NCBI GenBank assembly: GCA_947475765.1
Contig: CANJMM010000001.1
Span: forward strand, 876 to 64,875
Length of the DNA: 64,000 nt
Source of the DNA: Legionellales bacterium
GTDB taxonomy: Bacteria > Pseudomonadota > Gammaproteobacteria > Berkiellales > Berkiellaceae
Reading direction: 5' to 3'
Under the pieces are notes generated by a model that did not search any database, was not told the origin of the DNA, and was given only the letters and a program-made list of their open reading frames with translations. The translations under genes and the position numbers were made by a program. Below, one piece after another: positions 1 to 64,000 of the stretch. How positions within the stretch are numbered: the stretch's first letter is position 1; the number at the start of each line of letters is the position of its first letter.

Positions 1-7
1 TTTCCTG

Positions 8-442
8 CTAAATTAAAGATTTTACTACGGTTAATATATTCATATCATTTTCACGATGATAGATCATTTTATCAAAAATAGAAGATACAATATGCAGCCC
101 TAAGCCCCCTATTTGCCTCTGTTGCACAGGATTTCTGATATTAGGCTTAGTGGGGTTAGTGGGATCAAATTCAAAACCATCGTCTTTAATCGTGATACTG
201 ACCTCACGCTTAATCATATCTATTTGAGCAGAAATATTAATATCATGATCGGCTTTATCATTATGTCCATAAGAAATGACATTGGTCACCAATTCATCCA
301 TGCACATGACAATTTTATTCACCAATGCTGGATTTTTACAATGGCTCAATAAAAAACCATCGATTTCCGTCAACAGTTTTCTTAAGTCGTCTTTTTTATT
401 TAAGATCTTCATCTCAAATAAAGTGTTAATTTGATCAGTCAT
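8..442 (-). CDS. RsbW/SpoIIAB-type anti-sigma factor serine kinase (GHKL ATPase)
   Basis: 144 aa. N-box ELVTNVISYG, G1 DDGFEFDP and G2 GGLGLHIV. Lies directly downstream of a receiver-PP2C gene. Confidence 0.75.
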   Translation of the reverse strand: MTDQINTLFEMKILNKKDDLRKLLTEIDGFLLSHCKNPALVNKIVMCMDELVTNVISYGHNDKADHDINISAQIDMIKREVSITIKDDGFEFDPTNPTKPNIRNPVQQRQIGGLGLHIVSSIFDKMIYHRENDMNILTVVKSLI

Positions 443-468
443 ACCTATTTTTCTTCCCTGCCTTTAGT

Positions 469-1617
469 TTAGCCGCCAATGTAGCGAATCGCCAACATCG
501 TAATATCATCACTTTGCTCCGCGCTAAGTGTAAAACCTTTAAGTTCGGCCTCAACCTTTTCAATGGTGTTTTTAGCACTTAAGTCTACATTATTTTTCAA
601 TACAGCTTGCAAGGCAACTTCTCCAAAACATTTGTCTTCTAAATTCATGGCTTCCGTTACGCCATCTGTATATAAAAACAGCAAGTCATTTTTTTTCAAT
701 TCAATGGTATTCTCTTGAAATCTATCGAGTGGCAAAATACCTAAAGCCATATCTTTGGTTGTGGGCAACATGGATATCTGCCCACTAGAGACTAATATAG
801 GCGGATTATGCCCGCCATTTGAATAAATAAATCTTCCCGTTTTAACATTTAAAATACCATAAAAAGTGGTTACAAACATATTATTTGAATTCGACTGCTC
901 TAATAATACATTCACTTTTTCTAAACATTTTCCTGGCGAAGTTTCCTTTGTTGCATGAGAACGAATTAATGTTCTTGATACCGTCATAAATAAAGCTGCA
1001 GGCACGCCTTTTCCCGACACATCTGCAATAACCAGCCCTATTTCTTCTTTGTTTATCCAAAAAAAATCATAAAAATCGCCGCCTATTTCTTTGGCAGCCG
1101 TCATCTTAGCCTGTACTTGGATAGACTCATTACTGATAAATTCTTTTGGTAAAATAGATTGCTGAATATCTCTGGCAACATTTAATTCATACAACAAACC
1201 TTCTAGTTTGTTTTTGTTTTTTTCTGCTTTAAGTAACTGTTGAATATGCTCCAATGTTTTATTAATTGTCGTCGTTAAATCTTCAAAATTAATCGGCTTT
1301 GTTACAAAATCAAATGCCCCTCTATTCATTGCCGTTCGAATATTATTCATGTCCCCATAAGCCGAAACAATAATAGCCATTACCTCTGGGTATTCTTTTT
1401 GTATATTATCTAATAAAGTTAACCCATCCATTTCTGGCATGTTAATATCTGAAATCACCATTCTGATCCCCGAATCTTTACTTAATTTATCTAAAGCTTC
1501 GATTCCATTTTTAGCAAAAAACAAAATAAACTCATTTTCTTTGAGTTGACGACGAAACCGTTGCTTCATCAGCAACTCCACATCTGGTTCATCATCGACT
1601 ATTAATATCTTAATCAC
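469..1617 (-). CDS. Response-regulator receiver fused to PP2C/SpoIIE serine phosphatase (RsbU-like)
   Basis: Receiver strings ILIVDDEPD, ISDINMPEMDG and TKP. PP2C strings GGDFYDF, ADVSGKGVPAA, YTDGVTEA and DDITMLA. The ORF-track start at 1683 runs into the upstream kinase gene. GTG at 1617 preceded by AAGGAGA is the more likely start. Confidence 0.85.
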   Translation of the reverse strand: MIKILIVDDEPDVELLMKQRFRRQLKENEFILFFAKNGIEALDKLSKDSGIRMVISDINMPEMDGLTLLDNIQKEYPEVMAIIVSAYGDMNNIRTAMNRGAFDFVTKPINFEDLTTTINKTLEHIQQLLKAEKNKNKLEGLLYELNVARDIQQSILPKEFISNESIQVQAKMTAAKEIGGDFYDFFWINKEEIGLVIADVSGKGVPAALFMTVSRTLIRSHATKETSPGKCLEKVNVLLEQSNSNNMFVTTFYGILNVKTGRFIYSNGGHNPPILVSSGQISMLPTTKDMALGILPLDRFQENTIELKKNDLLFLYTDGVTEAMNLEDKCFGEVALQAVLKNNVDLSAKNTIEKVEAELKGFTLSAEQSDDITMLAIRYIGG

Positions 1618-1645
1618 ACGATCTCTCCTTATGAACAATAAATAC

Positions 1646-2551
1646 TTATATCGGCAATATAATCGTAAACTCAGTAAATTCACCTGGCTGAGAATTTACT
1701 GTAATGCTCCCATGGTGTTGATTTATAATAATATCATGGCTAATATACAACCCTAATCCGGTTCCAATGCCCAAAGGCTTTGTAGTATGGAACGGCTTAA
1801 ACAAATTTTGTTTAATTTCCTCAGACAAGCCATTGCCATTGTCTCGTATTTTAATCACCACTTGTTTTTTATCTGGATCATTTTTTGTTGTTAGTTCCAT
1901 GGTGGGTTGGTAGCCATTATTTTCTTTGTTTTTATTTTTTTTATCATGCAAAGCATAACAACCATTATTAATAATATTTAAAAATACTTGCCCAAGTGAC
2001 TGAGGCGACACCATGATTTTTCCCACGCTTGAGTCAAGATTTTTCTTAATAGAAAGATTAAAGCTCACATCTTGAGATCGGATGCCATGATAGGCCAAAT
2101 TCATATACTCTTCGAGTAATTGATTAATGTCTGTTGGTTCTTTGGCTACTTCTTGCTGCCTTGCTTGCATCAACATGGTTTTAACCGTGTTTTCAGCACG
2201 TTTACCATGCTCATGAATTTTAATGTTATTTTGCTCAATATCGTCTATTATTTCATTCCAATTAGCTATAGCTTCTTTATTTTCATCTTGAGGATATTTA
2301 TCTTGTATTTCTTTTTTCAAGTCTTCCAATAGCTGAACATTTATTTCAGAAAAATTATTAATAAAATTAAGTGGGTTTTTGATTTCATGGGCAATGCCCG
2401 CCAATAACAAGCCTAATGATGCAATTCTTTCTTGCTCCATTAATTTTTTTTTCAAGGTTTCTATTTCTTGAATTTCTTGAAGTTCTTGAATTGGCTGTGT
2501 CGGCTCAATCAAAGATTTTAGCCAGCGCTTAACAAACAAATACCCTTTCAC
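1646..2551 (-). CDS. Cytoplasmic sensor histidine kinase (HisKA + HATPase, no TM segment seen)
   Basis: H-box GIAHEIKNPLNFI, N-box NIINNGCYAL, G1 DNGNGL and G2 GTGLGLYIS. Only a short, probably coiled-coil N-terminus (QELQEIQEIETLKKKL). Confidence 0.85.
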   Translation of the reverse strand: MKGYLFVKRWLKSLIEPTQPIQELQEIQEIETLKKKLMEQERIASLGLLLAGIAHEIKNPLNFINNFSEINVQLLEDLKKEIQDKYPQDENKEAIANWNEIIDDIEQNNIKIHEHGKRAENTVKTMLMQARQQEVAKEPTDINQLLEEYMNLAYHGIRSQDVSFNLSIKKNLDSSVGKIMVSPQSLGQVFLNIINNGCYALHDKKNKNKENNGYQPTMELTTKNDPDKKQVVIKIRDNGNGLSEEIKQNLFKPFHTTKPLGIGTGLGLYISHDIIINQHHGSITVNSQPGEFTEFTIILPI

Positions 2552-2677
2552 CCTAACTCCTGGATAGCTAGATATATATTCAGCTATTTTAATTCAGTTT
2601 ATGCATACTTTTTACTTCTACTTCTGCTGATTCGGCTGACATATCACTTAACTTTATTTTTTTAATTTAAAGCTTGT

Positions 2678-4060
2678 TCATTCAGGAAATATTTTACCAG
2701 GGTTTAATATATTCAGTGGGTCGAATGCTGTTTTAATTTTCTTCATAAAATCGAGGGTAACCGTATCTAACTCTTTGTGAATATAGCCTTTTTTTTCTAT
2801 GCCGACTCCATGTTCCCCTGATAAAGTGCCCTTCAGTGATATCACTTTATCAAAAATCTGATCCAAGCAAGCTTTTGCTTTAAGCCCCTCAATGGGATGA
2901 TTTGGGTCAACCAATAAATTCACATGCAGATTCCCATTTCCAGCATGACCAAAACTCACAATAGGAAAATCAAAGGCTTTAGATTGCTCATCTAAAAAAT
3001 CGATTAAATTCGCCATTTCTGATACAGGCACAACAATATCTTCATTAATTTTATTAGGGGACAAGGTTCTTAGGCTTTGAGAAAGCGATTTTCTGGCCTG
3101 CCATAATAGCTCTTGATCTTGTTTATTTTTCGCCAATTGAAAATCAATTAACTCTGGCAGACTGGCTGCCTGTTTGATAGCCTCAATATTGCTATCAATT
3201 GCCGCAAGTGGGCCATCTACTTCTAACATTAACATGGCTTTAGTGGAATCAGGCAACCAACCAGGATTATTATTTTTAATGATATTCACACAATGATGAT
3301 CTGCAAATTCTAGTGCACAAGGGGTAACTGCTTGCCCCATAATCTTGGCAACGGCTTTCAGGGCACTTTGATTGCTGCTAAATAAGGCTCTCATCGTTGC
3401 TGTTTTTTCAGGAATGGGGCTTAATTTTAAAATTGCCTGAGTAATAACCCCCAAAGTCCCTTCTGAGCCTATCATTAACCGAACTAAGTCATAGCCCACG
3501 ACACCTTTTGTGGTATAAACACCTGCTTTTATTATTTGGCCTTCTGCTGTGACAAAAGTCAAACCTAAAACATTGTCTCGGGTTGTGCCATATTTAACCC
3601 CTCTTGGGCCTGCTGCATTACAGCCTAAATTTCCACCTATACAAGAATACGCGCTACTGGTGGGATCGGGTGCCCAAAATAAGCCGTGTTTTGCTGCGGC
3701 TATTTGCACCTCTGAGTTCAGCACACCAGGCTCAACGACCATATAGCGATTTTCTGGAGAAATTTCTGTAATTTGATTCATTCTTTCTAAAGATAAGATA
3801 ATACCGCCATATATAGGCAACGTAGCCCCAACAGAGTTAGTTCCCCTGCCACGAGTGATAAGTGGCAACTTAAATTCAGAACATAATTTAAGCAATTCAA
3901 CAATTTGAAGTAACGTGGTCGCAAATATCACCGCATCGGGCAAATATTGTTTACGGGAATTATCATAGCCATATGCCAGACAATCGGCAGGATCGGTGAG
4001 GACCATTCCCGCTGAAAAAAAAGGCATTAATTTTTTTTCAAATTCAGCGGGTAATGGCAT
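2678..4060 (-). CDS. FAD-linked oxidase, GlcD / D-lactate dehydrogenase family
   Basis: 460 aa. FAD-binding strings ITRGRGTNSVGATLP and C-terminal GTLSGEHGVGIEKK. Confidence 0.85.
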   Translation of the reverse strand: MPLPAEFEKKLMPFFSAGMVLTDPADCLAYGYDNSRKQYLPDAVIFATTLLQIVELLKLCSEFKLPLITRGRGTNSVGATLPIYGGIILSLERMNQITEISPENRYMVVEPGVLNSEVQIAAAKHGLFWAPDPTSSAYSCIGGNLGCNAAGPRGVKYGTTRDNVLGLTFVTAEGQIIKAGVYTTKGVVGYDLVRLMIGSEGTLGVITQAILKLSPIPEKTATMRALFSSNQSALKAVAKIMGQAVTPCALEFADHHCVNIIKNNNPGWLPDSTKAMLMLEVDGPLAAIDSNIEAIKQAASLPELIDFQLAKNKQDQELLWQARKSLSQSLRTLSPNKINEDIVVPVSEMANLIDFLDEQSKAFDFPIVSFGHAGNGNLHVNLLVDPNHPIEGLKAKACLDQIFDKVISLKGTLSGEHGVGIEKKGYIHKELDTVTLDFMKKIKTAFDPLNILNPGKIFPE

Positions 4061-4072
4061 AATATTAAGCCT

Positions 4073-4107
4073 ATTTATAATAATTTATAATAATTTATAA
4101 TAATTTA
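4073..4107. repeat. Intergenic tandem repeat, 10-mer atttataata x3.5
   Basis: Three perfect copies at 4073-4102 plus a 5-nt partial copy, read directly from the sequence. Confidence 0.9.
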
Positions 4108-4108
4108 A

Positions 4109-4690
4109 TTAGGTCGGCATATATTCAAATATTTTCACGACTTTTTTAACGCCTTTAACGTGTCTTGCAATATCCACTGCAATGCTTTCTTCCTCTTTAC
4201 TGATAATGCCCATTAAATACACCACTGAATTTTCTGTGATAACTTTGACCCGAGTCGCATTAATTTTATCCGCTTGCATCATCATTGCTGCTTTTACTTT
4301 AGTGGTTAAAACTGAATCAGTAGAACGCTCTAATAAGCTAATAACTGGCTCATAGGTTAATTCATTGATGATTTTATTCACTTTAGGGATTTGTTTTATT
4401 TCAGGGATAATTTTATGCACAAAAACATCATTAGGAACTTGCCCCAATAACAACACATTGCCATTATAACTCACAATATTAACATGCACTTTTTCACGCT
4501 GATGGCTTGGGGTTAAGGCATCTACAATATTTTTAGCTTTATATTCTATTGAGCTGTCTTCTACTACCGCGCCCGTTGTACGTCTATCGTGTGAGACGAT
4601 GGCACCTGTGGTTGCTGCTGTGCCTGCCACCACGGCAACACATCCTGATAAAGTCATGCAAATAGTTGCTAATACTAATACAGACCGCAT
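4109..4690 (-). CDS. dolP: BON-domain outer-membrane lipoprotein (DolP/YraP)
   Basis: Lipobox MTLSGC. Length fits two BON domains. Conserved yraN-diaA-dolP neighbourhood. Confidence 0.8.
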   Translation of the reverse strand: MRSVLVLATICMTLSGCVAVVAGTAATTGAIVSHDRRTTGAVVEDSSIEYKAKNIVDALTPSHQREKVHVNIVSYNGNVLLLGQVPNDVFVHKIIPEIKQIPKVNKIINELTYEPVISLLERSTDSVLTTKVKAAMMMQADKINATRVKVITENSVVYLMGIISKEEESIAVDIARHVKGVKKVVKIFEYMPT

Positions 4691-4709
4691 AAAAAACTCC
4701 TCTCTTGTA

Positions 4710-5342
<633 letters not shown>

Positions 5343-5353
5343 CTATATTTTAC

Positions 5354-5758
5354 TCAAAATGCATTTTTTATCCAGGTTATTTTCAGATCAGGGGCAAGGC
5401 CTTCTATAGTCACCACATCAAATCGAGAAAACAGATAGTTAGATAACCCGAACTTCTGAAGATGATAGCTCAAAAAAAACTCAGCTGTTCGGCTTAATTT
5501 TTGCTGTTTAAAAAAATGAATGGTTTCGGCTGCCGACATAAAACGGGTATTCTTTCGGTAGCGCACTTCAACAAAAACCAGTGTCTGACTATCTAGCATA
5601 ATCAGATCAATTTCACCCATTTTACAATTAAAATTTTGCGTAATCCGTTTTAAGCCTTTATGTATCAGATATGCTAGCGCCATTTCTTCATATTGTTGAC
5701 CCAGCGCTCTTTTAGGGCCAAGACTCAATTTTGTTTTAATTTGATTTAATATCACCAT
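5354..5758 (-). CDS. yraN: YraN family (UPF0102) endonuclease-like protein
   Basis: GEIDLIMLD...VFVEVRYRK...RFDVV core typical of YraN. Confidence 0.8.
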   Translation of the reverse strand: MVILNQIKTKLSLGPKRALGQQYEEMALAYLIHKGLKRITQNFNCKMGEIDLIMLDSQTLVFVEVRYRKNTRFMSAAETIHFFKQQKLSRTAEFFLSYHLQKFGLSNYLFSRFDVVTIEGLAPDLKITWIKNAF

Positions 5759-5887
5759 AATAGAGATATAACTATATTTTTAATCAGAAGCAATAAGTAG
5801 CTTGGCTAATTAGGATATTTTGACTAAATTAATAAATAATCAGCTTTAAAAAATATAATACCCTGATTAAGATAACAGGATAAAATT

Positions 5888-6340
5888 ATGCACAGTTCCA
5901 TAAATGCTTCTAGCCTATTTAATTTTGTTGTTTTATTCACTCTTTCGATGCTTATCTCAACGGTATGTCATGCTAAAAGTATTCAAGATATACTGAAACC
6001 GAGTCAAAATACTTTTGATTGGCTTGATAAATTAGAGGCACTCGACTCACTAGAAAGCGATGAGCCCATAAATCACGCAGATAAAAAAAGATTAAGGCAG
6101 CAAGATAGCCTTTCCTCTGAATCCCAAGAATGGATAAAAACACAAACAAAAGCACTTCGCTTATTCAGCACCATTCAGATAAGCGATCACTTTTCAATGA
6201 AACCAGGGAAAATTAAATCAAAGCCCTTAAAACTATCGGATATTTCCGCTTATTATGCTTTAGAAAGCATTGGGGAGCAAAATGAACCTTCTGGCTCAAA
6301 AAAAGCCTACGGTTTAAAATTTCATTACGATTTTAAATAA
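5888..6340 (+). CDS. Small hypothetical secreted protein
   Basis: AGGA 8 nt upstream of the ATG. N-terminal signal-like segment FVVLFTLSMLISTVCHA-KS. I recognise no family. Confidence 0.5.
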   Translation: MHSSINASSLFNFVVLFTLSMLISTVCHAKSIQDILKPSQNTFDWLDKLEALDSLESDEPINHADKKRLRQQDSLSSESQEWIKTQTKALRLFSTIQISDHFSMKPGKIKSKPLKLSDISAYYALESIGEQNEPSGSKKAYGLKFHYDFK

Positions 6341-6361
6341 TTTTAATTTTTAGTTTTCTTT

Positions 6362-7687
6362 TCAGCCAAACAATCGACGCAAGCAACCCCCATCACTTTT
6401 TCTTCTCTTAGGCGAGTTTTGTTCTGCTACTAATTCTGGTTCTGCTTCTGGCTCTGCTTTTTCAAGCGCCTTTCTTTTCGGCCTTTCCTCAAAAATCAGG
6501 GGGGCAGGCGGATTTTGTAATAGAATACATGCTTGTTCTGCCGTCAATCGTTCTTCCCTATTCACTTTTAATAATCCTTCTATCAAGACAGAAGGTAATT
6601 TCATGTTGTGATGCAACTGGTGTAATACTATGCCTATGGCCCACATATCATTGGATTTATGTGGATAAAGATACTCTGGCTTTGGATCAAGCAATTCTCC
6701 TAATTCTTTCCCATAACTTGGAAAAGCTTTATCATAATAATACTCATGCATAAAAGATTTGGGATCTTTTTTAATTGCGGCAATTTCAGGCGACTCATAC
6801 TGTCTGGTTGAAATGGCTTCATAATTATACGGCCTCTTTTCTGAATCCAAAAAAGTCATCCCGAAATCAGCCAATTCTAATCGATAGCCTCCCTCTACGG
6901 GATCAGAAAAAACCAAAATATTATCTGGTTTAATATCTTGATGAATGGCACCTGCATCATGCATGGCTTTTACCGCGGTTAATAATTGCATGGCCATCTT
7001 ATGTAATTGTTCAGGCCTTAACGTTTTTCCCTCTGCCGTTTTCAAGAAACTAGACAACATGCCTTTATCTGCCCAACGTGAGTAAAAAGAGCGCTTTTTA
7101 TCGTAAGGCGTTTGATTTGAAGGCCGAATTCCAGGCTTATCAATAACTTTCCCTAAACTAGTTAAAGTAAGGCAAGGGCTTTTTCCCATATATTGAATGG
7201 CTTTTTGGGGCACTTCGACCTCCCACTTTTCTTTAGAAAAATTATCTTTTTTCGTTGCATAAAAAACAGAATTGGCAAATTTTTCTGGGTTCACCTCGTC
7301 AATACGCCAAGCGACTTTTGTTGTTTTAAATGTCCCTGAGAAAACCTCGGGATTTAAGCGCTTAGACACATTAACTTGATCTTTACTTTTTGTTTCCAAT
7401 ATTAACATAATCTCATCTGAACGTGGGTCAAAAATAAGATTAAGCGTTCTATTTAAGTTGGTTTTTTCCTTACCTAAACGGCACGGTTGGCCTTTATTTA
7501 AATCTCGCTTTAAAACAGACTGATTGCTCAAAATATAGGCATAAATTTCTTGCAGACTTTCAACTGAAACCAAGCCTACCAAATCACCTGGCACGATATG
7601 GGATTCAGTCAAAAAGTGTAATCTTTGTGTCACCCTATCAAAAAAAGCATTCACCTTCTGATTATTATTTTTTTTTGCTCTTGGCAT
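6362..7687 (-). CDS. Eukaryotic-like (Hanks-type) Ser/Thr protein kinase, paralogue 1
   Basis: Catalytic loop IHQDIKPDNILV, LADFG, YESPE, NDMWAIGIVL and REERLTAEQA, plus a hinge-like string. Roughly 120 aa of unassigned N-terminal region. Confidence 0.85.
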   Translation of the reverse strand: MPRAKKNNNQKVNAFFDRVTQRLHFLTESHIVPGDLVGLVSVESLQEIYAYILSNQSVLKRDLNKGQPCRLGKEKTNLNRTLNLIFDPRSDEIMLILETKSKDQVNVSKRLNPEVFSGTFKTTKVAWRIDEVNPEKFANSVFYATKKDNFSKEKWEVEVPQKAIQYMGKSPCLTLTSLGKVIDKPGIRPSNQTPYDKKRSFYSRWADKGMLSSFLKTAEGKTLRPEQLHKMAMQLLTAVKAMHDAGAIHQDIKPDNILVFSDPVEGGYRLELADFGMTFLDSEKRPYNYEAISTRQYESPEIAAIKKDPKSFMHEYYYDKAFPSYGKELGELLDPKPEYLYPHKSNDMWAIGIVLHQLHHNMKLPSVLIEGLLKVNREERLTAEQACILLQNPPAPLIFEERPKRKALEKAEPEAEPELVAEQNSPKRRKSDGGCLRRLFG

Positions 7688-7689
7688 GA

Positions 7690-9069
7690 CTAACTCCTCA
7701 TTCTTTTTATAACGCGGTTAAAGCAACCATCAGTAGGCAAAACTTTTCGTTTTTTAGACTGAACTTCAGGCTCTTCAGGCTCTTCAGGCTCTTTCTCATC
7801 AGAAATTGATTTTAATGCTTGATCTGCTGTCCATCTGTCTTCTCTCTTAATGCTTAATAAGCCTGATAAAACCCAATCGGGTTCAATAACTTTTTTAGCA
7901 TCAGGGAATTTCCCCTGATGATACAACTGATATAAAACAATCCCTAATGCAAACATATCATTGGCTGGATGTGGCACACGATATTCTGGCTTTGTAGCAA
8001 ACTGGGGGCTTGCTAAATCTCTGCCATAACTTGGCACTCCTTTTTTATAAAAATAATCATGGCAAACGGAATAAGGATTTTGGTAGCATAAAGCTATTTC
8101 TGGAGACTCATATTGTAAAGTTGCCAATGCTCCTAATTGATGGTTAAAATTAACAACACTTTTTTTAAGGCTAAAACCAAAATCGGCTAACTCCACACGA
8201 TAATCTAAACCATCTGAAAAGACTAAAATGTTTTTTAACTTAATATCTTGATGAATGGCATGAGCATCATGCATGATTTTGACTGCTTGCAATAATTGTA
8301 TTGCTATTTTGTCTCGTTGTTCACGCGTGAGCATTTTTCCCTTAGGGCTTTTTAAAAAATCTTCTAAATCTCCCCCATCAGCCCATTTAGAATAAAAAGA
8401 TATTTTTCTAGCATAAAGTACTTTTTTCTGATTATTTACACGCAATCCAGATTTAGGAATAACGGCCCCTAAACTCGGGCAATTGAGCACTGGGGGCTTT
8501 TGTTTTTCTTGAACAAAACTTTGTGCAAACCTTGCTTCTACAAGAGCCCTTGTAAGCAAGGCTTGTTCTGATGCTGGATTTGATTTCGATACATAAAAAA
8601 CCGCATTCGCCCATTTTTCTGGTGATTCACCATCAATACGCCAAGCTGGCTTTGTGGTTTTAGACGCACCTGAGAAGGTTTTCATGCTAAGCTCTTTGAC
8701 TACCTGGCCGTTCAACTCTTCTTTTTTTCTTTTTGTTTCCAATATCAAATAAAAATCGCTTTTTTCTATATCAAAAATGATATTTAAAGTCCGAGGCAAT
8801 TGCGTGTGTTTTTTATCCAAACGATAAGACTGTGCGTCTTCTAAAACGGCATCATTAAAATGCTCTGTTAAAAGTGGACGCCTACCAATCACAAATTGAT
8901 AACAACGCTTAAGATCTTCAACTGAAATCAAGCCTATTAATGCTTTTGGCAAGCATCCCGTTTTATCGATTTCAGCCTTGTTTTTCTCTAATCGTTCAAA
9001 AAATAAGCTTATCATCTTCGATTTTTTTGAAGCTTTTTGAAAATTAAAATTAAACAGAATACTTGGCAT
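7690..9069 (-). CDS. Eukaryotic-like Ser/Thr protein kinase, paralogue 2
   Basis: IHQDIKLKNILV, LADFG, YESPE, NDMFALGIVL and WADGGDLEDFL. About three quarters identical to paralogue 3 by eye. Confidence 0.85.
   Translation of the reverse strand: MPSILFNFNFQKASKKSKMISLFFERLEKNKAEIDKTGCLPKALIGLISVEDLKRCYQFVIGRRPLLTEHFNDAVLEDAQSYRLDKKHTQLPRTLNIIFDIEKSDFYLILETKRKKEELNGQVVKELSMKTFSGASKTTKPAWRIDGESPEKWANAVFYVSKSNPASEQALLTRALVEARFAQSFVQEKQKPPVLNCPSLGAVIPKSGLRVNNQKKVLYARKISFYSKWADGGDLEDFLKSPKGKMLTREQRDKIAIQLLQAVKIMHDAHAIHQDIKLKNILVFSDGLDYRVELADFGFSLKKSVVNFNHQLGALATLQYESPEIALCYQNPYSVCHDYFYKKGVPSYGRDLASPQFATKPEYRVPHPANDMFALGIVLYQLYHQGKFPDAKKVIEPDWVLSGLLSIKREDRWTADQALKSISDEKEPEEPEEPEVQSKKRKVLPTDGCFNRVIKRMRS
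7764..7790 (-). repeat. In-frame 9-mer cttcaggct x3 (encodes EPEEPEEPE) in kinase 2
   Basis: Three perfect copies read directly. Absent from the paralogous position in kinase 3. Confidence 0.9.
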
Positions 9070-9186
9070 AAAAACCCCTACTGACTACTTATAACATAAA
9101 ATTTTATCTTTTGACTAACTTAAAATACTATAAGCCAATAAACTTAAATTTAATATAGCCTAGGGGTGACTATCCGATGAACGGTA

Positions 9187-9216
9187 TTAAAGCGCCGATA
9201 AGTGGTATGTAGATGC
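9187..9216 (-). pseudogene. Orphan copy of the last 9 codons plus stop of galU
   Basis: The reverse complement reads ASTYHLSAL-stop, versus ASPYHLSAL-stop at the true galU end (10685-10714). It sits in the kinase 2 / kinase 3 spacer. Confidence 0.7.
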
Positions 9217-9231
9217 ATGGTTTTGACATGG

Positions 9232-10572
9232 CTAACTTCTCATTCTTTTTATAATGCGGCTGAAACAACCATCCGTAGGGCAAACTTTTAGTTTTTTAGG
9301 CTGCTCTTTCGCATCAGAAATTGATTTTAAGGCTTGATCTGCTGTCCATCTGTTTTCTCTCTTAACTCTTAACAATCCTGATAGAAGCAAATCCGGTTCA
9401 ATCTGTTTTTTAACAGAAGGAAATTTCCCTTGATGATATAACTGATGTAAAACAACCCCTAATGCAAACATATCATTGGCTGAATGTGGCACACCATATT
9501 CTGGCTTTGCAAGAATCTGGATTGCTAGATCTCTGCCATAACTTAAGGCTCTTCTATGATGAAAATAATGATGTTGAGCAGAATAGGGATTTTGGTAAAA
9601 TGAAGACATTTCTGGAGACTCATATCCTAGAGTTGCCAATGCTTCTCCCTCATAACTAAAATTAAAAAAACTTTTTTTAACGGTTAAACCAAAGTCTGCC
9701 AATTCCACACGATAATTCCCAGTGCCATCTGAAAAGACTAAAATATTTTTTAATTTAATATCTTGATGAATGGCGCCAACATCATGCATTATTTTGATTG
9801 CTTGCAATAATTGCAATGCTATTTTATCCCGTTGTTCAAGGGTGAGCATTTTTCCCTGAGGGCTGTTTAAAAAATCCTCTAAATCTCCCCCATCGGCCCA
9901 TTTAGAATAAAACGATATTTTTCTAGCATAAGCTTCTTTTCCTGTTCTGCGCATGCCCGACTTAGCAATAACCGCCCCCAAACTGGGACAATTTAGAACT
10001 GAGGGATTCTGCTTTTCTTGAACAAAACTTTGCGCAAGTCTTGCTTCTGAAAACGCCTCTGCAAGCAAAGCTTTTTCTGAGTCTGGTGTGGATTTAGGTA
10101 CATAAAAAACGGAATTTGCCCATTTTTCTGGTGCTTCACTATCAATACGCCAAGCTGGCTTTGTTGTTTTAGAGGTACCTGAGAAAGTTTTCATGCTAAG
10201 CTCTTTGACTACTTGGCCATTAAAACCTTCTTTTTTTCTTTTTGTTTCCAAAATCAAACAAAGATCTGTTTGTTCTATATCAAAAATGATATTTAAAGTC
10301 CGAGGCAATTTTGTATTTTTTTTATCCAAACGATAAGATGGTGCCTCTTCTAAAGCTGCATCATTAAAATGCTGTGTTAAAATATGACGCTTATCAATCA
10401 TAAATTGATAACAACGCTTAAGATCTTCAACTGAAATCAAGCCTATTAATTCTTTTGGCAAGCATCCCGTTTCGTCGATGTCAGCCTTGTTTTTCTTTAA
10501 TCGTTCAAAAAATAAGTCTATCATATTCGATTTTTTTAAAGGTTTTTGAAATTTAAACAGCATACTTGGCAT
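9232..10572 (-). CDS. Eukaryotic-like Ser/Thr protein kinase, paralogue 3
   Basis: IHQDIKLKNILV, LADFG, YESPE and NDMFALGVVL. The upstream spacer is homologous to that of paralogue 2. Confidence 0.85.
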   Translation of the reverse strand: MPSMLFKFQKPLKKSNMIDLFFERLKKNKADIDETGCLPKELIGLISVEDLKRCYQFMIDKRHILTQHFNDAALEEAPSYRLDKKNTKLPRTLNIIFDIEQTDLCLILETKRKKEGFNGQVVKELSMKTFSGTSKTTKPAWRIDSEAPEKWANSVFYVPKSTPDSEKALLAEAFSEARLAQSFVQEKQNPSVLNCPSLGAVIAKSGMRRTGKEAYARKISFYSKWADGGDLEDFLNSPQGKMLTLEQRDKIALQLLQAIKIMHDVGAIHQDIKLKNILVFSDGTGNYRVELADFGLTVKKSFFNFSYEGEALATLGYESPEMSSFYQNPYSAQHHYFHHRRALSYGRDLAIQILAKPEYGVPHSANDMFALGVVLHQLYHQGKFPSVKKQIEPDLLLSGLLRVKRENRWTADQALKSISDAKEQPKKLKVCPTDGCFSRIIKRMRS

Positions 10573-10684
10573 AAAAACTCCTACTGACTACTTATAAAAA
10601 GGCTTACCTTTGTGGCTAACTTATAATTATAGGCAATAAAAGTAAATTTAATATACAGTAGGGGTGACTATCCGACGAACGGTA

Positions 10685-11614
10685 TTAAAGCGCCGATAAG
10701 TGGTATGGAGAGGCAGTCTGTAAAAATTTTTTAAGCTCATTTTTGACTTCAGGATGTTTTAAAGCATAGTGCAAAGTCGCCAAAACATAGCCGGCTTTGC
10801 TACCACAATCAAAACGCTGCCCCTCAAAACGATAGGCATAAACTTCATTTTTACTGTAGGTCAATAATCTTGAAATGGCATCGGTTAATTGTAATTCGGG
10901 CTTATGCTGCATACCCGATAAATCATGTAACTTCATCATATCTGCTAAAATAAGCAAAATATCTGCATCCAAAATATAACGACCCACCACGCCAAAGTCA
11001 GAGGGGGCTTCTGCTGCAGTTGGTTTTTCAATAATACCGTTTAATTTGGCAATTCGGCTAAAGCTTTCTGCCACAGAGATAACACCATATTGATTCAGTT
11101 TATGAAAAGGAACGGTTTCTACGGCAATAATAGATTGCTGTATTTCTTGATAAAGTGAAACCATTTGCGCTAAGCACCCTTGAGGGGCATCAATTAAATC
11201 ATCGGCCAGAATCACCGCAAAAGGATCGCTGCCAATCAAAGATTTTGCGCACAATATCGCATGGCCTAAACCTAAAGGCTGAGACTGCCTCAAGTAAATA
11301 CAATTGATTTTATCAGGATGAATGGCTTTTACCTGTTTGAGTAAATCAAATTTTTCAGTTTTTTCAAGATGATATTCTAATTCAAAATTGGTATCAAAAT
11401 GATCTTCTATGGCGCGTTTAGAATGATTCGTAATAAAAATCAAATCTGTAATACCCGCCTCAATGGCTTCTTCCACAGCATATTGAATAAGCGGCTTATC
11501 GACAATGGGTAACATTTCTTTAGGATTTGCTTTAGTGGCAGGTAAAAACCGTGTCCCTAACCCAGCTACCGGAAAAACTGCTTTGGTTATTTTTTTATTT
11601 TTCACTGATTCCAT
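10685..11614 (-). CDS. galU: UTP-glucose-1-phosphate uridylyltransferase
   Basis: VFPVAGLGTRFLPATKANPKEMLPIVDKPLIQY. The ATG at 11614 overlaps the upstream stop as TAATG. The ORF-track start at 11623 is a TTG. Confidence 0.9.
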   Translation of the reverse strand: MESVKNKKITKAVFPVAGLGTRFLPATKANPKEMLPIVDKPLIQYAVEEAIEAGITDLIFITNHSKRAIEDHFDTNFELEYHLEKTEKFDLLKQVKAIHPDKINCIYLRQSQPLGLGHAILCAKSLIGSDPFAVILADDLIDAPQGCLAQMVSLYQEIQQSIIAVETVPFHKLNQYGVISVAESFSRIAKLNGIIEKPTAAEAPSDFGVVGRYILDADILLILADMMKLHDLSGMQHKPELQLTDAISRLLTYSKNEVYAYRFEGQRFDCGSKAGYVLATLHYALKHPEVKNELKKFLQTASPYHLSAL

Positions 11615-13485
11615 TATGAACAAACCACTCTATTTTTATTTTCTTGCCCATCTTCTAACAACTCGAACATTAAATCGCTCAGATTTTCTTTTTTTAATGT
11701 ACCCCCTAAACACTGAAACAAATAACTAATTTGATGGGGAAAATTAGGGGAAAGCACCCTAGATTTTGCCAACATAATTTTACTGTTTTGTGTTGCCAAA
11801 TGTGATTCTGCCTCATGAAATAATGCCTCATGAAGTTTTTCACCTGGCCTTAATCCTGAATACACAATATCAATCTCTTCTACAATTTTTTTACCTGCCA
11901 AACGAATCATTTGTTCGGCCAAATAACGAATATTAACCGATTCACCCATATTCAAAACAAACAGCTCTCCCCCTTCCCCTTGGCTAAAAGCTTGCAAAAT
12001 TAATTGTGCTGCTTCTGAAATTGTCATAAAATAACGGGTCACATCAGGATGGGTTACCGTAAGCGGCCCACCTTGCAGCAATTGTTGCTTGAAAATTTCT
12101 ACCACTGAGCCTCTAGAGCCTAATACATTACCAAATCGCACGGTAATATAACTTGTTTTGCCTAAACAGGTAAAATACTGACAAATCATCTCGGCAATAC
12201 GTTTACTTGCCCCCATGATATTACTGGGGTTCACTGCCTTGTCTGTTGAGACTAATACAAATTTTTCTACGCCATATGCTTTTGCTTTTTCAGCCAATCG
12301 ATAAGTGCCTAACATGTTATTTTTAATGGCTGAGCGAACTTGAGGCTCTAAAATAGGGACATGTTTATAGGCTGCCGCGTGAAATATGACTTCTGGCCGA
12401 TAAGTAGCAAATAAATAATCCAGTTCATTATTATCGGTCACATCTGCCAAATAAAAAACAATATTGTCTGTTTTGTTTGGAAAATTTAGCTCAAATTCAC
12501 GCTGCAGCTGAAAAATATTATATTCTGAATGGTCTAGAATAATGATTTTTTTAGGCTGAAATCTTAAGATTTGCCGGCATAACTCAGAGCCAATCGATCC
12601 AGCGCCCCCTGTGACACAAATCACTTTATTTTCAATGGCTTTATCAATAAGATGATTTTCAAGCTGAACGGGATCACGCCCCAACAAATCCTCAAGAGAT
12701 ATTTCCCTTAAAGACTGAACATTTAATTTACCCTGAACCAAATCGCCTACACTAGGCAAAGTTTGAATGGGTATTTTTACACGTTCACAAAAAGATAAAA
12801 TGCGTCTCATTTTAGAAGCATTTGCAGAAGGAATAGCAATTAAAATCCTGTCGATTTGATATTTTTTAACCATTTTTTCGACTTTATCGATGCCCCCACA
12901 TATGGGAATACCTTGAATATCTCGACCAATTTTTTTAGGATCGTCGTCTATAAATACGACTGGCCTCAAAGCAGGGAAGGTTTTCAATAAATCCCGCACG
13001 ATGGCTTCTCCGGCTGTACCTGCCCCAACTATCATGACTTTTTCATTAGTTTGTTGAAATAAGCCTTTGTTGTCTTTTAGCCATCTAAAGCCAAAACGAG
13101 CCCCCCCTAATAAAAGCAGCAACCCCATGCTATAAATAGGAAAAACCGAACGGGGTATATTTTCAAGACGTGTACTTAAAAATAATAGGCTAATTAAAAA
13201 AAAGCTCCCCACTATAATAGCCTTAATAATGCGACTTAAATCAGGCAAAGAGGCAAAACGCCAAACCCCCCGATATAATCCAAAAAAATAAAATGCCATC
13301 ACTTGTATGAACATCACGCCAGGCAAAAATTTAGTACTTTCTAGCAACATTTCATTGGGTATATGGCCTAAATTAAATCGCAGCCAATAAGCTCCCACCC
13401 AAGCAATGGGAATACACACTGCGTCAAAAATAAAAGCTGACCAACGACTTCGCCATCTTAATTTAACCTGAAAGATATAAGGCAT
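11614..13485 (-). CDS. Membrane-anchored nucleotide-sugar 4,6-dehydratase, CapD/WbpM/PglF family
   Basis: N-terminal TM helices, then two Rossmann motifs: VGAGTAGEAI and VTGGAGSIGSEL. Confidence 0.85.
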   Translation of the reverse strand: MPYIFQVKLRWRSRWSAFIFDAVCIPIAWVGAYWLRFNLGHIPNEMLLESTKFLPGVMFIQVMAFYFFGLYRGVWRFASLPDLSRIIKAIIVGSFFLISLLFLSTRLENIPRSVFPIYSMGLLLLLGGARFGFRWLKDNKGLFQQTNEKVMIVGAGTAGEAIVRDLLKTFPALRPVVFIDDDPKKIGRDIQGIPICGGIDKVEKMVKKYQIDRILIAIPSANASKMRRILSFCERVKIPIQTLPSVGDLVQGKLNVQSLREISLEDLLGRDPVQLENHLIDKAIENKVICVTGGAGSIGSELCRQILRFQPKKIIILDHSEYNIFQLQREFELNFPNKTDNIVFYLADVTDNNELDYLFATYRPEVIFHAAAYKHVPILEPQVRSAIKNNMLGTYRLAEKAKAYGVEKFVLVSTDKAVNPSNIMGASKRIAEMICQYFTCLGKTSYITVRFGNVLGSRGSVVEIFKQQLLQGGPLTVTHPDVTRYFMTISEAAQLILQAFSQGEGGELFVLNMGESVNIRYLAEQMIRLAGKKIVEEIDIVYSGLRPGEKLHEALFHEAESHLATQNSKIMLAKSRVLSPNFPHQISYLFQCLGGTLKKENLSDLMFELLEDGQENKNRVVCS

Positions 13486-13528
13486 TGAACACTCCTTGTT
13501 TGATGATATTATTATTTTATGGTTAAGC

Positions 13529-14584
13529 TTAAGTTGGGTGCCAAGTTTTAAACATCGGTTTTAAATATTCTACGATTAAATACAATCCGGTTAAAAACAT
13601 ACCGGCATAAGCAAAAAGCGTTAAGCCTAATTCTGGCTGTTGAAAGGCCATGTAAGCCATCCAAGCTAAAAAGCTATTCACAGAGATAATCATCAATAAC
13701 ACAGTCCGATGAGAAAACTGGCGTTGCAATAGTCTTTGGTAGGCATGAGAAGCATGCGCAGTTAAGATATTCTCTTTTTTTAATAATCGTCGCATCAGCG
13801 TAAAACTGGCATCAAACCAAAATACACCTGAAATAATTAACCAAACAAAAATAGAGACGCCATACCAAATAGAGCCAATCAGTGCAAAAGTCGCCATGAG
13901 CAAGCCTAAAAAGCCACTGCCTGTATCCCCTAAGAAAATTCTAGCCGGCGGCCAGTTCCAGGTTAAAAACCCTGCAAGTAATGCCACTAAGCCCCAACTT
14001 AATAACATTAAGATTTCACTGTCCAATTGCCAAAAAATATAAGCCGCTAATCCAAAAAAGAAAATAGCCTCTGTTCCCGCTATACCATCCATTCCATCCA
14101 TAAAATTAAATAAATTGGTGAACCAAACTATACCGATTATTACACCTAAAAATAGCGCCCAAATAGGGACAAGAGAGGAAAAATTTGGCGGGAATAACAC
14201 CTCTATTTGACTCACCCCTAAGGCCCAAAGCATTATCATTGCTGAAAAAATATGCACCCCTAATCTAAACAAAGCCGATCGAGATTGACGATCGTCTAGA
14301 TAGCCTACATAGCCTACTATCATAGCAGGGCCAAAAATCAAGCCGATTTGATAAGGAAGTTGAAAATAATAGATAACCACGCCTAAAAAGATGCCCCATA
14401 AAAGCACCAAGGGTAAACCGCCCCCCCTTGGGGTGACGACTTTATGAGCAGAACGAGAATTCGGTAAATCTAAAATGCCTCGATTTAAAGCATAAGAGTA
14501 ATATATACCAATAGAAGCAACCGATAAGCCATACATTAAAAAACTAAAGACCACCCAATATTTTAAAGTCCAATCTAACATCAT
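13529..14584 (-). CDS. Glycosyltransferase family 4, polyprenyl-phosphate HexNAc-1-P transferase (WbpL/WecA-like)
   Basis: Polytopic membrane protein with NFMDGMDGIAG and IFLGDTGSGFLG motifs. Confidence 0.85.
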   Translation of the reverse strand: MMLDWTLKYWVVFSFLMYGLSVASIGIYYSYALNRGILDLPNSRSAHKVVTPRGGGLPLVLLWGIFLGVVIYYFQLPYQIGLIFGPAMIVGYVGYLDDRQSRSALFRLGVHIFSAMIMLWALGVSQIEVLFPPNFSSLVPIWALFLGVIIGIVWFTNLFNFMDGMDGIAGTEAIFFFGLAAYIFWQLDSEILMLLSWGLVALLAGFLTWNWPPARIFLGDTGSGFLGLLMATFALIGSIWYGVSIFVWLIISGVFWFDASFTLMRRLLKKENILTAHASHAYQRLLQRQFSHRTVLLMIISVNSFLAWMAYMAFQQPELGLTLFAYAGMFLTGLYLIVEYLKPMFKTWHPT

Positions 14585-15321
14585 AAGGCCTCATTGCCAT
14601 TGCTAATGCTCACGCTAATAGACTGGTTAATTGCCTGAATAACAGCCATGGGATCTTTGGCTCCGGTAATAGGCCTTCCTATCACTAAATAATTTGCCCC
14701 TAATTCAATCGCTGCTTTGGGGGTCATGATTCTTTTTTGATCTTGGCTTTTATCTGTTTCAAGGCGAATGCCCGGTGTCACGGTAATAAAATTTTTACCA
14801 CAGTTTTTCTCTGCTTTAATTAAACTTGCCTCTTGTGCAGAACAGACTACCCCATCTAAGCCACAATTTTTGGCCAATTGTGCTAATTTTAATACCGTAT
14901 TTTCTACGGGTCCAGTTAAGCCTATTTCAAGTAAATCGGCCAAATCATGGCTGGTTAATATTGTCACGGCAATTAATAAAGGCCTATGCCCGTGTTCTAG
15001 GGCATACGCTTCTAAAGCTTGTTGTGCTGCTCGCATCATATTGCTGCCGCCTAAAGCATGTACATTCACCATCCAGACACCTAATTTTGCAGCTTCAACC
15101 ACTGCATGCGCCACTTGATTTGGAATATCATGAAATTTAAGGTCTAAAAAAATTTTAAAGCCTTTATCAATGAGTCCACGCACAAAACTAGGTCCTTTTG
15201 CGGTAAATAAAGCCTTCCCTATTTTAAGAATACAATCTTGTGGTGTTAATTGGCTTAATAATTTCTCTACTTGCTCAATATTATCTAAATCTAAGGCAAT
15301 AATAATATTCGGGACATTCAT
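14581..15321 (-). CDS. pyrF: Orotidine 5'-phosphate decarboxylase
   Basis: IIALDLD, FLDLKFHDIPN and VIGRPI motifs. 4-nt overlap with the downstream gene. Confidence 0.9.
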   Translation of the reverse strand: MNVPNIIIALDLDNIEQVEKLLSQLTPQDCILKIGKALFTAKGPSFVRGLIDKGFKIFLDLKFHDIPNQVAHAVVEAAKLGVWMVNVHALGGSNMMRAAQQALEAYALEHGHRPLLIAVTILTSHDLADLLEIGLTGPVENTVLKLAQLAKNCGLDGVVCSAQEASLIKAEKNCGKNFITVTPGIRLETDKSQDQKRIMTPKAAIELGANYLVIGRPITGAKDPMAVIQAINQSISVSISNGNEAL

Positions 15322-15411
15322 CGTTATTACACCAAATAATAAATTAATACAAAATCAACCGCTATTATATAATTATTTACATAACTTTTATACTCTAAAA
15401 TTTTCTAAAAT

Positions 15412-15669
15412 TTATTTAGGGTTATTTTTAAGCTTATCTAACTGGCTTTTAATCTGTTTGATTTTGTGTTTAGCTATCCATAATTTTGAGCCTAATAGCA
15501 TTGAGGTAAAAATCACCCCAAAGCACATGGCTAAAAATAATAAAAAAGCCAAGGGCAAGCTCTGCTTACCTATAAAATAATTAATTTCTATTGGCTGTGA
15601 ATTTAAAGCAGAAAAAATAGCGGTAATGATAATAAAACTCGCAATTATTATCCATTTGATAATCAGCAT
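15412..15669 (-). CDS. lapA: LapA (YciS) family inner-membrane protein
   Basis: 85 aa with two TM helices when started at ATG 15669, which has a GGGAG RBS. The longer ORF-track version (to 15753) runs through the rpsA terminator hairpin. Confidence 0.65.
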   Translation of the reverse strand: MLIIKWIIIASFIIITAIFSALNSQPIEINYFIGKQSLPLAFLLFLAMCFGVIFTSMLLGSKLWIAKHKIKQIKSQLDKLKNNPK

Positions 15670-15709
15670 GTAAACTCCCTGTATGCTCTTTTTGGTTATT
15701 TTGGCACAT

Positions 15710-15737
15710 AAAAAAACGGCAGGATATCCTCCTGCCG
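15710..15737 (-). terminator. Rho-independent terminator downstream of rpsA
   Basis: 8-bp stem cggcagga / tcctgccg (15717-15737) with a 5-nt loop, followed on the minus strand by a U-run (plus-strand A-run at 15710-15716). Confidence 0.7.
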
Positions 15738-15768
15738 CTTTTAAAAAAGTCACTAAAGCTAATTAAGC

Positions 15769-17502
15769 TTAATCGTCTTTAGTATTCATATGCTCTTTCA
15801 GCAAATCACCTAACGTACCTGAGGCTGAGCTGCTGCTTTGCGTTTCTTTATTGCTACCACGTGTATAATCACGAAGCGCATCGGCCTCTTCTTGATTTTC
15901 TTTGGCTTTAATCGATAGCATTAATTGACGATTTTTTCTATCGACATTAATAAATTTCGCTTCGATTTCCTGCCCCACGGTTAACAAGGTTCTCGCATCT
16001 TCCACACGCTCTTTAGTAAGCTCAGAAGCTTTAAGATAGCCTTCTACGCCTTCTGCTAGCTCAATGGTTGCGCCTTTAGCATCAACTGCCGTCACTTTAC
16101 CCAATACCATGGTGCCTTTTGCATGATCAGCCAGGTAATGAGAATACGGATCGGATTCTAATTGCTTAATGCCTAAAGAAATACGTTCTCTTTCTGGATC
16201 AACAGAAAGAATAACGGCTTCGAGTTCATCGCCTTTCTTAAATTGGCGAACCGCTTCTTCTCCTGGAATATTCCAAGAAATATCAGACAGATGCACTAAG
16301 CCATCTATGCCGCCTTCGAGCCCAATGAAAATACCAAAATCTGTAATCGATTTGATTTTTCCAGAGATTTTATCGCCTTTGTTATTTTGCTCTGCAAACG
16401 CTTCCCATGGGCTACTTTTGCACTGCTTTAAGCCTAAGGAGATACGACGACGTTCTTCATCGATATCTAAAACCATGACTTCGACTTGTTGGCCAGCTTC
16501 TACGATTTTGCTTGGATGAATATTGCGATTGGTCCAATCCATTTCAGAAACGTGAACCAAACCTTCAATGCCTTCTTCTAGTTGAACAAAGCAACCGTAA
16601 TCTGCAATATTCGTGACTTTACCGGCTACTTTAGCGCCTTCAGGATAACGTTTTGCCACGCCGACCCAAGGATCGTCACCTAATTGTTTTAAGCCTAATG
16701 ATACCCGCATTTTTTCACGATCGAAGCGCAATACTTTAACTTCAAGCTCTTGGCCTACCGATAACAATTCGCTAGGATGCTTAACACGCTTCCAAGAAAT
16801 ATCGGTAATATGTAATAAACCATCTACACCGCCTAAATCAACAAATGCGCCATAATCCGTTAAGTTTTTCACCACGCCCTTGACCACTTGTCCTTCTTGC
16901 ATATTTTCTAACAAGAGTGCTCTTTCTGGGCTACTTTCTGATGAAAAGACAGGTCTTCTAGATACAACGACGTTATTACGTTTTTGATCTAATTTAATGA
17001 TTTTAAATTCTAAATCTTTGCCTTCAAGATGGCTGGAATCGCGAACAGGACGCACATCAATTAACGATCCGGGTAAGAATGCCCGAACGCCATTAATATC
17101 GACCGTAAAGCCGCCTTTAACTTTGCCATAAATAACACCAATGACTGATTTTTCTTCAGCAAAAGCTCTTTCCAGATCTTTCCAAGATTCGACACGTTTT
17201 GCTTTAATACGAGAAAGGCGTGTTTCACCATAACCATCTTCAACCACTTCAAGGGCAACAGGAACCATGTCGCCTACTTCAATTTCGATGGTGCCATCTG
17301 CTGCCATAAATTCTTCAAGACGAACGGTCGCCTCAGATTTTAAAGGCGTGTCAATTTTAACCAGGCCTTTTTCTTTATTGATTTCCAGTACTTTGCCATC
17401 AAAGACTGTGCCAGGGCGCATGTTTATTTTGCTTAAACTTTCTAGAAAAAGCTTTGCGAAACTGTCAGGGTTATCGCTTATTAGTTGGTTGTCTATATTC
17501 AT
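15769..17502 (-). CDS. rpsA: 30S ribosomal protein S1
   Basis: 577 aa with six S1 repeats (G.V..V..FGAFV-type strings). cmk-rpsA synteny. Confidence 0.95.
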
Positions 17503-17561
17503 GGTTATTTTTTAAAACTTATCGTTAATTAATATTCAGTCAGCGCGCCGCAATATCATTG

Positions 17562-18305
17562 CTATATTCGCTCTAACCACCCACTCTTAGTCTTGAGATT
17601 TGCCATCAAATCAGGAAAAACCCGAGACACTAAAAGCATACCTTGAGAAACGACTTCATCTATTGTCAAGTTACTTGAATCAATAATAATAGCCCCTTCA
17701 GCTGGTACCAATGGCGAAACCAATCGCTCTCTGTCCCGCCTATCCCTTTGGCTAATCTCTAAAAAAAGATCATCTAAGTTAGCATTTACGCCCATTTCTT
17801 GCAACTGATTAAAGCGTCTTTTTGCCCGAATAGCCGGATCTGCCTCTAAAAAAATTTTTAATTGGGCTTCAGGGAAGATAACTGTCCCCATATCTCGACC
17901 ATCGGCAATCAATCCTGGTAATTCAAGAAAAGCACGTTGTCGTTCAAATAAGGCTTTTCGAACACCAGGTATCGCGGCAATTTTAGAAGCATCTGAGCCA
18001 CATGACTCAGTCCTGAGCTCCTGCGTCACATCTTGGCCTTCTAGTACTGCATGAATTTTATGGCTTGTTTCATCAAATTCGAAACGAATATCTAAATACG
18101 TGCCTAATACTTCTAATGCAGAGTAGTTATCTAACTCAACTGAATGGGATTTTGCGGCCAAACTTAATGCTCTATATAGCGCACCGCTATCTAATAAATG
18201 CCAACCTAATTGTTTGGCAAGAAACACACTCAATGTGCCTTTACCACACCCGCTTGGGCCATCTACCGTAATAACCGGTATTATAATAGGCGTTCTTGTC
18301 GACAT
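17562..18305 (-). CDS. cmk: Cytidylate kinase
   Basis: P-loop ITVDGPSGCGKGT. Position between aroA and rpsA. Confidence 0.9.
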   Translation of the reverse strand: MSTRTPIIIPVITVDGPSGCGKGTLSVFLAKQLGWHLLDSGALYRALSLAAKSHSVELDNYSALEVLGTYLDIRFEFDETSHKIHAVLEGQDVTQELRTESCGSDASKIAAIPGVRKALFERQRAFLELPGLIADGRDMGTVIFPEAQLKIFLEADPAIRAKRRFNQLQEMGVNANLDDLFLEISQRDRRDRERLVSPLVPAEGAIIIDSSNLTIDEVVSQGMLLVSRVFPDLMANLKTKSGWLERI

Positions 18306-37976: not shown

Positions 37977-38864
37977 CTAACTCTTTAATCTTTTGGCAGC
38001 AGCTTCATCAGTCGCCTGCTCTGCCTCAACAACATCTTCATCTTGCATGCTCGTCTCATCATTCTGAGCCTCATGACCCTCATGAGGACGTTTCTGTCCT
38101 TTTCTTTGTTCTTCAGCAATACCAGAACTAGAACCAGAACTAGAACGAGAAAACATCACTACTGCTGGTACTGCTGCTGCTGGCGCCTCTTCTTGTTGCA
38201 CTGGCACACTACTAACTGGCTCACGAACTGGCTCAGGAGCAACAAACACTGCTGCTGCTTGTTCTACTCTTCTCTCTTCTCTGATCTCTTCTCTGATCTC
38301 TTGTATTCTTGGCACACTTCTTCTTTGTAATCTAGCTAATAATGGCACTTCAGCTTCAGGCTGATCCTGTTCTTCAATCTCAATAATATTAAGGGGTTTT
38401 TCTGATAGCATATATTTTAAAGCGCTAAAAAGCGCATTTTTATAGACCATTGAAGCCGCCGAAAAAAGCACGGCATTATAGGGCGATAGTATCTCAAGCT
38501 CTATGAGTTTTACTGATGCCACTATATTTAAAGCATAATAAGCATACGCTGTTATATTTCCTGCATTTTCTTGAATATGTTGCATGATATCCTTTCGCAC
38601 TTTAAAAATCTTAGTTGCCAATAAAGCAGGTGCTAATAATGAGCTGCCCATCGATAAAAATGCGAATAAAGGACTTTGAGTACTATGTAGCGTAGTCATG
38701 TAACTTGGCATTCTAAGGTATGCCTGTGCTTGAACGACACTCAAAGTCGCTATAATAGGATAAGCATAATCTTTATACTCTTTGACAAGGCTTAGGCCTG
38801 CCTTAAGACCCTGAAAAAATTTATTATTTAAAAATCTATTTAAAAATCTCACAATATACTCCAA
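37977..38864 (-). CDS. Hypothetical membrane protein with acidic low-complexity C-terminal half
   Basis: The ORF opens with TTG and has no convincing RBS, so the start is uncertain. Hydrophobic N-terminal half, then REEIREE, Ala/Pro/Val-rich, SSSGSSSG and acidic tracts. Ends in KRLKS. Confidence 0.55.
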   Translation of the reverse strand: MEYIVRFLNRFLNNKFFQGLKAGLSLVKEYKDYAYPIIATLSVVQAQAYLRMPSYMTTLHSTQSPLFAFLSMGSSLLAPALLATKIFKVRKDIMQHIQENAGNITAYAYYALNIVASVKLIELEILSPYNAVLFSAASMVYKNALFSALKYMLSEKPLNIIEIEEQDQPEAEVPLLARLQRRSVPRIQEIREEIREERRVEQAAAVFVAPEPVREPVSSVPVQQEEAPAAAVPAVVMFSRSSSGSSSGIAEEQRKGQKRPHEGHEAQNDETSMQDEDVVEAEQATDEAAAKRLKS

Positions 38865-39000
38865 TAAACTAACTTGATTTTAATGTTCATGCCGGAGTAT
38901 ATCTTTGGTTACCCTAAAAAGTCATTAATTTTAGTTAACTAGCAGACGAACGGTAGGTTTAAGCCGATAAACGGTCATACATCAATATATTTAGATAAAT

Positions 39001-39026
39001 AAAAGGGGCTGAATAGCCCCCTTTAT
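39001..39026 (-). terminator. Rho-independent terminator ending the sdh-suc operon
   Basis: Stem ggggct / agcccc (39005-39020) with loop gaat, followed on the minus strand by UUUU. Located 27 nt after the sucD stop. Confidence 0.7.
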
Positions 39027-39052
39027 CTTATTTTAAAATATTCAGACAGATT

Positions 39053-39925
39053 TTAGTTGCCCATTAAGTCTTTAAGTGCCCGACCAATATCTGCTGGTGA
39101 TTGCACTGTTTTTACCCCTGCTTTTTCAAGCGCCGCAAATTTTTCAGCTGCCGTGCCTTTTCCACCAGAAATAATTGCGCCTGCATGGCCCATCCGTTTG
39201 CCTTCAGGTGCAGCTACCCCTGCAATATAAGAAACGACCGGTTTGGTGACATATTGAGCGATGAATTCAGCCGCTTCTTCTTCTGCACTGCCCCCAATTT
39301 CCCCAACCATCACAATCCCTTCTGTTTGTGGATCATCTTGGAATAATCTAAGTGCATCAATAAAACTGGTACCTGGAATAGGATCTCCACCAATACCAAT
39401 ACAGGTACTTTGACCTAAACCCATATCCGTTGTTTGTTTAACAGCTTCATAAGTTAAAGTCCCTGAACGTGAGACAATACCCACACGACCAGGCAAATGA
39501 ATGCTACCAGGCATAATGCCTATTTTGCATTCCCCTGGGGTAATAATACCTGGGCAATTTGGGCCAATCAGTCTGCAATTGGTTTTCTTTAAATACTCTT
39601 TCACTAACATCATATCTAATGTCGGAATGCCTTCTGTGATACACACAATCAGCAAAATGCCTGCATCTGCAGCTTCAATAATAGAATCTTTACAAAAAGC
39701 AGCCGGTACATAAATAACACTGGCCTCTGCCTCTGTCTTTTCTACTGCTTCTCTCACCGTATTAAATACAGGCAAGCCTAAATGTTTTTGTCCACCTTTA
39801 CCTGGGGTAATGCCGCCTACCATTTTAGTGCCGTATTCTATGGCTTGTTCAGAATGAAAAGTGCCCTGCTTACCGGTAAACCCTTGGCAGATCACGCGAG
39901 TATTTTTATTAACTAATACGCTCAT
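39053..39925 (-). CDS. sucD: Succinate-CoA ligase subunit alpha
   Basis: [18 protein letters not shown] matches canonical SucD N-termini. SRSGTLTYE present. ATG at 39925 has a GAGG RBS. The ORF-track start at 39934 is a TTG. Confidence 0.95.
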
Positions 39926-39951
39926 AACTCTCAAAACCTCAATTTAATTAT

Positions 39952-41115
39952 TTATTTAGATGCCAACGCAACTACTTTTGTTGCCGCATCGGTTAAGCCC
40001 GTTGCTGGCGTGATATTTAAACCACTTTTAGCCAGTAAAGCAGAGGCTTCTTTTGCTCTATTGCCTTCTAATCTAACGACAACTGGAATGGTAATGCCCA
40101 CTTCTTGAACGGCACCAATGATGCCTTCTGCAATTAAATCACAACGAACAATGCCACCAAATATATTCACCAATACTGCTTTTACGCTGGAATCAGATAA
40201 AATAATTTTAAAGGCTTCCCGAACACGTTCTTGGGTAGCGCCACCGCCCACATCTAAGAAATTAGCGGGATTTCCACCATGTAATTTAATTAAATCCATT
40301 GTGGCCATGGCTAATCCGGCTCCATTGACCATACAGCCAATATTACCCTCAAGAGAAATATAATTTAATTCCCATTCTTTGGCTCTTACTTCACGCTCAT
40401 CTTCTTGGGTAATATCACGCATCTCACGAATTTGAGATTGACGATATAAAGCATTTTCATCGACATTGATTTTGCCATCTAAACAAATAATCTTGCCTTG
40501 TGTCGTGATAATCAACGGATTAATTTCTACTAGGGCTAAATCACACTCAATAAATAACATGCCTAAGCCCATCATAATTTGAGAAAATTGCTTAATTTGA
40601 ACATCTGTCAAGCCTAACTTAAAGCCTACTTCACGGCATTGATAAGGCATGACGCCTATCAGCGGATCAACCACCACTTTAATGATTTTTTCAGGAGTTT
40701 CATGTGCTACTTTTTCAATTTCTACCCCGCCTTCAGTCGACGCCATGATCACGATTTTTTGAGTGGCTCTGTCTAATACTGCACCCAAATATAACTCGCG
40801 TTCTATATCGCTTGCTTGTTCTATTAACAATTCACTGATCAATTGGCCTTTGCTATCTGTTTGGTAAGTCACCAAATATTTGTGCAATAAATTACGGGCA
40901 ACTTCTGCAACTTCTTCGGCAGATTTTACTAATTTCACGCCGCCTGCTTTGCCACGTCCACCTGCATGAACTTGGGCTTTTACCACATACGCAGGGCCTT
41001 CTAGTTGACTTAAACCGGCAACCGCTTCCTCTACTGTTTTGGCAACATAAGAAGGAGAAACTGGCATGCCAAATTGTTTAAATAACTTTTTGGCTTGATA
41101 TTCATGTAAATTCAT
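39952..41115 (-). CDS. sucC: Succinate-CoA ligase subunit beta
   Basis: [13 protein letters not shown]-terminus and ATP-grasp strings. Confidence 0.95.
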
Positions 41116-41131
41116 ACTGACCTCATTAACG

Positions 41132-41155
41132 ATAAAACTATAAAACTATAAAACT
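41132..41155. repeat. Intergenic tandem 8-mer ataaaact x3 between sucC and sucB
   Basis: Three perfect copies plus a partial fourth, read directly. Confidence 0.9.
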
Positions 41156-41168
41156 ATAAATATTAATC

Positions 41169-42323
41169 TTAAACTTCAAGCACTAAGCGTGCAGGATCTT
41201 CTAACATTTCTTTTATGGTCACTAAGAATCTGACTGACTCTGAGCCATCGATTAAACGATGATCATAAGACATGGCCACATACATCATCGGGCGAATCAC
41301 GATTTGACCATTTTCAACCACTGGGCGCTCTTCTATTTTATGCATGCCCAAGATACCCGTTTGAGGTGGATTAATAATGGGGGTAGACATTAAAGACCCA
41401 AAAACGCCTCCATTAGAAATGGTAAACGTTCCTCCTGTCATGTCTTCTATGCCAAGCTGTCCGCTTTGCGCTTTTTTACCATACTCGGCTATTTTTTGTT
41501 CCATTTCTGCCATAGAAAGCGTTTCGGCATTACGCACAACTGGAACCACTAAGCCTCTTGGTGAAGACACGGCAATGCCAATATCCATATAGCCATGATA
41601 AACAATATCATTGCCATCGATAGATGAATTAACCAGAGGGAAACGTTTAAGTGCCTCAACAACTGCCCGAGTGAAAAAAGACATAAATCCTAATTTAACA
41701 CCATGACGTTTTTCAAAGGCGTCTTTATATTTTGCCCGTAAGTCCATCACTGGCTTCATATTAATTTCGTTAAACGTTGTTAAAATAGCAGCCGTTTGTT
41801 GTGATTGAATTAATCTTTCGGCAATGCGTGCTCTTAATCGCGTCATTGGTACGCGTTTTTCTGAACGAGAACCCATTGCAGCCATTTCTGTGCTGACTGC
41901 CGTTGCGGGTGTGATGGCCTTAACAACATCTTCTTTAGTGATTCTGCCACTTTTTCCTGTGCCTGTAATATTTTCTACAGGAACTTCATGCTCGCCAATT
42001 AGGCGACGAACCGCAGGGCCGGCAGGTGCAGCAGCAGCAGGTTCAGGTGCAGGTGCAGGTGCAGAGACAACAGCAGGGCTAACTGCACCCGCTTTAAATA
42101 TACCTATTACTTGCTGGCCCTGTACCGTATCCCCTGTGACATTCAAGATTTTTTCAAGAATTCCATCTGCTGGCGCAACCACTTCTAAGACAACTTTGTC
42201 GGTTTCAATATCGACAAGATTTTCATCACGCTTAATCGCTTCGCCTGGTTTTTTATGCCATGTGGCAATCGTGGCATCAGACACCGATTCTGGCAATACC
42301 GGGACTTTAATATCAATCATCAT
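41169..42323 (-). CDS. sucB: Dihydrolipoyllysine-residue succinyltransferase (E2o)
   Basis: Lipoyl motif [10 protein letters not shown], Ala/Pro linker and catalytic DHRLIDG. Confidence 0.9.
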
Positions 42324-42361
42324 TCATTCTACCCTTTACTAACTTTACTAAAATTACTTTT

Positions 42362-45202
42362 TTACTGTCCTAACGCTTGCTTAATTAAAGCCTGCTGTTG
42401 CTGATTATGCATTTCATAATAACCACAGGCTGGTGCGGCTGCAGGCAAACGACCGGCATAAGACAAACGCTGTGTCTTTGTTAAACAAGCCAACATATGA
42501 TGTGAGCTAGGAAACCATGCACCCTGATTTTGTGGCTCTTCTTGACACCAAATAATTTCAGATGCCTCTTGGTAAGGTTTAAGCGCTTGAATTAGCTCTA
42601 ATTCTGGAAAAGGATACAATTGTTCAATTCGAATAATGGCAACATTTTGTTGATTATTTTTTTCACGCGCTTCGACCAAATCGTAATACACTTTACCAGA
42701 ACATAAAACCACACGATTCACTTGTTTAGAATCTTGTTTTGTTACTTCTGGAATAACGGCCTGGAATTCCCCTGTTAAAAATTCAGATAGTTCACAGCTG
42801 GCTGATTTATGTCTTAGCAAGCTTTTAGGGGTCATGACCACAAGTGGAATACGCACATCACGAAGCATTTGACGTCGAATCATATGAAAGGCCTGCGCTG
42901 CGGTTGAAGGCACACAAACTTGAATATTATTTTCAGCACATAATTGTAAAAAACGTTCTAATCGAGCAGAAGAGTGCTCTGGGCCTTGGCCTTCATAACC
43001 ATGGGGTAAAAATAGAGATAAGCCGCATAATCTTCCCCATTTTTGTTTACCGGAGCTGATAAATTGATCGATAACGACTTGTGCCCCATTGGCAAAATCG
43101 CCAAACTGCCCTTCCCAAATAGTCATTATTTTAGGATCTGAGCAGGCAAAGCCATACTCAAAAGCCATGACCGCTTCTTCAGATAATAAAGAATCGATGA
43201 CTTCAAATTTAGGCTGATCAGCTGAAAGATGCTGTAAGCCCAAATAAGCTTCGTTTGTATTTTGATCAAAAAGACCTGCATGACGATGAAAGAAAGTACC
43301 TCTTCGACAATCTTGGCCTGACAGTCTTACGCCATGGCCCTGTAAAAGCAAGGCGCCATATGCCAATAATTCGGCACAACCCCAATCGAGCGGCATTTTA
43401 CCCGTTAACATTTTTTCACGATCTTGTATGATTTTAGCCACACGTGGATGCAGCGTAAAATGCTCTGGCACCGTGGTGATGTTCTGAATAAGCACATTCA
43501 CCATTTCTTGTGTTATCGCTGTTTTAGCAGGCGAACGCCAATCATCGCTTTTATAAGCCGTCCAATCAATAACGTAGTCAAGCTTCGCATCGTAAACCAT
43601 TTTTCTTGCAACGGTTTCGCCTTTATCTAATAAATCGCGGTTATTGCTCACTAAGTCTTGAGCAAAACTTGCTTCTATCGCGCTGTTTTTAACTAATTGC
43701 TCAGAATAAATTTGTCTGACTGTAGGATGTTTTGCAATTTTTTTATACATCACAGGTTGAGTGGCCGAAGGCTCATCTGCTTCATTATGTCCGTGTCGAC
43801 GATAACAAACCAAATCGATGACGACGTCTTTTTTAAATTCAGTGCGATAATCAAGTGCCACTTGCATCGCAAATACAACGGCTTCTGGATCATCTGCATT
43901 CACATGCAAAATAGGCGCCTGAATGACTTTGGCTACATCAGAGCAATAAAGTGTCGAACGCGAATCACGCACATCACTGGTTGTAAAACCAACTTGATTA
44001 TTAATTACTAAATGAAGGGTACCACCAATATGATAACCCCTAGTTTGAGACATATTCAGTGTTTCCATCACAACACCTTGACCCGCAAAAGCCGCATCAC
44101 CATGAATGGCAATAGGCAATACTTTAGAGCCAGTTTTATCATTCCATCGATTCAAGCGTGCACGCACAGAACCTAAAACAACGGGGGTCACAATTTCTAA
44201 ATGGGAAGGATTAAAAGCCAATGCCAAATGTACTGAACCGCCAACGGTTGCTACATCACTTGAAAAACCTTGATGGTATTTTACATCGCCTGATTGTAAT
44301 TCAGGATTTGGTTTACCCGCAAATTCATCAAATAATTCACTCGGCTTTTTGCCAAAAGTATTGACCAAAACGTTTAATCGACCACGATGGGCCATGCCAA
44401 TAACCACTTCTTTGACCCCATGCATGCCAGCACGCTGAATGCACTCATCTAACATAGGAATTAAGACATCACCCCCTTCTAGGGAAAATCTTTTAGCCCC
44501 TGGATATTTAGACCCTAAATATTTTTCTAAGCCTTCTGCAGAGGTTAAGCCTTCTAAAATATTTTTTTTCTGTTCTATTGAAAAATTAGGGTTACAACGA
44601 GAGCCTTCTATTCTTTCTTGAACCCAGCGACGTTCTTCTGGATAAGGAATATGCATGTACTCGGTACCAATAGCGCCGCAATAACTGTCATTAAGTGCTT
44701 TGAATAATTCCCCTAATGCCATACGTTGAGGGCCTACAAAGGTTTCAACATCGAATACTGTGCCTAAATCACTGACAGATAAACCATGATCTTCTAAAGT
44801 CAGTTCTGATATTAATTTATCTTGGCATTCCCGCATAGCAAGTGGATTAATTTGGGCACGCAAATGGCCATGTAAGCGATAAGCGTTAATCAAACTCGTT
44901 ACTTGAATTTGTTTTAATTCATGATCCAGGGTGACATTGGATCCAGATGTGCCAGATGCAGAAACACCTTGAGCATATAAAACAGGCTTTTGAAGTATTT
45001 TTTCAAATTCGGCTTTTACTGCCGCATGAGATACATCTAGGCTATGCCCATTTTGAGGTAATTGTTTAAAAAAAGTACGCCACTCTTCAGGTACTGTACT
45101 TGGATCCACTAAATATTTTTCAAATAAGTCTTCTATATAGGGCGCATTAGACCCTTCTAGCATTGAATGAGTCCATAGAGAGTTCATATTATCATCTACC
45201 AT
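42362..45202 (-). CDS. sucA: 2-oxoglutarate dehydrogenase E1 component
   Basis: 946 aa with E1o-type ThDP-binding strings (HGDAAFAGQG, GHNE). sdh-suc synteny. Confidence 0.95.
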   Translation of the reverse strand: MVDDNMNSLWTHSMLEGSNAPYIEDLFEKYLVDPSTVPEEWRTFFKQLPQNGHSLDVSHAAVKAEFEKILQKPVLYAQGVSASGTSGSNVTLDHELKQIQVTSLINAYRLHGHLRAQINPLAMRECQDKLISELTLEDHGLSVSDLGTVFDVETFVGPQRMALGELFKALNDSYCGAIGTEYMHIPYPEERRWVQERIEGSRCNPNFSIEQKKNILEGLTSAEGLEKYLGSKYPGAKRFSLEGGDVLIPMLDECIQRAGMHGVKEVVIGMAHRGRLNVLVNTFGKKPSELFDEFAGKPNPELQSGDVKYHQGFSSDVATVGGSVHLALAFNPSHLEIVTPVVLGSVRARLNRWNDKTGSKVLPIAIHGDAAFAGQGVVMETLNMSQTRGYHIGGTLHLVINNQVGFTTSDVRDSRSTLYCSDVAKVIQAPILHVNADDPEAVVFAMQVALDYRTEFKKDVVIDLVCYRRHGHNEADEPSATQPVMYKKIAKHPTVRQIYSEQLVKNSAIEASFAQDLVSNNRDLLDKGETVARKMVYDAKLDYVIDWTAYKSDDWRSPAKTAITQEMVNVLIQNITTVPEHFTLHPRVAKIIQDREKMLTGKMPLDWGCAELLAYGALLLQGHGVRLSGQDCRRGTFFHRHAGLFDQNTNEAYLGLQHLSADQPKFEVIDSLLSEEAVMAFEYGFACSDPKIMTIWEGQFGDFANGAQVVIDQFISSGKQKWGRLCGLSLFLPHGYEGQGPEHSSARLERFLQLCAENNIQVCVPSTAAQAFHMIRRQMLRDVRIPLVVMTPKSLLRHKSASCELSEFLTGEFQAVIPEVTKQDSKQVNRVVLCSGKVYYDLVEAREKNNQQNVAIIRIEQLYPFPELELIQALKPYQEASEIIWCQEEPQNQGAWFPSSHHMLACLTKTQRLSYAGRLPAAAPACGYYEMHNQQQQALIKQALGQ

Positions 45203-45273
45203 TGTAAAGTTACCTAACGTACAAGAAATATATATAAAGTTAGTAACAATTATACATGATTAAGCTTAGATGA

Positions 45274-46011
45274 TTAAACCTCTTCTTTCATCATTTCGGT
45301 GCGGATATCTGAAATAGCTTTGTTAGGGTTCAAACCTTTAGGGCAGCTTTCAACACAATTCATAATCGATCGGCATCTAAATACGCTATAGGCGTCATTT
45401 AGCTTCTCTAATCTTTCTCGTGTGGTGTCATCTCGGCTATCGACGATAAATCGACTGGCTTGTAATAAAGCTGCTGGGCCTAAAAACTTATCTGGATTCC
45501 ACCAATAAGAAGGACAAGCACTGGAACAACAGCCACATAAAACACACTCATATAAGCCATCTAACTTTTTTCGTTCTTCTGGGCTTTGTAACCGTTCTGT
45601 AGCAGGAGGTGGCGAGGTATTTTTTAAATAAGGCTCAGCTTTTTTATACTGTTTAAAAAATTGGGTCATATCGACAATTAAATCTCGAATAACAGGCATA
45701 CCTGGAAAAGGCTGAAGCAAAATATGCTGACCTAGCTCACGGATCGGTGTAATGCATGCCAAACGATTTTGACCATTGACATTCATACCATCACTGCCAC
45801 ATACCCCTTCACCACAAGAACGTCTAAAAGAAAGTGTTTCATCTTGTTCTTTTAAAGCCTTGAGGGCGTCTAATAGCATAACAATATTGTTTTGACTTAT
45901 ATCTAACTCATATTTTTGCATTCTCGGTTTTAAATCTTTATCTGGATCAAATCGAAAAATAGAAAAATAAACCATATTAGCATTAGCATGAGTATCAGCA
46001 TTAGTTGACAT
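45274..46011 (-). CDS. sdhB: Succinate dehydrogenase iron-sulfur subunit
   Basis: Three Cys clusters: CGEGVCGSDG, CVLCGCCSSACP and CRSIMNCVESCP. Confidence 0.95.
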   Translation of the reverse strand: MSTNADTHANANMVYFSIFRFDPDKDLKPRMQKYELDISQNNIVMLLDALKALKEQDETLSFRRSCGEGVCGSDGMNVNGQNRLACITPIRELGQHILLQPFPGMPVIRDLIVDMTQFFKQYKKAEPYLKNTSPPPATERLQSPEERKKLDGLYECVLCGCCSSACPSYWWNPDKFLGPAALLQASRFIVDSRDDTTRERLEKLNDAYSVFRCRSIMNCVESCPKGLNPNKAISDIRTEMMKEEV

Positions 46012-46022
46012 AATCTTGTCCT

Positions 46023-47783
46023 TTAATATATGCGTTCTTTGAGTGGAAAAGCCTCAACCCCTACGGGCTGTCTATTGACTGAACGCTTTTTCATTTCCCC
46101 TTCGGTAAAATATAAGGTATGTGCTAACCATTTTTCATCGTTTCTATTGGGAAAATCTTCTCTTGCATGGGCGCCCCGACTTTCTTGTCTATATAAAGCT
46201 GCTTTGGCTGTTGCTAAAGCAATGCTAATTAAGTTATCTAGCTCTAGCGCTTCGATGCGAGCCGTATTAAATATTTTACTTTTGTCTTGTAAATGTGCGT
46301 GCTTTAATCTTTGCTGTAAAATCATTAATTTATTTAAGCCATCTTGCATCACGGCTTCTGTCCTGAAAACACTAAAATCGGCTTGCATGATTTTTTTCAT
46401 TTCTAAGCGTAAATCTGAAATTTTTTCACCTTGATTTGTCTGATCCCAATGCAGTAAACGCTGCATGGCTTGATCAACGGCGTCGTTGGCCACAATTTGT
46501 TCATCATAGCCTGCTTTTAAATGCTCGAGTACATGTTGACCCGCAGCACGACCAAAAACGACTAAATCGAGCAAAGAATTGCCGCCCAAACGATTTGCCC
46601 CATGCACAGATACACAAGCACACTCCCCTACTGCATATAAACCCGGTACCACTTCATCTTGTCCCTGAGATTGCGTGAGCACTTGGCCATGTTTATTGGT
46701 CGGAATACCGCCCATCATATAATGGCAAGTCGGCACAACTGGAATGGGTTTTTCAATAGGATCCACATTTGCAAAAGTCATCGATAATTCACGAATACCC
46801 GGCAAACGAGACTTAATGACTTCGGCCCCTAAATGCACTAATTGTAAATCGATATAATTGCCTTGAGGCCCACATCCTCTTCCTTCTCTGATTTCAACCG
46901 CAATGGCACGAGACACCACATCTCGGCCAGCCAAATCTTTTACTTTAGGGGCATAACGTTCCATAAAACGTTCGCCGTTTTTATTGATTAAAAACCCGCC
47001 TTCTCCTCGGCAGCCTTCTGTCATTAATGACCCAGCACCAAAAAGCCCTGTGGGATGGAATTGCCACATTTCCATATCTTGTAGCGGGTAGCCCGCTCTA
47101 AGTACCATACCCAAGCCATCGCCGGTATTAATTAAGGCATTGGTGGTAGAATGATAAATTTGACCTGCGCCACCCGTGGCTAAAATAATGGCACGACCCC
47201 GAATAAATAAAAGTTCACCTGTTTCAATGCAAATGGCAACCACCCCTGCCACTGTACCGTCTTTGGCTTTAACCAAATCTAGGGCATACCACTCACTAAA
47301 TACAGTGACTTCATGTTGCAAGTTTTTTTGATATAAAGTATGGAGTAAAGCATGCCCAGTTCTATCGGCTGCGGCAGCCGTACGCGCTGCTTGCTCTCCG
47401 CCAAAATTTTTAGACTGTCCGCCAAATTGTCTTTGATAGATTTTGCCATTATCCATTCTGGAAAAAGGCAAACCCATATGTTCTAATTCATATACGGCTT
47501 CAGGGCCAACCCGACACATATATTCAATACAATCTTGATCGCCCAAATAATCTGAGCCTTTAATAGTATCGAACATATGCCAATGCCAATTATCCTCATG
47601 ACGATTGCCTAATGCTACCGTGATGCCACCCTGTGCTGAAACGGTATGCGATCGCGTTGGAAAGACTTTTGAAACTAAAGCGACTTTTTTACCTGCTTGT
47701 GCCAATTCAAGAGAGGCACGCATGCCTGCTCCACCTGCCCCCACAATGACGGCATCAAATGTTCTTTCGCTACAATGACCCAT
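46023..47783 (-). CDS. sdhA: Succinate dehydrogenase flavoprotein subunit
   Basis: [10 protein letters not shown] dinucleotide fold and [10 protein letters not shown] covalent-FAD His motif. Confidence 0.95.
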
Positions 47784-47789
47784 AATGCT

Positions 47790-48119
47790 TTATCCCCAAA
47801 GAATAGATAAACCCCAACCGAGGTATCCCAGCAAGCCAAAGCTCACCACGCTTAATAATATAATCCGAAGACAATAAGCTGAAACATAATCTGTTATAAT
47901 CGTCCACACGCCTATCCAAGCATGAAGCAGTAGCGCTACTAATGCCAAAAGCGTCGCGACTTTCATGATTAAACCAGAAAATAACACCTGCCAGCCTATG
48001 GCTTCCAAATTAGGCTGTGTTAGCCAATAATAAACCAGAAAAAAAATATACCCTGTCAAAAAAACAGCCGTGACACGTTGAATAATCCAATCGCGAAGGC
48101 CTGTGCCACCTAAACTCAT
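47790..48119 (-). CDS. sdhD: Succinate dehydrogenase membrane anchor subunit
   Basis: Three TM helices. ATG at 48119 overlaps the sdhC stop as ATGA. The ORF-track version extends 20 codons into sdhC. Confidence 0.85.
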   Translation of the reverse strand: MSLGGTGLRDWIIQRVTAVFLTGYIFFLVYYWLTQPNLEAIGWQVLFSGLIMKVATLLALVALLLHAWIGVWTIITDYVSAYCLRIILLSVVSFGLLGYLGWGLSILWG

Positions 48120-48532
48120 GACGTCCCTCCAAATAACCGAAAACCTAAACAGATAATCAATAATATTGTTGCCGCCCATACCACACAGGCACTTATTTTG
48201 GCCGCCTTTAAAGTTTCAGGTAACCATTGTATATCCATTAAAATATGTCTAAATCCCGCAAGCATATGATAGCCCATTGCAGAAAAAAACAGCCCTATAC
48301 TCATCTTGCAAGTTGTAGAACTTAGTGCCTCGGCTAATTGCTCATAGCCTTTTGGGCTTTCTATTAACGTTTGTAATGCCCACAAGATTAGTGGAATCAT
48401 TAAAAATAAGCATAATCCGGATAAACGATGTGCAATAGAAGTAAGGGCAGACAAAGGTAATTTGATTGAAAAAGGATTAATATTAATAGGTCTATTAATA
48501 CGTTTAGGATTAAAGCGCTGGTTTTTAGTCAT
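48116..48532 (-). CDS. sdhC: Succinate dehydrogenase cytochrome b556 subunit
   Basis: First gene of the sdhCDAB order. Three TM helices with an SIAHRLSG-type heme-ligand region. Confidence 0.85.
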   Translation of the reverse strand: MTKNQRFNPKRINRPININPFSIKLPLSALTSIAHRLSGLCLFLMIPLILWALQTLIESPKGYEQLAEALSSTTCKMSIGLFFSAMGYHMLAGFRHILMDIQWLPETLKAAKISACVVWAATILLIICLGFRLFGGTS

Positions 48533-48737
48533 GTTGTACCATCCGTGATACTATCTTTTGTTATTAAGATTGAGGCTATATTGCCTGATAGTATATTTAC
48601 TAATTAGTATATACACAATTATATTTACTTTGCTGGTATTCTTACTAGTGTTTTTTAAAAAGTTTGCACTCACGTATCCCTGTTTGTATGCTTACAGAGA
48701 ACACCCAAATTGATACGTAAAATAAAGGCTTAACCAT

Positions 48738-50033
48738 ATGGCAGATCCATTCGCAAAACTCATCTTACCTGATCAAAAAGAAGCTATTCAACTTCCAATA
48801 AAAGAAGGGTCTTTAGGCCCCAAAGTAATAGACATTTCTAGCTTAAGTAACCATGGTATCTTTACTTATGATCCTGGCTTTCGCTCAACCGCTTCATGCG
48901 ATTCTAATATTACTTTTATAGACGGGGATTTGGGCATTTTGTTACATCAGGGCTATTCTATCGAAGATCTGGCCGATCACTCCGATTATCTTGAAGTATG
49001 TTATTTGTTGCTACAGGGCGAATTGCCTAATGCACAACAACGTGCAATATTTGAACATAAAATTAAAAATCATACGTTAGTGCATGAACAGCTGAGTAAA
49101 TTTTTTAATGGCTTTAGGCGCGATGCACATCCTATGGCCGTCATGTGTGGTGTGGTTGGGGCTTTATCTGCTTTTTATCATGATTCATTAGACATAAAAA
49201 ATCCAGAACATCGCGAAATTTGTGCCCTCCGCCTCATTGCTAAAATGCCTACGCTGGCAGCCATGTGTCATAAATATTCTATTGGTCAGCCTTTTGTGTA
49301 CCCCAGAAATTCGATGACTTATTCTGAAAATTTATTACATATGATGTTTTCGGTTCCTTCTAACGATGATTTGCCTAATCCTGTTTTAGTTAAAGCTATT
49401 GATAAAATTTTAATTTTACATGCTGATCATGAACAAAATGCCTCTACGTCTACCGTTAGGCTTGCCGGATCCTCTGGTGCCAATCCTTTTGCTTGTATTG
49501 CTGCTGGGATTACTGCACTGTGGGGACCTGCACATGGTGGTGCCAACGAAGCTGTTTTAAAAATGCTGCATGAAATTGGAGATGTCAAACATATCGGGAA
49601 ATACATTGAGCGTTCTAAAGATAAAAATGATACTTTTAGATTAATGGGATTTGGCCACAGGGTCTATAAAAACTTTGACCCTAGAGCAAAAGTAATGCGC
49701 CAAACTTGCCACGAGGTGCTTTCTGAACTAAATAAACAAGATGATCCTTTATTTAAAATTGCCTTAAAACTAGAAGAAATTGCTTTACAAGACGATTATT
49801 TTATTCAGAAAAAACTTTATCCCAATGTCGATTTTTATTCAGGCATTATTTTAAATGCCATTGGCATTCCGACCAATATGTTTACCGTTATTTTTTCTTT
49901 AGCGCGAACCGTTGGTTGGATTGCCCACTGGACAGAAATGATCAGTGCTCCAGGATTAAGTATTTCTCGACCAAGACAATTGTATACGGGTGAAAAAAAT
50001 CGGCCCTTTATTGCAATGCAATATCGAGATTAA
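48738..50033 (+). CDS. gltA: Citrate synthase
   Basis: [14 protein letters not shown] signature. Divergent from sdhC. Confidence 0.95.
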
Positions 50034-50094
50034 TTTAAAATAAAAATTAAAATAAAAATAAAACTTAAAATAAAAACAGAGTAGTAATTGAACC

Positions 50095-51066
50095 ATGACC
50101 ATTCTTGTGACAGGTGGCGCCGGTTATATCGGCAGCCATCTCGTAAAAGCTTTATTAGAAAAAAATTATGCTGTTTTAACGCTTGACAACTTATCTTCTG
50201 GTTACAAAAAATTTGTCTTGGGGGGAGATTTTATTGAAGGGGATATTTTAGATATAGCGCTTATCCAAAAAATTTTCAAAAACCACCCTATTCAATCTGT
50301 GATACATTTAGCGGCCAAAACCATTGTCCCTGAATCTATCGCAAAACCATTAGCTTATTATGAAACCAATGTTGTCGGCACTTTGAATTTACTTAAAGTT
50401 TGTCAACAGCATCAAGTCAAACAATTTATTTTTTCTTCTTCGGCTGCAGTTTATGGCAGTCCTCTTAATACGACGGTCACTGAAACAACGCCTTGTGCCC
50501 CCACCCACCCCTATGGCTTTACCAAATATGTCAGCGAACAGCTAATTCAAGATGTCGCTAAAACTTATGATTTAGATTTTGGGCTTTTACGTTATTTTAA
50601 CGTTGCAGGTGCAAGTCCCGATGGGCTATTGGGGCAATCTACGCCTAATGCGACGTTATTAATTAAAGTCGCTGCTGAAGTCGCTGTCGGAAAAAAATTA
50701 GCCATGCCTATTTATGGCACAGATTATGATACCCCTGATGGCACCGCCATTCGAGATTTTATTCACGTTTGTGATTTAGTCGATGCGCATATCTTATTGT
50801 TAGATTATTTAAGACAATATAAAAAAGCACAAATTTTAAATTGTGGTTATGGCTGTGGCTATAGCGTTCAAGAAGTGATTCGTACGATGCAAGCCGTTTC
50901 GGGAAAAAGTTTTAGTTTAAATTATTTACCGAGACGGCCTGGTGATTGTGCCAAGCTAATTGCCGATCCCGGTAAAATTATTCAAACCCTCAATTGGCAG
51001 CCTAAATATAACCGCCTTGAACATATGGTTGAAAGTGCTTATTTATGGGAAAACAGTTGCCGGTGA
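50095..51066 (+). CDS. galE: UDP-glucose 4-epimerase
   Basis: ILVTGGAGYIGSH and Y-x3-K (YGFTK). Confidence 0.9.
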   Translation: MTILVTGGAGYIGSHLVKALLEKNYAVLTLDNLSSGYKKFVLGGDFIEGDILDIALIQKIFKNHPIQSVIHLAAKTIVPESIAKPLAYYETNVVGTLNLLKVCQQHQVKQFIFSSSAAVYGSPLNTTVTETTPCAPTHPYGFTKYVSEQLIQDVAKTYDLDFGLLRYFNVAGASPDGLLGQSTPNATLLIKVAAEVAVGKKLAMPIYGTDYDTPDGTAIRDFIHVCDLVDAHILLLDYLRQYKKAQILNCGYGCGYSVQEVIRTMQAVSGKSFSLNYLPRRPGDCAKLIADPGKIIQTLNWQPKYNRLEHMVESAYLWENSCR

Positions 51067-52169
51067 TCAAAAGCATTAGGATATCCTAATGCTTTTGCAA
51101 CCGCTTGATGGGTAACCTGGCCTTCATAAATATTTAGCCCCTGTAATAAATAAGCATTATCTCTTAAGGCTTGCTGGCAGCCTTTATTGGCTAATTCTAA
51201 GACAAAAGGCAAGGTAGCATGATTTAAGGCAAAAGTAGAGGTCCTAGGGACTCCACCAGGCATATTTGTCACACAATAATGCACCACACCTGATTCTATA
51301 TAAGTAGGATGAGAATAGCTCGTAGGGCGGCTGCTTTCAAAGCACCCGCCTTGATCAATAGACACATCTATTAATACTGAGCCTTTCTGCATACTCGCTA
51401 CCATTTTTTTGGTCAAGAGTTTAGGGGCTTCTGCACCCGGCACCAATACAGCGCCAATTACCAAATCGGCTGTTAAAATAGCTTTTTCTATCGCTAAATG
51501 TGTGGCATAAACCGTATCGATTTTATTCGCGAATATCGAATTTAATGCGCGTAATCGAGGCAAAGATTTATCTATGACCACCACATGTGCCTCTAAGCCC
51601 ACAGCCATAGTTGCCGCGTTAGTTCCTACCACCCCACCACCTAAAATAACGACTTTAGCTGGCTTTAGCCCAGGCACACCACCTAATAAAATGCCTCTAC
51701 CCCCTTGTGTCTTTTCTAAACAATGTGCACCCGCTTGTATAGACATTCGGCCTGCCACTTCGCTCATCGGGGCCAATAAAGGCAAGCCGCCGTTTAAATC
51801 CGTCACGGTTTCATAAGCAATGGCCGTACAGCCACTTGCTAATAATTGCTGCGTTAATATTTTATTGGGCGCAAGATGTAGATAAGTAAATAAAATATGA
51901 TCTGGTTTTAATAATGCCGTTTCTTGAGACTGAGGTTCTTTTACTTTTATAATTAATTTTGCTTTGTCAAAAACCTCTTGGGCTGTTTGCACAATCGTCG
52001 CGCCCGCTTCACGATAATCGTTATCAGAGATATCAATACCTGCGCCTGCTTGCGTTTCAATAAAAACATCATGTCCAAAAGATTTTAGCTCTTGAACACT
52101 GCTTGGCACCAATCCAACCCGATATTCCTGATCTTTAATTTCTTTTGGAACCCCAATGCTCATGGCCAT
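51039..52169 (-). CDS. ald: Alanine dehydrogenase
   Basis: GVPKEIKDQEYRV N-terminus and NAD motif ILGGGVVGTNAA. Confidence 0.9.
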   Translation of the reverse strand: MAMSIGVPKEIKDQEYRVGLVPSSVQELKSFGHDVFIETQAGAGIDISDNDYREAGATIVQTAQEVFDKAKLIIKVKEPQSQETALLKPDHILFTYLHLAPNKILTQQLLASGCTAIAYETVTDLNGGLPLLAPMSEVAGRMSIQAGAHCLEKTQGGRGILLGGVPGLKPAKVVILGGGVVGTNAATMAVGLEAHVVVIDKSLPRLRALNSIFANKIDTVYATHLAIEKAILTADLVIGAVLVPGAEAPKLLTKKMVASMQKGSVLIDVSIDQGGCFESSRPTSYSHPTYIESGVVHYCVTNMPGGVPRTSTFALNHATLPFVLELANKGCQQALRDNAYLLQGLNIYEGQVTHQAVAKALGYPNAFDHRQLFSHK

Positions 52170-52180
52170 AATCTGCTCCT

Positions 52181-52210
52181 ATTTTTATTTATTTAATTTT
52201 TATTTATTTA
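52181..52210. repeat. Tandem 15-mer atttttatttattta x2 between the TPR gene and ald
   Basis: Two perfect copies read directly. The second overlaps the TPR gene stop. Confidence 0.9.
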
Positions 52211-54126
52211 ATCTGAAACCAATCAAACTTAGCATCACTACTAGTCTTGTTTAATGCCAACATTTCATTTGCCTGTCTGGCTAAAGCTAAAGATTTTCTT
52301 GAGTCGATTTCTGCGTACAACATGGCTAAATTATGTAAACTAAGATAATCTTCAGGATGGCTTTTTAAAATTTTTTCAAAAGCCAACTTTGCTTTTTCAA
52401 GATTTTTATCGTGTAAATACTGTAGGGCCAGTTGTTTATGCACGTCAATATAATCAGGATATTTCGATACATACTGCTCTAAAATAGCCACAGATTTTTT
52501 TGGCTGTTTTGACAAACAATAAGCTTTGGCTAAATTTTGAATGGCGCTAGGTGACTCTGGCAAAAATTGCACTAACTTTTGATAAACCGCGACTGCTTTT
52601 TGATATTCTTGGCTATTTTCTAGATATAAGCCCCCCAGTAAATTTAATAACCGAAGATCATTACCATGATGTTTTTCTAAATTTTCAGCCAGCAATAAGG
52701 CCAATTTTGGCTTGTCTTGTCTAAGATAAAAGCTCACAAACTCTAAACCTGGCTCTAAATTTTGTTTAAGATTTACAGCTTTTTCTAAGTATTGCTTAGC
52801 CGCATCCGAGTTTCCTTCAAACTCTTCTAATTTAGACCACAATAAAAATATTTTACTATCTGGCTTACATTTTTTTGAGGTATCTGACAATAACAATCTG
52901 GCTTCGTGGTATTTTCTTTGTTTAATTAAAATTTCAACCAAATGCACTCGTGCTGGCAAATAAATTTCATTTAGCTTAATTGCACTTTTAAAAGATTTTT
53001 CTGCTTTAGGATAATTCCCTTCTGTTTTATCTACTATACCTAATACATCATAAGAAAAAGCCTGATTTGGATACAAGTGCCTAAATTTTCCAGCTTCTTC
53101 TCTCGCCTGAATAAATTGCCCATGTTTCAAATAATAGGTGATTTTTACCAAATTCAACGGCATTAAAGTTAAGTTTGATTGCATTTGACTATAGTAATTC
53201 ACCAAAAGAGAATCTATATAGCCAAGATTATGTTGCCTAGCATTAGCAGGGGTTAATACGCTAAAGTCTGCCATAGTCTTTTCTTTTGCTTTTAATGCTT
53301 TTTCAAAAAATGTACTGGCACGATTAAAATCCCCCAAAGCAACATAAGCCGTACTTAAGAGACCTAAAAATCGATAATCTTCGTGTTTTTGTATCCTAAA
53401 TTTTAATTTATCAACAACTTCTTGAGGTTGATTCAGCATGAGCGACACTTGAGCAGACATCAAAGCAAGTGGCACTTGCATGATTTCAGTCCATTCTGTT
53501 TCAGGAACCTGATCTAATATTTTCTTAGCCAGATCAAATTGACCATTTTGTACATAAAAATGAATCAGCGAAATTTTAGGTGCAAGTAAAGCGGGTTGTC
53601 TCTTGATTAAATCTTGTCGTGTTTTTTCAGATTTCGGACTAAAATCTTTACTTGCTTGTGTGATATGATATAAAAAATCGACTATTTCATGATTAGGATG
53701 TTCAACTTGAATTTTAGCCATAAAATCTGTCAATTCTTGTATTTTATTATCCGCTAACCAAACACAACTTAAAGCAATTTCAGCTTCTAGATTTCCAGGC
53801 GTGAATTTCAGGGCTTGCTTAAAAGAATGGGCTGATCTATCAAATGATTTTTTCTGAAAATACCATTCCCCTTCGATTTGATAATACTCCGCTTCATAAC
53901 GATGAAGTTGATCAGATGGCCCTGTAATGGCGTGTATTAATTTTCGGGCTTGCGATAACCCTGCCCATGCACTTTGACTATCATTTTTTTCTAGCATGAA
54001 CCTAGCATAATTCAGCCAAGTAATAGGATCGTTCGGGGTTCTTACCTGATCTAAAGCACTTGCGCTCAGCATAATATGGCTAAAAAGGCTAAAAACAAAA
54101 ATCAAGCCTATTATTATTTTTTTCAT
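52204..54126 (-). CDS. Secreted tetratricopeptide-repeat protein
   Basis: Signal-like N-terminus MKKIIIGLIFVFSLFSHIMLSASA. Many 34-residue TPR-like units (A..Y...G.y..A...f.kAl). 4-nt overlap with the upstream activator gene. Confidence 0.7.
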   Translation of the reverse strand: MKKIIIGLIFVFSLFSHIMLSASALDQVRTPNDPITWLNYARFMLEKNDSQSAWAGLSQARKLIHAITGPSDQLHRYEAEYYQIEGEWYFQKKSFDRSAHSFKQALKFTPGNLEAEIALSCVWLADNKIQELTDFMAKIQVEHPNHEIVDFLYHITQASKDFSPKSEKTRQDLIKRQPALLAPKISLIHFYVQNGQFDLAKKILDQVPETEWTEIMQVPLALMSAQVSLMLNQPQEVVDKLKFRIQKHEDYRFLGLLSTAYVALGDFNRASTFFEKALKAKEKTMADFSVLTPANARQHNLGYIDSLLVNYYSQMQSNLTLMPLNLVKITYYLKHGQFIQAREEAGKFRHLYPNQAFSYDVLGIVDKTEGNYPKAEKSFKSAIKLNEIYLPARVHLVEILIKQRKYHEARLLLSDTSKKCKPDSKIFLLWSKLEEFEGNSDAAKQYLEKAVNLKQNLEPGLEFVSFYLRQDKPKLALLLAENLEKHHGNDLRLLNLLGGLYLENSQEYQKAVAVYQKLVQFLPESPSAIQNLAKAYCLSKQPKKSVAILEQYVSKYPDYIDVHKQLALQYLHDKNLEKAKLAFEKILKSHPEDYLSLHNLAMLYAEIDSRKSLALARQANEMLALNKTSSDAKFDWFQIK

Positions 54127-55082
54127 TCTACTTCAACTGCCCTGTTTTCTTGTATAATATTTAGTTCAAGTTTTTGTATTATGCTATAAAGTGTAGGTCT
54201 GGTAATACTTAATATTTCTGCGGCTTTACTCACATTGCCATGACTTATTGCAAATGCTTTTAAAATCACTTCTCGCTCTGCCCTTTCTCTGGCTTCTTTT
54301 AAATTTAAGGCACTGAAGGCATTTTGCTTCGCATTGAAATTTAAATCTTTGGAAGTAATCCAAAAGCCGTCATTTAAAATAACGGCTTGTTGTATTTTAT
54401 TTTTAAGTTCTCGAATATTGCCCGGCCAATCATAATCAAGCAAAGACACCATCGCCTCTGAGGTAAAGCCTTTGAATGTTTTTTTAAAGATTTGTTGATA
54501 ATGTTCTAATAATTTATCGGCAATATAAATAACATCTTGTCCACGTTGTCTTAAAGCTGGCAAACAAAGCACTAATTCTGCAATACGGTAATATAAATCT
54601 TCTCTAAATTGATACTTACTTAATTTTTCAGCTAAATTTTGATGGGTAGCACAAATAACCCTTACATTGACTGCAATGCTTTGCCTACCACCAATTCTTT
54701 CAATTTTTTTCTCTTGCAAAAAACGCAGTAATTTCGGCTGTAAGCTTAAAGGCAAATCCCCTATTTCATCTAAAAATAAGGTTCCACCAGTGGCCTGCTC
54801 AATTTTACCTTTGGTTTGTTGATGCGCACCTGTAAAAGCCCCTTTTTCAAAACCAAATAACTCACTTTCTAATAAATTTTCTGGGATTGCCGCACAATTA
54901 ATGGCAATAAATGGCCCTTTAGAATACAGGCTATATTGGTGCAAGGCATTGGCAATTAACTCTTTTCCTGTGCCACTTTCTCCTAATAGCAATACACAAG
55001 CAGAGACAGGGGCAATTTTAAACACTTTTTTTATCATTGCCTGCATATTTAAATCTTGAGTATATAACCCCTCAATATGCAT
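54123..55082 (-). CDS. Sigma-54-dependent transcriptional activator lacking an N-terminal regulatory domain
   Basis: 319 aa. Walker A GESGTGKE, GAFTGA loop and C-terminal Fis-type HTH GNVSKAAEILSITRPTLYS. Only 11 nt separate it from the upstream gene, which leaves no room for a receiver domain. Confidence 0.85.
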   Translation of the reverse strand: MHIEGLYTQDLNMQAMIKKVFKIAPVSACVLLLGESGTGKELIANALHQYSLYSKGPFIAINCAAIPENLLESELFGFEKGAFTGAHQQTKGKIEQATGGTLFLDEIGDLPLSLQPKLLRFLQEKKIERIGGRQSIAVNVRVICATHQNLAEKLSKYQFREDLYYRIAELVLCLPALRQRGQDVIYIADKLLEHYQQIFKKTFKGFTSEAMVSLLDYDWPGNIRELKNKIQQAVILNDGFWITSKDLNFNAKQNAFSALNLKEARERAEREVILKAFAISHGNVSKAAEILSITRPTLYSIIQKLELNIIQENRAVEVE

Positions 55083-55093
55083 GTTATTGTTAA

Positions 55094-56659
55094 CTATTCT
55101 GTTACTAACAACGCATTATCACGCATTTTTTTAAGTAAATCTTTACACAAGTTTTCTATATTATTTTTAATCTCTTCTGTTTGAGTAAGCTCTTCTCCCG
55201 ATGCTTGAACAAGCTTTAACTCACCTTTTGAAAAGTGTTCATGCATTTTTTCTAGTATTGCATTTATGTCTTTAGTGCCATCGCAATAGGCTAATAATTT
55301 TGACTCGACTATATTTAAAGCCACTAATTCATGCCTTTGATTGGTGACCACATTTTTCTTTTTAACTTGGTACCTGGCTAACTTTGTTGTTTTAGGTTTT
55401 TGTAATTTTCGATGTGTATATTGGCCGCTCGTTGAATGTAATTGCAGTAACCCTGCTAAAGTTAGTCGCATTAACCCCAGATCAAAATGAATGCTTTGTT
55501 TGATTTTATGTTCATCTTGCTCGCCACTTTTTTCTTTAGTTAAGGCAACCAATTTCTCAAAACTAATAGGCTTTCTGACGCGATCATGAATAATTTTCAT
55601 GGCAATTTTAGAAAGACGACTTTTTAAACTCAGCGTAATGCCTCCTCCAACAAACTGAAGTATCGTGCCTTCTTCTAGATCGGCTTCAGTGAGATCATTG
55701 CGCACTGTGCCTAAATAAGAAACATAAAAGTTTTCTATATCTTCAGGCTTTAAAGTACGATTAATTTTGGCATTTTTATGACATAATAAAGTGCATCTGA
55801 AACGCTGATTTCGGATAAAATCCATATACTGATTTAAGCGAACAATATCTGTAATACTGCCCATTTGAGCCGATACTTTTTCGGGTAAATTATGGGCAAA
55901 CATACTAGAAAGCTGAGTGTCAGATAAATAAGCCAAATCATGAGAAGCGGCTTTTTCCATAAACTCATAAAAATACATAGGATTATTTTCTTGCTCTAAG
56001 TGCTCATGCAATAAATAATGATCGCCATGTTGTGATAATAAATCTACTTCTGATTTTAAAAAATTTGCATAGGGGTTATTTTGCCCTTCTAAACTATCGA
56101 CCATAAATTTTAAAATTAATCTGGCCTGATCTACTTTTTGTTTATGTGTTTCAAAATTCTGACAATGATAAAGCATAAGCTCCCGAATACTTTTAACCAT
56201 ATTCCAACCAGGCAAGGTATTATAGCTAATATAGGCGATACCATTAGGGGTTAAATTATCTCTGCAGATAGCCAACATTTTATTTTGAACGTCTTTGGGC
56301 ACCCAAGAAAAAACACCGTGGGTAATAATATAATCAAACTTGCCATAGCTGCTGTCTATATCCATAATAGACTTATGTAAAAGGCTAATATTTGTTAAGC
56401 CTAAATCTCGAATTTGTTCTAGACCTTGTTCAATTTGCTTAACAGATAAATCAACGCCTACAAACTCAGCATCTCTAAAATTGTAGGCTAAAGGTAAAAT
56501 ATTTCCCCCAGCTGCACAACCCAATTCTAAAACTCGACAGTTTTTAAAGTGCATAGGATTCAAGCCAAACAACTTTCCCATGGTATACATGAGTTCAGGA
56601 TGTGTTTGGGCATACGGGTGACTTTCATATTGGGTAATATCGTATGAAAAAGTTTCCAT
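55094..56659 (-). CDS. Class I SAM-dependent methyltransferase with large C-terminal extension (PKMT-like)
   Basis: N-terminal YD..YES.PY...HPE...MGKLFGL then VLELGCAAGGN. About 300 further residues. As I recall, this resembles the rickettsial PKMT / methyltransferase-regulatory-domain architecture. Confidence 0.7.
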   Translation of the reverse strand: METFSYDITQYESHPYAQTHPELMYTMGKLFGLNPMHFKNCRVLELGCAAGGNILPLAYNFRDAEFVGVDLSVKQIEQGLEQIRDLGLTNISLLHKSIMDIDSSYGKFDYIITHGVFSWVPKDVQNKMLAICRDNLTPNGIAYISYNTLPGWNMVKSIRELMLYHCQNFETHKQKVDQARLILKFMVDSLEGQNNPYANFLKSEVDLLSQHGDHYLLHEHLEQENNPMYFYEFMEKAASHDLAYLSDTQLSSMFAHNLPEKVSAQMGSITDIVRLNQYMDFIRNQRFRCTLLCHKNAKINRTLKPEDIENFYVSYLGTVRNDLTEADLEEGTILQFVGGGITLSLKSRLSKIAMKIIHDRVRKPISFEKLVALTKEKSGEQDEHKIKQSIHFDLGLMRLTLAGLLQLHSTSGQYTHRKLQKPKTTKLARYQVKKKNVVTNQRHELVALNIVESKLLAYCDGTKDINAILEKMHEHFSKGELKLVQASGEELTQTEEIKNNIENLCKDLLKKMRDNALLVTE

Positions 56660-56745
56660 TTTTAATTCCTTGCCTATACTAAGGTCTTGTCTCTATATTA
56701 TATCAATATAATATTCTAAGTAATCGTTTAAAATTTAATTAGAAC

Positions 56746-56773
56746 ATAATTAAAATATAATTAAAATATAATT
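56746..56773. repeat. Intergenic tandem 11-mer ataattaaaat x2.5
   Basis: Read directly in the divergent spacer between the methyltransferase and the 854-aa ORF. Confidence 0.9.
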
Positions 56774-56829
56774 TATTATTATTAATAATTATTAAAAATA
56801 GTTAGCTAAAAAGATAATCTGTTTTCTCA

Positions 56830-56845
56830 TTGATTGATTGATTGA
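56830..56845. repeat. Tetranucleotide repeat (ttga)x4 upstream of the 854-aa ORF
   Basis: Read directly. Lies about 90 nt upstream of the TTG at 56934. Confidence 0.9.
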
Positions 56846-56933
56846 TTCATTCTTTCTTTATCATCCTGGCTAAATTAGCTTATAATGTCGATAATTTTCT
56901 AATTGTACGCCCCATAAAATAAGGATAAGACCT

Positions 56934-59498
56934 TTGCGCTCATTATTGCTTCTTACTTTATCTACCTATCGCTTTATTTTGTTTCATCTGGGCCGTTTTA
57001 TTTATCATTGGTTTCACCCGGACAGTCCTTGGTGTATCAAAAATATTTTTATACACCCCTTTTCTAAAGTTTCACTATTATTTAACGGCATCGCACTTGG
57101 GTTGAGTCTTATCTTAAGAACATGGAATCCTGTCTTTATCATGAGCAGTGCGACAACAGGTGGCTTCTTATTACTGAAGATATTATTTAAGATAAAAGAA
57201 AAATATGACAAGCCCCTTTTTAATCGTCAACAAAAAAACCATGTGCCCGCTCCTGTTAGACAAGAATCCAGCCCAAGCCCAAGCCCAAGCCCAAGCCCAA
57301 ACCTCAACCTATATCAATCTGAGCTTGACTTAATGAAAGCAGTTGAAAAAAATAACTGGGACCTTGCTTTGCGTTTAATGAAAAACCCTAACATGGCTTT
57401 TAATATAGATGATTTAAATGATCTTGTTTTATCAAAAGCACTCAGTGCAAACAAATGGGATGTCATTATAATTTTAATAAAAAAATCTAATATTCTCTCT
57501 GCACATCTGATAACAGAAGAAAAATCGCTTATTCTTTCTCGATTATGCTCTGAAGCCCTACTTCAAAAAAAGATGGATGTCCTTGACCTCTTTGTAAAAA
57601 GTGATGCTTATACGACATGTAATCTACAAAGAAAACTTGAAATTTTAAAGCTTTCGGCCCAACAAAATTATCCCGCTATTTTAATAACCATACTTAACCG
57701 TGATGTTAGATTAGTCGAAAACTTAGATATAAATATTTTTATATATCTATTTCAATTGTTATCTCTAGATACACTAAACAAAATGTCTCCCCACTGTGCT
57801 CCGTTTGTCCATGCCATTCAAGAAAGATATCGCGCCACCCCTCTTTCCATTGCAGATATATCCATTATGCATTTGCTCCCCATCCATCATCTAGACTCAC
57901 TTGATAAAGTCGCTTTATTTTTTAAGGATATCCTTGAATTTTTAAAAGTTTATGCTCAAAATAAAGAACATGCTGTTTTAGCATTGGAAATATTACTATT
58001 CAAGTCTGAATATTCAAAAAATAAAGCCATTTTAGAAAATCAGCACGATCAAAATCACGAGAATGCGCAGCTTCCAGATGAAGTTCTTTCCGCCAATCAA
58101 GCTTTTGAAAAAATAAAAAATCACTATCAAGAAGAATTTTTTGCCAAAAAAAATGCGTCTGCTTCTTCACTTGAGGTGATTGAACGTGAAATAAAATCAG
58201 CCCTGCTGACGCAAATGGTTTTAGAAGCTAAAGAAAATATCACTAAAAAATATCAAAAACAAACATGCGAAACAATTATTCATTTAATTTCTAAAAATAA
58301 AATTGCGCTACTTAACAGTCAAGAATCTTGTACAAAACAGCTATTTCAAGCGCTAAAAAAATTAATCCCTCATCATATTAGCGCAGTACAAACTGCTTGG
58401 CTCTCATATGATGCTTCCCACAATGTTGATCCCAAAGGTTGGAAATTTCTGGTTAACCCTAGCAATGAACGAACTGTTTATACTACAGCAGAAGCCACAC
58501 AAACGCGTTCTAATTTCACGAACCGAATTGCATCTGAACAAGTCCGTTTAAGAATCGCTTATTATTGGCTCGCCATAAACGATCCCCTTTACCCTGATGT
58601 CGATAATTTCAGATTAGGCAATTTTTTTGGTATTATTAGCAGTATCTATAGAACCAATGGATTCGGGGCGTCTTGCTGTTTTCCTGGACATTTAAGCAAC
58701 ATTGCTAAAATGGGTCTTTATCATCCTATTGCAGAAACCATTACTGTAGAAAATTTAATAGATCACGCCTTAATTTCTCCTGTTCTTGAAGCCTTCAAAA
58801 ATGAGCTAGAAGCTAATTCACTTACTTGGACTATCGAGGACAAAGAAAATATTTTAAGCAGTTTAACTTATGTTAATGAAGGGAATGCTGAACAACTCTT
58901 TCATTCAGAAATGCCAAGCCCTATTTCCCTGACATTTCAACATACTTTTTCAAAAAAATATTATGCTGAAATAACAAGTAAAGTATTAGCTGAAATTTTG
59001 CAAAATGACCGATATGCTTACCGAGTCCTATCTGAAACCGAACGCGATTTAATCGAAAATGGCATTCAGTATAAAATACGTAGCATCAGCTCAAATCCCT
59101 TTATTAGCTCTGGCCTAAATGACTTAATCTTAGCCTCATCTTGCACCAAACAAGATCTGAATTTTGAAGAAATGAGCCCCTTTCCCCCCGGCTCATCTAG
59201 GTATCAATTATATTTAACCTTAACTTCTGTTGTTCATCACCAGTTTGACCGCGTATTTTATAATACATTGCCCAGTATTCAAACCCTAAACCAGATAACA
59301 ACACTTTGTGGTGAACTGACAAATCATATTATCGATAAAACAAAAATGTCCGATACCTTAAAACAATTGACTACATTAGGTTTTACCATTGATTTAAGCC
59401 CTAAATCTCAAGTGGTTTTATTTCAATTCAAAGCTAAAAATAGGCCCCCTCAAGAACAAGCTCAAGAGAAGGCCAAAACAAAATTAAAGGTTAATTAG
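56934..59498 (+). CDS. Large hypothetical membrane-anchored protein (candidate effector)
   Basis: The ORF opens with TTG and the true start is uncertain. Two or three N-terminal hydrophobic helices, an (SP)x6 linker, four ankyrin-like helical repeats of 33-39 residues, and a long unassigned C-terminal region containing GFGASCCFPGH. Confidence 0.6.
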   Translation: MRSLLLLTLSTYRFILFHLGRFIYHWFHPDSPWCIKNIFIHPFSKVSLLFNGIALGLSLILRTWNPVFIMSSATTGGFLLLKILFKIKEKYDKPLFNRQQKNHVPAPVRQESSPSPSPSPSPNLNLYQSELDLMKAVEKNNWDLALRLMKNPNMAFNIDDLNDLVLSKALSANKWDVIIILIKKSNILSAHLITEEKSLILSRLCSEALLQKKMDVLDLFVKSDAYTTCNLQRKLEILKLSAQQNYPAILITILNRDVRLVENLDINIFIYLFQLLSLDTLNKMSPHCAPFVHAIQERYRATPLSIADISIMHLLPIHHLDSLDKVALFFKDILEFLKVYAQNKEHAVLALEILLFKSEYSKNKAILENQHDQNHENAQLPDEVLSANQAFEKIKNHYQEEFFAKKNASASSLEVIEREIKSALLTQMVLEAKENITKKYQKQTCETIIHLISKNKIALLNSQESCTKQLFQALKKLIPHHISAVQTAWLSYDASHNVDPKGWKFLVNPSNERTVYTTAEATQTRSNFTNRIASEQVRLRIAYYWLAINDPLYPDVDNFRLGNFFGIISSIYRTNGFGASCCFPGHLSNIAKMGLYHPIAETITVENLIDHALISPVLEAFKNELEANSLTWTIEDKENILSSLTYVNEGNAEQLFHSEMPSPISLTFQHTFSKKYYAEITSKVLAEILQNDRYAYRVLSETERDLIENGIQYKIRSISSNPFISSGLNDLILASSCTKQDLNFEEMSPFPPGSSRYQLYLTLTSVVHHQFDRVFYNTLPSIQTLNQITTLCGELTNHIIDKTKMSDTLKQLTTLGFTIDLSPKSQVVLFQFKAKNRPPQEQAQEKAKTKLKVN
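57270..57299 (+). repeat. In-frame hexanucleotide repeat (agccca)x5 encoding SPSPSPSPSP
   Basis: Five perfect copies read directly. Confidence 0.9.
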
Positions 59499-61440
59499 AC
59501 TGCTGCTTAGCTAAAGCAAGCAAAACTTCATTAAATCGTTTAATAAAAGACGCGGGATCTTCTAGCTGGCCACCTTCAGATAAAATCGCCTGCTCCAATA
59601 AAATCAAACTTAAATCATCGAAGTGGGCTTGATTGGTCTCGTCTTTTAAGCGTAACACCAATAAATGATCTGGATTCAATTCTAATATTGGCTTAGAGTG
59701 CACGGCTTGCCCAGCTGCCTTTAAAATACGCTCCATTTGGCTGGTGAGTTGATGCTCATCTGCGACAATACAAGAAGGCGAACTTCTTAACCGTTTCGAC
59801 AATTTAACTTCTTGAACTTTATCCCCTAAAGAGGTTTTGATGCGTTCTAAAAAGTCGTGAAATACTTTTTGTTTTTCATCAAAATCTTGCTTTTCAGTTT
59901 CAGGGTTTGCTTCTAATTTGTTTGCAAAATCCAGTGAATCTAAGTCACCTTTTGCAATAGATTGAAAGTGCTTGCCTTTATATTCCGTTAAGTGTGACAT
60001 GAGCCATTCATCAATACGTTCACTTAACAATAATACTTCAATGTTCTTTTCTCTGAAAATTTCCAAATGAGGACTATGTTTGGCTGCATTAAAGGTTTCA
60101 GCTGCCACATAATAAATTTTTTCTTGGCCTGATGGCATACGTGATAAATATTCATCTAAGGCTGTTAATTCTGTTTCTTGATTTTGAAGCGTAGAAGCAA
60201 ATCGCAATAAACCTGCAATTTGTTCGCGATTGGCAAAATCTTCAGCCGGTCCTTCTTTTAGCACTGCGCCAAACTGCTTCCAAAAGTTACTATATTTTTC
60301 CGATTCTTCTTTGGCCATCGTTTCAAGCGTCGATAAGATTCGCTTAATAATGCTGCCTCGAATGCTTTCTACTAACTTATTAGACTGTAATATTTCACGT
60401 GAGACATTTAAAGGCAAATCATTACAATCTACAATGCCTCGAATAAATCTTAAATAACTTGGCAAAAATACTTCTGCATCGTCCATAATAAAAACACGCT
60501 GTACATAGAGTTTTAAGCCTCTAGGTTTGTTGGCTTGAAATAAATCAAAAGGTGCTTGAGAAGGGATATACAATAAAGTGGTATAATCATACTTTCCTTC
60601 TACTTTATTATGAATCCAAGTTAAAGGATCACGAAAATCGTGTGCGATATGCTTATATAATTCAATATAATCTTCATCTGACACATCTGATTTAGGCAAA
60701 GTCCATAAGGCTGTCGCGCGATTAACTATTTCTTCTGATATATTTTTAGATTCAGATTTAGAATCAGATTCAGGCTCTTCTGCACGCATCATAATGGGGA
60801 AATTAATATGGTCAGAATACTTAGTAATCACATGCCTTAAGCGCATGCCGCTTAAAAATTCTTCTTCGCCTGGCTTAACTTGTAAAATAATTTCTGTACC
60901 ATGATCGGGTTTATCAATATTTTCTATTGTATAATCCCCTTCTCCTAAAGATTCCCATAAAATACCTTCTGAAGGATTTGAGCCAGCCCGACGCGTTTTA
61001 ACACTTACTTTATCGGCAACAATAAAGCTAGAATAAAAACCCACCCCAAATTGACCAATTAATTTACTGTCTTTTTTCTGATCGCCTGACAAAGAATTTA
61101 AAAAGTCTTGAGTGCCCGACTTTGCAATAGTGCCTAAATTTTTGGTCACTTCGTCTTTAGACATCCCAATGCCATTATCTGTAATGGTAATGGTTTTTGC
61201 TTCTCTGTCATAATCAATTTTTATTTTTAAATCTGTATCGCCTTCATAAATTTTTGAATTGCTGATGCCTTCATATCTCAATTTATCTAAAGCATCGGAG
61301 GCATTAGACACTAATTCTCTTAGAAAAATTTCTTTATTAGAATATAGCGCATGAATCATCAAATGAAGCATTTTTTTTACTTCAGTTTCAAAACCGCGGG
61401 TTTCTTTTTTGTTATTTTGGGTATTTTCAGTAACCGTCAT
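59491..61440 (-). CDS. htpG: Molecular chaperone HtpG (Hsp90)
   Basis: [13 protein letters not shown]-terminal ATPase motif. 649 aa. recR-htpG synteny. Confidence 0.95.
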
Positions 61441-61484
61441 GAACGCTCCTATTTTATCTTAATTATATAAAAAATTTATCTAGT

Positions 61485-62084
61485 TCAAGCCATTTCTGTT
61501 CGAGAAACTAGGGCTTTTGCTAAAGTGTGGGTATCGACATATTCTAACTCACCTCCCATGGGAATACCAAAAGCAATTCGAGAGACGGTTAAGCCTTGTT
61601 TTTTAAAACTATCGGCCAAATAATAAGCAGTTGCTTCACCCTCTACCGTGGCATGTGTGGCAATAATCACTTCTTTTAATTTGAGTTTTTGCATTCTTAC
61701 TTCTAATAAATCTATACCAATTTGATCTGGGCCTATACCATCAATAGGTGATAAACAAGCACTCAACACAAAATAATAACCTCGATAAGAACCTGCATTT
61801 TCTAATGCAATCACATCTTGAGGTGTTTGAACAATGCATAGCATACTTGAATCTCGTGTTGTGGAACTACACAATTGACACCATGCTGTTTCACATAAAA
61901 TACGACACCCCTGACAAAATCCTACCTGGATCATAGCCTGATTTATTATATTAGCTAGATGCGTACCTGATTGCCTATCTCGCTCTAACAAATAAAATGC
62001 CATGCGTTGTGCAGATTTTAGGCCTACACCAGGCAAAGCGGTAAAAGCATGGATAAGTTGCTTAAGCAATGGGCTAAATGACAT
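61485..62084 (-). CDS. recR: Recombination protein RecR
   Basis: HhH N-terminus, zinc finger CQGCRILCETAWCQLC and a Toprim region. Confidence 0.9.
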   Translation of the reverse strand: MSFSPLLKQLIHAFTALPGVGLKSAQRMAFYLLERDRQSGTHLANIINQAMIQVGFCQGCRILCETAWCQLCSSTTRDSSMLCIVQTPQDVIALENAGSYRGYYFVLSACLSPIDGIGPDQIGIDLLEVRMQKLKLKEVIIATHATVEGEATAYYLADSFKKQGLTVSRIAFGIPMGGELEYVDTHTLAKALVSRTEMA

Positions 62085-62099
62085 ACATACTAACCTTGC

Positions 62100-63680
62100 T
62101 TACTTTTTATCGATATCTAACACGGTAATGGCTTCCACTTCTGCCCCAAATGTTTGAACCAAATTTTGGATTAAAGGATCATTCTGAATGCATTGCAAGC
62201 TTTCTTCTGTTCGAATTTTTTTACTCTGGATATCTAATTGCATTGGTGTTTGGGTGACTTCGCCTAATACAATTTTAATTTGTACAGGCTTGTTAAAATA
62301 ATGAGAGATAGCCTCTTGTAATACTTTTTGTCTTTCTGCGGTAAGGCAAACTTGCTGAGATTTATCTAAAGTAAATCTCATTTCTGATTCCCCAAAATAG
62401 CTTAATTCACAATTATTTGCCAACATTTTGGTAAACCCGACCAGAGCAAGCTTATTAATCAAACTAGGCCAATCCAAGGAATTATTCTCTGCAGCAGGCA
62501 TGACAGCAGGGATAACAGCAGGAATAGATACTGCCTGCACACTAGGATTATCTAAAAGAAGATTATCTAGAGCCAGATTTTGTGTATTTTCTGGATAAAA
62601 TGCTAATATTCTCAGCAAAGTCATTTCAAAGCCTATGCGTTGTGTTGGGGCATACGCTAATTCTTGCTTGCCCACTAGCCCAATTTGATAAAATAACTGA
62701 GTCGATTCTAAATTCCACTGCTCTGCATAAAATTTGAGCTCAAGTGCAATGCCAAGTTCAGATAAATACTCTGTTGTTACTGGCAACACATGTTGAATTA
62801 AACTAATTTGATAAAAGGCTTCTAATAGGCTATCTAATACTTGCGTAAAATCTGCGCCCATTTCAACTAAATTAGGCATAATTTTGAATATTAAACTGGT
62901 GTCTTTTTTTAAAATAGCGTCCAAAATAGCGTGGATAATTTCGGGGGCAACCCACCCTAATAATTGTTGAACGTCTTTATTTGCTAATACGCCCTCTCCG
63001 ACTAAAACAGCTTGTTCTAATAAACTTAAAGCATCGCGCATACTGCCCTGTGCTGCAACGGCCAACGGAGAAAGCGCGGTTTTTTCAAAAGCAATATTTT
63101 CTTTTTCTAAAATCTTAATTAAATGCCCAATAATCAAAGGCTCAGAAATAGGACGTAAAATAAATTTTAGGCAACGGGATAAAATCGTCGCTGGAATTTT
63201 TTCGGGATCAGTCGTTGCTAAAATAAATTTAACATGCTCTGGTGGCTCTTCTAATGTTTTTAATAAAGCATTAAAACTGTGCGTAGATAACATATGCACT
63301 TCGTCAATTAAATAAATTTTATATCGACCTTGTGTTGGCGCATATTGAACATTATCTAATAATTCACGTGTGTCTTCTACACGTGTTTTTGAGGCTGCAT
63401 CCACTTCGATTAAATCCATGAAATGCCCGCTGTCTATGGCAAGACACGCCGTACACACACCACAAGGCTCAGGCGTCACACCTTGTTCACAATTTAAGCA
63501 TTTTGCTAATAATCGACCCAAAGTGGTTTTTCCTACCCCACGGGTGCCACAAAATAGATAGGCATGGTGAATTCGGCCAGATTTAAGAGAATGATAAATG
63601 GCTAACTTAATTGGATCTTGCCCAACTAGATCAGCAAAAGATTTAGGACGCCATTTACGCGCAAAAACTTGGTAAGTCAA
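62100..63680 (-). CDS. dnaX: DNA polymerase III subunit tau/gamma
   Basis: YQVFARKWRPKSFADLVGQ, Walker A GTRGVGKTT and zinc module CLNCEQGVTPEPCGVCTAC. A TTG at 63680 with AGGA 9 nt upstream gives a canonical N-terminus. The ORF-track ATG at 63731 lies inside the SRP RNA gene. Confidence 0.9.
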   Translation of the reverse strand: MTYQVFARKWRPKSFADLVGQDPIKLAIYHSLKSGRIHHAYLFCGTRGVGKTTLGRLLAKCLNCEQGVTPEPCGVCTACLAIDSGHFMDLIEVDAASKTRVEDTRELLDNVQYAPTQGRYKIYLIDEVHMLSTHSFNALLKTLEEPPEHVKFILATTDPEKIPATILSRCLKFILRPISEPLIIGHLIKILEKENIAFEKTALSPLAVAAQGSMRDALSLLEQAVLVGEGVLANKDVQQLLGWVAPEIIHAILDAILKKDTSLIFKIMPNLVEMGADFTQVLDSLLEAFYQISLIQHVLPVTTEYLSELGIALELKFYAEQWNLESTQLFYQIGLVGKQELAYAPTQRIGFEMTLLRILAFYPENTQNLALDNLLLDNPSVQAVSIPAVIPAVMPAAENNSLDWPSLINKLALVGFTKMLANNCELSYFGESEMRFTLDKSQQVCLTAERQKVLQEAISHYFNKPVQIKIVLGEVTQTPMQLDIQSKKIRTEESLQCIQNDPLIQNLVQTFGAEVEAITVLDIDKK

Positions 63681-63698
63681 CGAGTTTGTTCCTGTTTT

Positions 63699-63810
63699 GG
63701 TGGTGATCCCATTAGCCACACCCCGGCACACATTCAGATACTACCGCTGCTCCCTTCCGGGCCTAACGGGGTTCGCATCCTACTGTTGCGAGGGGACCAA
63801 CAAGATCACC
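63699..63810 (-). ncRNA. ffs: Signal recognition particle RNA (4.5S RNA)
   Basis: The minus strand reads GGUGAUCUUGUUGGUCCCCUCGCAAC...GGCCCGGAAGGGAGCAGCG...GUGUGCCGGGGUGUGGCUAAUGGGAUCACCACC. It is collinear with E. coli 4.5S RNA as I recall it, including the GGAA tetraloop region and the GUGUGCCGGG block. The 5' GGUGAUC pairs with the 3' GAUCACC. The ends are approximate. Confidence 0.85.
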
Positions 63811-63911
63811 ATGGGAAAGAATAATAGGCTATTTGAAGCATTTATGCTAGCAGAAAATCCAAAAAATAACAAAATGATTTAGATTTTTAATTAAGTTTGA
63901 TTGCAATCACA

Positions 63912-63944
63912 TGCTTAAACTTTGCTTAAACTTTGCTTAATCTT
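63912..63944. repeat. Tandem 11-mer tgcttaaactt x3 (third copy has 1 mismatch) upstream of ffs
   Basis: Read directly. Confidence 0.9.
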
Positions 63945-64000
63945 AATAAAGCCCTGCTTTTAGTACTGTCTATTTGTAAATTATGGGTAAGTTTTTGAAA

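What the first reader, a model, noticed from the sequence alone, without database searches (positions are those of the whole stretch)
6362..10572. Three tandem eukaryotic-like non-RD Ser/Thr kinases with an unassigned N-terminal domain
Three consecutive minus-strand genes (441, 459 and 446 aa) each carry a complete Hanks-type C-lobe. The motifs are H-Q-D-I-K-(P/L)-(D/K)-N-I-L, A-D-F-G, Y-E-S-P-E, N-D-M-(W/F)-A-(I/L)-G and a late R-x-(T/S)-A-(E/D)-Q-A. The HRD arginine is replaced by Gln in all three, so they are non-RD kinases. A divergent N-lobe is recognisable (FSG[TA][FS]K Gly-loop-like, VFY..K, GGDLEDFL hinge). It is preceded by about 120 residues with no motif I recognise. All three end in an acidic tract, then a K-[KR]-[RL]-K stretch, then a conserved D-G-x-C-[FL]-x-R motif. 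The cluster, together with a small secreted orphan (5888-6340), replaces the region where lpoA/rsmI normally follow yraN. Tandem amplification of a eukaryotic-like kinase in a housekeeping context suggests an expanding effector family; this is inference.
Basis: partly seen in the sequence, partly recalled or inferred. Interest (0 to 1): 0.65.

Follow-up and report, generated by a model that had tools for sequence, protein, structure and literature searches.

The report
Tandem effector-like kinases with WNK-style lysine
An uncultured relative of the amoeba-infecting bacterium Berkiella carries three side-by-side copies of a rare eukaryotic-type protein kinase. Its ATP-holding lysine appears to have moved to the position otherwise known only from animal and plant WNK kinases, so this would be a second, independent example of that active site.

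Summary
Three minus-strand genes (441, 459 and 446 aa) each pass the Pfam Pkinase threshold and carry HQD, DFG, SPE and DxWxxG motifs.

The "unassigned" N-terminus is part of the kinase module. It consists of a three-helix cap, extra beta-strands and a very divergent N-lobe (AlphaFold pLDDT 82–87). Its weak best structural match is the cap plus N-lobe of Legionella LegK4.

The family is rare: 230 clusters among 1.84 billion representatives. Every hit whose source genome was identified comes from a Berkiella-like genome.

Main new result: the canonical beta3 lysine is Ala or Ser, and a lysine occupies the third-glycine position of the G-loop, as in WNK1. In 182 near-complete units, 152 have this arrangement. 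A single clade of 23 keeps GxGxFG plus the beta3 lysine.

K2 and K3 are a segmental duplicate that includes the promoter. A 97%-identical strain lacks K3. A more distant relative has a four-unit array at the same galU–yraN site.

Host delivery by Dot/Icm is inferred, not shown. Verdict: a new variant of eukaryotic-like bacterial kinases.

The parts
6362..7687 (-). K1, 441-aa kinase. It has an N-terminal helical cap, an extended N-lobe, a C-lobe and a disordered basic tail.
   Evidence: ORF. Pfam Pkinase 67.1 bits. AlphaFold model with pLDDT 81.7 and pTM 0.80. Foldseek matches full kinase domains.
7690..9069 (-). K2, 459-aa kinase. Its stop codon lies 2 nt before the K1 start codon, and a GAGGAG Shine-Dalgarno sequence sits inside its 3' end, so K2 and K1 are probably translationally coupled.
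9232..10572 (-). K3, 446-aa kinase. It is a paralogue of K2 (76% aa identity) and is absent from the close relative L025.
7496..7687 (-). K1 residues 1-64: predicted three-helix N-terminal 'cap'.
   Evidence: DSSP helices 2-29, 42-54 and 56-64 with pLDDT above 89. The weak best structural match of the N-half is LegK4, whose residues 1-65 form a helical cap.
7382..7399 (-). K1 LETKSK (residues 97-102): family-invariant motif at the end of an extra beta-hairpin ahead of the G-loop. E98, K100 and K102 are each kept in 56 of 57 units.
7325..7342 (-). K1 G-loop FSGTFK (residues 116-121). K121 (7325-7327) sits at the third-glycine position, equivalent to PKA G55 and WNK1 K233, and is the proposed ATP-anchoring lysine.
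   Evidence: hhalign register. Covariation with position 140. Coordinates.
7265..7276 (-). K1 beta3 ANSV (residues 138-141). S140 (7268-7270) occupies the position of the canonical catalytic lysine, PKA K72.
6920..6943 (-). K1 catalytic loop HQDIKPDN (residues 249-256), non-RD.
8659..8676 (-). K2 G-loop FSGASK. K137 lies at 8659-8661.
8599..8610 (-). K2 beta3 ANAV. A156 is at the K72-equivalent position.
8230..8253 (-). K2 catalytic loop HQDIKLKN.
10168..10185 (-). K3 G-loop FSGTSK. K135 lies at 10168-10170.
10108..10119 (-). K3 beta3 ANSV. S154 is at the K72-equivalent position.
9745..9768 (-). K3 catalytic loop HQDIKLKN.
10573..10684 (-). Upstream region of K3, between the galU stop codon and the K3 start. 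It includes the Shine-Dalgarno sequence TAGGAG.
9070..9215 (-). Duplicated copy of that upstream region in front of K2. It includes a remnant of the last ~28 nt of galU plus its stop codon (about 9174-9210).
7764..7788 (-). 9-nt tandem repeat (CCTGAAGAG, about 3 copies) that encodes K2's PEE acidic tract. K3 lacks it.
6365..6499 (-). K1 disordered C-terminal tail (residues 397-441): an acidic tract, then KRRK, then DGGCLRR.
   Evidence: pLDDT below 50 for residues 397-441. Motifs.
7693..7815 (-). K2 C-terminal tail: the (PEE)3 acidic tract, then KKRK, then DGCFNR.
9235..9330 (-). K3 C-terminal tail: KKLK, then DGCFSR. There is no acidic tract.
5888..6340 (+). Neighbouring 150-aa ORF with a signal peptide, conserved at this position beside the array in L001 and L025. 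Its functional link to the kinases is unknown.

Best explanation
The region is a tandem array of three paralogous protein kinases of the eukaryotic (Hanks) type. They are very probably catalytically active. They belong to a rare family so far identified only in Berkiella-like (Berkiellales) intracellular bacteria.

Each protein is one indivisible module of about 400 aa:
- a three-helix N-terminal cap;
- extra beta-strands carrying invariant charged residues (LETKxK, KPAWRID);
- a highly divergent N-lobe;
- a conventional C-lobe;
- a disordered, mostly basic C-terminal tail.

The catalytic loop is HQD (non-RD), so activity is probably not gated by activation-loop phosphorylation.

The canonical beta3 lysine that anchors the ATP phosphates is replaced by Ser or Ala. 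I propose that the lysine at the third-glycine position of the G-loop (K121 in K1, K137 in K2, K135 in K3) does this job, pairing with the alphaC glutamate (E156 in K1). This is the arrangement known from WNK kinases, reached here independently.

The array evolves by segmental duplication, gene conversion and copy loss at a fixed chromosomal site between galU and yraN.

By inference, the proteins are delivered into the amoebal host by a Dot/Icm type IVB system and phosphorylate host proteins. The basic tails, which resemble nuclear localisation signals, may target them to the nucleus or to membranes.

Shown: the genes, the motifs, the predicted fold, the family distribution, the duplication history and the lysine covariation. 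Inferred: which lysine contacts ATP, phosphotransfer activity, secretion, and host targets.
For: **Kinase identity**
- Pfam Pkinase scores are above threshold.
- PDB profile hits reach E = 5e-22, to CAMK-group kinases.
- Foldseek aligns 304-324 columns to complete kinase domains, with target-normalised TM-score 0.56-0.67.
- The catalytic residues are conserved across 57 units: D251 in 55, K253 in 53, N256 in 54 and D274 in 55.

**One module**
- The family HMM matches positions ~5-410 as a single stretch.
- Whole units are repeated two or three times in fusion proteins.

**Cap and N-lobe**
- The N-half model has pLDDT 87.4.
- Its top structural hit is LegK4 chain 5CKW_B over 168 columns. WNK1/WNK3 N-lobes follow at 110-120 columns, against about 90-95 for other kinases.
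- The LegK4 cap is described in PMC4588518.

**Lysine shift**
- hhalign maps G118-x-x-K121 onto PKA G52-x-x-G55 and onto WNK1 'GSFK'. It maps A138-N-S140 onto PKA A70-x-K72. The reference sequences were validated against 5W7T and 1ATP.
- The predicted secondary structure fits that register.
- Of 182 near-complete units, 152 have K/R at 121 and no K at 140; 146 of these keep the catalytic Asp and DFG-Asp.
- Another 24 have G/S at 121 and K at 140, and read as a canonical GxGxFG loop.
- Four of the six units with neither arrangement have lost a catalytic Asp or DFG-Asp.
- The WNK precedent is described in PMC1821047.

**Effector-like biology**
- The family comprises only 230 clusters in 1.84 billion representatives.
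- All 16 strong GTDB loci (of 18 returned) come from Berkiella or uncultured gammaproteobacterial/'Proteobacteria' MAGs.
- The window organism's RpsA is 76% identical to that of Ca. Berkiella aquae.
- Berkiella genomes encode Dot/Icm and 18-23 eukaryotic-like Ser/Thr kinases listed as putative effectors (PMC9803151).
- The proteins have no signal peptide, transmembrane segment or sensor domain.
- The kinases are about 45% identical between genomes whose flanking genes are 73-84% identical.
- Copy number differs between strains with 97%-identical flanks.
- K2 versus K3 gives dN/dS of 0.40, so both copies are maintained.
Against: - No experiment and no atomic coordinates were available. The contact between K121 and ATP is inferred from alignment register and covariation.
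- hhalign confidence in the N-lobe is low.
- The covariation reflects essentially one evolutionary event (parsimony minimum of 2 changes, one of them in a degenerate unit). It is therefore not statistical proof.
- K124, K100 and K102 are more strictly invariant than K121 (K in 48 of 57 units). One of them could be the ATP-binding lysine instead.
- The N-half alone has no structural match at E <= 0.001.
- No dot/icm gene lies in the 64-kb window, and the rest of this genome was not available.
- The array sits among housekeeping genes, and its GC content does not deviate from its surroundings.
- The C-terminal tails do not show an obvious Dot/Icm E-block in K3.
Confidence: 0.65

Rival explanations
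1. These are bacterial-intrinsic Hanks-type signalling kinases. They phosphorylate the bacterium's own proteins and are never secreted.
For: - The array has a chromosomal housekeeping context between galU and yraN, with GC content like its surroundings.
- No secretion-system gene lies in the window.
- A partner-switching Ser/Thr signalling module lies 4 kb away, at 8-2551.
- Many bacteria encode cytoplasmic Ser/Thr kinases.
Against: - There are no sensor, transmembrane or PASTA domains.
- The family is restricted to one lineage of obligate intracellular bacteria, at least among hits whose source was identified.
- Paralogy is high, copies turn over, units fuse, and some units are degenerate.
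- The kinases diverge far faster than their flanking genes.
- The tails are disordered and basic.
- The nearest relatives outside the family are eukaryotic CAMK-type and protist kinases.
Confidence: 0.2
2. The proteins are pseudokinases, or kinase-fold enzymes with another chemistry (AMPylation or glutamylation, as in SelO or SidJ), because the canonical beta3 lysine and the GxGxxG loop are missing.
For: - The beta3 lysine is Ser or Ala, the G-loop has a single glycine, and HRD is HQD.
- The sequence-level N-lobe is unrecognisable to Pfam and to PDB profiles.
- Clearly degenerate units exist in fusion proteins of the family.
Against: - All phosphotransfer residues of the C-lobe (HxD, K, N, DFG, SPE) are conserved at 93% or more.
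- Exactly one of the two alternative lysine positions is filled in 176 of the 182 near-complete units. Four of the six exceptions have lost a catalytic Asp or DFG-Asp. This pattern is expected for enzymes that still need the lysine.
- WNK kinases with the same arrangement are active (PMC1821047).
- dN/dS is 0.2-0.4.
Confidence: 0.1
3. The proteins are kinase components of an anti-phage defence system.
For: PADLOC and NCBIfam give weak hits to mad6, PD-T4-6, MkoA and PglW kinases.
Against: - The hits cover only the generic C-lobe, at the same weak level as Pfam Pkinase (24-64 bits), and lie far below the NCBIfam cutoffs of 460-990 bits.
- No partner defence genes (methylase, nuclease, ATPase) are nearby.
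- The family is restricted to Berkiellales, as far as sources were identified, rather than scattered by horizontal transfer.
Confidence: 0.03

Closest known systems
WNK (with-no-lysine) kinases of eukaryotes (WNK1; PDB 5W7T, 6CN9)
   Same: - The beta3 catalytic lysine is absent.
- A lysine sits at the third-glycine position of the G-loop: WNK1 GRGSFK against FSGTFK here.
- The N-lobe has extra strands. WNK1/WNK3 N-lobes give the longest kinase alignments to the N-half model.
   Different: - There is no specific sequence relationship. The hhalign score to WNK1 (110) is lower than to CDK2 (147) or PKA (122), and the top PDB hits are CAMK-group kinases.
- WNKs are RD kinases (HRD); this family is HQD.
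- The beta3 position is Cys in WNK1 and Ala, Ser or Leu here.
- The host is bacterial.
- One clade inside the family keeps the canonical arrangement, which indicates an independent (convergent) shift.
Legionella pneumophila Dot/Icm effector kinases LegK1-LegK4 (LegK4 structure 5CKW/5CLR)
   Same: - Both are eukaryotic-like Ser/Thr kinases of Legionellales-type intracellular bacteria.
- Both have an N-terminal helical cap of about 65 residues plus an extra strand that extends the N-lobe sheet.
- Both have C-terminal extensions after the kinase domain.
   Different: - The NCBIfam LegK1 model scores only 28-42 bits against a cutoff of 550.
- The Foldseek match is weak (E = 0.015, TM-score 0.30).
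- LegK1 and LegK4 use the canonical beta3 lysine.
- No four-helix bundle is predicted here.
- Translocation has not been shown for this family.
Eukaryotic CAMK-group kinases (phosphorylase kinase gamma, CaMKII, DAPK, DCLK1)
   Same: They are the best sequence and fold matches for the hinge and C-lobe: E = 5e-22 for the profile search and Foldseek E = 1e-11.
   Different: - Identity is only 15-20%.
- The N-lobe is unrecognisable at sequence level.
- This family is non-RD.
- It has a ~40-residue insert between SPE and the alphaF DxWxxG motif.
- It has no calmodulin-binding regulatory segment.
CAK-chloro subfamily of choline/aminoglycoside-type kinases (Kannan et al. 2007)
   Same: This is another reported case in which the positive charge is lost at position 72 and gained at position 55.
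   Different: That family consists of small-molecule-kinase-like ELKs, carries Arg at position 55, and is not an ePK. It was not tested here.

Membership tests
Eukaryotic protein kinase (Hanks-type) superfamily / Pfam PF00069 | Profile match above the curated threshold | tested here: met
   Scores are 67.1, 65.3 and 61.5 bits against a cutoff of 31.7. Only profile positions ~70-263 are matched.
Eukaryotic protein kinase (Hanks-type) superfamily / Pfam PF00069 | Catalytic loop HxDxKxxN, DFG, APE, DxWxxG and the alphaH-I arginine | tested here: met
   HQDIKxxN, DFG, SPE, NDM(W/F)AxG and R380 are all present, and each is conserved at 86% or more across 57 units.
Eukaryotic protein kinase (Hanks-type) superfamily / Pfam PF00069 | Bilobal fold with a five-stranded N-lobe and alphaC | tested here: met
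   The AlphaFold model has pTM 0.80. Foldseek aligns 304-324 columns to full kinase domains. This is a predicted structure only.
Eukaryotic protein kinase (Hanks-type) superfamily / Pfam PF00069 | GxGxxG loop and the beta3 VAIK lysine | tested here: not met
   The G-loop reads xSGxxK. The beta3 position is Ser or Ala in K1-K3. A sister clade of the family does meet both features.
Non-RD kinases | The arginine preceding the catalytic aspartate is replaced | tested here: met
   K1-K3 all read HQD. Across the family, Q occurs in 54 and H in 3 of 57 units, and R in none.
WNK kinase family | No beta3 lysine, with the catalytic lysine at G-loop position 55 | tested here: met
   Alignment register plus covariation. 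This is an inferred assignment, not a structural or biochemical one.
WNK kinase family | Specific sequence kinship with WNK kinase domains | tested here: not met
   hhalign scores WNK1 lower than CDK2 or PKA. No WNK appears among the top 60 PDB profile hits.
WNK kinase family | HRD catalytic loop, chloride-binding pocket, and autoinhibitory and CCT-like domains | tested here: not met
   The catalytic loop is HQD, and no additional Pfam domains were found. A chloride-binding pocket was not tested.
LegK1 (NCBIfam NF043056, Dot/Icm T4SS effector kinase) | Equivalog profile score at or above the cutoff | tested here: not met
   Scores are 28.5, 34.8 and 42.5 bits against a cutoff of 550.
LegK-type effector kinases (architecture) | N-terminal helical cap that extends the N-lobe sheet | tested here: inconclusive
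   The predicted topology is similar. The Foldseek hit to LegK4 has E = 0.015, probability 0.87 and TM-score 0.30.
Dot/Icm (type IVB) effectors | Translocation into host cells dependent on Dot/Icm; a C-terminal signal | not testable with these tools
   The evidence is circumstantial only: a Berkiellales lineage whose members encode Dot/Icm, and disordered C-terminal tails.
Anti-phage defence kinases (PADLOC mad6 / PD-T4-6 / PglW) | Full-length profile match and partner genes in the neighbourhood | tested here: not met
   Only partial C-lobe matches were found. The neighbours are galU, capD, yraN and diaA-like genes.

The most novel reading that the evidence does not exclude
A lineage-restricted family of bacterial effector kinases has independently re-invented the WNK active site, with the catalytic lysine moved from beta3 to the G-loop. 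WNKs would then no longer be the only functional eukaryotic-type kinases built this way. Because one clade of the same family keeps the canonical GxGxFG/beta3-Lys arrangement, the family offers a natural before-and-after pair for studying how such a shift evolves. A further possibility is that the shifted site confers WNK-like sensitivity to host ions, or that the NLS-like tails send the kinases to the host nucleus, which Berkiella is known to associate with.
Probability: 0.4. Interest if true: 0.75.

Novelty: new variant of a known kind. Interest (0 to 1): 0.62.

Why it matters
Eukaryotic-like kinases are a recurrent weapon of intracellular bacteria. This family has not been described in the searchable literature and has no curated model.

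If the lysine relocation is real, it breaks the long-standing view that WNKs are the only active eukaryotic-type kinases lacking the beta3 lysine (PMC1821047). It would also show that this solution is reachable by convergent evolution.

The family supplies sister clades with and without the shift. Reciprocal mutagenesis across them could test directly how a kinase tolerates moving its key lysine.

For Berkiella-like bacteria, which live in or next to amoebal nuclei, the array is a concrete candidate set of host-targeting enzymes. Its copy number changes even between near-identical strains.

Tried and rejected
- **First genome-collection scan, with K2 alone.** It found no relative. The alignment-based scan succeeded.
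- **Exact-sequence look-up of P0001.** It returned nothing.
- **Sequence profiles of the N-terminal half against the PDB.** They found no kinase, even at E <= 10. N-lobe mapping therefore had to rely on hhalign, predicted secondary structure and covariation.
- **Foldseek with the N-half model alone.** No hit reached E <= 0.001. The LegK4 and WNK resemblances are therefore leads, not proof.
- **Promoter and terminator scan.** Counts were no higher than in shuffled sequence (28 against 21.5 promoter-like sites; 5 against 4.5 terminator-like sites). No confident promoter for K2 or K3 was found, and I saw no clear PmrA-type tandem box on reading the upstream regions.
- **Viral fold library.** It returned only generic giant-virus kinases at the same level as PDB kinases, so there is no evidence of a viral origin.
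- **Defence-system libraries.** Only generic C-lobe hits. Rejected.
- **Cdc37_M Pfam hits in K2 and K3** (17.8 and 23.6 bits, both below the 25-bit cutoff). Treated as chance.
- **Literature searches for a WNK-like bacterial kinase.** These covered WNK-related terms, the bacterial Ser/Thr kinase atlas and its companion review, and a 2025 effector-kinase review. None described such a family. The library holds only open-access papers.
- **Atomic inspection of the models.** Not possible, because coordinates are not exposed.
- **K[KR]x[KR] tails.** They are enriched (36 of 170 tails, 21%, against 4.7% of background windows), but I could not distinguish a nuclear localisation signal from a membrane-binding patch or a secretion signal.

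Full report
**Observation.** Three consecutive minus-strand ORFs occupy 6362-7687 (K1, 441 aa), 7690-9069 (K2, 459 aa) and 9232-10572 (K3, 446 aa). All three pass the Pfam Pkinase threshold (61-67 bits against 31.7). The match starts only at profile position ~70, so it covers the hinge and C-lobe. NCBIfam places them in no curated family; the LegK1 equivalog scores 28-42 bits against a cutoff of 550. One detail in the finding is wrong. K3 has no acidic tract, and K2's tract is a 9-nt tandem repeat (CCTGAAGAG, 7764-7788).

**Fold and the 'unassigned' N-terminus.** I built a 23-sequence family alignment (A1). With it, AlphaFold2 gives a confident model of K1 (mean pLDDT 81.7, pTM 0.80). Only residues 103-110 and the tail 397-441 are disordered. 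Foldseek aligns 304-324 columns to complete eukaryotic kinase domains (DCLK1, CaMKII, TNIK), with target-normalised TM-scores of 0.56-0.67. Both lobes are therefore predicted. Reading the secondary structure in order gives:
- three helices (2-29, 42-54, 56-64);
- a short strand and a beta-hairpin (82-86, 93-98) ending in the invariant LETKxK;
- a disordered loop;
- the FSGxxK loop;
- strands 122-128 and 135-144;
- a long alphaC helix (147-167);
- beta4, beta5 and the hinge.

The family HMM always matches positions ~5-410 as one stretch. In fusion proteins the whole unit is repeated two or three times: 822 aa in L003, and 1319 and 901 aa in L020, plus many of P0040-P0048. The N-terminal ~120 residues are therefore part of the kinase module, not a separate domain. 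An N-half-only profile finds no PDB sequence, even at E <= 10. An N-half-only model (pLDDT 87.4) has no Foldseek hit at E <= 0.001. Its best weak hit is Legionella LegK4 (5CKW_B: E = 0.015, probability 0.87, 168 columns). WNK1 and WNK3 N-lobes follow at 110-120 columns, against ~90-95 for other kinases. LegK4 has a 65-residue helical cap plus an extra strand extending the N-lobe sheet, and the cap is needed for LegK1 activity (PMC4588518). The architecture predicted here is analogous.

**Active site.** Profile-profile alignment (hhalign) of 57 family units was run against PKA, CDK2 and WNK1. I first recalled these reference sequences from memory, then verified PKA and WNK1 as identical to 1ATP_E and 5W7T_A; CDK2 was not checked. 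The alignment places:
- FSG118-x-x-K121 on the G-loop, so that PKA G52 matches G118, G55 matches K121, and WNK1 'GSFKT' matches 'GTFKT';
- A138-N-S140-V on PKA A70-M-K72-I.

hhalign confidence is low there. Two independent observations support the register. First, the predicted strands and alphaC fall where this register requires. Second, one clade of the family (the Ca. Berkiella cookevillensis type) reads as a textbook G-x-G-x-F-G at exactly those columns and has Lys at column 140 ('WVNKV'). All other units have Lys or Arg at 121 and Ala, Ser, Leu or Thr at 140.

The counts among 182 near-complete units are as follows:

| Arrangement | Units | Notes |
|---|---|---|
| K/R at 121, no K at 140 ('shifted') | 152 | 146 keep the catalytic Asp and DFG-Asp |
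| G/S at 121, K at 140 (canonical) | 24 | 23 form one clade |
| Neither | 6 | 4 have lost a catalytic Asp or DFG-Asp |

In K1-K3 the canonical lysine is Ser, Ala and Ser respectively, and the G-loop lysine is K121, K137 and K135. [quoted passage not shown] A glutamate in alphaC (E156) is kept in 46 of 57 units.

Caveats apply. The covariation reflects essentially one evolutionary event, since the parsimony minimum is 2 changes and one is in a degenerate unit. I had no coordinates. K124, K100 and K102 are more strictly invariant than K121. Because these three, together with E98, R128 and D130, are conserved in both clades, I interpret them as a salt-bridge network stapling the extra hairpin to beta2-beta3. 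That is inference.

The HRD arginine is Gln in 54 of 57 units, His in 3, and never Arg. The family is therefore uniformly non-RD.

**Distribution and organism.**
- A word-seeded search of 5.8 billion proteins found only 39 relatives. The only one named to organism was a Ca. Berkiella cookevillensis protein.
- An exhaustive HMM search with the N-half profile found 230 clusters among 1.84 billion representatives, with no leakage into generic kinases.
- In GTDB species genomes, all 16 strong loci come from Candidatus Berkiella MAGs or uncultured gammaproteobacterial/'Proteobacteria' MAGs, often with two or three copies per locus.
- The window's RpsA is 76% identical to that of Ca. Berkiella aquae and 74-75% to Berkiella and 'Berkiellales' MAGs. 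The organism is therefore an undescribed Berkiellales bacterium.
- Published Berkiella genomes encode a Dot/Icm system. They also list 18 and 23 eukaryotic-like Ser/Thr kinases among their putative effectors (PMC9803151).
- The window itself is housekeeping chromosome (rpsA, gyrA, TCA cycle, dnaX and others) with no secretion genes.

**Array dynamics.**
- K3 and K2 align over their whole length plus ~145 nt upstream. The aligned stretch includes a copy of the last ~28 nt and stop codon of galU in the K3-K2 spacer. This is a segmental tandem duplication.
- The two copies are 76% identical at protein level. dN/dS is 0.40, and dS falls to 0.08 in the first 80 codons, which suggests gene conversion at the 5' end.
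- K2's stop codon is 2 nt from K1's start, with a GAGGAG inside K2's 3' end, which suggests translational coupling.
- A metagenomic contig with 97% DNA identity in the flanks (L025) has only the K2-like gene and K1, with no K3. Since dS between K2 and K3 (0.33) far exceeds the divergence between strains, this is most simply a copy loss.
- A more distant genome (L001-L003; flanking genes 71-84% identical) has three genes holding four kinase units at the same galU-yraN site. These are only ~45% identical to K1-K3.
- The first unit of that genome's 827-aa fusion is degenerate (R121, YQN for HQD, SNFKE for DFG), making a pseudokinase-kinase tandem.
- In the NJ tree, K2/K3 and the L001 pair are lineage-specific duplicates. 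Evolution at this fixed locus is by gene birth and death.

**Tails.** All three proteins end in a disordered tail with K[KR][RL]K followed by DG(G)C[FL]xR. The K[KR]x[KR] pattern occurs in the last 30 residues of 36 of 170 family members, against 4.7% of background windows. The exact tail is specific to the window's sub-clade. The pattern resembles a monopartite nuclear localisation signal. That would be notable for bacteria associated with host nuclei, but a membrane-binding or secretion-signal role is equally open.

**Mechanism and rivals.**
- *Best explanation (0.65).* These are active non-RD Ser/Thr kinases with a WNK-type relocated lysine and a LegK-like cap, amplified in tandem, and probably injected into the amoebal host by Dot/Icm.
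- *Rival: cytoplasmic bacterial signalling kinases (0.2).* The housekeeping context favours it. Lineage restriction, turnover, fusions, fast divergence and the lack of sensor domains argue against it.
- *Rival: pseudokinase or alternative chemistry (0.1).* The near-perfect conservation of phosphotransfer residues argues against it. So does the either/or lysine pattern.
- *Rival: anti-phage kinases (0.03).* Only generic C-lobe hits support this.

**Comparison and novelty.** In lysine placement the family works like a WNK, but it is not a WNK. It has no specific sequence kinship, it is HQD rather than HRD, and it lacks WNK accessory domains. It resembles LegK effectors in lifestyle and cap architecture but fails the LegK1 model. 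No paper in the searchable library describes a bacterial eukaryotic-type kinase with a G-loop catalytic lysine, or this family itself. I rate it a new variant of a known kind (eukaryotic-like bacterial kinases), with moderately high interest that depends on experimental confirmation of the lysine shift and of secretion.

Noticed in passing
window 5888-6340 (+): A 150-aa ORF with a signal peptide (…TVCHA|KS) is conserved at the same spot between the kinase array and yraN in L001 (128 aa, 40% identity) and in L025. It has no hit in Pfam, NCBIfam or PADLOC. It evolves as fast as the kinases.
   Followed up: partly
L001 7371-9854; L020 (1319-aa and 901-aa ORFs); P0040-P0048: Family members fuse two or three complete ~400-aa kinase units into one protein. 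In the L001 fusion the first unit is degenerate (YQN for HQD, SNFKE for DFG), giving a pseudokinase-kinase tandem reminiscent of JAK JH2-JH1.
   Followed up: partly
L025 (7681-bp ENA contig, 97% identical to window 2600-9200): This close relative has only two kinases (a K2-like gene and K1) between galU and the small ORF. K3 is missing, so copy number varies between near-identical strains.
   Followed up: yes
window 9232-10720 versus 7690-9215: Synonymous divergence between K3 and K2 is very uneven: 0.08 in the first 80 codons and the promoter region, against 0.5-0.75 mid-gene. This suggests recent gene conversion of the 5' ends.
   Followed up: partly
window 8-2551 (-): A partner-switching-type module: a HATPase_c_2 anti-sigma-like kinase, a response-regulator-SpoIIE phosphatase, and a HisKA/HATPase histidine kinase. 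It is syntenic in L001, where a STAS protein follows.
   Followed up: no
window 25027-25647, 26985-28247, 28362-29873, 37977-38864, 56934-59498: Five sizeable ORFs (206-854 aa) with no Pfam family at E <= 1e-5, scattered among housekeeping genes. They may be further lineage-specific or effector-like proteins.
   Followed up: no
window 52204-56659 (-): A PKMT-type protein-lysine methyltransferase (PKMT_2nd and MethyTransf_Reg domains, as in the Pfam family named after PKMT) lies next to a sigma-54 activator and a large TPR protein.
   Followed up: no
P0010 C-terminus; L001 fusion C-terminus: Some family members end in CaaX-like tetrapeptides (…FCSIF in P0010, …ACKKL in the L001 fusion). Together with the conserved Cys in the DGxC tail of K1-K3, this hints at host lipidation of the tails.
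   Followed up: no
window 63707-63802 (-): Bacterial small SRP RNA (Rfam RF00169, 66.9 bits). There are no tRNA genes anywhere in the 64-kb window.
   Followed up: no
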